A stretch of 64,000 nucleotides of DNA, from assembly GCA_964247055.1 (NCBI GenBank), contig OZ176053.1, positions 4,712,001-4,776,000 on the forward strand, given 5' to 3'. Under the pieces are notes generated by a model. It searched no databases, was not told the origin of the DNA, and was given only the letters and a program-made list of their open reading frames with translations. Numbering within the stretch: the stretch's first letter is position 1; every line of letters begins with the position of its first letter. Of this stretch, positions 1-64,000 are shown one piece after another. The translations under genes and the position numbers were made by a program. Source of the DNA: Paragordius varius (taxonomy: Eukaryota; Animalia; Nematomorpha).

Positions 1-1200
1 GGTCCGTTCCAACCCGCTTATCGATAAAGAAACGGACTCAATGGTTATGGAATCTTTGAATAATGCATTCGAAGATAAAATGTTTGATGACGATATTTCA
101 CCCGATGTTTATGTTGATATAGAAAAGTCATACAAGCGCGCCAAAAGATCCCTAATGAAACTCTCTACGGCTCAACAAAAAGGTTAATATTTTAATTGAC
201 ATAAATATCAATTTATGATTCGAAATTAATATATAATTATGTTAAAGATATTTAATAAGGTTTTCGACTGATGTTGTTATAGGAATGCATTTTCAATTCT
301 ATAAATATTATGTTTTTAAGGTGTTTCAATGACACCACCCTCGTTAAAAGTTAATGTTCCTCCAAAAGCAATGCTCAATACAAAACCTGTATTTGTTAAA
401 ACGCAACCGTTTACGATTAAAAATAGTGGAAAAACAACAAATACTGCTGTCACCAAGAGTCGTGACACCAAGAAAAAACTTACAGCTCCAGAGTATAGAG
501 AGCTAATGCGTAGACAGGCAATTGATAGACATGTGAAAGCGCTGCAGAAATATAAACCTGGTTGCCCTAGACAACTAGTTCACGCTGAATTTCTACGAAA
601 AATGGCACAAGAAAAGGTTTGATTATAAAGTCTTGATTAATATTTTTGTTTCGGAATTGTAGGATTTTAATAAAAAATTATTTTACCGACACGCAAGTTT
701 AGATTACTTCCGATCGATTGCCGATAAAAAAATGTTTAAGTTTTTTTATACTATGGTGTTGTTAAAATTACAGACATTTACACTAGGACCCACTAATGAC
801 GCCATCATAAAAGCTTTTTCAATTAAGCATTTCAACTATTAAATTAATGATTAACACTTTTTAATATTCGTCGTTTTTGAATGCAACGGTGAAAGATATC
901 TTGTAGCATTGTGATGGGAAAAGGAGCTCGATGTCCAATAATTTAACAAATACATTCAAAAAATATTTAATTTTTCAGGTATTGGAACTTAAACGATCGA
1001 TGAAAAAGTTAGAGGATAAAATGGTACAAATAGTTCAGGTCCATAACCGAAAAGATAAAATAATGAGCGATCAATTAAAACAAGCCAAAGCAAGTCAAAA
1101 GAAAGGCTGCGCGAATAAAAGTCTCAAGAAAGATATTAGAGTTGGTGCTTCATCTCCATCTAAATCACCAAAGATTACAACTAACAAAAAATCTAGATAG
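1..1200 (+). CDS. 3' part of a multi-exon gene of unknown function (basic, low-complexity, C-terminal coiled-coil tendency); 5' end lies outside the window
   Basis: Three exons splice in frame: <2-182 (VRSNPLIDKETDSMVMESLNNAFEDKMFDDDISPDVYVDIEKSYKRAKRSLMKLSTAQQK, donor AG|GTTAAT, phase 1), 321-616 (acceptor ttttaag, GVSMTPPSLKV...RKMAQEK, donor |GTTTGA, phase 0), 979-1200 (acceptor tttttcag, VLELKRSMKKLEDK...NKKSR, stop). No family recognised. Confidence 0.7.
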
Positions 1201-2926
1201 ATAGTTTTTGTTCTTTACAATATTTTTGAAACCTTATTTTTACATATTTTATTATACTATACTGAACTTAGCGCTGCATACTAATGTCACACCACTTTAT
1301 TTATTATAAGCCGTTTTGGGAATTAGTTACAATAGATATTTTATTTTCATTACATAAAACTTTAATGGTAAAATAAATTATATATGGTAATCTGTATCAA
1401 ATTATAATTAGCATAATGTGACCCAGCGAAACTTTTCCAAAGATTAATAATTTTAGAAAATTATATATCTTATTTATTGTTACAACGGTTATATATTTTT
1501 TCGGATATATCTGATAAAATAATTTATTTGCCATTAAAATCGGTACAGTTTAAATAAATCAAATTTTATCGCGTTGTCAATATAAGAAAATCTTAAATCT
1601 AATTGATGGATCATGGCACGTATAGTGAGCCCTCCTATAAGGACCACCCCTCAAAATAGTTTCAAATAAACAGCGCCTGTTAACTGATTAGTTCATACTA
1701 ATATTATGAACTCCTTCGATTTTTAAATAAGGCCCAAATTATTAAGTCATTATCATTCAAAATTAAAAACTTCTTCTCACTAACATACAAGTTTTTAGGG
1801 ATGATACCCTCCTAATGAGCAGAAAATAATAAAAAATTATTAATTATATATGATATTTTCAATAATTTGTAGAATTCATTTAATAAATTTAATAAAATTT
1901 GAATAAATAATTTTATTTTTCTTTATTTTTTAATAAAGAACCATATACGTATATAATTACTATTTACAGAATAAATGGTATATGGCAATATTTTTATTTG
2001 TAATTTAATAAATAAAATTTAAAGCAAAATTTAGCTAAATCGATTTTCAAGTTTTTTTTTTGAACTTTTACCATAGTAAAAGTTATATATATGGATATAA
2101 AGCCTGTCTTTTATATGAGCAAGTCTTGTATACATTGTAGTAGTTTTATTGTAGACTTGTTTACAAAATTATGCGTATATTAGTTTGAATGTCATAATCA
2201 TATAACAAAAATGATAATAAACAGTAGAAAAGCTAGAATTTGGCGTCAAATTAAAATGAAAAGCTTGTGATTATGCGGTAAATATAATTTTTATTTTAAC
2301 CATTATCTGATATCGCGTTCAAAAAATGATTTAAGATGTATTAATTTTTTTTAGATAATTTACATCTAAACAGAAGAAGCTGATAATTTTAACAAAACCC
2401 TAAATAGTATAAATATTTTTTCACATTCGATCCAAGCAACACTACTTCTTTTGAAATCCGTTTTGCGGGGTTCCAAAACCAAAATGGCGCCAAAAATATT
2501 TAATCATGGTTTTTGGGGTCAAATGTGGGGAATTTAGTTTTTTATATATAATTTTTTAAATTTAAAAATCAGTTATCCATTTTGTTTTTACAAATATATT
2601 TTTTTATTTGATATTTTATCCCCATTGCAGTAATTTTAAAGAGTAAAACCTATTTCTACCAATAAACAATTTTTAGGGTCATATAACACAAATATAATAT
2701 ATATACATATATATATATATTAAACTATTTAATAATAATAATTTTTAGTTAAATATTTTTTGTGACTTTCACTTAAAGGTATTATCGTTATTTTATAGCC
2801 AAATCATTGCAAAATTACTTTTATTAGATTTTTGAAAATAATTTTCCATTTATATTGATTTCATCACATGTTTTTGTATTAATTTTGAGTAAATATATAT
2901 TGAATATTTATTCAATGTCATTGTTT

Positions 2927-5900
2927 TTAACCATATTTTGATGCGTCGTGTGCTAAATTACTGTAACGTCTATTTTTCTTAGCATGTAAAATATATTCTA
3001 CAATAAGGTATCCAATTATTCCAAGGCTTAAAACGGCAATATTGAAAATAAGTTTGTGTTTCAAACACATCAGGTTATGGATAACAAAACTAATCATGAA
3101 TCCTATAGCTTCCCACAATCGACAATTGGCAAAAGCTGCTGTTTGACGGCGTTTTGGAAATATGGACCCATACAAGCCTATAATGTAATATTGTATTTAG
3201 TGGGTAATCTAAGCTAATAAAGATTTTTATACATGTATTATATTTTACAGTAAGTAACGTTTATTCAGTACTTAGCTATTTTATAAATTGTAGATGGAGT
3301 GTATACATTTTGACAGGAAATATAAGTATTATCATGATGCTTTTTGCCCTTAGGGGTTATTCAAAAAAGTTATTTACACCATATCAGAAGATAGTAAAAT
3401 TTGCGCACATTTTTTTAAATATTTTTTTTTGATGAAAAGTTCTTGATTCCAAAAAATATCATTAAAATATATAATAAACTACATGTAAAAAGCAAAACAA
3501 TATTTTTAAACATTTTAATCTTTAAATGTAGGCTCAAGTCCCAAATTTTTCCTACTTAAATGGGCTGGTTCTCCCACGAGAAGGCAATAATGCCGAGATT
3601 GCGCGATAAAAAGTTAAAATGTATAATTTTAATATCATAAAAATTTTAATAAAATGCATATTTTTTTCCAAAATTTGATATTTAAGCTTACTAAATACTA
3701 TTTTGAGGCATGATGGAAGCGGTATAAAAAACCTTTTAAGATGTTGTAATTATATACATATTTTGATATAGCATCACTTCAGTATTTTGATTAAATATTC
3801 GTTCGCCTTTATATTTATGTTCAATATAAATTTTAATTTAATAAAAAAATTCACCAAAATTTTAAGCAAACGAACTCTTAAATTAAAATTCTGAAGCGGA
3901 AGAAATCATATTCACAGAATCAAATAGAATGGGCATTTTTATAATATCTTAAAGCTTTTTATACCGTTTCCATAATGCCTTAAAATAGTATGAAGTATCC
4001 AATAAAATTTTGCAAATTAAATTTTTGAAAATATTTGATATCAAAATTTAATTTTAAGAGAACCAGCCTATTTTAGAAGGCGAAAAAATTTGAGGCTTTC
4101 GGAGGCCACATCTAAAAATTAAAATTTTTCAAAATATTGTTTGCTTTTTATATGTAGATGATATTAATAATATTTTTTGTAAAAAAGTTAGGGTTTGACC
4201 ATCTCGGATACCGAAAAGGTTAATCATATGTTTTAAAACAAAAAATTAAAGGGCCATAAAAATTAAGCTTTTTTTAAAAACTGATGCTTTAATCAGCATA
4301 AACCAATTTGTAATTTGGTATACATTTATTTTAAACTTAATGGCATCATTGACGCTTTTTAAATTGATGCTTATTAAAACACATGGATAAAAATTTATAT
4401 ACTATTCCGCAATCGATTGATTTAGTATTATCCACTTTGATTAAATTAATTACAATGGTTCTAAAAATGACTGCTTTAAATATTTTTTACTAGTTAATTT
4501 TCTTTATGTGCAACGTGAGCTACGATTTTCGGCGCTAGAAAAGTGGTCATACATATTAAAATTGAGTTTAGTCAGTTGTTTTCGATAGCGAAGTTAAAAA
4601 TTTGCACAATTTTTATACTAAAGAAAGCATACGATGTTAATCTTAAAAGGAGGAACTGCGGTAGGCTAGTCGATGCAGCTACCCTTTTGGTCCGCCCCGG
4701 TTCAATTGGGAATCAGTTTATATGATATACTGTTGCATATAAAAGTAAAAACTAATTTTAAAACTTAGTCGTAATATAACTAAATAATATGTGGACTTAC
4801 CGTTTAGTTGAGGTTGAAGAAAACCATCGCCAACACCCCATAATGCAGCTTTTAATAGAACGAAACTAAAATTAACGCTTCGAGGAGAGACCAAATAAAG
4901 GGGTAAACTTGACAAAAACACAAGGTATAAGAATCCAAAGATTAAATATCTTGGTATTATAGCGTTACAACTCCCACCAAGCACGGCACACATTGCATTT
5001 ATCAGACCGAAAAATGACATAGCTAGCCCGATATATTTGTATCCAAAGTAACATGATACAAAGGCCTAAATTTAAATAGTGATTTCAGTATAATTTACAT
5101 ATCTCCAAAGTATTAAAATAAATGAATTTATAATTGAAATACAGATAATTTGTCCATAAATGGTGTAATTATATTTTTTTGAGAATATTTAATTGTTTTT
5201 TATTATTTTTTACTCGTTTACCACATCTATAAACTTTCCGATAAAAACAATATATTTTAATATAAAAAATTCAATCTTATATATACGCTTGTAAAATCAG
5301 CAGCCATAAATCCTTGTTCCAATCCCATAAATATCGTTAATGGTATCAGCAAGTATTGAATTTTGTTTCGCATTTGACGAAAGGTAGTTCCAATTTCATA
5401 AGTGTATGATGATTTAAATCGGGTTACATTTCGCTTAATGGAATCAATGAAATGTGAGCTATTATTCAAGATGTTTGGATCATACTCATCTTCATAATCA
5501 TAAAGGTCTGCACCCGAAATCGATAAGCCTGATTGACCTGCAGCATTTGGTGTCAACGGCATTATTGTACTTAATATGGTTTGTGATTTACGGGGGTTGT
5601 AGGAAGTAACTGATACTTTTACTTGTCTTTTATTCTGTGATTTCATAGCATTTTTAGGAGAATTTGTGACCATGGTATTGTATGGATTCGACATATTTTG
5701 AATCGGCTCCTGAACATCTTCAATCAAAGATTTGGAGGTGGTAGGGAGCGATATTGGGTCTAAAAAAAGAGCCACAATTAAGGCAGCCATCATGCTCATC
5801 ATAGCATAAATGTAACAAAGCATATTGATTTTTGAGATCACCTATATACATATCATGGTATATCATAATTGGTTTGTGCCTTTTAACACTTGGATACAAC

Positions 5901-8900
5901 ACATTCATTTTAGTCCTTCGATTCAAATTGGGGTAGTTAAATACCCCAGGCCTGTTTAAAATTAAATTCTTTAAAAAATATGGAAGGAATCGAAACCTTG
6001 GCAATATCTTGCACTTATATAACATTAATAAACTGAAATAAATAAAAAAATTAATTCAAAATACTTGATATTACTTATTTTAAGCTAAAACTGAAAGGTA
6101 ATAATTTAGTCAACGTGACTAGTGTGAAATGGTGAAATTAAAAAATACAATATAAACCGCTTTTTCGATTTCTAACAATGTTAGATGTAATAAAAATAAA
6201 AATAAAGCTTTAATTTTACACTTAAAATTAAATGAAGACGATGTTTTGCAAAAATTTTGCAAAATAAAAATGGCGTTGAAGCAGTTTGACATGGAACTTT
6301 TTTTTCAAAATAAAATTTTATTTAGATATTTTGGCATATTTATATAATTATTATTAGGATAGAAGCATAAATTTAAATTGGGACCGTTTCCTTCAGTAGT
6401 TTTTAGAAAATCTTAACTCAAATTTTGTCTGGGGTATTTAGATACCCCAATTTGAATCGAAGTGTTAAAGGAGTAAATATTTCAGGAAACTATTTTTTTT
6501 ACGAGAAAAAAGGTAATCATATAATAGAAAAAATGCAAAAAATGCACAAACAACTGATTCTACAAACTATTATTTTTTCTAAAATTATGAAATTTGCGAG
6601 GAGAAGATCACTTATATTTAAAATTTTCAGTTTAAGCTTCAAATAACTAATAGTTAGCTGTTTTAACAATATTTTTTGTGATAATTTTTTTTTATTTTAT
6701 AATTATAATGTATGATGGAATTCTATATTTCAAGTAAGGGAACCCATTTTTTATATCTGTAAGATCGGGACAACCAAAAAATGCAAATTGGCTTAAAACT
6801 AGCCCATACTCAAGCGTTTTGCACCAAATTGCTTCCCTCAATCATGGTAAAAATCTTTTCAATTTTTTAGATAAATGACAAAATTAAAATATCCGAAAAA
6901 TTCGAAGACACATTGTAATTATTTTAAGGCTGAATGATTGGAAACAATATTTCCACAATAAGTACTAATCATAATGTATGGAATCAAAAAATATATGTAT
7001 TCAGTCTAATTGAGTAGAGCCTCCGAATTTGAGTAATTAAACTTGTGTTTTTGAGATTACCGGATATAGCCACTTTTGTGTAATTAAAAATAGCTGCTTA
7101 ATATTAAAATATAAACATCGAAAAGACAGGTCAATTACATTTAAGTTATTTTTAAAAGCAAAACATAAGTATATTATTTTTGAATTGTATATTTTTAACT
7201 TTTTCGGTATAAAGGCACTATATAAAATGTAGCTATAAATATATTTTAGTCATAGACTAGTATATATATATATAAACTTTTATGAGGAGAGCAATTACTC
7301 TATCAATATGATGATGTATGTTTTAGTTTAGTAGTAGTATAAAATCATGTGCCCTGAGGGGTAAACGATTCGGTTATCATTTTTCGAGAGCAGTGATAAA
7401 AGTTTGCGTAAATACCACAAAACATAAATGTTTTGGCATTAAAGCAAAAATAAAGTTCAATTTTTACCAAAAAAATATATACCTACTTTTTGTTTTTTCC
7501 CATACTTTTTAGATTTTGGGTCGGTCATAATTTGATATATATTTGTAGCTTTTCCATAAGGTCGAACGGTGATGTTTAGGTGTTTGGCAATTAAGGGCAA
7601 TCGCTTTATATCAACATGAGGGCAAAATCTACCGCCACACACTGATATAAAATATTTTTCACTTGATGTCCTATAATTATCATAAACTGAATTAAAATTT
7701 AGTTCACCAAAGTTGCGTTTGAACGCTTCCTTATCTTCCCATATCGGTTCTGGAGATTTAAAAAGATGAGCAGGGCTCGTTTGAAGTGTTACGGACGAAA
7801 TAAGATTGCCAAATATTTGACCAGCTTGAAACAAGCAAAAAAAGATGCCCATTAAATGTGGAATCGTTTTTTGTTTTAGTTCTTTGAATTCCCTGGTTTC
7901 GGGTATGGAATATCGCTTACCATTGTGGTTATTATATCCCTGATAAATATTTTTGCCTTTTGTGGGATGATCCACGGTTTCATCATTTAATAATTTTGTA
8001 TAAGTAGGCAAAGTGCTTTTATTATAATCATAGCCATCTGTAGTAGATTCTAGACCGGATTCACCAAAACTCAAAATACGCTCACGATCTATTTTATCAT
8101 TTCTCATATCATTTAAATGTAGAGGTTGTGATTTACTATTTTCTGCCAATGGTTCATGTAAATTGCTTGGTGAAGTTATAGCGGACAAAGGCAACAATCC
8201 GATTTCGTCAAGCGGTGCGTCATTATCTCCACTTTCATTTAAATGAGCTGATAATTTTCTTTTATTTAGCAAGATTTTAGCTAAATTATGTCCCATTTGA
8301 GTTGTATAGGTACTTTCAGCTGTCCAAAGCGGAGCTGCTGCAAGTCCCAATAATATGGCAGATGGAATCATTGTCCACCATGTTGGGTTGAGATTGGCAA
8401 AAATGTACCCTGAATTTAAATTGATAATATATAATCCTCTTTTTACCCTTTTTAAAATGAATCTAGCTTAATTGATTGATAAAATTATTTGTAAGTTCAG
8501 TGATAATTAAAGCTTGGCCCTGAAAAGGCTATTTAATTGCTCTGAATTATTCATTTATCATACTTAAGTAGAGTATAAATATATCCATATGTGTCTTACA
8601 GCTATACAAAATTTCTCGATATTATATGGTGAGCGGCCTTTAAGACAAAAAATATTTAATTCGGCCCCTTTGGTGAGTACCACTGACTTATTTAGGCATT
8701 TTGCCAATGACGATTTATTAAATTAATATAATAAAGTAAATGCAAAAAATACCTGTATACAATGACATGCAAAGGACTATAGTCCATTTGATTGTTAAAC
8801 GATCGGCCAATATTTGAGGCAAAAGTATTGATGAACACACTAAAGCTGCATACATAGCCACCATAGAATAGCTCCCAATCGCATTGCTTTTCCCCTCAAC

Positions 8901-9107
8901 CATTAGTTCCAAATTACTGTGTGATTGAGTTTCATGGCTCGAATCTCTAGTGTTGGCTTCAGTTCGAAAGTCGGCATTATGAATACTAGTTTGAAGATTT
9001 ATTAAGCCCTGAAATGCTGAAAACAACAGAAAAAATGAAAAACTTAGGACGAAAACATTTTTATAGACATCAAGATGTGGGGGGATTCGAAATTTTGAGT
9101 TATTCAT
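2927..9107 (-). CDS. UNC93A: UNC-93-like MFS-fold membrane protein (UNC93A family), 5 coding exons, about 782 aa
   Basis: Exons 9107-8753, 8409-7487, 5841-5287, 5065-4801 and 3177-2927 all join in frame with GT-AG sites. UNC-93 family motifs: KNVFVLSFSFFLLFSAFQGLINLQTSI, IPSAILLGLAAAPLWTAESTY, FFCLFQAGQIFGNLISS, LLIPLTIFMGLEQGFMAADFT, LWGVGDGFLQPQLN, AAFANCRLWEAIGF. The start codon is the first in-frame ATG; a possible 5'-UTR exon ends near 9503. Confidence 0.92.
3380..4222. mobile_element. Foldback/palindromic non-autonomous element with long imperfect inverted arms, in the last UNC93 intron
   Basis: Left arm about 3451-3750 matches the reverse complement of about 3940-4182. Examples: catgtaaaaagcaaaacaatatttttaaa vs catataaaaagcaaacaatattttgaaa; tactattttgaggcatgatggaagcggtataaaaaacc vs tactattttaaggcattatggaaacggtataaaaaagc. 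Outer boundaries are approximate. Confidence 0.7.
5887..6464 (+). mobile_element. piggyBac-type MITE (TTAA target duplication), copy 1, in a UNC93 intron
   Basis: TTAA flanks at 5883-5886 and 6465-6468. Termini are CACTT...CGATTCAAATTGGGGTA and TACCCCAATTTGAATCGAAGTG. A near-collinear second copy lies at 51135-51699. Confidence 0.85.
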
Positions 9108-9724
9108 TGCGCGATGTATTGGTATTAAAACTATCCTTGGAATAAAATCAATCACATTTTAGGAATGTGTAGTGAATGTGTCAAAATATAGATATAATGA
9201 AGAATGATAAAAATATAATATTATATAAACTATTTTGGTATCATTCATATATATTTAACAATTGACGAAGTTGCAACACATGTATGTTAATTATCTTTTT
9301 AGTATTTATTTATATATACATTTTGATACAATATAAATTGCCTCGAGTAATCACATTCATGAGAGTGCGTTCATATAAAAATTGTTTACCCAAATACATT
9401 AACATTATAATTAGATAAATATATATTATAATATTTTATTATCGTGGCATCCAAATAATATACATATAGATAATAAACTTTGAACAAGTATTAAAATAAT
9501 TACCTTTAGAGGATACCCAACACAGATAGCTTCATGGGTCGCATTTTCAACATAAAAATTAAGACGGAATCAAAAGCTTTTCCATTTAAATTTAACAATT
9601 ATCCGATCAAACTCCACATTTTTCCAAAATTATTATTAATTATTTTTAAACTTAATCAATTTTTAAATTAATTTTTTTGGCCCCTAATACCATCAGCTTT
9701 TAAAGTAAAAATTATCATTATGAG

Positions 9725-10436
9725 TAGGGTTGTGCTGACCAAGTTATGACTCGGTCATTGACTATTTATTTTTTGACCACGGTCATTAAAAAAACAGCTG
9801 TTTTTTGAATATCTAGTTTCTTTTTTAAAAGAGATAGTAGGATTTTATTGTTATATATTTTTTAAAAATTTAAAATAAATACTTAGATGTATAATATAGT
9901 CGATATTTAAATATGGTCTATTAAAAATATATTAAAAATTGTCAAACATGCATCCTTATAATATTAGCATTAAGCATGATCCAGCGTGCGTAATTGCGAA
10001 AAACAATATAAAACAAACTAGATAAATTTTATTTAATATTATCCAGAATTAAAAGCTATTTTAAAGATTCAAAAAGCCTTAAAGTGGCAAAATTCATTTA
10101 TAATTATATTACATATGCATTAATTTTATTGAAAACAAAATTCTTCTTTAAATTAGATTGAATATATTTGTTAATAATAATAAATGTTTAAATATTTAAA
10201 TTTAATAAGAAAATTCATGAAATTTTAGTAAAACTCACGTGTCATTAGAGCATTATATTCATAATCTCCAATATCGGATGTTATATATTTATGTATGATA
10301 TTTTTTTATTTTAATATTTTAGTTTAAAAATAATTAATAACAAATTTATAAAAATTAGCCATGACTTTGGTCATGGCCATGGTCTGACTGGGTCTGACCG
10401 GACCTTTTTGAAAACGCAGTCAAATGCACAACCCTA
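9725..10436. mobile_element. hAT-superfamily MITE, 712 bp
   Basis: 11-bp TIR TAGGGTTGTGC / GCACAACCCTA and an identical 8-bp TSD ATTATGAG at 9717-9724 and 10437-10444. Subterminal GGTCA/TGACC motifs recur. No coding capacity. Confidence 0.9.
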
Positions 10437-10569
10437 ATTATGAGGCATAAATTCATCCCAAATTTATTAAACTTAAACTGTAAAGATTCCTATATTCATC
10501 AAATATGTTTACAATTGTTAATTGTAAAATATTGTAGGATAATCATTTAGAAAAGTCAGTATGTGAAGA

Positions 10570-10760
10570 AAACCGCTTCCGGAACCGTTAAAATTTAATT
10601 AAGCCAATCCGGTCGGGATCCACCACGGTTTTATCTCCGAAAATTAGGAACGAACCCGGTTCCATTTTTTAATTGTTAGAAACTGGCAGGTTGCCGTTTC
10701 AACCGTCCAAGAGCCACCTCGGTTCCGGTTCCACCATTTTTGACCCAGTTCCAAGCCTTA
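10570..10760. mobile_element. Probable DNA-transposon terminal fragment (GGAACCG/CGGTTCC-rich)
   Basis: GC-enriched patch with repeated ggaaccg/cggttcc motifs, ending gttccaagcctta. No partner TIR or TSD found. Confidence 0.35.
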
Positions 10761-13248
10761 TTTAATAAATAATTCCTTCAAAATTAGGTGTTTTTTTATC
10801 AAATAACCGCGGTGAAGATATATGACCACGCCTGATATTGTATTAAAAACTAAAAATTATACAATGTTATCCATAAGATGCGAATTGCCTAAAAGTTTTG
10901 GATTTTTTTAATTTTTTTGTAATTAAATAGTTACCACAAAACAATACGCTAGAAAAAAGTATTAAAATATATATTGTTTTGGTTTCAAGCTTATAAGTCA
11001 TTTTAAAAAGACTACCATGTAAATGGTAATTTCTGCATATTGGAGAGTCACAAAGTTAACGCATTACTGTATCCACTTTATTGAGTACTAATTTAACCAA
11101 TTCGTAATACAATAGCGGATATGGTATAAAAAAATTTGTCCATAATAAAACATCAATTAATGTTGTAAGATAAAAAAAATGTTTAATTTCAACCATTTGT
11201 TTTTTTACCCAACGCTGATGTATTGCCAATCGGCCATCTTTAAAGTGAGAACTGATCTATTTTTTTTGGCTAAAGCAAAAGGCTCAAAATATTTTATTAA
11301 TGCAGATTATGAAGTAATTTAAAAAGCGAAATTATATTTAATATAATTAATTTTTAGAAGTGGCTTCCGAATCTCTCCAATTTTTTGACCCTTCTGAGCT
11401 AGTTTTGCCAAAATAACAAAAGTACCGAGATATAATTTTCAGAATTTTGAAATTTCCATCTTTGCTAATAATTTAAATTTTAGCAAAATTTATTAGGTAT
11501 ATTCCATGGTATTCCCAAGCATAACGTGGAAACGACATGAAAACACTTTAAGATAAAAATTACTTTTTTATATAATTTGCTGCTAAAGATTTTCTTATCC
11601 AGAATCTCAAAAGCGATTCGTATTCAAATTTGAGCAAAATATAAATTTTTCTTTTTGAAAAATACACTTTATTTTACGTAAAGCATGCATTTTTTTTAAA
11701 ATGACTTATTTGGACGTCATAATCAAGCATAAATCGGGCATTGTCGGCACTTTTGCGATGATTTTATGAAAACTAGCCGCGAGAGATCTAAAAATGATAG
11801 TCTTATGGAGCCCATATCTGAAAATTAAACTTTAATAAAAATACTGCTTTGCCTTTTAATTATATTTGATAATATATAATGACAAAATATTTTGATTTGA
11901 AGTCTTTAACTAAATTTATTCGATATAATATGTCCTTATAATGCGACTTAGATATATACTAACCACTAAAATGGGAAGAATTTCCTTAAATGATCTATAA
12001 GCCCAAACCACCACGAGTATAATATATTTTTGTATCATAACATATATTTTTAACGTTTATGAACCACCTAATTTGTGCAATGTAATTATAAAAAACATTT
12101 TACCGCATAATCGCATTTTTGGGTTTGATCGACAGATTTAAATTAAATTATGCTAGGTATTCTATGCTTAGGACCCATATAATGCATAAAAATAAGAAAC
12201 TTTCTCTTACTTGTTCTTATTAACGCTTAATAAACGAATAAAATACGATTTTTTAATTTTAACTAATAGCAGAAAAACCTAAGAATTTAGCCGTATTTAA
12301 TATTCGTGATGAAGCTAGCTATTTAATGAATATAATACATGGTTTTATTATTTCCCACTTAATATGACTCAGCGAAATTATCTTTCAGCAGCGCCTTTTG
12401 CCTTTTAAATAACCAAATACAACTAGCTCAAACTGTTAATGTATTAATATAGATGATTGTTATCCGAGAAAATTATGAAATGGTTATTCACATTACATTA
12501 TAATTTTTTTTGTCCACAGCTCTAACTTTATAAATATTATTATATTTATTTCGCTAAAATATGATATTTTTTAGTTTGCTAGCTTTTCCAAACTAAAATT
12601 CAGAAGGCCTAATTCAATCGAAACAAACAGCTGATTTTAAAATCAATAAATATTTAAATATGATGTCAAAATGATAATTTTCAAGTCAATTAATTTTATT
12701 TTTCCACCATATTATAACTTATTTGCAAGTTTTTTGATATAAAGCATATTTGGCACCTTACAAGTTTAAGATGAATTTTTTAAATCATATAATATAAAAA
12801 TATATTTGTTTAGGGCGCCTTAAAGGCTAAAGAAAATATATTTTTCAATTTGGCTCGATATCATAGATATTTTTTAATATAATTAGATTTAAGCTTTGGG
12901 TTCTACCCCTAAAGGTAATAAAGTTTTAATGGAGAAAGGACCAGATGACCCTGATTGTGATCAAATAATTTGGATTTTTGAAAGTTTTTTACCTTGTTTT
13001 TTTTCTAATTATTTAATTTCATCATAATATTTATATTATTTTTTGATTTAAGAATTTTATAAATTCCAAGTACTGACAATATAAGGCCAAACTATTTATT
13101 TTAGGCTCAGTGTCATTATATACATTATATATATACAATTTCATTTATTTACATTATGTACAATCAAACATTGCATTTTGGGTTTGTGAAATGATTATTC
13201 TTAATTTTGACTGAGATAACATACATTTTTATAATAATATTAAACTAA

Positions 13249-16200
13249 TTAAAAATTTTCATAATGGTGAATGAATGCACTTTGATCCAACTTATTCATT
13301 TCTTGGGTAGCCGTTTCTACATTATTAGTCATTGCAGGAGGTCCACAACTAAAAACTCCAAACCGATATATCTAAATCATATGAATATAATTTTTTATAC
13401 ATAAGTATTGACAGTTTAATATACAAAATATAAATTAGTCATATAAAACAATTTTTGGTTAATATCATTTACGAAACGTACGTCAGGATGTTCTTCCTGC
13501 AAACTCATGAAAAAAGAAATGAAATCCGGTCTGCCGAAATGTGTTACAGCTCTCAAGCCCGTAAATAAGCTCCGATCATTGAGTTTGTAAAAGTGACGCT
13601 CGCAAATATACTATAATGATAAATAAAAATATTTTTTTGAAATCTATACGAAAAAATATAATATCGCTTTTAGATATCTAAATCATTATTACCAGCATTG
13701 CAGTCCGTAAATCGAATTTTTGATAAAGTTGCGTTATAAATATATTGACTGATACAAGACCATTACAATCATTTTCTTCCACGTCCCTAATGATATCTGT
13801 TAGCCACTCGAATTGTTTTTGTGTCCGTGTAATCCAAAGGAAGTATACCTTGTATTAAAATATTGATCATGGTGATATAATTTTTAGTTTAATATGGACA
13901 TAAACCATATTAAGTGAGAAAATTTTGTCCAAAACTATATTATATTTGCAAATTATATCAGGTTAAAATAAATTGTAATGAGTGATTTATAAGAAATTCA
14001 GAAGCGACACCTTAATAATTAATTATAGTGACATACTTTTTGGCACTTGGTTTTTATACCACTTTGTGCTTTGTTAGCTATATCTTTCAGGATCGATGCA
14101 AAAGGCGTAACTCCAATTCCACCACCAATTAAAACAGAAACTTGAAAACGATCCCAATCTTGATGTCCTTCACCAAATGGGCCATCCAATAAAATCTAAT
14201 ATAATTATTCTTTTAATATATGGATGATTCCATTGCAAAAATATTTTTTTATTTCCATTTGAATTCTAATGGGGTTAAATATTAGGGTTAAGATGTATTT
14301 TTTGAAACACATCCTATATAAACCATTTAATTAAGGAGGAAAATATATATTTTATATGCTTATCCTTATTTCCTAAGAATATAAAAATTGTAGAAGGAAC
14401 CAATGATGGCTTCAACACTGGCCAGCAAGGGCTGATAGTGGAGAATTGTGCAGTTACGGGGTAACTTTCCATGCGTAGATTAATTATTTAATCAAATACA
14501 TAATTTATTTTAAAGGTTACTTTCGGAATGGAATTTTGACTAAAAAAGCTGGAATCAAAAGTTCGCCTTAGGTTGTTTGTCCATGGGCCAACTGTTCGAA
14601 TATGAAGACTTAGATGTTCTTCGTACGGTGCCGATGTAAGAGTAAATGGATGAAATTCGTTCTTTCCCTGAGAAGTAAGGGCTATCCTGACCCATTGCCC
14701 TGATTTGTACTCAAAATTGGGCGGTTTACGAAATATCAAATTAGTTACATCTAATGTTAAATAAAAATTATAATACATATTGTTAAAAAACAATAGTACA
14801 TAGAAACTTTTTAAACAGCAAAATATTTAAATTAAACTAACTTGATGGTAAAACATCGGCCTTCACCAATGGTAATTCGGCTCGTTTACGCGATAGGCTT
14901 ATCAATTTATCGGCGACAAAAAGTATCATTGGCCCCAGAAAAAAGATATAAAAAATACTCATTTGCAACATCATAGCCAAACCATGTATAAATGTTAGAG
15001 CGTAAAACACGATGAATCTGGAAAATTAGAGGGATAATATAACTCAAATATTAATATAAACACAAATGTTTTCAAAAAGTTTAAAAATGATCCACATTTA
15101 TAAATACAGTCATGTATCCTTTATTTTATCAAAAATTTTTTTTTTTCGTTATAAATATTTGGTAAAGAATGGAAAAAACAAGAGCGCTATGGTAATTTTC
15201 ATACTTTTTTGATGAATATGATATTGTTAATACCAGAGAGCTTTTGTTTTTCCATTCTTTACCAAATATTTATACCCATTTAACGAAAAAAAAAATTATT
15301 AAAATAAAGGATACATGACTGTAACAATTAAATAATGGTTGAGTGAAAATACATCTAACTAAAAGCTTTAGTTCTTACAGATTGTGCGTTTTCCAAAACA
15401 TGTTGAAAAGATACCGACGCGAGAATGGTAGGGCGAACACGTAGATTAAAGCCATCACAAGAATTAACAAAATTCCGCTTAAGCCAGTTACTGTTCCAAA
15501 CATCCATGTATGAAATTTCGGGGCTTCATCGCTTAAATGATAAAAACTTCTTACCATACAAAGTTGATCCTCCGGAGATTGAGTTGATATGTGATAAAAA
15601 TTTATTGAGTGTCCAAATACATGTAAAGCTAAACAGAGATATATTAGAGTTTTGGTAAATTTAAAACCACAAATAACAGTAGGTCAAATAAATATTTTTA
15701 AATGATAATTATATATAACGCTATTGGGATAATCGTTTGTTTGTATAAAAGATTGAATACATCCATTAAAATTTTTTTATAATTAGCGATAGTTAGAGGT
15801 TAATTTTTGTATCTATCCAGTCATAAGATATCACTTTAATTGAGAAATGATAAAAATAGGATTATATACCTGTAAATAATAATCCCAGATATGAAATGTA
15901 TTTGTGCATGGGCAAAGCGGCATCGAACGGGATGAAATGTCTTAAAAACGTTTCTCGACAAAACGTTATGAGATTTCGGCACATGGTAATAAGGATAGTT
16001 GAGTAGCAAAACATAAGAGCGCTCGCTGCCCCACGGCTAACCGCCCCACCATACCCAATAATACGCCGTAAGCCAGTGTGTTCTCGTTCAAAACTATATG
16101 CTAAAAAAGTAAACATCTTTTTGATGATAATTATATTTAAACATGCAGATGCAAGAATTAATACCTCGCATATTTAATTTATATTAATATTTTTGGCTAT

Positions 16201-19200
16201 GTTAGATGACTAAAATGTTAATATACCACCATAGTAACTTGAAATCAATAACCAATATTTTCAACGAATTATAACTATTTTTACGAAACACGCTTTCATG
16301 TCATCCCATACAATTTGGGGTATTTAATTAACCGAATGCGTGTTTGAAGTCATATATAGTGTAAAAATATGGAGATATAGAAGGAAAATTTAAAATTGAT
16401 GCATTAATGCAAAAGATTAAAAACGTTATTTTTCTGTTTTATGGTTTAAACGTAAGGCGAAAATGAAATTTACTTCAAATGGGTTTGCAAGCTAATAACA
16501 GTTGCTATTTTATCCAATTTTTCTGTCAATAAAATGTTAATTTTTTGCTGAAAGCTTATAGTTGGTCCCATCCCAAATGGCTTCGCGGGCCGCATTTTTA
16601 AGCTTAAAAGTGATATCAATGATAAAATTAAATATGATCGGCCTTTTATTGAAAAATGGTGCTTTTGAAATTTGAGCTATAGATATTGTTTCGGATGAAA
16701 TTAAGAATTAAAATTCAAAAAGGAACATTATAAAGGAAAAATGATATTAGTTTTTGTATTTAAATTTAAAAAGGATTTCGTAGATAAAATATTTTTGCAA
16801 ATTAATGAATAATGGTCTATAGACTAAAATTTCAATTTACGCGGGCCGAACAAAAAGTTTGGGGGGCCGCATGCGGCCCAAGTTTGTAACATCCCTGGCT
16901 TAATTAATTTTTTTATATCTATTGCGAATAAATACTATTCATTGTTCTAAGGGAATTTTAAAGCCGTTAAATATTTTTAAATACCATTAATTCTTTTATT
17001 TAAAGTATATAGTTTTTATGTGAAAATTATATAGGGCTGTTTTCAACGGAATAAAGTATTGGTGAAAATATTGCTTTTGTATTCGTAAAATCTTTTACAG
17101 TCCAATGTTTTTCATATAATTAAATATTTATTGATGCCTATTATTTTTATTTTTTTAAAAAAAATGCGGCCCGCAAAGCCATTTGTGTTAGGCACTCATG
17201 TTTTAACACTCTGTGAATATTATTGTAAATATAATTTTGAATTTGAAATCGTAAACTATATATTAAACTTTTGAAATCTGTCTGATAAAATAAGTATACA
17301 TACACAAGGCTTTATTTAGGAAAATTCCTACGACACATGACGTGTAAAGAATCAGCCAAAATATATGCCATCGATAGTTTTCAATACTGCGAACCAGATA
17401 AGCCCAATACTGACCAATTAATGTGCTCGGTATATTACGGCTTGCAATCTTTATATCTATGTTAGTAGGACCGCTTGGATATAATTGCTTGTCGCATTTG
17501 CGTATTTCCGATGCGGAATTTTCATAGGATTGTGCCGATTCAATTATATCATACTTTTGATTTGTCCCATTAAAACCACCAAAGAACGGAATAAATTTGG
17601 CATTATGCGAAGATTTTATTTTGCTATTATTACTACCATTATTGTAATAATTAATAGTATCATCTTTGTGTAATTTGCAACGTTTCTTTAATTGACACAT
17701 GTTGGAATTGTTTTGGTTTTGACTGTGTCCAGTTTTAGGAGTTGGGGTAGTGTTAGAGCTACTTGATGATAAAATATTGTTATCCAATACATCGTCAGCG
17801 GAATATCTACGGGGTTCCGCAGAATTAAAGGTTTCAGCTTTGGAGCCAACTGGTTGCAATGAATGTGAAATTGGTCGAAATCCGTCACCACCACTCGTCG
17901 ATGTGTTATTGCCTTTTCTAAATATTGTACACAAATGTGTAAATTAATGATATTGACACGATCTATACTGTAAATTTAATTTACTGGACCTAACATTATA
18001 ATAACAGAGATGTAGGCCGGTGTCAGCCAGGTAAAATTTTTTTCCAAAAAACGGTTTAGCAATAAATGGTTTCATTACAAAAAATATTTTAACCAAAAAT
18101 GTTGCGATTTCGGTCTGTAGACAATGTTTTTTTGTAAAAATGGTTTTTAGTTCAATCGTTTTTTGGTAAATATTTATTTAAAATTTACAAATTTTTGATA
18201 AAAATATGAATATCTAGCCATTAAAATTTTACACGGCAATTTTTTATTAAAAAATAGGTTAATAATTTAAATAATATAAAATATTAAATAAATTGTAATA
18301 ATTTAAAATTAAAAAATTTAATATTTTATGTTAAACCGCGGTTCTGGTTACAAAAACGGTTAGAGCTGTTTATTAATTTTCTTTGATTAAAAATCCGTTT
18401 TCTGAGTTACACACAAAAATTAGAATTGATAAAATATAGTCTACTATTATAGAACACCATATATACCCTTTAATAATTGTTCGACGCGTTTTGAGATTGA
18501 AGTTTTTTTCTGTCCCATTTTTCCTTTTTCTTTGATTTTTGGGTAAACAAAATTTAACCCCTACAACAATTGCATTAAAGATATATATATTTATATGTTT
18601 CAATTTTAGAAATTATTATCTAATATGTTTTACATAAGTTTCCGCTACTATTGTAATTAAACAAGTGTTTGACCCAAATTTAATCGTAATTGCTGTGTGA
18701 GAAAAATAAACTAAAAAAACTTGAAATAATGATTATACGATTTTAATTTTTCCAAAATTACTTTAAGATAGTTTATTAAACGATCGATATACAATATACC
18801 ATTACAATTTAAATTCACCCTTGAACAATTTATATGTTTTTTAAGATTAAAAATAAATTTTTATATATTTTTAAAAAATAAAATTTTGTTTTCGATTAAA
18901 ATAATACTGAAAAAATGAATAATTTTGCCATAAAGATATAAATAATGAGTAATATTCAAAAACACATAATTTATTTTTAGGGTTAATTTGAATTGTTCAA
19001 GGGTGTTAAACTGTGTATATATGGGCAAGATGAAACTTTTACTTAAATTTAATGATTAGAAATTTTTGTTAATTAAATTTAATGCGGTAATTAAAAATAT
19101 ATGTTGTTTAATATCAAGAATTTACAAATTTTAACCTTCCCAATTAATTTGCAATTCGTCCATATCTCGTGATTGCCCGTTTATCATTGAAACAAAATCC

Positions 19201-22200
19201 TTAAAAGTTAAACTCTGTTTCCCCTTCAGATGTGGTTGATTAAATAAAATTTCTAATCCTTGATGTAATTCATTTTTGTTTAATTTGAAGCCCGATAATT
19301 CCATAAATGATCTATTTAATATAAAAATATGTGATATATAAAATTAATTTTTAATAAAATAAAGACAAGAATAACGAACGATATACTCTAGCATGCATAT
19401 GAAATTCGATTTTGTGAGGAATCCTTGTTTATCAGAATCATACATATCAAATATGACGCGGGCCCTATCTTCAGAACTACCTAATTAGTGAAAGAAATAT
19501 GGTTAATTCGATTCCACAATAATAGTGAATAATTTTAAATTTAAAAGATAATAGATGCTATTTATATAGAAACAAATAAAAATTATAAATATCACTACAG
19601 TCAAGCCCTTTAGTTCGAAAATAAGAATCCAACAAACAAATTTGAGGATTAGTTTTAAAATTCAAAAACAGTCATTATCATGGTATTTAAATGAAAATAA
19701 AATTGTCAAAAATTGAGCATATACATGTAACACATACCTTTTAGCAGTTATTTTGAAAAAGAGTTTCAATTTGTTGAAATGTTTATTTTTAAAAATAGTT
19801 GAAAGTTGAAGCTTGAGAATTTTTATTAAATACTAGCGTGAATCTCGTGCTGCTACGCAGCCCGAGGAAGTCCTTCGGACTTCTGGGGGGGGTTCGAAGT
19901 TTGGATTTGAATGGGTGTACCGTTTTTCCTGTAGATCACAAAGCCAGCATTTTCCATTTTTATAAATATATGGATTACCATAAATAATGTTTTAATATCC
20001 ATATATCTTTTAACATGCTATACATATGATAGATAATCCTTACTCAGCAGCTATCATCAAAGAAACGGTTGACTAAAATTTTTGCCTTTTAACTACGAAA
20101 AATTTTTCTCGAATTTTTACAGTCTCATACCGTGGGCAAAAAAATACAATCAAAAAAATATTTTTGTGGACTTTGTTTTTTTTGAAAAAAATGGCATTTT
20201 ACGGGGGGAGCGGGTAAAAAGAGGGCCTAAATCAAAAAAGTGACTCGACTATGTTCAGCGCGATCAAAATTAAGTAAACAAAATTCATATTTGAAATTGA
20301 ATGGTCCAACACGTTCTCCAAAAAATTGACTTAACCCATTTTTCACACGGGGTGGGCCCGAACTGGGGACCTAATTCCAAAAAAGGGCGAAGCTATTGTC
20401 GGGGCATTCAATAATGTTTATATTTTTTCGATATTTGGATTTGATTGGGATCACCGGTTTTCCGGAAACAGTTCACAAAGTTATATGAAAAATCAGTTTT
20501 TAGCGGGTAGCTCCTTACCCAGCAGCTATCATCAAATAAACGGTGGCCTAAAATTTGGTGCCTTTTAACAGGGAATACGTGGAATCTTTATTGAATTTTT
20601 AAGGTCTCATACCTAGGACGAAAAATCGATTTAAAAAATTATTTTTGTGGACTTTGTTTTTTGAAAAAAATGGCATTTTACGGGGGGAGCGGGTAAAAAG
20701 AGGGCCTAAATCAAAAAAGTGGCTCGACTATGTTCGGCGCAATCGAAAATAAGTAAACAAAATTCATATTTGAAATTGAATGGTCCAACACGTTCTCCAA
20801 AAAATTGACTTAACCCATTTTTCACACGGGGTGGGCCCGAACTGGGGACCTAATTCCAAAAAAGGGCGAAGCTATTGTCGGGGCATTCATTAATGTTTAT
20901 ATTTTTTCGATATTTGGATTTGATTGGGATCACCGGTTTTCCGGAAACAGTTCACAAAGTTATATGAAAAATCAGTTTTTAGCGGGTAGCTCCTTACCCA
21001 GCAGCTATCATCAAATAAACGGTGGACTAAAATTTTTGCCTTTTAACAGGGAATACGTGGAATCTTTATTGAATTTTTAAGGTCTCATACCTAGGACGAA
21101 AAATCGATTTAAAAAATTATTTTTGTGGACTTTGTTTTTTGAAAAAAATGGCATTTTACGGGGGGAGCGGGTAAAAAGAGGGCCTAAATCAAAAAAGTGG
21201 CTCGACTATGTTCGGCGCAATCGAAAATAAGTAAACAAAATTCATATTTGAAATTGAATGGTCCAACACGTTCTCCAAAAAATTGACTTAACCCATTTTT
21301 CACACGGGGTGGGCCCAAACTGGGGACCTAATTCCAAAAAAGGGCGAAGCTATTGTCGGGGCATTCATTAATGTTTATATTTTTTCGATATTTGGATTTG
21401 ATTGGGTCTACCGGTTTTCCTGTACCAGATCACAAAGCCAGCATTTTCCATTTTTATAAATATATAGATGAGGATAAATAATGTATTAATATCCATATAT
21501 CTTTTAACATGCTATACATATGATAGATACTCCTTACTCAGCAGCTATCATCAAAGAAACGCTTGACTAAAATTTTTGCCTTTTAACAGGCAATACGAAA
21601 AATCTTTCTCGAATTTTTACAGTCTCATACCGTGGACAAAAAAATACAATCAAAAAAATATTTTTGTGGACTTTGTTTTTTTTGAAAAAAATGGCATTTT
21701 ACGGGGGGAGCGGGTAAAAAGAGGGCCTAAATCAAAAAAGTGACTCGACTATGTTCAGCGCGATCAATATTAAGTAAACAAATTTCATATTTGAAATTGA
21801 ATGGTCCAACACGTTCTCCAAAAAATTGACTTAACCCATTTTTCACACGGGGTGGGCCCGAACTGGGGACCTAATTCCAAAAAAGGGCGAAGCTATTGTC
21901 GGGGCATTCATTAATGTTTATATTTTTTCGATATTTGGATTTGATTGGGATCACCGGTTTTCCGGAAACAGTTCACAAAGTTATATGAAAAATCAGTTTT
22001 TAGCGGGTAGCTCCTTACCCAGCAGCTATCATCAAATAAACGGTGGACTAAAATTTTTGCCTTTTAACAGGGAATACGTGGAATCTTTATTGAATTTTTA
22101 AGGTCTCATACCTAGGACGAAAAATCGATTTAAAAAATTATTTTTGTGGACTTTGTTTTTTGAAAAAAATGGCATTTTACGGGGGGAGCGGGTAAAAAGA

Positions 22201-25200
22201 GGGCCTAAATCAAAAAAGTGGCTCGACTATGTTCGGCGCAATCGAAAATAAGTAAACAAAATTCATATTTGAAATTGAATGGTCCAACACGTTCTCCAAA
22301 AAATTGACTTAACCCATTTTTCACACGGGGTGGGCCCAAACTGGGGACCTAATTCCAAAAAAGGGCGAAGCTATTGTCGGGGCATTCATTAATGTTTATA
22401 TTTTTTCGATATTTGGATTTGATTGGGTCTACCGGTTTTCCTGTACCAGATCACAAAGCCAGCATTTTCCATTTTTATAAATATATAGATGAGGATAAAT
22501 AATGTATTAATATCCATATATCTTTTAACATGCTATACATATGATAGATACTCCTTACTCAGCAGCTATCATCAAAGAAACGCTTGACTAAAATTTTTGC
22601 CTTTTAACAGGCAATACGAAAAATCTTTCTCGAATTTTTACAGTCTCATACCGTGGACAAAAAAATACAATCAAAAAAATATTTTTGTGGACTTTGTTTT
22701 TTTGAAAAAAATGGCATTTTACGGGGGGAGCGGGTAAAAAGAGGGCCTAAATCAAAAAAGTGACTCGACTATGTTCAGCGCGATCAAAATTAAGTAAACA
22801 AAATTCATATTTGAAATTGAATGGTCCAACACGTTCTCCAAAAAATTGACTTAACCCATTTTTCACACGGGGTGGGCCCGAACTGGGGACCTAATTCCAA
22901 AAAAGGGCGAAGCTATTGTCGGGGCATTCATTAATGTTTATATTTTTTCGATATTTGGATTTGATTGGGATCACCGGTTTTCCGGAAACAGTTCACAAAG
23001 TTATATGAAAAATCAGTTTTTAGCGGGTAGCTCCTTACCCAGCAGCTATCATCAAATAAACGGTGGACTAAAATTTTTGCCTTTTAACAGGGAATACGTG
23101 GAATCTTTATTGAATTTTTAAGGTCTCATACCTAGGACGAAAAATCGATTTAAAAAATTATTTTTGTGGACTTTGTTTTTTGAAAAAAATGGCATTTTAC
23201 GGGGGGAGCGGGTAAAAAGAGGGCCTAAATCAAAAAAGTGGCTCGACTATGTTCGGCGCAATCGAAAATAAGTAAACAAAATTCATATTTGAAATTGAAT
23301 GGTCCAACACGTTCTCCAAAAAATTGACTTAACCCATTTTTCACACGGGGTGGGCCCAAACTGGGGACCTAATTCCAAAAAAGGGCGAAGCTATTGTCGG
23401 GGCATTCATTAATGTTTATATTTTTTCGATATTTGGATTTGATTGGGTCTACCGGTTTTCCTGTACCAGATCACAAAGCCAGCATTTTCCATTTTTATAA
23501 ATATATAGATGAGGATAAATAATGTATTAATATCCATATATCTTTTAACATGCTATACATATGATAGATACTCCTTACTCAGCAGCTATCATCAAAGAAA
23601 CGCTTGACTAAAATTTTTGCCTTTTAACAGGCAATACGAAAAATCTTTCTCGAATTTTTACAGTCTCATACCGTGGACAAAAAAATACAATCAAAAAAAT
23701 ATTTTTGTGGACTTTGTTTTTTTGAAAAAAATGGCATTTTACGGGGGGAGCGGGTAAAAAGAGGGCCTAAATCAAAAAAGTGACTCGACTATGTTCAGCG
23801 CGATCAAAATTAAGTAAACAAAATTCATATTTGAAATTGAATGGTCCAACACGTTCTCCAAAAAATTGACTTAACCCATTTTTCACACGGGGTGGGCCCG
23901 AACTGGGGACCTAATTCCAAAAAAGGGCGAAGCTATTGTCGGGGCATTCATTAATGTTTATATTTTTTCGATATTTGGATTTGATTGGGATCACCGGTTT
24001 TCCGGAAACAGTTCACAAAGTTATATGAAAAATCAGTTTTTAGCGGGTAGCTCCTTACCCAGCAGCTATCATCAAATAAACGGTGGACTAAAATTTTTGC
24101 CTTTTAACAGGGAATACGTGGAATCTTTATTGAATTTTTAAGGTCTCATACCTAGGACGAAAAATCGATTTAAAAAATTATTTTTGTGGACTTTGTTTTT
24201 TGAAAAAAATGGCATTTTACGGGGGGAGCGGGTAAAAAGAGGGCCTAAATCAAAAAAGTGGCTCGACTATGTTCGGCGCAATCGAAAATAAGTAAACAAA
24301 AATCATATTTGAAATTGAATGGTCCAACACGTTCTCCGGAAAATTGTCTCAAAAACACGATTTTGTGGACTTCTGTTTTCAAAAAAAACCGTTTTTCATA
24401 CGGGGTGGGCCCGAACTGGGGGCCTATTTCAAAAAAAGGGCGAAGCTATTGTCGGGACATTTATTAATGATTATATTTTTTCGATATTTGGATTTGATTG
24501 GGTCTACCGGTTTTCCTGTACCAGATCACAAAGCCAGCATTTTCCATTTTTATAAATATATAGATGAGGATAAATAATGTATTAATATCCATATATCTTT
24601 TAACATGCTATACATATGATAGATACTCCTTACTCAGCAGCTATCATCAAAGAAACGCTTGACTAAAATTTTTGCCTTTTAACAGGCAATACGGAAAATC
24701 TTTCTCGAATTTTTACAGTCTCATACCGTGGACAAAAAAATACAATCAAAAAAATATTTTTGTGGACTTTGTTTTTTTTGAAAAAAATGGCATTTTACGG
24801 GGGGAGCGGGTAAAAAGAGGGCCTAAATCAAAAAAGTGACTCGACTATGTTCAGCGCGATCAAAATTAAGTAAACAAAATTCATATTTGAAATTGAATGG
24901 TCCAACACGTTCTCCAAAAAATTGACTTAACCCATTTTTCACACGGGGTGGGCCCGAACTGGGGACCTAATTCCAAAAAAGGGCGAAGCTATTGTCGGGG
25001 CATTCATTAATGTTTATATTTTTTCGATATTTGGATTTGATTGGGATCACCGGTTTTCCGGAAACAGTTCACAAAGTTATATGAAAAATCAGTTTTTAGC
25101 GGGTAGCTCCTTACCCAGCAGCTATCATCAAATAAACGGTGGACTAAAATTTTTGCCTTTTAACAGGGAATACGTGGAATCTTTATTGAATTTTTAAGGT

Positions 25201-28200
25201 CTCATACCTAGGACGAAAAATCGATTTAAAAAATTATTTTTGTGGACTTTGTTTTTTGAAAAAAATGGCATTTTACGGGGGGAGCGGGTAAAAAGAGGGC
25301 CTAAATCAAAAAAGTGGCTCGACTATGTTCGGCGCAATCGAAAATAAGTAAACAAAATTCATATTTGAAATTGAATGGTCCAACACGTTCTCCAAAAAAT
25401 TGACTTAACCCATTTTTCACACGGGGTGGGCCCAAACTGGGGACCTAATTCCAAAAAAGGGCGAAGCTATTGTCGGGGCATTCATTAATGTTTATATTTT
25501 TTCGATATTTGGATTTGATTGGGTCTACCGGTTTTCCTGTACCAGATCACAAAGCCAGCATTTTCCATTTTTATAAATATATAGATGAGGATAAATAATG
25601 TATTAATATCCATATATCTTTTAACATGCTATACATATGATAGATACTCCTTACTCAGCAGCTATCATCAAAGAAACGCTTGACTAAAATTTTTGCCTTT
25701 TAACAGGCAATACGAAAAATCTTTCTCGAATTTTTACAGTCTCATACCGTGGACAAAAAAATACAATCAAAAAAATATTTTTGTGGACTTTGTTTTTTTG
25801 AAAAAAATGGCATTTTACGGGGGGAGCGGGTAAAAAGAGGGCCTAAATCAAAAAAGTGACTCGACTATGTTCAGCGCGATCAAAATTAAGTAAACAAAAT
25901 TCATATTTGAAATTGAATGGTCCAACACGTTCTCCAAAAAATTGACTTAACCCATTTTTCACACGGGGTGGGCCCGAACTGGGGACCTAATTCCAAAAAA
26001 GGGCGAAGCTATTGTCGGGGCATTCATTAATGTTTATATTTTTTCGATATTTGGATTTGATTGGGATCACCGGTTTTCCGGAAACAGTTCACAAAGTTAT
26101 ATGAAAAATCAGTTTTTAGCGGGTAGCTCCTTACCCAGCAGCTATCATCAAATAAACGGTGGACTAAAATTTTTGCCTTTTAACAGGGAATACGTGGAAT
26201 CTTTATTGAATTTTTAAGGTCTCATACCTAGGACGAAAAATCGATTTAAAAAATTATTTTTGTGGACTTTGTTTTTTGAAAAAAATGGCATTTTACGGGG
26301 GGAGCGGGTAAAAAGAGGGCCTAAATCAAAAAAGTGGCTCGACTATGTTCGGCGCAATCGAAAATAAGTAAACAAAAATCATATTTGAAATTGAATGGTC
26401 CAACACGTTCTCCGGAAAATTGTCTCAAAAACACGATTTTGTGGACTTCTGTTTTCAAAAAAAAACCCGTTTTTCATACGGGGTGGGCCCGAACTGGGGG
26501 CCTATTTCAAAAAAAGGGCGAAGCTATTGTCGGGACATTTATTAATGATTATATTTTTTCGATATTTGGATTTGATTGGGTCTACCGGTTTTCCTGTACC
26601 AGATCACAAAGCCAGCATTTTCCATTTTTATAAATATATAGAAAAAACCCGTTTTTCATACGGGGTGGGCCCGAACTGGGGGCCTATTTCAAAAAAAGGG
26701 CGAAGCTATTGTCGGGACATTTATTAATGATTATATTTTTTCGATATTTGGATTTGATTGGGTCTACCGGTTTTCCTGTACCAGATCACAAAGCCAGCAT
26801 TTTCCATTTTTATAAATATATAGATGAGGATAAATAATGTATTAATATCCATATATCTTTTAACATGCTATACATATGATAGATACTCCTTACTCAGCAG
26901 CTATCATCAAAGAAACGCTTGACTAAAATTTTTGCCTTTTAACAGGCAATACGAAAAATCTTTCTCGAATTTTTACAGTCTCATACCGTGGACAAAAAAA
27001 TACAATCAAAAAAATATTTTTGTGGACTTTGTTTTTTTTGAAAAAAATGGCATTTTACGGGGGGAGCGGGTAAAAAGAGGGCCTAAATCAAAAAAGTGAC
27101 TCGACTATGTTCAGCGCGATCAAAATTAAGTAAACAAAATTCATATTTGAAATTGAATGGTCCAACACGTTCTCCAAAAAATTGACTTAACCCATTTTTC
27201 ACACGGGGTGGGCCCGAACTGGGGACCTAATTCCAAAAAAGGGCGAAGCTATTGTCGGGGCATTCATTAATGTTTATATTTTTTCGATATTTGGATTTGA
27301 TTGGGATCACCGGTTTTCCGGAAACAGTTCACAAAGTTATATGAAAAATCAGTTTTTAGCGGGTAGCTCCTTACCCAGCAGCTATCATCAAATAAACGGT
27401 GGACTAAAATTTTTGCCTTTTAACAGGGAATACGTGGAATCTTTATTGAATTTTTAAGGTCTCATACCTAGGACGAAAAATCGATTTAAAAAATTATTTT
27501 TGTGGACTTTGTTTTTTGAAAAAAATGGCATTTTACGGGGGGAGCGGGTAAAAAGAGGGCCTAAATCAAAAAAGTGGCTCGACTATGTTCGGCGCAATCG
27601 AAAATAAGTAAACAAAATTCATATTTGAAATTGAATGGTCCAACACGTTCTCCAAAAAATTGACTTAACCCATTTTTCACACGGGGTGGGCCCAAACTGG
27701 GGACCTAATTCCAAAAAAGGGCGAAGCTATTGTCGGGGCATTCATTAATGTTTATATTTTTTCGATATTTGGATTTGATTGGGTCTACCGGTTTTCCTGT
27801 ACCAGATCACAAAGCCAGCATTTTCCATTTTTATAAATATATAGATGAGGATAAATAATGTATTAATATCCATATATCTTTTAACATGCTATACATATGA
27901 TAGATACTCCTTACTCAGCAGCTATCATCAAAGAAACGCTTGACTAAAATTTTTGCCTTTTAACAGGCAATACGAAAAATCTTTCTCGAATTTTTACAGT
28001 CTCATACCGTGGACAAAAAAATACAATCAAAAAAATATTTTTGTGGACTTTGTTTTTTTGAAAAAAATGGCATTTTACGGGGGGAGCGGGTAAAAAGAGG
28101 GCCTAAATCAAAAAAGTGACTCGACTATGTTCAGCGCGATCAAAATTAAGTAAACAAAATTCATATTTGAAATTGAATGGTCCAACACGTTCTCCAAAAA

Positions 28201-31200
28201 ATTGACTTAACCCATTTTTCACACGGGGTGGGCCCGAACTGGGGACCTAATTCCAAAAAAGGGCGAAGCTATTGTCGGGGCATTCATTAATGTTTATATT
28301 TTTTCGATATTTGGATTTGATTGGGATCACCGGTTTTCCGGAAACAGTTCACAAAGTTATATGAAAAATCAGTTTTTAGCGGGTAGCTCCTTACCCAGCA
28401 GCTATCATCAAATAAACGGTGGACTAAAATTTTTGCCTTTTAACAGGGAATACGTGGAATCTTTATTGAATTTTTAAGGTCTCATACCTAGGACGAAAAA
28501 TCGATTTAAAAAATTATTTTTGTGGACTTTGTTTTTTGAAAAAAATGGCATTTTACGGGGGGAGCGGGTAAAAAGAGGGCCTAAATCAAAAAAGTGGCTC
28601 GACTATGTTCGGCGCAATCGAAAATAAGTAAACAAAATTCATATTTGAAATTGAATGGTCCAACACGTTCTCCAAAAAATTGACTTAACCCATTTTTCAC
28701 ACGGGGTGGGCCCAAACTGGGGACCTAATTCCAAAAAAGGGCGAAGCTATTGTCGGGGCATTCATTAATGTTTATATTTTTTCGATATTTGGATTTGATT
28801 GGGTCTACCGGTTTTCCTGTACCAGATCACAAAGCCAGCATTTTCCATTTTTATAAATATATAGATGAGGATAAATAATGTATTAATATCCATATATCTT
28901 TTAACATGCTATACATATGATAGATACTCCTTACTCAGCAGCTATCATCAAAGAAACGCTTGACTAAAATTTTTGCCTTTTAACAGGCAATACGAAAAAT
29001 CTTTCTCGAATTTTTACAGTCTCATACCGTGGACAAAAAAATACAATCAAAAAAATATTTTTGTGGACTTTGTTTTTTTTGAAAAAAATGGCATTTTACG
29101 GGGGGAGCGGGTAAAAAGAGGGCCTAAATCAAAAAAGTGACTCGACTATGTTCAGCGCGATCAATATTAAGTAAACAAATTTCATATTTGAAATTGAATG
29201 GTCCAACACGTTCTCCAAAAAATTGACTTAACCCATTTTTCACACGGGGTGGGCCCGAACTGGGGACCTAATTCCAAAAAAGGGCGAAGCTATTGTCGGG
29301 GCATTCATTAATGTTTATATTTTTTCGATATTTGGATTTGATTGGGATCACCGGTTTTCCGGAAACAGTTCACAAAGTTATATGAAAAATCAGTTTTTAG
29401 CGGGTAGCTCCTTACCCAGCAGCTATCATCAAATAAACGGTGGACTAAAATTTTTGCCTTTTAACAGGGAATACGTGGAATCTTTATTGAATTTTTAAGG
29501 TCTCATACCTAGGACGAAAAATCGATTTAAAAAATTATTTTTGTGGACTTTGTTTTTTGAAAAAAATGGCATTTTACGGGGGGAGCGGGTAAAAAGAGGG
29601 CCTAAATCAAAAAAGTGGCTCGACTATGTTCGGCGCAATCGAAAATAAGTAAACAAAATTCATATTTGAAATTGAATGGTCCAACACGTTCTCCAAAAAA
29701 TTGACTTAACCCATTTTTCACACGGGGTGGGCCCAAACTGGGGACCTAATTCCAAAAAAGGGCGAAGCTATTGTCGGGGCATTCATTAATGTTTATATTT
29801 TTTCGATATTTGGATTTGATTGGGTCTACCGGTTTTCCTGTACCAGATCACAAAGCCAGCATTTTCCATTTTTATAAATATATAGATGAGGATAAATAAT
29901 GTATTAATATCCATATATCTTTTAACATGCTATACATATGATAGATACTCCTTACTCAGCAGCTATCATCAAAGAAACGCTTGACTAAAATTTTTGCCTT
30001 TTAACAGGCAATACGAAAAATCTTTCTCGAATTTTTACAGTCTCATACCGTGGACAAAAAAATACAATCAAAAAAATATTTTTGTGGACTTTGTTTTTTT
30101 GAAAAAAATGGCATTTTACGGGGGGAGCGGGTAAAAAGAGGGCCTAAATCAAAAAAGTGACTCGACTATGTTCAGCGCGATCAAAATTAAGTAAACAAAA
30201 TTCATATTTGAAATTGAATGGTCCAACACGTTCTCCAAAAAATTGACTTAACCCATTTTTCACACGGGGTGGGCCCGAACTGGGGACCTAATTCCAAAAA
30301 AGGGCGAAGCTATTGTCGGGGCATTCATTAATGTTTATATTTTTTCGATATTTGGATTTGATTGGGATCACCGGTTTTCCGGAAACAGTTCACAAAGTTA
30401 TATGAAAAATCAGTTTTTAGCGGGTAGCTCCTTACCCAGCAGCTATCATCAAATAAACGGTGGACTAAAATTTTTGCCTTTTAACAGGGAATACGTGGAA
30501 TCTTTATTGAATTTTTAAGGTCTCATACCTAGGACGAAAAATCGATTTAAAAAATTATTTTTGTGGACTTTGTTTTTTGAAAAAAATGGCATTTTACGGG
30601 GGGAGCGGGTAAAAAGAGGGCCTAAATCAAAAAAGTGGCTCGACTATGTTCGGCGCAATCGAAAATAAGTAAACAAAAATCATATTTGAAATTGAATGGT
30701 CCAACACGTTCTCCGGAAAATTGTCTCAAAAACACGATTTTGTGGACTTCTGTTTTCAAAAAAAACCGTTTTTCATACGGGGTGGGCCCGAACTGGGGGC
30801 CTATTTCAAAAAAAGGGCGAAGCTATTGTCGGGACATTTATTAATGATTATATTTTTTCGATATTTGGATTTGATTGGGTCTACCGGTTTTCCTGTACCA
30901 GATCACAAAGCCAGCATTTTCCATTTTTATAAATATATAGATGAGGATAAATAATGTATTAATATCCATATATCTTTTAACATGCTATACATATGATAGA
31001 TACTCCTTACTCAGCAGCTATCATCAAAGAAACGCTTGACTAAAATTTTTGCCTTTTAACAGGCAATACGGAAAATCTTTCTCAAATTTTTACAGTCTCA
31101 TACCGTGGACAAAAAAATACAATCAAAAAAATATTTTTGTGGACTTTGTTTTTTTTGAAAAAAATGGCATTTTACGGGGGGAGCGGGTAAAAAGAGGGCC

Positions 31201-34200
31201 TAAATCAAAAAAGTGACTCGACTATGTTCAGCGCGATCAAAATTAAGTAAACAAAATTCATATTTGAAATTGAATGGTCCAACACGTTCTCCAAAAAATT
31301 GACTTAACCCATTTTTCACACGGGGTGGGCCCGAACTGGGGACCTAATTCCAAAAAAGGGCGAAGCTATTGTCGGGGCATTCATTAATGTTTATATTTTT
31401 TCGATATTTGGATTTGATTGGGATCACCGGTTTTCCGGAAACAGTTCACAAAGTTATATGAAAAATCAGTTTTTAGCGGGTAGCTCCTTACCCAGCAGCT
31501 ATCATCAAATAAACGGTGGACTAAAATTTTTGCCTTTTAACAGGGAATACGTGGAATCTTTATTGAATTTTTAAGGTCTCATACCTAGGACGAAAAATCG
31601 ATTTAAAAAATTATTTTTGTGGACTTTGTTTTTTGAAAAAAATGGCATTTTACGGGGGGAGCGGGTAAAAAGAGGGCCTAAATCAAAAAAGTGGCTCGAC
31701 TATGTTCGGCGCAATCGAAAATAAGTAAACAAAATTCATATTTGAAATTGAATGGTCCAACACGTTCTCCAAAAAATTGACTTAACCCATTTTTCACACG
31801 GGGTGGGCCCAAACTGGGGACCTAATTCCAAAAAAGGGCGAAGCTATTGTCGGGGCATTCATTAATGTTTATATTTTTTCGATATTTGGATTTGATTGGG
31901 TCTACCGGTTTTCCTGTACCAGATCACAAAGCCAGCATTTTCCATTTTTATAAATATATAGATGAGGATAAATAATGTATTAATATCCATATATCTTTTA
32001 ACATGCTATACATATGATAGATACTCCTTACTCAGCAGCTATCATCAAAGAAACGCTTGACTAAAATTTTTGCCTTTTAACAGGCAATACGAAAAATCTT
32101 TCTCGAATTTTTACAGTCTCATACCGTGGACAAAAAAATACAATCAAAAAAATATTTTTGTGGACTTTGTTTTTTTGAAAAAAATGGCATTTTACGGGGG
32201 GAGCGGGTAAAAAGAGGGCCTAAATCAAAAAAGTGACTCGACTATGTTCAGCGCGATCAAAATTAAGTAAACAAAATTCATATTTGAAATTGAATGGTCC
32301 AACACGTTCTCCAAAAAATTGACTTAACCCATTTTTCACACGGGGTGGGCCCGAACTGGGGACCTAATTCCAAAAAAGGGCGAAGCTATTGTCGGGGCAT
32401 TCATTAATGTTTATATTTTTTCGATATTTGGATTTGATTGGGATCACCGGTTTTCCGGAAACAGTTCACAAAGTTATATGAAAAATCAGTTTTTAGCGGG
32501 TAGCTCCTTACCCAGCAGCTATCATCAAATAAACGGTGGACTAAAATTTTTGCCTTTTAACAGGGAATACGTGGAATCTTTATTGAATTTTTAAGGTCTC
32601 ATACCTAGGACGAAAAATCGATTTAAAAAATTATTTTTGTGGACTTTGTTTTTTGAAAAAAATGGCATTTTACGGGGGGAGCGGGTAAAAAGAGGGCCTA
32701 AATCAAAAAAGTGGCTCGACTATGTTCGGCGCAATCGAAAATAAGTAAACAAAAATCATATTTGAAATTGAATGGTCCAACACGTTCTCCGGAAAATTGT
32801 CTCAAAAACACGATTTTGTGGACTTCTGTTTTCAAAAAAAAACCCGTTTTTCATACGGGGTGGGCCCGAACTGGGGGCCTATTTCAAAAAAAGGGCGAAG
32901 CTATTGTCGGGACATTTATTAATGATTATATTTTTTCGATATTTGGATTTGATTGGGTCTACCGGTTTTCCTGTACCAGATCACAAAGCCAGCATTTTCC
33001 ATTTTTATAAATATATAGATGAGGATAAATAATGTATTAATATCCATATATCTTTTAACATGCTATACATATGATAGATACTCCTTACTCAGCAGCTATC
33101 ATCAAAGAAACGCTTGACTAAAATTTTTGCCTTTTAACAGGCAATACGAAAAATCTTTCTCGAATTTTTACAGTCTCATACCGTGGACAAAAAAATACAA
33201 TCAAAAAAATATTTTTGTGGACTTTGTTTTTTTTGAAAAAAATGGCATTTTACGGGGGGAGCGGGTAAAAAGAGGGCCTAAATCAAAAAAGTGACTCGAC
33301 TATGTTCAGCGCGATCAAAATTAAGTAAACAAAATTCATATTTGAAATTGAATGGTCCAACACGTTCTCCAAAAAATTGACTTAACCCATTTTTCACACG
33401 GGGTGGGCCCGAACTGGGGACCTAATTCCAAAAAAGGGCGAAGCTATTGTCGGGGCATTCATTAATGTTTATATTTTTTCGATATTTGGATTTGATTGGG
33501 ATCACCGGTTTTCCGGAAACAGTTCACAAAGTTATATGAAAAATCAGTTTTTAGCGGGTAGCTCCTTACCCAGCAGCTATCATCAAATAAACGGTGGACT
33601 AAAATTTTTGCCTTTTAACAGGGAATACGTGGAATCTTTATTGAATTTTTAAGGTCTCATACCTAGGACGAAAAATCGATTTAAAAAATTATTTTTGTGG
33701 ACTTTGTTTTTTGAAAAAAATGGCATTTTACGGGGGGAGCGGGTAAAAAGAGGGCCTAAATCAAAAAAGTGGCTCGACTATGTTCGGCGCAATCGAAAAT
33801 AAGTAAACAAAATTCATATTTGAAATTGAATGGTCCAACACGTTCTCCAAAAAATTGACTTAACCCATTTTTCACACGGGGTGGGCCCAAACTGGGGACC
33901 TAATTCCAAAAAAGGGCGAAGCTATTGTCGGGGCATTCATTAATGTTTATATTTTTTCGATATTTGGATTTGATTGGGTCTACCGGTTTTCCTGTACCAG
34001 ATCACAAAGCCAGCATTTTCCATTTTTATAAATATATAGATGAGGATAAATAATGTATTAATATCCATATATCTTTTAACATGCTATACATATGATAGAT
34101 ACTCCTTACTCAGCAGCTATCATCAAAGAAACGCTTGACTAAAATTTTTGCCTTTTAACAGGCAATACGAAAAATCTTTCTCGAATTTTTACAGTCTCAT

Positions 34201-37200
34201 ACCGTGGACAAAAAAATACAATCAAAAAAATATTTTTGTGGACTTTGTTTTTTTGAAAAAAATGGCATTTTACGGGGGGAGCGGGTAAAAAGAGGGCCTA
34301 AATCAAAAAAGTGACTCGACTATGTTCAGCGCGATCAAAATTAAGTAAACAAAATTCATATTTGAAATTGAATGGTCCAACACGTTCTCCAAAAAATTGA
34401 CTTAACCCATTTTTCACACGGGGTGGGCCCGAACTGGGGACCTAATTCCAAAAAAGGGCGAAGCTATTGTCGGGGCATTCATTAATGTTTATATTTTTTC
34501 GATATTTGGATTTGATTGGGATCACCGGTTTTCCGGAAACAGTTCACAAAGTTATATGAAAAATCAGTTTTTAGCGGGTAGCTCCTTACCCAGCAGCTAT
34601 CATCAAATAAACGGTGGACTAAAATTTTTGCCTTTTAACAGGGAATACGTGGAATCTTTATTGAATTTTTAAGGTCTCATACCTAGGACGAAAAATCGAT
34701 TTAAAAAATTATTTTTGTGGACTTTGTTTTTTGAAAAAAATGGCATTTTACGGGGGGAGCGGGTAAAAAGAGGGCCTAAATCAAAAAAGTGGCTCGACTA
34801 TGTTCGGCGCAATCGAAAATAAGTAAACAAAAATCATATTTGAAATTGAATGGTCCAACACGTTCTCCGGAAAATTGTCTCAAAAACACGATTTTGTGGA
34901 CTTCTGTTTTCAAAAAAAACCCGTTTTTCATACGGGGTGGGCCCGAACTGGGGGCCTATTTCAAAAAAAGGGCGAAGCTATTGTCGGGACATTTATTAAT
35001 GATTATATTTTTTCGATATTTGGATTTGATTGGGTCTACCGGTTTTCCTGTACCAGATCACAAAGCCAGCATTTTCCATTTTTATAAATATATAGATTAT
35101 TTAAATTCAGTCCGTAATATATCAATTTTATAATTTAGTTGTTCGTACCTTTTGAAAAGATTATGGTGAATTCTAAAAACTCTTTGAAAGATATTCGGCC
35201 GTTTTTGTCTTTATCCACGAGGGTGAACATATTTTTGACGAAAGTCGATGATTCTTTTAACGCTAATGCTTCGGCAAATTCTTGGGGAGTCAGTTCGCAC
35301 TGTAATAATCGTTTTAATTTGGTTTGTAACGTTTTACCTCTGTTTAAATGTAAAAAATTATTTTGTAATGATCAACATTTTGAGTTAGATTATTAGGTTT
35401 ATTATTTAATATTACTGCTTTTCACTGATTTGTTTAATTCCCCTTTGGTTGTCATATGTCGTTTCTTGATTAGATCCAATGGACGTATTTAAAGAACATT
35501 TTTTTACTGTGAAAATTCGCTTCACTTTTCGACATATATTGTATTTGGCATATCTTGAAATTATGGAATCCATTGCATAGTTTTCTAAATTTTGGTCATC
35601 GTCTACCTCGTTTGTTAAGATTTGATCCACGTTAAAGTTTTCATCAAATGCCTAAATTAAATATATAATAAGTAAGCATTTAAAAGTAGTGTTTTCTTTG
35701 AGAAAACTTGACAATTTCTATATTAAATAATATTAATACAGTTTTTTTAAACCTCATAAATCTTATTTTTCCAATTAACATGGTTAGTAATATTATATTT
35801 GTAGGATCATATTTAGTTTGGACTTAAATGGCCAAACATTAACAAAAATTGGTTATTGTATTATTATATTCGCCTTTATCAATTATTTTATATAAATATG
35901 GTAAAAGATCAACGCAATAATAGACAAATTAGTTTTTAGCAAAAATTAAATTACTAATGAGAAGGCTGTCTTGAAGAACATATCCAATTGTTTAACTCTA
36001 TCCTTACGAGTAAAAGCGATTTCGAACAAAAGTTTTCGCGAACTGACTTCGTGCTGGAACAAATGGGTGCCGGACACATCAGAAAATTGTTGGATTTCAT
36101 TTTGAAAATTGAGGAATGACGTTTTGTCATGAAAGTGCAAAATCTAAAATGAAGAAAATTAAAGGGCTTAATAAAAAAGAATTGACAAATCTTGATCTTA
36201 AGTTACCAGACTTATTTAATACTTTAATTTTGGGATCATTTAATTTCCATGATCGAATATAAATATTATATATTTAAAAATATAATAATTTATTTTTGGT
36301 ATCAAGACAATTGGTTTTGAGAATTTGAATTTAACCAAATTAATTTTTCAATGAACCCAAAACCAAAACTTAATGTCACAATGGTCACAATGATTTGACC
36401 ACAAATCAAAAGGTAGAGAATTCCTTCAAACGTTAGAAATTTAAAGGGGAACAAATATTTGAGTGGCTACTGACATACAACTACCTACCCCAACCTTTAT
36501 TGTGTACAACAGAAAAAAACATGTTGATCCAAATTTTCCATGATATTTAATTTTTTGTCAACCATACACAATATAAAATAGGTTTAAAACATAAAATTTA
36601 TCTTACAAATTGTTTATAACAGTTTTTATAGTATTTGAGACGATCATATTATTATCACAAAATATTAAAATAGTATGTAATATTTAATTGTAAAATTCTT
36701 ACATGGTCATACTCTTTTGGAATTTTGAGAAGCAAATAAAAATGGTTAGACCGGTTCTCTTTGATTGTATAAACCTCAATATGCGAAAGTTGATCAAAGT
36801 TTATGACTCTTGTGTATGGTTCCCGGCGTTCGCCATACAGATTAATTGTAAAATTTTGTGGATTAAAACATATGACTATGGGAGAAAATTTATTTGTTTC
36901 CATCCATTCATCGGCTAAAACAAAACATTTTAGATAAAATACTTGTCAATGCTCAAATATTAGTTAAACATATCAATAAGTTAAAATACCGTTAAACCTA
37001 AAATTTACCTTTGAGCAATTCAAATTCACCATAAAAATAAAATATTGTTTTTTGGCAAATCCTTATTGATATAAATTTTTCGTTTATAGTTTATTTTTAA
37101 ACAAAACTTTATTTTTAAAATCATCCAAAAACGTAATTTATTTTTAGGGTGAGTGTTTAAAATGTTTAAGAGTAAATTTAATATGTTCAATGGTTAAATG

Positions 37201-37366
37201 AAAAATAATATCTTAACAAGGGTGTGCACCAGCTAAGAATGTGGTCCTTGACAATGAATAACCAGTCAAAAAGAAGTATCATATGATAAATTGTCAATTA
37301 AATTAAGTTTATTTTTAGCATTTATTAAATAATTACTTACGACCATAATACTTTTTTATCTGATGA

Positions 37367-37411
<45 letters not shown>

Positions 37412-40400
37412 TTTAATGTTATTGTACAATACTTACCAGATATATTAGCATCTCTACACTTTATGCGCGGCCGGCACTCCATAAACTTAAGAGCAGTTTT
37501 TTCTCGTTTTCTTGCCATAACATACATGATCATTAGTGTGCCTATTTAAAAATGCATATAATTGAAGTTTCAATAATGCGACATGTTATTTAATTATATC
37601 TTAAATAATTCAATATATATTTTAAAAGGTTTATGCAAATATATGCAATATAATAATAATTTTAAAATTACCCAAAATAACTAATCCCAACAAGAAAAAG
37701 GATAAAATGAACGATATCTCACTTCCCTCAAAATAGTCTATAATGTAAGTCGGTTGACATTGTTCGATTGTATCAGGTTTGCCCAAAACTGGGTCATTGA
37801 TAAATTCTTTAAATAAAAATATTATCATTGTTAAAATATTTTTTAACAAGGGTACGTAGAGTATAAATAACAGTCTTTGTAAGTTAAAAACATCATCTAA
37901 AAATTTATAGCAAACAATGCATTTATACCCGAAACAAATGGATTTTTTTGGATTGCTTTTCTAGTTATACGAGTCGTTTTTAGTATAATATCACGCATAC
38001 TCAAACTTTGAATAGCTTTATATTCGGATTCAGTGAATAACCTAAATATTTTTGTACGGGTAAAATGTAACTCTATAATAGAAAATAAATATTCTCATTA
38101 ATTTTTACCCATTTTGGCGGTAGTTTTCGAACCAAAATCTATCACCATCTCTAATGCGCAAAAAATTGTTTAATATTATGGTTTGAAGCAATGGTCCAAT
38201 TGAATTCGTACCATTTATTTCCGCTAAACTGCCCGTTATGGCATCAATAAACTCTCCGTTCTAGATGGATAATAAACATTTTTCGAACAATATTGACAGT
38301 TGTTATAATCATATAAATTTAGGACTTCAGTTTGATCAGTTTAAACGTATTTTTTAAATTTTTTAAACACATGATAATAAAGCAATAATTATTGTGTGTC
38401 ACTTATTCATTTTGCCATTTTTTTAAGATAGTTACGTAACAAATAAGAAATAAAAAATTATTTGTGGGAATACCTAAATAGCTAAAGCTTTGGCTTTAAA
38501 TTTAGTTTTACCCTTAAAGATCAGACATTTAGCTTAAATTTTGCCGGCTTATGAAAGCAAATTAAGATTTTATTTCACGATTTTATCATTTTGACATGCT
38601 ATATGGATTTGCATTTACATTCAAATCATTTGACAATTCCGACCCAAAATATTGAAAATAAAATATATTTTCTTTAGATTTCGAGTCATACTAAGAAACA
38701 TATAAAGTTAGTTTATTAAAGATGACACGTTATAACCTGACGGCCATTTTCAAGGGGCAACCCTAATTGTCTTGATAACTCATGGTAGCCTGTCACACCC
38801 ATGTCCATAGATTTTACCAATTGTTGGACAATATAATCAGTTTGAGACAAACCATTACCTTTGCCATAAAATCTTTCTAAGCATATTTTTGAAAAAATAT
38901 TTTATTTAAATTTTTTGGTTACATGGTGTCTGTAAAAGAAATATTATAAATATTTTTTATTAAAGCGTCAAGAGATGAATCAGTTGGGTTCGGTCTAACG
39001 GTTATAAATGCAATATGCTTCACTGCGGTCACTTATAAAAAAATATTAAAAATTTTGAACATACGTTTATCATGTAAGTTAATATAAAATAATTGCACAA
39101 ATTTAATTTAAAGTTAATTAATCGTAGAATATTGAACATCGGTTTTTATTTGTCGTTTAGATTGTTAGCTATTAAAAGCAATTAATCAATATTAATCATT
39201 TTCAATTTTTTTATAAATCGCTGCTCTGTTTGTTAAATTACACTTTAAAGGTTAATAAACGAATATTTAAACTTGTTTCATAAATTAAATTAATACCATG
39301 CCTTTCATGTCTGGAACTACGAGAAGGTCTTCAGCTAACCCATTTTGTTTGACCATTCCCATGATAATTGAATCAACAGATAGTTTTTGAAATTTTTCAG
39401 TGGCCCAGAATGAGTTACACAGTCGTAAATAAGTACTTTTTGAATTCTCACTATGGTATTTAATTAAAATAACCCCTTATACATAATTAAAACTTTATTA
39501 AAACAGGGTAAAAAATTTACTTTTTTGTAATTATTAATGATGGGACCATGGAAGCCAAGTAGGTGGGCACAATAGCGGAAAACTCAATGCTAATAGCTGG
39601 GTCAATATGTGGATTGTAACCTAGGCGTTAAAATTACATAATTAAATACGCAATTTTTTTAGTTGTTCTCGCTATAATATTATAAAAATATTATAAACAT
39701 CAATATTGAGTAAATTATAACATAAAAATAGATATCCAAATGTATCGCAATTTTATCCTATAAACTCTTATATTTGATAGCAGAAACGTAAATCGCGGTT
39801 TATGCTGGAGCGGGTTTTTTTACTATTTTGAATTTTTTACATAACTCCTATTTTAAGGAAAAATAGTATGGAATAACACTATAGTTTTTTTTAGTATTTT
39901 TCATTTTAGATCATAAAAAAATGTTTTAGATTTTGTTATTTGACGATAAATTTTAAACTGAATATACGGTAGTTTATGTTATTTTTTATAGATTTTATTG
40001 AAAGTTTATAGCTATTACTGCAATAATTAAATTTTAATACCATGTCTCAATGCTAATTAAAAACCTTGATAATCTGGAATAAGCTTGGCGGGGGCATTTA
40101 GCATAACCGGTAACCATTCGTACAAAACTATTTTCTAAATTTGTGCATAAATATTTGTCCAATATAAAAAATACTATTAAAGATACGTGAAATTTTAGTA
40201 TTAAGTATTATTTGTAGTTAAATAATAATTTGCGCTTCAACATAAACTAAATATCTACGTCATAGTAATATTACAGTTGTCCGCCAGAATTAAATAGAGT
40301 TTTTGTGGATTTTATCCATATCCGCAAAAATTAATACAAAATTCTTAGAGTTTCTTCGTGGTCCAACAACTGATTTTGTATAAAAATTAAAAGATTTATA

Positions 40401-43400
40401 TTAGTTTTTATTTAAAGAAATTACAATCTTGAAAAGAATAGCGATTAATGAATAGTGTAGGATAAAAAAAGCAATTTACAGGTAATAAATATTTACAATA
40501 TGTCGTGATAATGATTTAATTAAAAGAAGTAGATTTATAATAAGATATGAAATTACCTAAAATGGTTGGATTGTTCATTTATTTACCCTAATCCAAACGG
40601 TGAAACAAACTTAACTTAATTTCTTACGTTTTCCATAATTTTTATAGAAATAGAAATGACCGTAAATGTTAGTCATAACGTCTCAATTTATCATATAAAA
40701 TATTTATATAGATAGTATCATGAAAATAGCATATGTGAATGGGAAGGCAAGAGTTTAATCATTCTCATAGTTTTATAATTAAGGGGCATCGGACAGACTT
40801 GGTTTATTTGAAAGAATGTTTAATATTATAATAAGTTGCTTTTTTTGAAAGAAAAGGCGACTCAGGGTTTCAGGCTGGACCTCGAAATGTACACCAAACC
40901 ACCAGGTTGAACATATAAGACATTTATTTTTGCACGTGCAAAATGTTTAATTTATTTGAACTTTTCCTATCCTTGTATCAAATTAATCAAGATTTGTCAA
41001 AAGTTAAAAATTAATATAATTTGCAAATCAAACATTACATTATTACACCAATATATTCGTCACGACAAATAACCCTAACCATGGTGGAATTATTTGATTC
41101 GGACACCCCGGCAATATATTAAAATTGAAATAAATATGATTCAAAAAATTATAATTCATTACTTGGTAAGAAGCAATGGTCCATTTCCTAGCTTCGTTGA
41201 AAATCCATTCATCGGGCCACGTTGGATTAACCAAATATATTTGATTAGCCAAATAATTATGCCATCGAAACCAGATAATCGAACTTGTAATCAGCAAAGG
41301 AGATTCATTGTTTCTTTCGTCACCAAATACTACGGTTATGAACACATATTATTTTAATTCGATTTGAATGCTTATATGATTTAATACAAATACTTTCAAG
41401 TTGTTAAAAAACATCAATCGGCATTAAATTTGGATTGGATTAGATGAAAATTATACTATATGAGCTTGTTAATTTTTTATTAGGCTCTAAAATAAACTTT
41501 TAAATTGGTTAAGTATGCTAAATCGTTATTTATTAATGATGGATATATAAATTTACCAAATAGCCGTTTAAACGAATTTTCATAGGGATTATTGGTTGAT
41601 GGCATATTTTTCATGGGCAAACCATCCAAGTTTAGGGATGGATAACTTTCATTACCCGCAAAAAGCCAATTGCGATCCGCTTGAAGCGTTTTAAGCTGTC
41701 CTTGCTTAAATGTCCGTAAAAAATTGCTCCAAACATTTGTTGAGCCATAAATGGAACTCCCGTCGAGAAACGAAGTGACATGATTCAACTAAATTTTCAA
41801 GAAGCATAAAGAATGAAAATAAATAGCGTACAACTTATGCAAAATAATTGATCAGATAAATTTTTCTATGTGATTTTAATCCTGCTAATTTCTTGCAAAT
41901 ATAATTTAGTAATACAGTAGACTAACGCCCTTAAAGAGACACCGTTCTTGATCCTTTTTAATAAAAAGTGCTCTAAACCAATTAGCTCATGCTGATCATG
42001 CACAATTCTGATTTTTAAATAAGGTCTTAATTTTTGGGTTAAATCATTAATAGAGCACATACTTCCACGAACTAACTGAATATTATGTAAGCCTCATGAG
42101 TCTTGAAATAATAAAAATATTATTTGGAATTATTTTTTAATCTTTTTTTAAATATCTTTATAATTTTATAAATTAGGTATTATTAAATAATAATTAGTTT
42201 TTAACCAAAAATGTCAATACAGTAACCACATTAATGATGGCCAATTTAATGAAATCGTAGCGTATGATATTAAACAAAGTTTCCCCAAAATTAAAATTTA
42301 GTGTGGTAGGATAGGAAATTCTGATTTCAACCATTTTTCACCTATATGCCCTGCATTTTCAATGAGCCAAAAATAATGTGAATTTACCAACTTTGATGTG
42401 CATATTGTATAAATATATCCTAAATAAGGTCATGATGTGTATGATGACTCATGTATTTTAATTGGGTCATTAAGGGTAAGGAGGTCCATACTAGGTCTTT
42501 TTGGCCTACTCGATCAAATATAAATACAGATAAAAAATTACGGGTGTTCTAACTGATTGAAATGTTTTCCCAGTATTTGGATCAAAATTGATGCGCTTAA
42601 AAATTCCGTAAAATTTATCCGAATATTTCCTCGGTCCAATTTTGTAAGCATTAAAATAATCCTCCGGCATTTCTACTTTGAACATTTCTCGTGGACAAGC
42701 TGGTTCGTCCGCGTGTAGAATTTCGTTTAAAATGTGCAGTCCTAAAAATATAATTACATCCATTTAATTTCTTCAGTATGTACAATTTTTTTGTAAGATG
42801 CTGGTTATTTAATGTGTTTCGCATAATAGTGTACCGGTGATAAAAAAATTTAAATTGGTTAGTATTTAAAATTTTAACAAAAGGAGAAATAATATTTTCG
42901 GACAATGCCTGAAAACACATACATTTTTTAGAGATAATTAAAGATAATCAGTAATATTTTTGTACGGTTTTTATTTTTACTCAAATTTATAAAGTATGCT
43001 TGAGATATTTGTTCATATTATAGTGTGTTACATCGAATCCTAACAACTAGAGCTGGATATTCCACATCTAATTTTAATTCTATCTAGTTAATACTTTTTT
43101 AGCAATATAATTTTTTAGAAATTTAATCTCTGGGACAAAAAAATACCCAAATGGTATTCTTCAAATAATTTATGCGTAAAAACATGTTAAGGGTGAATAT
43201 AAAATTTTAACCGGTGAAAATGATATTCAAGGGTAGAGTTGTTATTTTCTACCAAAGTGTATAAAATGTTCTTAAATATTTTTTAATACAAAATTTCAAA
43301 GCCATATTCCTATTTTAAATTATCTAATCTGCTTTTAATAAGCTTTTGATACTTAACATATAAAATAATAATACCCATCGCTACGAACCAAACCGATTTA

Positions 43401-46400
43401 TTATTTCGTGAAAGTTGGTAAGTGTCCGAAGTACTGCCAGCATATAATTTTAGACTCAGTTCATATGGATTATTAGGTTCATTTGATTGGATAATAAAAG
43501 GGATTTCATAAGGCAAATCATTTTCATCGTTAATACGTGCTAATGTAGTTCTAACCAAATGGGAATCTAAGCAATAACATTTATAAGGTTCATTGAATGG
43601 TTTTGATTTGCTATTTATACTTATTAAGCAAATAAAGCGCAATCGTATAACCATTCGTAAGTATGTGGTCTGGTCTAATCTTCTGCAAAGCATTCAATTT
43701 TTTATTCCATATTGAAGTCAGTTAAAGTTTAGCAAACGGACGGTCTGATGGTTAAAGTGATATTATTTCTTTATATAGCAGGTGTATTTATAAGTTATTA
43801 CCGGTTTACCTAAGAGAAGGCGTCAGAAAAAGTAGGCAGACGATTAATTTGATGCATACACCATTTGGTTCATTGACATTAAACGCTAAAAACACACAAG
43901 TTGAAATTAGCGACTTATTATTATGATTTATTAATCATGTCGAATTTTGTGCCTGAAGAGGAACATTTGAGGCAGCCATTAAAAGAAAAAAGCTGTTGAA
44001 AGTTATCTTTTACGGGAAGAAATATGGGGTAATACACTCGATTAACACATGTAAAGGAGGTTTCAAAATATTAAAAAATAGTGTATAAAAGGGTGGGGCG
44101 CTCTGATAAAACTGCGAAGACGCTAGAGTGCAATTGTTAATGATGACCCAACTCAAACATAACAAGTTGGCAAAAACAATCAATAGATGTCTACAAGCAA
44201 TGAGAAATATAAACACACTCGGTAAATAATTTGTATGAACGTCTAATCAAAAATCGCAAAGTGACTTGGGAAATCCTGCTTCGTCATGAAAAGATATCAT
44301 TTTTGTATCGAACTTGTAGGAGTAATGAGTAATGGCTATTATTTTGTAAATCCAAAGCGGTAAAATAGTGGCCTTCATAGCCAAGCCGTCCATCCACAAT
44401 ATGGCCAAACTTCCAAGAAAAACATACTCTGTGTCTTGTGGGACCATAGCGGCATTGTGTATTAAAAAATTTTGAAGTGAACTTGTTGATACACAACATT
44501 AGCGCTAAAACTTAATTAGAACCATCGTCATTCGAAAAACAACCGGAATGCGCCAGAAAACATGGGCAATGCCTGGTCCACAGAAAAACAGTGAAAGACA
44601 CCTCAAAATGACTTCGATAGGAATTTTTTCCACATTCGCTTACCTAGCGCCATCAGACTAATTCAAACTCGCATCAATGGGGCAAACCCGCGCAAAACAC
44701 CACTTTAATAAATTTATAAGTTTAATGGTTTGCCGCAACAATCAATCAGTTTTTTGCCCGGCATTCATATATTACCCGAGGGCGGAGTGAAATGTGTAGA
44801 AGCCGATACATTAAAAAAAATTAATTTTCTTTCAAAATTACATGTGGTTTTACCAAAAAAACCGATAAAATTTTTTAAATACACCTGGTATGTATTTATA
44901 AACATCCAAAAATTTATAGAATCCCATATATTTTATTCTTGTCCATAAACCAAAATATAAATGGATCAATGAAAGGATTACTCACAGAACCGCTATATAA
45001 TAATTATTTGTAAAATTTTGAAATTAAATCATTTATACTATCGTTTTAAAAAAATTATTGGTGGTAAAATAAAGGCAAAAAATATTTCATAAATCATACC
45101 TACACTTCCGTAATCAGGTGAAGCTAAATTATTATACCAACCATTGTATCCTGGACACTCAATCGATAGAGGATGGATTTTACTTTTTCCGATTATGCTT
45201 TCTATGTCTGTGAAAATAATTAATTTGTATATTATTAGCATATTTAATGATTTTATTTTATTGAAATTTTATTGACTTAAATTGATTAAAACAACCTTAA
45301 AAGTAATTACCTTTACGATATTAGTGTAATAATTGTTGTATCTAACATATTAATATTTCAAAGGAGAGGTAAAAAATACGTGGAAATAAACTATTACTCA
45401 AATTCTTGGAAAAAGTTAAGGATGATTATTTATTAATAAATTATCTTTACCTAAATGATACATTTATTTACTAAATAATTTCTGACAATAAGTTTTTTTC
45501 GTATGCATGTTTAGGAATTATTATTTTTTATTAAATATTAATTTTATATCGAATAATATCATTATTGTGATAAATCGATACCTTCTACACATATTTTGTC
45601 AATATCCTAAATTTTGAGGCTAAATCGTAAATAACACATCATTAAAACGGATATATTAACAGTGTTTACATTATTACGTCCTAACCATCCTTCATGGTAA
45701 AAAAACGATGAGTAATACAAGAATGACCTTCGCTTCGTTTACTTACTCACTTACTTCCTTTAAACATATATATACATTAGAGAGGATACTTTAGTTTTAA
45801 ATGTTCACTTTAAAAAATGGATTAATAAATGGTTGTTTTCAAAATGATTAAGAGGAAAGCAAACACTTGTAAATACTTAACTCGAATCAATATTAGTTAA
45901 CATCGTTGACTTTGTTACTTTGTATTTGCATAAATGTAACACGAAATGGCAAAAGTCGTAATAATAATAATAATAATAATTAAAAAATTAAAACCATACT
46001 AGCTAGCTAGCTAGACACATAATTTTTTTTGTCCGTTATTTAATGATGACCTTCTTATGAAACGTAAAAGATGTTCAATGTTAAAAAACAAGATAATTAC
46101 TGTGCACCACCAACCAATTATCAATTAATTGTTGTGGTCTTAAAGTAAATAATTTTCATAATTTTACCAATAACGGAAAATCTTTAAATCTATTAAACCC
46201 TAAAATAGTTTAAAATGGTTCAGAAAAAATTAAAATTGATTTTTTAACTCTTTTTTATCAAGGTTGTCTATGTTTATTGTCAACTAACTTAACGTTACTA
46301 AGTCAAAGCATTTATAAAACGCTTGAATAATACTGATACATAAAACATTATATAATCAATCAAATACAAAATATTTATTAATATTATGACTATGAAAGAA

Positions 46401-47540
46401 GCTTTGTTTAAAATCGCTATTTTTTCATGGATAATTTTGATAGCAATTAATTTTTCTCACGTAAACTTTCAATATATAAACAAAAATTTTGTTTAATACT
46501 ATATGTTTATTGTATTTCTGGGGTTAGATTTTTGAGTGTAGAATTATTTATATTAAGGATATATATACGTTTTCATTTCATTGTCAAATCAATAATAATG
46601 TTAACATAAAAAAGTATTAGAATGAGTTAACCCGACAATGCTTGCTTCTTATCTTATCTCTCTTACCCTTTTTTCGTTTTTAGGCATGTTGGCAAATAAT
46701 TTGATATATATATATATCATTGAAATTTTCATCAAATATACCTTGTTCGACTTTTCCATATTGGCTGATGTCTCAATATTAAAAGGAAACAGAAGTCTCT
46801 CTTGCAAATAATACCAAATTACTATGGGAAAAATTGTGCAAAATTTGAATAATTATTATAAAATGAAGAGTGCTTTAACCTCTTATTTATATAATTTATA
46901 TTATTATAAACATATAATTTAATGTGATTATATTATATCACTTTAAAAAAATCTAACTTATGTGTTAATATGGGGCCGATAAGAAATAAAATTATTGAAA
47001 AAACTAAATTTAATATCCAATTAGACCCAATTTTGGGTCACTAAAGAAAATAAAAAAATTAATAAAAAAAATTTCCCTGCCTGCGATTATGTCCATAAAC
47101 ATGATTAGTTAAAAAATTAAATTTTTACCTAATTCTGAATCGTTTTTGTATTGGGCGGCCGCCCGTTCTTCTATCTTCGATTGCGGATGAGTATTAAATT
47201 TTTTAAAAAACATATCTCCATTATTTTGATTATTGTATTGAAAAATTCTGACGTTTCCAAATTGAGACAAATGCGTAATATCTTCCCTTGATTTATCATC
47301 ATATAAATCAATGAATTTTTCAATAATAAGTGATTGGTTTATCTTTTCATCGTTTTGAGTCGTATTTAATGCTTGTAATTTTGGTCGATCGAAATTAAAT
47401 TTCTGAATTTCGGGTAAATGAAAGGACGTTTCAAATGATTTAGAATTTGAGCATACAATGATTTTAATTAAGGTAAAGAACAAAATCCAAAAGTACACGA
47501 ATAAATGGTCCATTTGTAGAGTAGTACCAAGAATAGGCAT
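13249..47540 (-). CDS. Duox: Dual oxidase (peroxidase-homology domain, TM, EF-hands, 6-TM ferric reductase, FAD/NADPH-binding domains), 31 exons, about 1868 aa
   Basis: Exons (minus strand): 47540-47129, 45207-45100, 43566-43375, 42741-42542, 41788-41557, 41329-41163, 40134-40065, 39620-39521, 39450-39302, 38876-38737, 38690-38619, 38260-38109, 38041-37929, 37806-37672, 37541-37437, 36914-36703, 36143-35955, 35651-35416, 35339-35149, 19480-19387, 19311-19136, 18560-18467, 17917-17304, 16100-15870, 15628-15379, 15017-14842, 14750-14521, 14195-14037, 13848-13693, 13610-13482, 13371-13249. Phases match at every junction (total 5607 nt). Motifs: [52 protein letters not shown]-hands [12 protein letters not shown] and [12 protein letters not shown], heme His pairs MHKY...LHVFGH and THNL...[41 protein letters not shown] stop. 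An alternative start ATG lies at 47513. Confidence 0.97.
16559..17200. mobile_element. Degenerate hAT (Charlie-like) non-autonomous element or composite in a Duox intron
   Basis: Inverted subterminal repeat aaatggcttcgcgggccgcatttt (about 16576-16599) vs aaaatgcggcccgcaaagccattt (17161-17184). An internal end ggccgcatgcggccc...catccctg sits near 16897. No intact TSD. Confidence 0.5.
18816..19005. mobile_element. Small (190 bp) MITE-like element
   Basis: Perfect 15-bp inverted repeat CACCCTTGAACAATT (18816-18830) / AATTGTTCAAGGGTG (18991-19005) around an AT-rich core. TSD unclear. Confidence 0.5.
19833..35096 (-). mobile_element. Non-autonomous Helitron-bounded tandem array, 15,264 bp, in Duox intron 19
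   Basis: On the minus strand it starts A|TCTATATATTTATAAAAATGG (TC at 35096-35095). It ends with the hairpin CTCGGGCTGCGTAGCAGCACGAG followed by ATTCACG-CTAG|T (CTAG at 19836-19833). This is the canonical Helitron signature: 5' TC, 3' hairpin + CTRR, A|T target, no TSD. No Rep/helicase ORF is present. Confidence 0.9.
20046..35096. repeat. Satellite-like array of 29 related monomers (types A about 480 bp, B 540 bp, C 575-577 bp) with higher-order structure
   Basis: The anchor AGCAGCTATC recurs at 20046, 20521, 21000, 21540, 22021, 22561, 23041, 23581, 24061, 24636, 25117, 25657, 26137, 26896, 27377, 27917, 28397, 28937, 29418, 29958, 30438, 31013, 31494, 32034, 32514, 33091, 33572, 34112 and 34592. 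Same-type copies are nearly identical. Confidence 0.97.
37370..37409. repeat. (AT)n microsatellite, about 20 units, just inside a Duox intron
   Basis: Read directly from the sequence. Confidence 0.95.
38877..39301 (-). other. Probable GC-AG intron of Duox (425 nt)
   Basis: Exon ...GAC ATG AAA G|GCATGG joins ttag|AA AGA TTT TAT (ERFYG) in phase 1. The nearby GT gives phase 0 and stops with the available acceptors. Confidence 0.7.
43778..44888 (+). mobile_element. Defective mariner transposon (Mos1/mauritiana-like), 1111 bp, antisense in Duox intron 2
   Basis: TA flanks at 43776-43777 and 44889-44890. TIRs are (G/C)CAGGTGTATTTA...CGGTTT. Transposase remnants: ATG at 43937 [12 protein letters not shown]; YFVNPKR; [12 protein letters not shown]; AY-LAPSD; [16 protein letters not shown]. 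These correspond to Mos1 MSSFVP, FFVNPKR, LCVWWDQSGVIY, AYSPDLAPSDY and GIHKLPERWEKCVASD. Many stops and indels. Confidence 0.92.
45959..45980. repeat. (TAA)n microsatellite, about 7 units, followed by (CTAG)4 near 46000
   Basis: Read directly from the sequence. Confidence 0.85.
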
Positions 47541-50500
47541 GAATCATACAAATTATATATCTATACACGAATATATAAGAAATTTGTATTTGTCAAAAAA
47601 CAACTATCTGTTAGTTTCAATTTTTAATTAATAACTAGAATTAAAAAAATAAAAAATTATATATAGATAGAATCCATTACTTTATATGTATATATATATA
47701 TATATAAACATATATGCGTAATAATATTATTCATAATGTGACAATATTACTAATAAGAAATACATATATTTTGTTCTTTTATAATAACTCATTATTGTAC
47801 AAAAAATTTATAATTATTAGAAAGCGTATATATATACTTTATCAATATCATTATTCATATCATATCACTATTTCCTCTTTCTAAAATCGCAAAAATCTAA
47901 ATTTTGGCAGGCAGTTCATTCGGACACTTTCCCATAATAAAATATATTTTTTTTATTTCAGAATTAATATACATAACAAAAAAATAGATTTGACAAAAAT
48001 TATAAAAATGTGCCATAAAATGTTGTTAAAATAGAACGAAATATAAAATATCTTTCAACATGAATATTTAGCTTGAAGCTTTTTTCGGAGATACTGATAG
48101 GGAGTGTGTCAAAACTTAAATAATGGAAAATATTTAATATTAGCACAATTATTATACGTTAAAAATATTTTATTATTTTTTTAAATAAATTACTCTTAAA
48201 TAAATATCAAATATTATTTAAATTTTTTTCATTGAAAATTTGTAGGAAAAAATTAAATTTTAAATTTATCTTTTAAATTATGTATATTTCATCCAAAATA
48301 AAGTGGTTCAACAAATGGTGTGCAATTACTACACTTTTAATTATTTTACAATATATTTTAATTAATAATTTGTTATAATTTAACAAGAAATTATTCAGTA
48401 AACTAGGAATATAAATATTTTAAGTAGTTGAAAAATTAAATTTAATTTTACTAATAATATTCCAACTTTTTTCCGATGCATTTTTTTATTTATTCTGGAT
48501 ATTACTTAAATCTAATTTGAAAAAAGCGACAATAGCTTGGTGTCAATTTTAAAACTAAACCAATCAATAATAGCAATTTTTATTTTAACGCATTTACCTA
48601 CTTGATGTAGTAAATGGGTAGAAATCAATAAAGTCAAATCAATTATCCCACATATTGCTTAAGAATAAATTATAAATAAATCTAAATAAACATATAATCA
48701 ATTATAAATTTTGGTTTAAGAAGTTTATTAACTCAGAAAAAATATATTAATATTTAACCGAATTAAAGACCCTTAGTAAACCTAAAAATTTGTTTGGGGG
48801 TTTCTAAATATATTTATTTATATGCATCTCTATGGATGGGGCATATATCAAGTTCGACATTTAGGAATGCTGTAAATAAAACCTACCCATCTATTGCGGT
48901 CGTTCGAATACTTCCAAGATTAAATTGGTTTTAAAATTTTCATTTTTTGTCATATAATACATATACAGAAGCCCGAATATAACCATAAAAATATATCCTA
49001 TAATTATTGTATCCTACGTTTAAATTGAATCTAAGCTAGTGTCAAAAAAATAGAAATCGTATTCAAAACGCTATGATAAAAATTAAATATTTTTGGAATT
49101 ATTAGAAACAGCTGTTTCGGTTCTGGAAATAGTTTTTGTCTATCAATGAAAGAATAATATGGTTATTCCAACAAACGGTTTTAATTCGATCCCCTGTATC
49201 CAAAAAGAAATATTTTTAAAAAATAATAAAAACGTAAAATTGAATAAAATTGCTCTTGATAAAATGCCATCATAAATTTTTTTTATAATCTGTGTTAGTA
49301 TAATGAACTAATTTATGTTATAATATATAAATAAAATTATGGCATATTAGAATATTTAAAAAGTATTATTTGGTGATCATCAGTATGCAATTTGTTTGCT
49401 CAGAGCATATTAATTTGGAATCAAATTCCTCATGTTAGATTAAAATTTTTATTAACTTGAATTTTATTTTAAATCTCCTTATTTACAGCGATGCATGATA
49501 GGGTGTATCAGCTTAAAAAGATCTAATTGACGCACAATTCAGGAACAATACAGAGCTGTTAAACATATCTCTTTGCAATTGGATTAGTGAATGTTGACTT
49601 TAAAAAAATTACTAGGAAAACATAAAATTCGAATTTTTATTTTATAAATGCGCTGGAAATACTAGGGCAATCTATATAAATTTAATTAAATCCTACCCGT
49701 TTGAAAATCGGGGAAAAATAGTCTTTAAAAATCGTGTCATTTTTCCGTAAAACGTGTTTCCAAATTCAACGATATTTTTTTTACCAATCCGAACATAGTC
49801 GTATTTTTTTGAATTAGTCACCGTATTTAAAAATGAATTTTTAATGTAAGTTTTCAGTTATAAGACTATGTAAAATCAATAGTGATTTAATGCAATAGCA
49901 GTATAAAGGCAAAAATTATAGCCAACTTAATTGAATTAGCCGCTGGGTCATACTTTTTCTAAAATGTGCAATGGTTTTAAATTAAGTTGGCTTTGAGGCA
50001 ATTTTTAAACCCAAATAAAATTCAAACGGGAATTTATGTATAAACAATAATTTTTGATAAAATACAAATAATATTAAATCTATTCAATTAAAATTGTATG
50101 AAAATAGAATCTCGCCAAATTATACTAAGATTTGATTTAGGTATTAAATGCAAATTTTGTTCAGAGTCTTTATTTGATGAGCCGATGGGGGGGTCCACCC
50201 TCTGTAAAATGCGTTAATTGGTTTGGAGAAGCATTTCGGACTATGAGTTTATATGGAATTAATAATGGTTTTAGGTGTTTCCCGCAAAGGCGAAACAATA
50301 ATAGTCACGGACTTTTAAAATCAAACTTACGGTCGGGTTACAACTTATCTTTAAATCTACTACTTTATAAAAACGTGTTGAAGTATATTTGGAACATCTA
50401 TGAGGCTTTATTTAAAGAAATTAATGGTTTTTCCCGTGTAAAGGCAAAAATTATAGTGTAAAACAATATAATGTTTTTAATCATGCTTCTATAGATCATA

Positions 50501-51134
50501 GCTAATTAACATTTTAAACTTTAAGTAGAACCCTCGGCGCTTTTAAAAGTGTCACTTTTTCAGGAAACGTGTGATACAGCTATGGTCTTACAGATTTCTT
50601 TCAGTACACCGATCCTAAAGGGGTGGGTATTTTAACATTTGCTTTAATGTCTAACTCCTTGTGATATAAAATCACGGTTTTGAAATATACATTGATTGTG
50701 AGTCGCAAATAAAAATATTTCGCATGCTGGCCGAGAATACGTAAAAGCCTGTGTCACAAAGTGTCCTGTAAAACCCTGTCACTACAAAATATTATATTAT
50801 CAAAAATTATAATGTTCCGATATGAATGGGGTCATTCAAATTTAGTAGTACTTTTATTATAAATGTGCAAGAGTATTCAAGCCACTTTTTCATTGCGATT
50901 TTTGTCCTGAATTCTTTATATTGAATTAAAACTAGAAATTTGTAGATCGCATTAAAATTGGACAAATGAATACTTAAATGATGGTAAAGCGAAAATCATA
51001 ATATTGTTATTTACAATCCGTATCCTACTGAACAGAAAATGTTTCTTATGCAAAATTACTGCTTAAAAATTTATTATAGTGTTTAATTTTATTACATTTA
51101 TTCTCCGAGATAAAAAAACTTAATGAATTATTAA

Positions 51135-51699
51135 CACTTGGATGCAACACACTCATTTTAGTCCTTCGATTCAAATTGGGGTAGTTGGATACCCCAGGCC
51201 TGTTTAAAATCAAATACTTTAAAAAGTATGGAAGCCAGCAAAACCATGACAAAATTTTGCACTTATATAACATTAATAAACCGAAATATATAAAAAATTT
51301 TATTCAAAAATACTTGATATTACTTATTTTGAGCTAAAACTGAAAATTAGTCATGTCACATGTTTCAAATTGTAAAATTAAAAAATTATACAAAATAAAC
51401 CGCTTTTTCTATTTCTATCAATGTTAGATGTAATTTATATAAAAAACAAGCTTGAGTTTTACCAAAATTAAATAAAGACGATATTTTGCAAAATTTTTAC
51501 AAAATAAAAATGGCGTCGAAGTAGTTTGAGATGGAACTTTTTTTTCAAAACAAAATTTTATCATGTAGGCATATTTATATAATATTTATCAGGTTAGAAG
51601 CATAAATTTGAATTGGGACCGTTTCCTTCAGTAGTTTTTTAAAAATTATAATTTAAATTTAGTCTGGGGTATTTAGATACCCCAATTTGAATCGAAGTG
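51135..51699 (+). mobile_element. piggyBac-type MITE, copy 2, about 300 bp upstream of the SARA start codon
   Basis: TTAA flanks at 51131-51134 and 51700-51703. Same termini and internal sequence as 5887-6464. Confidence 0.85.
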
Positions 51700-52001
51700 T
51701 TAAGGCAATAAATTAATATACATCCATTGATGAAAGATATAGATATTTTTTATAATAACATTACCGAATGCGGTTAAATATAATTATTTTAGCAAACGAT
51801 TTTAAATTTAAAGATATGCCCAAGTTTAAATAAAAAATATGAGGTAATAGAAATATTTACACAATTTATTAAAAAAGTTGCTTTGAGTTTTAAGAAAAAT
51901 CTTTAATTATAATCTAATTTTCTCTCTCAGAGTTATTAGTTGGTGTGTTTTTATGTGTTTATTATTGTTATAAAATATATGGTTTGATGCACTCTTTTTA
52001 A

Positions 52002-55000
52002 ATGGACCACGATGGTACATCGGAATCTCACAGGTTAAATTCAATGCTTGGTTATGTTCGGCCTTATTGGATTCCTGATGAAGAAACAGATTCCTGTATG
52101 TACTGCGATCAAAAGTTTACTTTAGTTAGAAGACGTCATCATTGTCGAGCTTGTGGAAAAGTTTTTAATTGTTATATTGTTAGATATTATGTGCATTTTG
52201 TTGTAACAAGAAAATGATCTTACCATCCATGAATTTTAAAATGTCCAGAGTTTGTCTCGCTTGTTATCATCTTTTAGAAAATGACAAAGGTATAATATAT
52301 TTAATATAATAGATTTCTCAATTTTATCAAATCTATACTCCGATGAAAATTTAAATACTAAGATGAATGGTATTCATCCTGATCCCACCAAACCTGAACA
52401 ATATTGTTCAACTATACCTCCATTTATGCAAGCCAAAAATACCGCAAATAACATCCCTGTTGTATATGTCCCTACCAGCATATTAAAAAGTATGTAAAAT
52501 ATTTTTATATCATTAAAAATGTTATTTTTATAGATGGCAAAAGCAATTCAAACAAGGTTTATAATCATACTATTGAACATGGCTTCTTAACCTCGAATTC
52601 CGACATTGAAACAGCTCAATCTGCCGAAACCCAATTGTTTGAAGCTAATGTTACAGTTAATGGCGATGGCTCCGAAAATCAGCAACAACACCGTAAAGAT
52701 ACGACAGCTAAAAAGAGTGTCATTTTTGCCGATGGTATAAGACCAGGAGGGGATTTGAGTTTGGAATCAGACAATTCATTTAAATATTCTTCGACATCGT
52801 CGTCTTCAAACCTGTTTAGAAAGAAACACTTAATTTCCTCATCTTCATCGTTATCCTCCTCGTCAGGTAAAGCAAGACAAGCCTCAATAATGGTCATTCC
52901 TGCCGTTGCTCACATTCCTCCAGCCATCCTTAAGTTTGTAACACCGTCCAACAATTTGTTATTTTCACCTCAACAAGCGTCAGACGATAATAGTAAAACT
53001 AATGTGACTGAACCATCACATGATAGATGGATATCACCCACATGCACCCTATTTATCTGCTCAAATCTCAGGCTTATCTCTCATCTTAGCTATGAATGTA
53101 GTAAGAATATTGTTTATATTTAATATTAGGACGAATAATTAATAGTTTTGTAATATGAAGGCAAAATATGGAGTTTATAGGCTTCTTTATACTCGTTAGT
53201 TGGGGTATTGGTGTTGATATATTAATTTTGGACAATCCAATTTGTTTTCTAAGACATGTGTACATATGTATTATCTTTTTAACAAATTTATCTGAAAGAA
53301 TCAATCACAAATATTTGTCTTAATAGTATTATAAATATGTTTTCTAAGTTTTATTTCTAATTTAGTATATTCTTATTTTATATTTAATTTTATATATAAC
53401 ATTCCACAAATATTAATTGTAATAATCGAAATTCATGCTTTAAATAAATTCCATTATTGCTGAATTTGAATAATTCCCAATTTTAACCTATAATTGCAGT
53501 TATAGTTTTTATTATTTTAATTTGGTTTTCTATAAATTACAATTATATAAGAATGTTTAATATAGGTTTGTGCAATTTAGTTTACCTTTATTTGCGTTTC
53601 GCATACGTATCATCATGTAAAACATGTAATTTAATAATTAAAACTAATGGTTTTTAGTTACGCCAAAGGTTTTTTAGTTAATTGTTTGATAGATTTGTTT
53701 TCCTCCTTTCGTACAGGTACACACATGGCGCAATACCTACATTTACGCACTAATGGTATGAAGGGAGTTGGAATGTCAGAACTTTCCTGTATCATAGACC
53801 TCTCAGCTAATCAAAATTACGCTAGCAAAGAATCTCTGGAATCCATTATTTATGATTTTGGATATCAATTCTATCGCATTTATGTTGACTCACTACATGG
53901 TATGTGCGGCATTTATTTCTTGGACTCTCTTATTTAATTTATAGTATGCACATTTTTATTGGCTCACATTATTTTTGGCTAATTGGCAATACCAATAGCG
54001 TATGGGTAAAAACAACAAATGGCTTAAACTAAACATTTTTTTCCTATCTTACAACATTAAATTTGTTTATTTATTTAGGAAAAATTTATTTTATATTTTA
54101 CTCTACTGTATCACCAATTAGCCAATAATAATAGGAATTAAACTGTATTGGTGTTAATTTTTCGGATTTCTTTTGATTCCTATAAACGATTATTTTTCCG
54201 AAATATTTTATGCAATAATGAGTGAAATATAGTTAATTTTTATAAAGTAGTTGTTTAAATCATTTTTAATTTTGGATTAATGCTCATATATATATTATTT
54301 TAACCATCTTTTAATCAATTCTTGCAGGTAAAAATTTTAGTGCCCTTGATTACATTTCAATGTATAAACGTGGTCCACCCCTACAAAACACAAATTCGTC
54401 TGAATCAAACTCTCAAAGTTCTTCCTCAGCAGAATTATCCTCATCTTCTAATATCAACACATTGTCATCATCCAGTACAAATATGAGAAATTCTTTCCTA
54501 TACGATTCTTGTATGTCAGGATTCCTGTTAATAAATTTGCCCCATCCTTCATTCGTACAAGCAAACACTAATTATCGAAGTCTTGTTTGTGAACATTTTT
54601 ATCACTATAGCAGCAATGTATCCAACAGCAATAATAATATTAATGATTCAAAAGAATGTCTAAACAATGCTAATGCTAAAATGTTTCATACCAAAACACC
54701 AAATATGTACATTGAACCTCCGCGTCTTTACTCCTTACTTATACACAAATGGGAAGTTTCTTGGGCACATTTACTACCTGCCAGGTTGCTTTACCGCCTT
54801 GGATATGAATTTTCATGTAAGAATGCGCACAAATACTTTATATTATATATCATTTTAATTCGTAAAACACCGCTATCAAGGTTTTTTCTCTCTCATTTTT
54901 GTTTACTAATGATTTTAAATTATTTTTTTCGGCTTTGGTAAATTTAGTTTGTGAAAAAAATTTTTTTATTCAAAGCTTATTTGCGTTTTTAAAACAGAAT

Positions 55001-58000
55001 TATTTAATACATAGTTATAATCTAATTTATTAACAGGGTCATTTATTGGTAAAAAATCATATTTGTTAAAATTATTATAAGTATTTTTAAGTTTTTAATA
55101 ATCTAATATTGCGACGGCTTTTTAGGTGCGCCGATATATTTTAAGGTATTAAAAATATACATATGAATTTTTCGATCAAATTCATATATAAATTACATGG
55201 CATTCTTTCAAATTTTATGATTTTTTTAACCTTATATTTCATACACTTTAAAAGATTTCCCCTATCCCATTGTTTCTTCCCTGGATAGAAAATCGACATT
55301 TTTTGAGCTCAATCACACCATAATGAATCTGTTGGCCGATTGTAAAAATTTTAAATACACGCTAACACGAATATCCGGTCTTAACATATTGTATGATCCC
55401 AAAAACTCTTCCATACGCATACTAATCCAAAATCAAGAACTTGAAGTAATCATTATTTTCTATTATACATTTTTTTAATCAAATGCAAAATTTCAATTGC
55501 GTTTAAACTGGAAAAAAAATATTTTGTGTAAAGTGAAAAAATTTGTTTTTGTGTGGGGCCTGTGATAAAAATATTAAAGTGTTGTTTTTGTTAAAAAGGG
55601 ATGATATATCAAAATTACAAGGTTTAGTATACATTGTATAGAGTTATCTTAAAATTGGAAGAATTTTATAAAAATATATTTTATGATGTCCTTTCCTTTT
55701 TCCGAAATTTAATAAAAAACATCATTTCTACAAGAAAGTAATTTAAAAATTTAATAAATTTAAATGATATACTTTTTTTTGCTATAGGACATAGATTCTC
55801 TTATCACATCATTTCGTATTAGTGACCATGTTTTAGCGTTTGCCAGTGATATATGTCGGCCCCCGGCTAATTCTGTCCATGCATGTATACAACACGATGA
55901 GGATTTTGATGTTTTATCCAACACCACCACCAATTATTCTAATGGTATAATGGCTGGTGATAATGGCAATTTTTTACCAAAAAATGACAAATTTGATAAT
56001 GATGACTTAAAACATCAACACACTTTGCATGTTTGTTGCGAAAATGACAACACTTTTACATCACACAATGAACAGAAAGTTATAACATTAGATCAAAACA
56101 ATAAAACCTTGATTAATGGGGTGAATAATGTATTATCGGCGCCAGAAATAGGCGGGATTCATCAATCTTTTGTGCGAAAAGTTTTTACCAACACCGAAAA
56201 TACTATCATCGAAAAAGATGGTAAGATAGATTTATTTAATATGCACATATAATTTACAATTCGTATTCTTTGTTATGAATTGGAAGATGTTGTATTTTCA
56301 TGCACATTTTATAATTAACACGGTTATGTGGTCGATGTTTCCCGTTTAATGAATGGAAGATATTTTTCGAAAGTTTTGAACTTTAAACGTTTTAAGTTTT
56401 ACATTTTGGACTTTTTGATATGGGATGGAAGCCTGATACTGTAATGTTGAAAATTTATAAACTAAAGTCATGGTAGTAAATATGCAGTATGAGTAAATAT
56501 ACAATTTAGATTCGTATATTGAATAGCATATGCAGCGAGCATTATTATTGGTTAATAGCAGTAGAAAGGCGAAAAATTAAGTATAGGCCAATTATGCCCT
56601 TTGCCCTTTGACTTAGCTCACTTAATAATTGTTAAAAAAACAAGCATGTACAAATTTTAACTTGTGATATTTTTTATAATTATTTTTATTTATTACATAC
56701 TATGATGCTAGATTTAGTAATAAATGCAACCTTTATCGTTTTCAATGGCTCACTAAAAACTCATCCGAACCCAGCTATGAAATCAAGTTCTTCCAAACCA
56801 AAATTAACACCAAATACTACAAATATATCCAAGTAAAATAAAAAATATTGTTTTTTTCAATTAAAATATTCATCTTTTTTTAATTAAAATTTTTATATAT
56901 AACAAAATAGTCAAACACATTTTGAAAACGATACATTTGAAACGAAGAATATCACAAAAAATTCAATGTTTATTGAAGATGACATAAAAATAACTCAAGT
57001 TGAGGATGGTTTGATGGTACATGTTAATCCTAACACTATAACAGAAATTACACAGGCACTTACGAAAAGGATTGATTTTATTATTGGGTAAAATTTTTTG
57101 CGACAGCATTTATAATAACAAATCAAATGTACAGTTTGCAAAATTTTATATATCTATATCTCTCTCCCAACTTTATAATAATATTTATGATATTATTGTT
57201 GGATTTAAAGGTTTATTGGATTATTGTGGTTGAAAATTGAGAAAACATTTTGAGAGTTTTTAAATTCAATAAAGTTTAAAGCAATAATTAAAATTTATAT
57301 TCATAATAGGTGTATTATTATTTACAAATTTCATGTTTTATGTTAATCGGATGTATATTTACCGTTAATTTTTGGCAATAATTTTTAACTTTATGAACCA
57401 AATTGATCATTCATAACCATAGATCCAAACCAATTAAAAACACGGTAATTAATGTCACGAAAAAATCTCCAAATACATCCCTTAAAGCAGATATTTTACC
57501 CAAAAATGAAACAAGCAAACCAATTCCAAGCCAAAAATCGATTGTTGACGTTGATAGTTTGTCTTTACCGCCAAATACAACTAATTCGCCACATTTAAAT
57601 GAATTAATGCAAGCTTTTAGTATAACAAACACAACGTTAGAGAGTCCCCAATGGTCCTACGATGATGATTATTACGTTGAAAATAGTTTTCAAAATTATT
57701 GCAATAAACCAAAAATGGAAAAGGAAAGCAAAAAAGATACCAACACAAATGTGAATCTCCAAGCAATGCGGGTAATGTTATATATGTTTATTAATTTACG
57801 TCAAAGCAAAATCAAATAATTAAAGTGAATATTGTCAAAAGTCATTTGTTTATTACCGCTAGTTTTTGATGATTTTATTTGAAAAATGATGCTTTTAGAT
57901 AACTTTTAAGTAGTATATACAAAAATTTAGATTTTGGATTTTATGTAATTTGCAATATCAATTTTAGTTGAACAAGTTACAGATGCAACTGCATTAGATT

Positions 58001-59551
58001 ATAAAAATAGCCCAAGTGATAAAACTACTGCAAACAAACATCAATCATTACACAATGTAGAAACGGTCTCTTTTAAATGGTCCGATTTGTCGCACGATGA
58101 ACAAAGTGATAAACTATGCAATAAAAATACTAACGAAACATTATTTACCAAATTTATTGGGTAATCCTTACAAAATATAATTTTATTTGAATTATTATTT
58201 TATAATTTAATTTTAAAATGAAATATATTCATTTAAAATTATTTTATATAAAACCTTAGAAAAAATGTTAGTTTGATTGATGGACAATCTCTTGAACATT
58301 CAGTCAACTTTAAACCACGTGGTTTTATGATGGATTATTTAAACAAAGATTTGTACATACGCTTAGTTGAAATATATTACTTACAAATGGATGCATTAAT
58401 TACATCAAAGTAAAAATAAAAAATACCATTATATTTTGTGGAGAAATATAGAATAATTAAGTCCCTATATTATTTTATAAATTCAAGTATAGCAAGACTT
58501 AAAATATCAATATTTTGTCATTCGCCCTAATTAAGAAAACGTAATGAAGTGTGTAAATCTTTGATTCCATTTTACTTCCTGTTTTTAATCTTATTAGTAA
58601 TCATCGGCTTATTGCTCTGATTGATTTTTTACATTTTTAATATGTTTTGCCATACTTTTGCGATTGAAACACATATTTAATTTATCGGTTTCGCCCTGCT
58701 TCCAGAAACTTTTTATTGCAAAAACAAAAGTTTTATTGAGATTGTTCACAAAATTACTCTTTTCTATATTGCCCCCAAAAAATATTATTTTTCCAATAAT
58801 ATACTTACAGAACGGATATGGATGTTGAAATCGCTGCTCAAGACTTATCTCAAGCCTTTTGTGAATGTCTGGTTAATCGTTTACATTTGGTCGCAAGTGC
58901 CGGAATATCTCAAATAAATCTTCGCATCACCATAGATGCAAATAATGTAACACAACCCTCTATTCATTTTTTTATCTTTTAATCCAATCATGTTATATGT
59001 TTGTGTGAATTAGATTAAATTTATCGAAATAAGGGAATGTTTTGAGGTTTAGATTCTATTTTTTCACTCATTTCATTGTGAAATAATAACTTGTTAAAAA
59101 TAAAAATTTAAGAAAATGTAGTTTCGTGTACACATTTTTTGAAAATAAGTTTTACTTTTTATGTTACTATCAATATATTATTCATCCCCTTTAAAGGATG
59201 GTAAAGAATTATTTGGTTTTCAAAGGAAAAATATATACCATTATATTTTTTATGCATTGATAGCAATGATTATATTTTTATATAATCATATAACTTTTTC
59301 TTGGTATCCAGGTTGGATACGAAGTTAGTTCACTCGGAGCAATATATGAACAAAGTTATATGGGGGAACTTGATGATTACCTCATACCCATTATTCATGC
59401 AACATTACATAATTATGGAGCACCCTTGTTAGATTTGGCTGATGAGAGGAATGATACAACTACCCTTCGAACTAATAAAAAAATGAAATTCAGTACCATA
59501 AATCCGGATGCACTTATCCTTGAACTCGTTTTCCACATACTAAAAATGTAG
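52002..59551 (+). CDS. ZFYVE9: SARA/endofin-family FYVE protein (FYVE zinc finger, Smad-binding motif, PP1-binding motif, conserved C-terminal region), 16 exons, about 1230 aa
   Basis: Exons: 52002-52160, 52184-52289, 52313-52489, 52534-53100, 53717 (or 53693)-53899, 54328-54816, 55255-55445, 55788-56220, 56712-56832, 56911-57087, 57423-57771, 57914-57944, 57968-58160, 58260-58409, 58811-58946, 59312-59551; all in frame. Motifs: [38 protein letters not shown]...RVCLAC; [15 protein letters not shown] (Smad-binding domain); KSVIFADG; [20 protein letters not shown]; HTIMNLLAD; VEDGLMV; LIDGQSL; ELVFHIL. ZFYVE9 vs ZFYVE16 cannot be resolved; invertebrates usually have one Sara gene. Confidence 0.93.
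52161..52183 (+). other. 23-nt GT-AG intron inside the FYVE domain
   Basis: GTTTTTAATTGTTATATTGTTAG. Removing it joins CRACGK to ILCAFCC and restores zinc ligands 5-8. If retained, the frame ends at TGA 52215-52217. Confidence 0.85.
52290..52312 (+). other. 23-nt GT-AG intron between the FYVE and Smad-binding exons
   Basis: GTATAATATATTTAATATAATAG. It contains an in-frame TAA. Removing it gives an open frame into [15 protein letters not shown]. The next AG (52362) is out of frame. Confidence 0.8.
57945..57967 (+). other. Probable third 23-nt GT-AG intron
   Basis: GTAATTTGCAATATCAATTTTAG. It links a 31-nt exon (57914-57944, [10 protein letters not shown]) to exon 57968-58160 in phase 1. A weaker alternative (donor at 57800) exists. 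Confidence 0.6.
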
Positions 59552-60364
59552 GAACAGACATAAACAGATTTGTTTTTTTTGGAAAAAAGCCAAATATTTT
59601 AAAAAGTCATGTTTTCTCTAGAGTTTGATATCTTGTATAAAACATCACAATTTATGATGAATATACGATTATAAATTGCGTTTTTTGCTTGAAAAATACT
59701 AATTTTCTTTGTATATAAATCACATTTTCTCAAAATTATCGAACAAGTAGCGCACTTATTTAACGCAAAGAGAGAAAATTTGCACCGATTATTCAAATCA
59801 AAATTATTTATTGTAATAAAAACATTTTATATGATCATCATATCTAAATTAAAAATATATGTATATAATTAATTTTTATAATTTAATTTTATTTAATTAT
59901 TTGTTTTTATATATGGAGCATATTATATAAATTGCAACATATTTTGTAAGCCAACAAACTACTCAAAAACTTTTATAAACTATGAAATTATTTCGAATAG
60001 TATAAATACATTATATATCCAATTTTTTAGTCTATATTTCTTATTCCCCATATATTACCACATATGATAATTTATTTATCTATTTAATAAATTTTGACTA
60101 TACAATTTATTTTATTATTGTATTCTTGCTTTTGATAGAATTAGTTTGAAAAAAAAGTTTGAGATTGCATAACAATTTATAAAGTGTAAATGGAAGGACT
60201 AGTGGAGTAAGTAATTGTTTCACGGGTATAATAATAAAAAGTATAAATGCATTAATTATATGATAAAATTTATAAAACATTTGGTAGTGTTTAACTATAT
60301 TGCTATGGATGGTTTATATCATTCATCAAATTATGATATTTAAAAGGTTTGAAAATGATATGAA

Positions 60365-63300
60365 TTAAAATGCGGGACGTTGGGGAAAATTTGATATGGA
60401 TATGCAGGCATTTTCTACTCTTTCCCATATTTTTTCCATTCGATCCAACGATTTTTCTCTGCGTTCCAGCAATTTTTCTATCCGTTCAAAGTTTTTTTGT
60501 GAATTAAACTACACAACACATAATTTATTAAATATGTGGAAATTTATTTAAAAACGTGTCATCTTAAATAAGTAAAGAAAAAGTGCATACGGTTTAGGAC
60601 ACTAAAAAGGATGTCCGTCTTCAGCGTTAAAAAGAATAAGAGATGTAAGAACAATCGCTTTTCCTTATTTAAAATTTTTAAAAATATTTATTGCTGTTTT
60701 TTCCCTATAATAAAATAATAAGTTTAAACCATGTCCAACAAACAATTTATTAAATTTACCAGACATAAGTTGCTACTACTAATGGGAAAAAAATAACCGA
60801 GGGAACAACAACTTTGAGCTGAAAACAAAAGAGTCCATATGGGATCAATCATCAAGATTATCTTTGTTTATATCACTCATCTTTTGTCCTTTCTCTCGGT
60901 TAAAGTTGTTTCCTTTGAGAATCTCTAATGATTTTCGTGTAAGTCTTTGATTATTATTAAAATCGTAATTCAATTAACATTGTCAAAGGAAACGTTATGG
61001 TTTTCCAACAATGTTCTGCATAAAACCTATTTTTTAAGTTATATTTGTGTTCATTGCGTGTTTTAACTTTCCTGGCGGTTTGGCTGATATAAACCCTACC
61101 ACACCATGCTTTATACACCCTTGGATAATTTTTTTAGATTTATTATTATTTGATAAAAAATATTTAATTTTAGACCTGGTGCGACAATGCGATCGGTGAT
61201 ATTTTGTACATAACTCAGTGAAATAAAAAACTTATGATTTTTGGTGTTTCTAGTGTTATTTAATGATAAAATTGCCCGATTAATATCGTTTGCAGAATAT
61301 CCATTGTTTAAAAAGACTTGAACAATACCATCTGTTATAATATAATATATTTGTTCGCATTATCTGTTAATTTGAGTCTCCGAAAAATTTGATTTTTAAA
61401 ACATTCCTTTTCTGTAGAAAGTTATGATAGAATTTTTTTGTATTAATAATAATTTTTTTGAATTCAATGGTAATTTTTATTGCAGACAGGAGGGTTACCG
61501 ATGGGTTACCCGTTTTTCCCCATTTTAGGTTGATCTTTTTATGGAAACATTTGAAAATTAATTTATACTAAATATTTTTTAAAACCGAACGGTATATGGA
61601 CGATATGTTTATATTTGGCCACATACAAGAACTGATCTTTCCTTGTTTTTAGATCATATAAATTCCAATCCTATTGACATACGGTTAACCGTCGAATTTG
61701 GGACTACCGGTCGTTACCATTTTTATTAATTACCCGGAATGACAGAGCATTGTCATACAGTTTTTATCAAAAACCCACTCATTTCAATACATATTTACAT
61801 AAAAGTTCTGACCATAACTCTCTACAAAAAAAGAATGTTTTAAAAATCAAATTTTTCGCCGGCTTAAATCAACTCATAATGCAAATAAATAATATTAAAA
61901 CAGATTGTTTTGTTCAAACTTTTTTAAAAAATGGATATTCTGCAAACGATATCAATCGAGTAATTTTATCATTAAATAACACCAGAGAAAACACCAAAAA
62001 TTATAAGTTTTTTATTCCACTGCCGTATGTACAGAATATCACCAATCGTATTGTTCACATTTTAAAGCAATTTGACATTGGAGTGGGGTTTAAACCAGGT
62101 TTAAAATTAAAAACTTTTTTCTTAAATAAAAATAAATCTTAAAAATATTATCCAAGGGTGTTTAAAGTTCCATGCGAGTGTGGTAGGGTTTATATCGGCT
62201 AAACCGCAAGGAAAGTTAAAACACGCCTGAATGAACACAAATATAACTTAAAAAATGGGGATTTTAAAAGTTGTATTGCATAACATTGTTGACCTTTGAC
62301 AATGTTAGAATCATTAAAGATTCTCAAGGGAAACAACTTTAACCGAGAGCAATGACAAAGGATGAGTGATTTCTTGATGATTGATCCCTGAACTCTTTTG
62401 TTTTCAGCTCAAAGTTGCTCCTTAAATTATTATTTTTTTCCCATTGGTAGTATCAACTTATGTCCGGTAAATTTAATAAATTCTTTGTTGTACATGGTTT
62501 TAACCCTTCTCAGTGACAAAAGGTTTAACTTATTACTTAACATAAAAAAACAGCTATAAATATTTTAAAAAAAATTGTATATAAGGAACAACGATTGTTC
62601 CCACATCCATTCTTATTCTTTTTAACGCTGAAGACGGACATCCTTTTTAGTGTCCGAAACCGTACACACCTATTATTTACTTATTTAATATGACACGTTT
62701 TTAAATAATTTTATACTATTTACGTGTCGAAATGAATTATAATCTACATTTATTAAAAAATTCTAGTAGATTTATTAGTATAGGCTATAAATTGTGCTTC
62801 CTTTTAAGTACAATCAAAACTCTTTTTTTGCGGTTCCAACCCACAATAAAGTATAATTTGAAATCAATTTTTTAGTCGGCATAAAATGTAAAAAAACATT
62901 TTGGCGAAAAGAAAATATTCCACAATAACTCTAAGCAAAAACAGCCAAGCTACTTTAAAAACACGTCTACGAAATTGTTATTTTTTTCACCGATGTTTTT
63001 CAAAGGTTATTATAAAAGATATTTATCATTTTAATTTTTGATATAAATGCTGAAAAAATGGTCATAAGATTTTTCCCAATAACCAATAATAAGCACAACC
63101 ATGCAAAGATACATTTGCACAATGAGGTAACAAAAGAATCAATTAACAAAAAAGTCCCACAAAAATAGTTTGACATTACATAAGACTAGAATTTTTTGAT
63201 TAATATTACTAAACTAACTGTAATATTTTTGAAATTTAGTTCAAACCATATATAACAAAATATAATCTAAATACGTGCGTTTTTGTTTCCACAAAAAGTA

Positions 63301-63876
63301 TCAAACATATAAATTTATAATTTTTATAATAATATATACCTTAAGATCCGAATTTTGTTTTGTTATATCTAATTGGAGATTGGCTATTTCATTGTGCACA
63401 TATTTTTTTAGATCCTCAAAATATTGATTCATATTATTATGACCAGAATCTTCATCTTGATTCATGATATCAGATTTTGCCCAAATATCCCGTGAAGCCG
63501 CGGTTAAATTTATATCATCTCCGGCACCCGAAAAATAATTTACAATATTTTCCAAAAAATTTACATCAAGGTTCAATGGATCAATTTGGGTTACTATATC
63601 ATTCCCTTTTTTGGGGTTGTCATGGTTATTGGTATTATCACAAACAGGACTGAAATCATTAATATCAATTAAATTAGTGTTGTCTGACATTGAATTTTCA
63701 TTGAGAATGTCTTTTGGTGGTGGTATTGAATTAACGGAAATATTTTGTGTCTCAGTCATACTGATATTCATATTAGTCGTAGGTTGAATACATAAATGGT
63801 TCATCAAATCAAAATTGTTTTGTTGAGGTGGTTCAAATAAAAAATCGGTAGTACCGAAACTCAGAGGTAATGGTTT
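60365..63876 (-). CDS. 3' exons of an orphan gene ending in a heptad-repeat coiled coil; 5' end probably outside the window
   Basis: Exon 63876-63340 (537 nt, ttttag acceptor, KPLPLSFG...ITKQNSDLK, donor AAG|GTATAT, phase 0). Exon 60508-60365 (gtgtag acceptor, FNSQKNFERIEKLLERREKSLDRMEKIWERVENACISISNFPQRPAF stop). Joining them is inferred from matching phase and a continuous coiled-coil pattern. Confidence 0.6.
60544..61181 (-). mobile_element. Inverted copy of the 3' part (endonuclease + 3' UTR/pLTR) of the same Penelope-like element
   Basis: The reverse complement aligns to about 62095-62705, e.g. attatccaagggtgt, gagattctcaa, ctcttttgttttcagctcaaagttg, cgctgaagacggacatcctttttagtgtcc, gacacgtttttaaataa. 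Multiple indels separate the arms. Confidence 0.9.
61182..62705 (+). mobile_element. 5'-truncated, degenerate Penelope-like retroelement (RT + GIY-YIG endonuclease)
   Basis: RT motifs: LPMG (61495-61506) then DLFMETFE; RYMDDMF (YMDD at 61593-61604); FYQKPTHFNTYLH; IPLPYVQNITNRIVHILKQFDIGVGFKP. GIY-YIG motif VFKVPCECGRVYIG*TARKVKTRLNEHK at about 62158-62240. Stops and frameshifts throughout. Confidence 0.92.
62621..62670 (+). ncRNA. Hammerhead-ribozyme-like core in the PLE 3' region (inverted copy at about 60588-60630)
   Basis: CTGAAGA-C-GGACA(tcctttttag)TGTCC-GAAAC matches the CUGANGA / stem II / GAAA core typical of Penelope elements. Stems I and III cannot be drawn convincingly. The inverted copy reads TAAAC instead of GAAAC. 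Confidence 0.55.
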
Positions 63877-64000
63877 CTAAAACAATATAGTTACTTATTT
63901 TACAGTTAAAAATAAGAATGTATTGTAAACATCTCGTTTACAAGAAGCATAAACAATTTAGTTTTTTAGTATTATATATATGTCGTAAAAACAATGTGTC

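Follow-up and report, generated by a model that had tools for sequence, protein, structure and literature searches.

A Helitron with sixteen left ends and one right end in a dual-oxidase intron of Paragordius varius, probably expanded in situ by out-of-register homologous exchange

The window, that is the whole 64,000-nt stretch of Paragordius varius DNA analysed here, carries on its minus strand exons of a dual-oxidase (Duox) gene. An intron between EF-hand exons (approximately 35148-19479, ∼15.67 kb) hosts a tandem array, and 15,264 bp of this intron belong to a Helitron. The initial annotation had placed the array within a genic intron of an animal; the gene is dual oxidase, and the Helitron lies in its orientation (sense). 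An intron of ∼400 bp has been inflated to 15.7 kb by the element, in a genome whose introns are otherwise very short. The features are as follows, a slash marking a junction or insertion point.

35149..35310, minus strand: upstream Duox exon, first EF-hand; last base 35149, then a GT donor; start approximate.
19833..35096, minus strand: whole non-autonomous Helitron, flanks A/TC and CTAG/T; 13-14 full units plus a truncated one, a long one and a 142-bp terminal piece.
26825..35096, minus strand: units 1-8, order A B A B A B B' B.
26643..26824, minus strand: unit 9, truncated A-type, first 182 bp only; its T-run abuts the TC of unit 10.
21469..26642, minus strand: units 10-14, order A B A B' B.
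19975..21468, minus strand: unit 15 (L), 1494 bp, with three subrepeats of 478 bp and the variant tail ...GGTAA; source of the first 719 bp of the B units.
19833..19974, minus strand: terminal 142 bp, an internally deleted mini-element of 82 bp 5' head plus 60 bp 3' terminus.
19844..19883, minus strand: two 3' subterminal hairpins, CTAG downstream at 19836-19833.
19386..19478, minus strand: next Duox exon, second EF-hand.

A motif search recovered the 25-nt core of the 5' motif 16 times on the minus strand with no mismatches, against an expectation of zero in shuffled sequence (100 shuffles). The corresponding TC starts lie at 35096, 34040, 33019, 31962, 30941, 29886, 28865, 27845, 26824, 26642, 25585, 24564, 23509, 22489, 21468 and 19974. 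Read 5' to 3' on the minus strand, units 1-8 measure 1056, 1021, 1057, 1021, 1055, 1021, 1020 and 1021 bp, and units 9-16 measure 182, 1057, 1021, 1055, 1020, 1021, 1494 and 142 bp, giving an A size class of 1055-1057 bp and a B class of 1020-1021 bp. Each of units 1-8 opens with a 5' head and closes with a 61-bp tail ending ...CCTCA. No coding, tRNA or Rfam content was found when the units were searched for it.

The 3' terminal motif is present as a single copy in the array (CTAG at 19836-19833), with no CTAG/TC junction and no internal 3' end anywhere within it. Two hairpins lie side by side near this terminus (19883-19867 and 19866-19844), stopping 11 nt short of the last base of the element, and have a folding energy of -15.3 kcal/mol (z = -4.3; 0 of 200 shuffles equally good). 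The minus-strand flanks read ...AAATAA/TC on the 5' side and CTAG/TATTT on the 3' side, placing the insertion point on the plus strand between A19832 and T35097, and no TSD is visible. The structure first annotated, namely 16 left ends with a single hairpin and CTAG at 19833, inserted at an A/T site without duplication, was recovered in every part.

The TC 5' terminus, CTRR 3' terminus, subterminal hairpin and A/T insertion without TSD are the canonical features of Helitron1, and the same ends were observed at the level of the family. Among the best dispersed copies, 20 of 20 3' ends read CTAG/T, with unrelated flanks and no flank repeats seen. At the 5' end, A/TC was found in all 11 arrays inspected (the window and ten others) and at 8 further true 5' ends; genome-wide, 1433 of 1453 heads (98.6%) are preceded by A, and 145 exact 3' 21-mers are present. 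The dispersed copies therefore do end TC/CTAG at A/T sites, as expected if the original identification was right, and the element is a canonical non-autonomous Helitron (TC...CTAG, A/T-inserting) of a young, abundant family.

A relative bearing the RepHel domains has the same ends as this non-autonomous family. The decayed 11.2-kb copy on contig 8 (C8:2816973-2828141, minus strand) has a head with two mismatches, 516 bp that are 88.5% identical to the unit and a 3' end of 62 bp at 95% identity. It retains Rep and PIF1 domains (PF14214 and PF05970 matches) and is riddled with stops, and no ORF exceeds 174 aa. The sequence flanking this contig-8 copy showed no homology to the unit tail. A search of the genome for an intact RepHel detected decayed copies only, the longest ORF being 259 aa.

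The repeated head is a family trait. Genome-wide counts are 1453 for heads, 145 for tails and 459 for internal tail/head junctions (193 CCTCA/TC and 266 GGTAA/TC). Old copies (80-93% identity) are simple, with one head and without the tail, and in the young subfamily even the basic element is two- or three-headed. The solo 142-bp mini-Helitron was considered as the basic element and rejected, since the unit tail precedes the terminal 142 bp in all 20 best copies. Elements with three heads, whose tails depend on position (CCTCA first, GGTAA next), turn up repeatedly at independent sites. A genome-wide search for other arrays, with spacings, loci and junction patterns taken among the matches listed, revealed dozens, of which at least three, on contigs 1, 4 and 5, are of similar or larger size; the contig-1 array consists of 12 units of 1056 bp that are 99.5-100% identical, and multi-unit spacing patterns are present in other arrays too. 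The reiterated start is common in this genome, and its layout is already known elsewhere. The earlier view of a singular nascent satellite does not hold, multi-head copies being usual in the subfamily. The window array has satellite-like traits (units 98.4-100% identical, A-B alternation, nested 478-bp subrepeats); as to a satellite compartment, it is 15 kb long and lies within a gene intron, and the arrays of the family are dispersed over separate insertion sites.

The relationships among units were resolved array by array. In the unit tree, the 13 full units of the window group as one clade (support 99/98); the contig-1 units form their own clade (100/99), and small arrays are likewise monophyletic. 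Unit identity is 98.4-100% within the window array and 94-98% between arrays. With its units in a single clade and 98.4-100% identical, the array can be taken to have grown in situ, though gene conversion could mimic such array-specific clades. The A units are identical and the B units are 0-0.4% apart, in keeping with the very young age first proposed.

Transposition of a ready-made array from a donor elsewhere in the genome is scarcely credible. Multi-unit elements do transpose, as the recurrence of three-head elements at independent sites implies, and the diagnostic 35-mer of the window is common to 17 other loci (57 places in 18 loci in all); with this distribution, window-specific SNPs failed as a proof of uniqueness. 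However, units are monophyletic per array, both the B spacing (1021 bp) and the 182-bp junction are confined to the window locus among the matches listed, and the contig-5 array, the closest among those matches, differs by 1-2% and in spacing.

An assembly artefact that inflated the copy number or the unit order is also very unlikely. Fifteen kilobases of near-identical 1-kb units are hard to assemble, yet the variants are ordered (A/B, homopolymer lengths, the 182-bp unit and the 1494-bp unit) and the array is bordered by clean, unique sequence within a coherent gene. Moreover, comparable arrays with different structures are found on other contigs, and the assembly has just 44 contigs.

The route of growth is recorded in the B units. 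An exact prefix of 719 bp is common to unit 15 and six of the eight B units, and in B units 6 and 14 the exact prefix shared with unit 15 is 706 bp; the exact suffix common to B' and A units is 792 bp. A and B differ by 14 substitutions and a 35-bp indel, all at B positions 95-228 and all matching unit 15. These differences are clustered and derive no support as a measure of elapsed time, a reading of A/B divergence that was rejected. Judged from sequence identity, the 1021-bp B unit is an exact A x L chimera, with a unit-15 prefix (719 bp) and an A suffix (at least 792 bp), which points to out-of-register homologous exchange as its source. Conversion at the subrepeat level is also present in the array.

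The initial annotation had attributed the array to rolling-circle amplification, in which RepHel copies a circular intermediate several times, or starts again at the 5' end, giving a concatemer that has many 5' ends but a single 3' end. The sharing of one tail by 16 heads, the identical A units, the contig-1 array of 12 near-identical units and the join of unit 9 to unit 10 exactly at TC all fit such copying, and three papers (PMC5148889, PMC11934779, PMC12001565) cite an attribution of the many-heads/one-tail layout of plants to rolling-circle replication. For uniform arrays such as that on contig 1, copying of a one-unit circle fits equally well as unequal exchange. However, array units have no 3' end and no CTAG/TC junction, the A x L chimeras are not a product of circle copying, and A, B, B' and truncated units are mixed in one array; growth was extremely recent, yet all RepHel copies found are decayed. 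The only exact CTAG/TC junction in the genome, on contig 1, was considered as a rolling-circle concatemer and rejected: the elements on its two sides differ in structure and are 96% alike, which indicates an independent tandem insertion. As 3'-5' junctions are absent inside the array and intact RepHel was not found, rolling-circle copying is neither needed nor favoured, and we regard it as unlikely; the B chimeras indicate unequal homologous exchange in its place.

It appears probable, instead, that a canonical Helitron of composite build inserted in the Duox intron and expanded there by out-of-register homologous exchange. The young subfamily is itself a composite, in which a 3'-truncated copy, consisting of the head, subrepeats of 478 bp and a foreign 61-bp tail with a terminal A, is fused to the mini-element, whose 142 bp supply the only 3' end; read-through or self-insertion may account for the fusion. 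As a consequence, every copy of the young subfamily carries two or three start signals ∼1 kb apart. The initial insertion may have been roughly A-L-T. Out-of-register exchange between its direct repeats, either by unequal sister-chromatid exchange or by homology-guided template switching, would first have produced the chimeric B unit and would later have multiplied A-B blocks, up to 15 units. The B chimera, the termini, the family structure and the monophyly of each array are observed directly; we infer in which order events took place, how the composite came about and by which precise pathway recombination ran.

Against the exchange model stands the junction between units 9 and 10, which is non-homologous and falls exactly on TC, a position that random breakage would strike with a chance of ∼2/1056 positions. 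This join, made through the T-run of unit 9, hints at nicking at an internal head. A nick-stimulated form of exchange, in which RepHel nicks at internal heads and fork collapse is followed by misaligned sister repair with occasional microhomology, is compatible with the preferred explanation, and the very frequent independent expansion in this Helitron family is in its favour. Nevertheless, it depends on one post-hoc junction, no second case was seen in the 20 heads lacking a preceding A, intact RepHel was not detected and 1-kb direct repeats expand without any nuclease; we entertain it as a minor possibility. A further suggestion, which we consider rather doubtful, is that the reiterated heads may be live RepHel cleavage sites whose nicking drives unequal exchange, making the family a self-propelled satellite generator. 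If so, the TC junction of units 9 and 10 would be the footprint of a nick repaired via microhomology.

With growth by homologous exchange as the preferred reading, the locus offers a clear instance, open to dating, of a transposon becoming tandem DNA within a conserved gene of an animal. From the exact A x L chimera the growth route can be read as homologous out-of-register exchange, and growth driven in this way qualifies the usual rolling-circle attribution of many-heads/one-tail Helitron arrays. Furthermore, the dozens of independent arrays, ranging from 2 to more than 20 units, would make a good natural series for array growth rates.

Multi-5'/single-3' Helitrons and tandem arrays of truncated Helitrons were reportedly described in plant centromeres by Xiong, Dooner and Du (Plant J, 2016). 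The plant arrays are centromeric and ascribed to rolling-circle replication, whereas those of the window family lie in euchromatic introns and hold direct sequence evidence of unequal homologous exchange. In Fusarium, FoHeli elements have several left ends with one right end, the duplicated 5' pieces being few and shorter than 200 bp, and are proposed to originate by chimeric transposition that starts at an upstream 5' end and finishes at a 3' end further downstream (PMC5148889). The end layout is alike, and the chimeric-transposition proposal matches the composite structure of the window family; its unit, by contrast with the short FoHeli pieces, is ∼1 kb long and present in up to 15-25 copies.

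Oyster and Drosophila DINE-type Helitrons contain central repeats in tandem. Internal repeats of 121-1996 nt in 2-7 copies are known from Xenopus Heli2Xen/Heli1Xen1 (PMC12001565), and the subtelomeric HSymSHlR of Hydractinia has a 372-bp repeat unit (PMC11934779). All of these animal arrays resemble the present one as non-autonomous Helitrons with tandem repeats that expand locally and are satellite-like; their repeats are internal, and a start at the first nucleotide of the element is not described for them, whereas the unit of the window family includes the cleavage-site terminus. Finally, chimeric units, A-B dimers, multi-unit duplications and array-specific homogenisation are shared with satellite higher-order repeats formed by unequal crossing-over, from which the window array differs in being bounded by transposon termini, in lying at a transposon insertion site and in its length of 15 kb.

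A motif search of the window for the 25-nt core of the 5' terminus returned 16 matches with no mismatches, all on the minus strand, and none in shuffled sequence. Cutting the Helitron block (19833-35096) at each TC gave minus-strand units 1 to 16 of 1056, 1021, 1057, 1021, 1055, 1021, 1020, 1021, 182, 1057, 1021, 1055, 1020, 1021, 1494 and 142 bp, in agreement with the 16 starts (heads) listed in the initial annotation. Units of 1055-1057 bp are termed A, those of 1020-1021 bp B or B', unit 15 L and the terminal 142 bp T. The 3' terminus is confined to T, as expected of the single hairpin and CTAG terminator described previously. Since the flanks read AAATAA/TC (5') and CTAG/TATTT (3'), the block lies between A and T without duplication, the insertion site originally proposed.

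19883-19867 and 19866-19844, minus strand: two adjacent 3' hairpins (-15.3 kcal/mol, z = -4.3)
19836-19833, minus strand: terminal CTAG, end of the array
35149, minus strand: last base of the upstream dual-oxidase (Duox) exon, followed by a GT donor
19478-19386, minus strand: next Duox exon

The Duox gene, identified by animal haem peroxidase, FAD_binding_8 and NAD_binding_6 matches, spans approximately 12000-44000 on the minus strand, with peroxidase exons at ∼41-43 kb and NADPH-oxidase exons at ∼14-16 kb. EF-hand exons on both sides of the array confirm its location in a gene intron. The element, in gene orientation, occupies 15,264 bp of an intron of ∼15.67 kb, by far the largest in this stretch, where Duox introns are mostly short. 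Searches of the units for tRNAs, Rfam families and Pfam domains found none. A Ser/Asn-rich, low-complexity open stretch of 223 aa on the Duox strand (17263-17934, minus), between the EF-hand and transmembrane exons, may represent a protein insertion peculiar to this lineage.

The AT-rich assembly (110.6 Mb, 44 contigs), in which the window lies on contig 4 (C4:4712001-4776000), was searched for related sequences. Many near-identical copies of the terminal 142 bp occur elsewhere, and all 20 inspected end in CTAG, followed by T and unrelated flank. Upstream, homology stops at a TC preceded by A at 8 loci and in all 11 arrays inspected; exact heads number 1453, only 20 without the preceding A, and exact 3' ends 145. 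Dispersed members, whose ends had been named as the test of Helitron identity, thus start A/TC and finish CTAG/T next to unrelated flanks, and the window element has the canonical structure of a Helitron. Three old copies on contig 2 (C2:1345339, 1355385 and 1378255) have a common 5' flank, CTTTGAG/TC, with G instead of A, and probably lie within a ∼10-23-kb segmental duplication.

Each unit consists of a unique 5' terminus of 31 bp, one to three ∼478-bp subrepeats and a 61-bp tail, and the terminal 142 bp of an 82-bp head joined to a 60-bp 3' terminus. A tail precedes the terminal 142 bp in 20 of 20 copies (GGTAA/TC or CCTCA/TC), these junctions number 266 and 193, respectively, genome-wide, and the repeated start is not restricted to the window locus. 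Older copies (80-93% identity, 560-1010 bp) are simple: a single head is followed by one or two subrepeats and then by the 3' end, without tail or second head. The young subfamily, we infer, has a composite origin, in which a 3'-truncated copy would have been joined to a foreign 61-bp stretch with A as its last base, and to a mini-element providing the terminator. Copies with three heads, whose tails are specific to their position, are found repeatedly at independent sites; therefore, multi-head elements do transpose. Among the matches listed, covering half of the genome, copies mostly have 1-3 internal junctions, a few 4-7 and three 11-14. Further arrays lie on contigs 1, 3, 4 and 5 (C1 to C5).

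C1:7348143-7363579: 15 heads, 12 spacings of exactly 1056 bp
C4:9810807-9822596 (approximate): at least 12 heads, adjoining a 5-head copy
C5:5395112-5416481: 14 matches to a diagnostic 35-mer, 3' end at 5417279
C1:10349572-10355244: 567-577-bp units, one subrepeat each, GGTAA tails, 11 junctions
C3:6366567-6369450: 567-577-bp units, one subrepeat each, GGTAA tails, 6 junctions

Maximum-likelihood analysis of 39 full units placed the 13 from the window in one clade (99/98) and the 13 from the first contig-1 array in another (100/99); the remainder included three small arrays, each its own clade. Units of the window array are 98.4-100% identical to one another, those of the contig-1 array 99.5-100%, and units of different arrays 94-98%. 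The A units differ only in homopolymer length and the B units by 0-0.4%. The proposed young satellite in an animal intron is thus borne out as to youth and setting, but it is not singular.

Between A and B there are 14 substitutions and one indel of 35 bp; every difference falls within B positions 95-228, and at each of them B agrees with L. An exact 719-bp prefix is common to L and six of the eight B units (706 bp for units 6 and 14), and an exact 792-bp suffix to B' and A. B is therefore an L × A chimera, exactly the product expected of misaligned homologous exchange in a founder A-L-T, which would yield A-B-L-T; A-B blocks would have multiplied afterwards. The L-type states correspond to the second subrepeat, and therefore conversion acts also at the subrepeat level. 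The 1021-bp spacing is absent from the other arrays listed, which places these events at the window locus.

The initial annotation had invoked rolling-circle amplification, which predicts many heads with one 3' end. We consider this origin unlikely for the window array: none of its repeated units contains a 3' end, no CTAG/TC junction occurs inside it, and B is a chimera. Rolling-circle copying may have produced perfectly uniform arrays elsewhere. The sole exact CTAG/TC junction in the genome (C1:9228880) was rejected as a concatemer, as it joins two differently built elements, 96% alike; this indicates an independent insertion at the A/T made by the resident's first T.

C1:9227677-9231029: CTAG/TC element pair; upstream member without the last head, its unit fused straight to the 3' terminus

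The newest growth, represented by the identical A units, also contrasts with the decay of every copy found of the autonomous protein, RepHel (no ORF above 259 aa at any RepHel locus found in the assembly). The search for an autonomous partner yielded one with the same ends, but only as a wreck, full of stops and with a longest ORF of 174 aa. Its head has 2 mismatches to the window family, 516 bp match the unit at 88.5%, and the 3' 62 bp match at 95%. A second, inverted Rep fragment (C8:2817195-2817719, plus strand) also lies within this element, as does an old non-autonomous fragment nested in it.

C8:2816973-2828141, minus strand: decayed autonomous Helitron of 11.2 kb on contig 8, with Helitron_like_N and PIF1 matches

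Unit 9 corresponds to an A unit cut off after 182 bp; this duplicate is 100% identical, and its T-run passes straight into the TC of unit 10. The breakpoint is limited to /TC or T/C, 2 of ∼1056 positions, as would follow a nick at the internal head and microhomology repair, with transposase stimulating exchanges. Only one such junction occurs among the 20 heads without a preceding A and it may have arisen by chance; a nick is rather unlikely.

Growth in place by homologous exchange thus appears to account for the window array. Plants, fungi and some animals are known to carry many-headed, single-tailed Helitrons and tandem arrays derived from Helitrons (PMC5148889, PMC11934779, PMC12001565), and the window array is a further, well-resolved case in another animal lineage. 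For Fusarium Helitrons (FoHeli) with multiple 5' termini, chimeric transposition or self-insertion has been proposed (PMC5148889), the same route as the composite one suggested here for the young hairworm subfamily.

What the first reader, a model, noticed from the sequence alone, without database searches (positions are those of the whole stretch)
52161..52312. Two consecutive spliceosomal-type introns of exactly 23 nt in an animal gene
Seen: the FYVE domain is split after CRACGK by GTTTTTAATTGTTATATTGTTAG, and its second half (ILCAFCC...RVCLAC) is preceded by an in-frame TAG, so only this 23-nt GT-AG removal yields an intact zinc finger. 106 nt later, GTATAATATATTTAATATAATAG (also 23 nt) must be removed to reach the Smad-binding motif. 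Both lengths are 3n+2 and retention gives a premature stop. The two share length but not sequence, which argues against a random assembly deletion. Other introns here are 44, 46, 67-130 nt and up to 15.7 kb. Established: introns under about 30 nt are typical of ciliates, nucleomorphs, microsporidia and dicyemids, not of animals that also carry multi-kb introns. Inference: this lineage may have a separate fixed-length tiny-intron class, needing a modified spliceosome geometry, alongside conventional introns.
Basis: partly seen in the sequence, partly recalled or inferred. Interest (0 to 1): 0.88.

Follow-up and report, generated by a model that had tools for sequence, protein, structure and literature searches.

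The report
Two real 23-base introns, hairworm SARA
A signalling-adaptor gene (SARA/endofin type) of an AT-rich worm genome, most likely a horsehair worm's, is interrupted by two introns of only 23 bases that sit exactly where a related hairworm has introns of 3.6 and 10.7 kilobases and where a snail and a crustacean also have introns, so they are very probably genuine, extremely shrunken introns, although no RNA could be found to show the cutting.

Summary
Segments 52161-52183 and 52290-52312 are each 23 nt and run GT..AG. Leaving either in gives a stop codon.

Removing both joins the gene exactly. Exon 1 matches FYVE profile positions 1-32 and exon 2 positions 33-66. In the endofin FYVE structure 3T7L they match residues 6-44 and 45-74. 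Exon 3 is the complete Smad-binding motif.

The main new evidence is comparative:
- The only close relative found, ZFYVE9-like of Gordionus sp. m, has introns at the same two codon positions and phases. They are 3,621 and 10,734 nt long.
- Lottia (319 and 737 nt) and Darwinula (376 and 623 nt) have introns at the first position exactly, and at the second in the same phase two codons earlier.

An independent DNA contig carries both 23-nt segments without a gap. Its 35 listed exonic variants are strongly enriched for synonymous changes (20 of 35 against 21% expected). This argues against a collapsed assembly and against a pseudogene.

No RNA covers the locus, so the cutting itself is inferred. 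The "fixed length" and "modified spliceosome" ideas are untested.

Published animal cases under 30 nt are myxobolids and Dicyema only. This scan has already noted the same intron class many times elsewhere in this genome.

The parts
52002..52160 (+). SARA/endofin-like gene, first coding exon seen (ATG to ...[11 protein letters not shown]). It encodes the first half of the FYVE zinc finger.
   Evidence: Pfam FYVE profile 1-32/67, E 3.8e-13. 3T7L residues 6-44. 72% identical to Gordionus P0007 residues 170-219. An in-frame TAA lies directly upstream, so further 5' exons are possible but were not found.
52161..52183 (+). Tiny intron 1: 23 nt, GT..AG, phase 0, 17% GC.
   Evidence: Sequence. The same codon position and phase is an intron in Gordionus (3,621 nt), Lottia (319 nt) and Darwinula (376 nt). 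Present without a gap in the DNA contig of run X1.
52184..52289 (+). Exon 2, 106 nt. It encodes the second half of the FYVE finger (ILCAFCC...RVCLAC...ENDK plus 1 nt).
   Evidence: Pfam FYVE 33-66/67. 3T7L residues 45-74. The Gordionus exon 2 is also 106 nt and 76% identical. It is 100 nt in Lottia and Darwinula.
52290..52312 (+). Tiny intron 2: 23 nt, GT..AG, phase 1, 9% GC.
   Evidence: Sequence. Gordionus has a 10,734-nt phase-1 intron at the same codon (ENDI|DFS against ENDK|DFS). Lottia (737 nt) and Darwinula (623 nt) have phase-1 introns two codons earlier in the alignment. No gap in the X1 contig.
52313..52489 (+). Exon 3, encoding the Smad-binding motif ([18 protein letters not shown]...VYVPTSILK).
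   Evidence: Pfam SARA 1-39/39, E 6e-9. PDB 1DEV chain B residues 3-39. Gordionus P0005 was hit with this exon alone.
52490..52533 (+). Intron 3: 44 nt, GT..AG, phase 1.
   Evidence: Sequence. Same position and phase as Gordionus intron 3, which is 1,231 nt.
52534..59551 (+). Rest of the gene. Exon 4 (52534-53100) carries ...[13 protein letters not shown]. Later exons carry the SARA_C domain. Introns 4 to 7 are 616, 428, 438 and 342 nt, with more downstream. The stop is at 59549-59551.
   Evidence: Pfam SARA_C on 54330-54818 and 55323-55445. tblastn of Gordionus P0007. My exon model and its translations. Boundaries downstream of 56220 are only approximate.

Best explanation
The two 23-nt segments are genuine U2-type (GT-AG) spliceosomal introns of a functional SARA/endofin (ZFYVE9/16-like) gene. 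The genome is probably that of a nematomorph (horsehair worm) other than Gordionus montsenyensis.

Both are old bilaterian introns flanking the 100/106-nt exon that encodes the second half of the FYVE finger. In this lineage they are only 23 nt, whereas in Gordionus the same two introns are kilobases long.

Shown:
- the sequence anatomy;
- exact restoration of the FYVE domain and the link to the Smad-binding motif;
- orthology of position and phase in three other animals;
- presence in independent DNA;
- purifying selection on the spliced frame.

Inferred: the pre-mRNA is cut at exactly these GT and AG by the ordinary major spliceosome working by intron definition. No branch point could be assigned.
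For: (1) Domain continuity. FYVE profile positions 1-32 then 33-66, and 3T7L residues 6-44 then 45-74, across intron 1. Exon 3 is the complete SARA Smad-binding domain.

(2) The Gordionus RefSeq protein reads ...CRACGK|ILCANCC... and ...LLENDI|DFSPS..., the same junction residues as predicted here.

(3) An exact spliced mapping of that protein on its genome gives GT..AG introns at the same codons. Intron 1 is phase 0 and 3,621 nt. Intron 2 is phase 1 and 10,734 nt. Five further window introns are also positionally shared.

(4) Lottia and Darwinula have a phase-0 intron after CRACGK and a phase-1 intron after the FYVE domain.

(5) In DNA run X1, one 673-nt contig of depth 88 spans 51900-52564 with 0 gaps and 2 substitutions. 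Both substitutions are synonymous in the spliced frames.

(6) Of 35 listed exonic variants, 20 are synonymous against 21% expected (binomial P = 3e-6), with no stops.

(7) The intron bodies are 9-17% GC against 35% in the exons.
Against: There is no RNA evidence. RNA-labelled runs X6 and X8 had zero coverage over 51900-57899. No transcript-derived protein containing exon 3 from this species exists among 1.84 billion representatives.

The 5' splice site of intron 1 (GTTTTT) is weak, and no consistent branch-point motif is seen in the two introns.

Run X1 may come from the same project as the assembly, so its independence is limited to haplotype level.

One low-depth contig of run X5 diverges from the window exactly at the 3' end of intron 2. 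This is unexplained.
Confidence: 0.86

Rival explanations
1. The gene is a decaying pseudogene, and the two 23-nt segments are frameshifting insertions or leftovers that merely happen to start with GT and end with AG.
For: No transcript was found. The protein is only about 30-60% identical to Gordionus outside the domains.
Against: Both segments lie at codon positions and phases that are introns in Gordionus, Lottia and Darwinula. All eight zinc-binding cysteines and the Smad-binding motif are intact. Variants are enriched for synonymous changes with no stops.
Confidence: 0.04
2. Assembly artefact: longer introns were collapsed to 23 nt in the assembly.
For: The genome is repeat-rich. Repeats inside other introns of the gene show depth spikes and haplotype indels.
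Against: A Logan contig assembled independently from run X1 crosses both sites with 0 gaps, at normal depth (88, the sum of two haplotypes of about 48), and differs from the window by 2 SNPs. Two unrelated sequences of the same length are unlikely products of a collapse.
Confidence: 0.03
3. The segments are real introns but are spliced inefficiently or conditionally. Retention, which gives a premature stop in both cases, would then serve as a brake on SARA expression, as reported for very short microsporidian introns.
For: The donor of intron 1 is weak (GTTTTT). Retention stops translation within 6-18 codons. PMC13644364 cites a median splicing efficiency of about 25% for microsporidian ultra-short introns.
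Against: Nothing here measures efficiency. The gene is under purifying selection, so a useful share of transcripts must be spliced.
Confidence: 0.06
4. The segments are removed at the DNA level, like the internal eliminated sequences of ciliates or programmed DNA elimination, rather than from RNA.
For: The size resembles the shortest ciliate eliminated sequences (my own knowledge, not tested).
Against: The ends are GT..AG, not TA..TA. The positions are orthologous to ordinary spliceosomal introns in three other animals. No joined form appeared among the listed joints of DNA runs X1 and X5 (table 5).
Confidence: 0.01

Closest known systems
Ultra-short introns of myxobolid myxozoans (Henneguya, Thelohanellus, Myxobolus; median 22-27 bp), PMC13644364
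   Same: GT-AG introns under 30 nt in an animal, at conserved intron positions between conserved exons, AT-rich, in a parasite. That paper validated them by the same positional argument used here.
   Different: Those genomes are compact (20-200 Mb) and tiny introns are the median there. Here the same gene has introns of 44-616 nt, the neighbouring gene has one of about 15.7 kb, and the closest sequenced relative's genome is reported as about 64% repeats (Gordionus preprint 10.1101/2023.06.26.546503). The phylum is also different.
Ultra-short introns of the dicyemid Dicyema japonicum (as cited in PMC13644364)
   Same: An animal, a parasite, with introns under 30 nt and reduced splice-site motifs.
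   Different: Dicyema has a compact genome in which most introns are tiny. Here the tiny introns are a minority beside long ones. Genome-wide statistics were not measured here.
Ciliate (Paramecium about 25 nt, Stentor 15-16 nt) and nucleomorph tiny introns (PMC5014332; PMC13644364; nucleomorphs from my own knowledge)
   Same: Length range, and a length of 3n+2 with stop codons on retention.
   Different: Those are unicellular lineages in which essentially all introns are tiny. This is a bilaterian gene whose orthologous introns elsewhere are hundreds to thousands of bases long.
SARA / endofin (ZFYVE9 / ZFYVE16) gene family
   Same: FYVE finger, Smad-binding motif and SARA_C domain in the canonical order. 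The best solved-structure match is the endofin FYVE domain, 3T7L.
   Different: The N-terminal region seen is short (the first ATG lies 14 codons before the conserved NSMLGY). Linkers are low-complexity and N/S-rich. Identity to Gordionus outside the domains is only about 30-60%.

Membership tests
U2-type GT-AG spliceosomal intron | GT at the 5' end and AG at the 3' end | tested here: met
   Both segments.
U2-type GT-AG spliceosomal intron | Removal restores an uninterrupted, homologous coding sequence, and retention breaks it | tested here: met
   FYVE 1-32 then 33-66. 3T7L residues 44 then 45. Junction residues are identical to Gordionus (GK|IL, END.|DFS). Stops follow retention after 18 and 6 codons.
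U2-type GT-AG spliceosomal intron | Position and phase shared with introns of orthologous genes | tested here: met
   Gordionus matches exactly for both. Lottia and Darwinula match exactly for intron 1. For intron 2 they have the same phase, offset by a 2-codon indel.
U2-type GT-AG spliceosomal intron | Excision seen in RNA | not testable with these tools
   RNA-labelled runs X6 and X8 gave zero coverage.
U2-type GT-AG spliceosomal intron | Branch point and polypyrimidine tract | tested here: inconclusive
   By eye, a yUnAy-like site has its A at position 8 of intron 1 and position 15 of intron 2. There is no common position and no real pyrimidine tract. Two introns are too few to judge.
Animal ultra-short (<30 nt) intron class | Length under 30 nt | tested here: met
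   23 nt each. The same length is seen in the DNA contig of X1.
Animal ultra-short (<30 nt) intron class | A genome-wide peak of such lengths | not tested
   Only this 64-kb window was available. No other certain case lies in it: the Duox candidate 39451-39473 proved to be part of a 69-nt intron, and 57945-57967 is ambiguous. Earlier scan notes report many cases elsewhere, but these are unverified by me.
SARA/endofin (ZFYVE9/16) proteins | FYVE domain, Smad-binding domain and SARA_C domain in that order | tested here: met
   Pfam PF01363, PF11409 and PF11979 on successive exons. The Gordionus orthologue is named ZFYVE9-like.
Ciliate-type internal eliminated sequence | TA..TA boundaries and absence from somatic DNA | tested here: not met
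   The boundaries are GT..AG. No joined form appeared among the listed joints of the DNA runs.

The most novel reading that the evidence does not exclude
Horsehair worms of this lineage carry a numerous, discrete class of introns of about 23 nt. The class would have arisen by collapse of ancestral introns that remain kilobases long in a related genus. It exists inside a large, repeat-rich genome that keeps multi-kb introns.

That would make them a third, independent animal lineage with introns under 30 nt, and the first in which intron miniaturisation is uncoupled from genome compaction. It would also mean that part of the reported low BUSCO scores and 'gene loss' in Nematomorpha is an annotation artefact, because gene finders skip such introns.
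Probability: 0.45. Interest if true: 0.85.

Novelty: new member of a known kind. Interest (0 to 1): 0.72.

Why it matters
Introns under 30 nt were long thought to be absent from animals. The latest paper found (September 2026, PMC13644364) lists only myxobolid cnidarians and Dicyema, both with compact genomes, and links the trait to genome reduction.

Here, two such introns are tied by exact position and phase to orthologous introns of 3.6 and 10.7 kb in another hairworm, and to introns of 319-737 nt in a mollusc and a crustacean. That gives a clean natural experiment. The same intron differs in length by more than 150-fold to more than 450-fold within one phylum, in a genome that is not compact. 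The question of what sets minimal intron length then becomes directly testable.

There is also a practical side. Common gene finders and spliced aligners have minimum intron lengths above 23 nt. They would break genes like this one and could inflate apparent gene loss in this phylum.

Tried and rejected
1. RNA evidence. Both run searches showed the RNA-labelled runs holding none of the locus, and laying X6 and X8 gave zero depth. Nothing can be said about transcripts.

2. The search for homologous proteins with the read-through ORF 52002-52214 found nothing.

3. A mechanical scan for other tiny GT..AG segments joining long open frames was too noisy in this AT-rich DNA.
- Its best-looking Duox candidate (39451-39473, 23 nt) is the tail of an ordinary 69-nt intron.
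- 14807-14837 (31 nt) would insert non-homologous residues (judged from Duox sequence recalled from memory).

4. ENA and Logan proteins with 49-61% identity in the FYVE region (P0023, P0029, P0032, P0034, P0043, P0055) are from other, non-AT-rich animals and not from hairworms.

5. Alternative placements of a 23-nt deletion at intron 1 were considered. GKV|LC and GKVF|C would look even more like the FYVE consensus. I rejected them because they lack GT-AG ends and because Gordionus also reads GK|IL.

6. Rfam found no RNA gene in the window.

7. The 30-letter loose end of the X5 contig is not elsewhere in the window.

8. The Sarcoptes orthologue has no introns in this region, so it is uninformative.

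Full report
**What is in the sequence**

The window is about 27% GC. On the plus strand an ORF starts at ATG 52002 and encodes [53 protein letters not shown], ending at 52160.

- 52161-52183 follows: 23 nt, GTTTTTAATTGTTATATTGTTAG.
- Next comes a 106-nt exon, 52184-52289: [35 protein letters not shown] plus one base.
- 52290-52312 follows: 23 nt, GTATAATATATTTAATATAATAG.
- Exon 3 runs from 52313 to 52489.
- Retaining the first segment runs into TGA after 18 codons. Retaining the second runs into TAA after 6 codons.

**Does removal give a sensible protein?**

Each exon was scanned on its own.
- Exon 1 matches Pfam FYVE profile positions 1-32 of 67.
- Exon 2 matches positions 33-66.
- Exon 3 matches the complete SARA Smad-binding domain, 1-39 of 39.
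- Later exons match SARA_C.
- Against solved structures, exon 1 aligns to residues 6-44 of the endofin FYVE domain (3T7L) and exon 2 to residues 45-74. Exon 3 aligns to the SARA peptide of 1DEV.

The two halves abut to the residue. Other GT..AG pairs nearby that keep a frame would delete the CAFC zinc ligands. The gene is a SARA/endofin (ZFYVE9/16) orthologue.

**Comparative evidence, the main new result**

A search of 1.84 billion representative proteins with exon 3 alone gave one close relative. It is XP_065314015.1, "zinc finger FYVE domain-containing protein 9-like", from Gordionus sp. m RMFG-2023, a horsehair worm. That species' genome preprint gives a GC content of 26.93% and 63.8% repeats.

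Its protein reads ...CRACGK ILCANCC... and ...LLENDI DFSPS..., the junction residues predicted here.

I fetched its locus (L001) and mapped the protein exactly onto the DNA.
- Gordionus intron 1 lies after CRACGK, phase 0, GT..AG, 3,621 nt.
- Gordionus exon 2 is also 106 nt.
- Gordionus intron 2 lies after ...ENDI plus one base, phase 1, 10,734 nt.
- Window introns 3 to 7 (44, 616, 428, 438 and 342 nt) also share position and phase with Gordionus introns 3, 5, 6, 7 and 9 (1,231, 680, 167, 72 and 956 nt).

Two further orthologues were fetched and read.
- The mollusc Lottia has a phase-0 intron after CRACGK (319 nt), then a 100-nt exon, then a phase-1 intron (737 nt).
- The ostracod Darwinula has the same structure, with introns of 376 and 623 nt.
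- The mite Sarcoptes has no introns here.

So both 23-nt segments occupy old bilaterian intron positions. This is hard to reconcile with random insertions or with a decayed gene.

**DNA reads and selection**

- In DNA run X1, one contig (673 nt, depth 88) spans 51900-52564 with no gap and two substitutions, 52094 C>A and 52247 A>C. Both are synonymous in the spliced frames.
- Over the ten exons I modelled, 20 of the 35 listed variants are synonymous. About 21% would be expected by chance (P = 3e-6). None creates a stop.
- The tiny introns are 17% and 9% GC, against 35% for the exons.
- These results argue against a collapsed assembly and against a pseudogene.
- Caveat: X1 may come from the same project as the assembly. 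The variants show it is at least another haplotype.

**What could not be shown**

- No RNA covers the locus. The RNA-labelled runs of the same species label held none of the sampled words and gave zero depth when laid.
- No transcript-derived protein with exon 3 from this species exists in the large protein library.
- Splicing at these exact sites is therefore inferred, not observed.
- I could not assign a branch point. The only yUnAy-like sites have their A at position 8 in intron 1 and position 15 in intron 2.
- A low-depth contig of run X5 (another organism label) matches only from the AG of intron 2 onwards, with 255 unlike letters before it. Those letters are not in the window. This may be a longer intron 2 in a relative, or a chimeric contig.

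Tiny introns coexisting with conventional and very long introns is supported within this window.
- The same gene has introns of 44-616 nt.
- The Duox gene on the minus strand has an intron of about 15.65 kb, between exons near 19484 and 35138, filled by a 478-bp tandem array.

"Fixed length" rests on two cases. A third 23-nt candidate in the same gene (57945-57967, next to a proposed 31-nt micro-exon) keeps the frame. However, 22 single-intron alternatives also do, and the region is not conserved.

"Modified spliceosome geometry" was not tested. The myxozoan study found canonical U2 snRNA and U2AF alongside introns of 22-27 bp (PMC13644364), so no special machinery need be assumed.

**Comparison with what is known**

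PMC13644364 (Mol Biol Evol, September 2026) states that animal introns under 30 bp are known only from Myxobolidae and Dicyema japonicum among 51 genomes examined. It mentions neither Nematomorpha nor Ecdysozoa. The Gordionus genome preprint and a Mermithidae/Nematomorpha comparative preprint do not contain the word "intron". In the library searched, I found no report of such introns in hairworms.

Earlier notes of this scan describe the same class (20-32 nt) at many other places in this genome, and one claims RNA support at another locus. I treated these as leads only. My locus-level test of positional orthology agrees with them.

**Verdict**

The two segments are very probably real, extremely short spliceosomal introns (confidence about 0.86). 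They are orthologous to kilobase introns in a related hairworm. This is a new animal lineage for a recently recognised kind of intron, in an unusually non-compact genomic setting. RNA confirmation and a genome-wide length histogram are the missing pieces.

Noticed in passing
window 57772-57967: A separate first-reader note (s1-267207) proposes a 31-nt micro-exon (57914-57944) followed by a third 23-nt GT..AG intron (57945-57967) in the same SARA gene. The reading keeps the frame, but 22 single-intron alternatives also do, and the region is not conserved with Gordionus. It is unresolved.
   Followed up: partly
window 52311 (run X5, table 7): A low-depth contig from a run labelled as another organism fits only from the AG of tiny intron 2 rightwards. 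Before that it carries 255 unlike letters, ending ...GGCGTAATTTC. That sequence is absent from the window. It could be a longer intron 2 in a relative or haplotype, or a chimeric contig.
   Followed up: partly
window 13250-47540, minus strand: A dual oxidase (Duox) gene. Peroxidase-domain exons lie at about 38100-45270, EF-hand exons at 35138-35371 and 19134-19484, and NADPH-oxidase exons at 13250-17940. One intron of about 15.65 kb holds the repeat array. Its introns that I checked are ordinary, for example 69 nt at 39451-39519.
   Followed up: partly
window 20037-34800: A long array with uniform 35.5% GC, built of 478-bp and 182-bp tandem units, inside the Duox intron. Another scan note (s1-266996) calls it a Helitron concatemer.
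   Followed up: no
window 5720-6025 (-) and 51046-51273 (-), also 6425-6646 (+): A repeated ORF family (MLYKCKIL...NRPGV.NYPNLNRRTKM...), probably a transposable element. Runs labelled as several other organisms hold 7-41% of the words of 50400-52400. This may reflect the repeat, or hairworm DNA in host samples.
   Followed up: no
window 51900-57899 (run X1): Run X1 shows two sets of contigs over much of the gene, each at depth about 48. One is identical to the window and one is several percent diverged with indels. They merge into one contig of depth 88 over the first exons. This points to very high heterozygosity or pooled individuals.
   Followed up: no
L001 (Gordionus OX940784.2, 12877814-12911853): The submitters' annotation of the Gordionus gene includes two partial models that break exactly at junction 2: CAK9295214.1 ends ...LLENDI and CAK9295213.1 starts FSPSN. 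The smallest introns of that gene are 46 and 72 nt, and none is under 30 nt.
   Followed up: yes
window 2927-9155, minus strand: An UNC93-like membrane protein gene with ordinary-sized introns at the one junction I looked at (between about 8735 and 8400).
   Followed up: no
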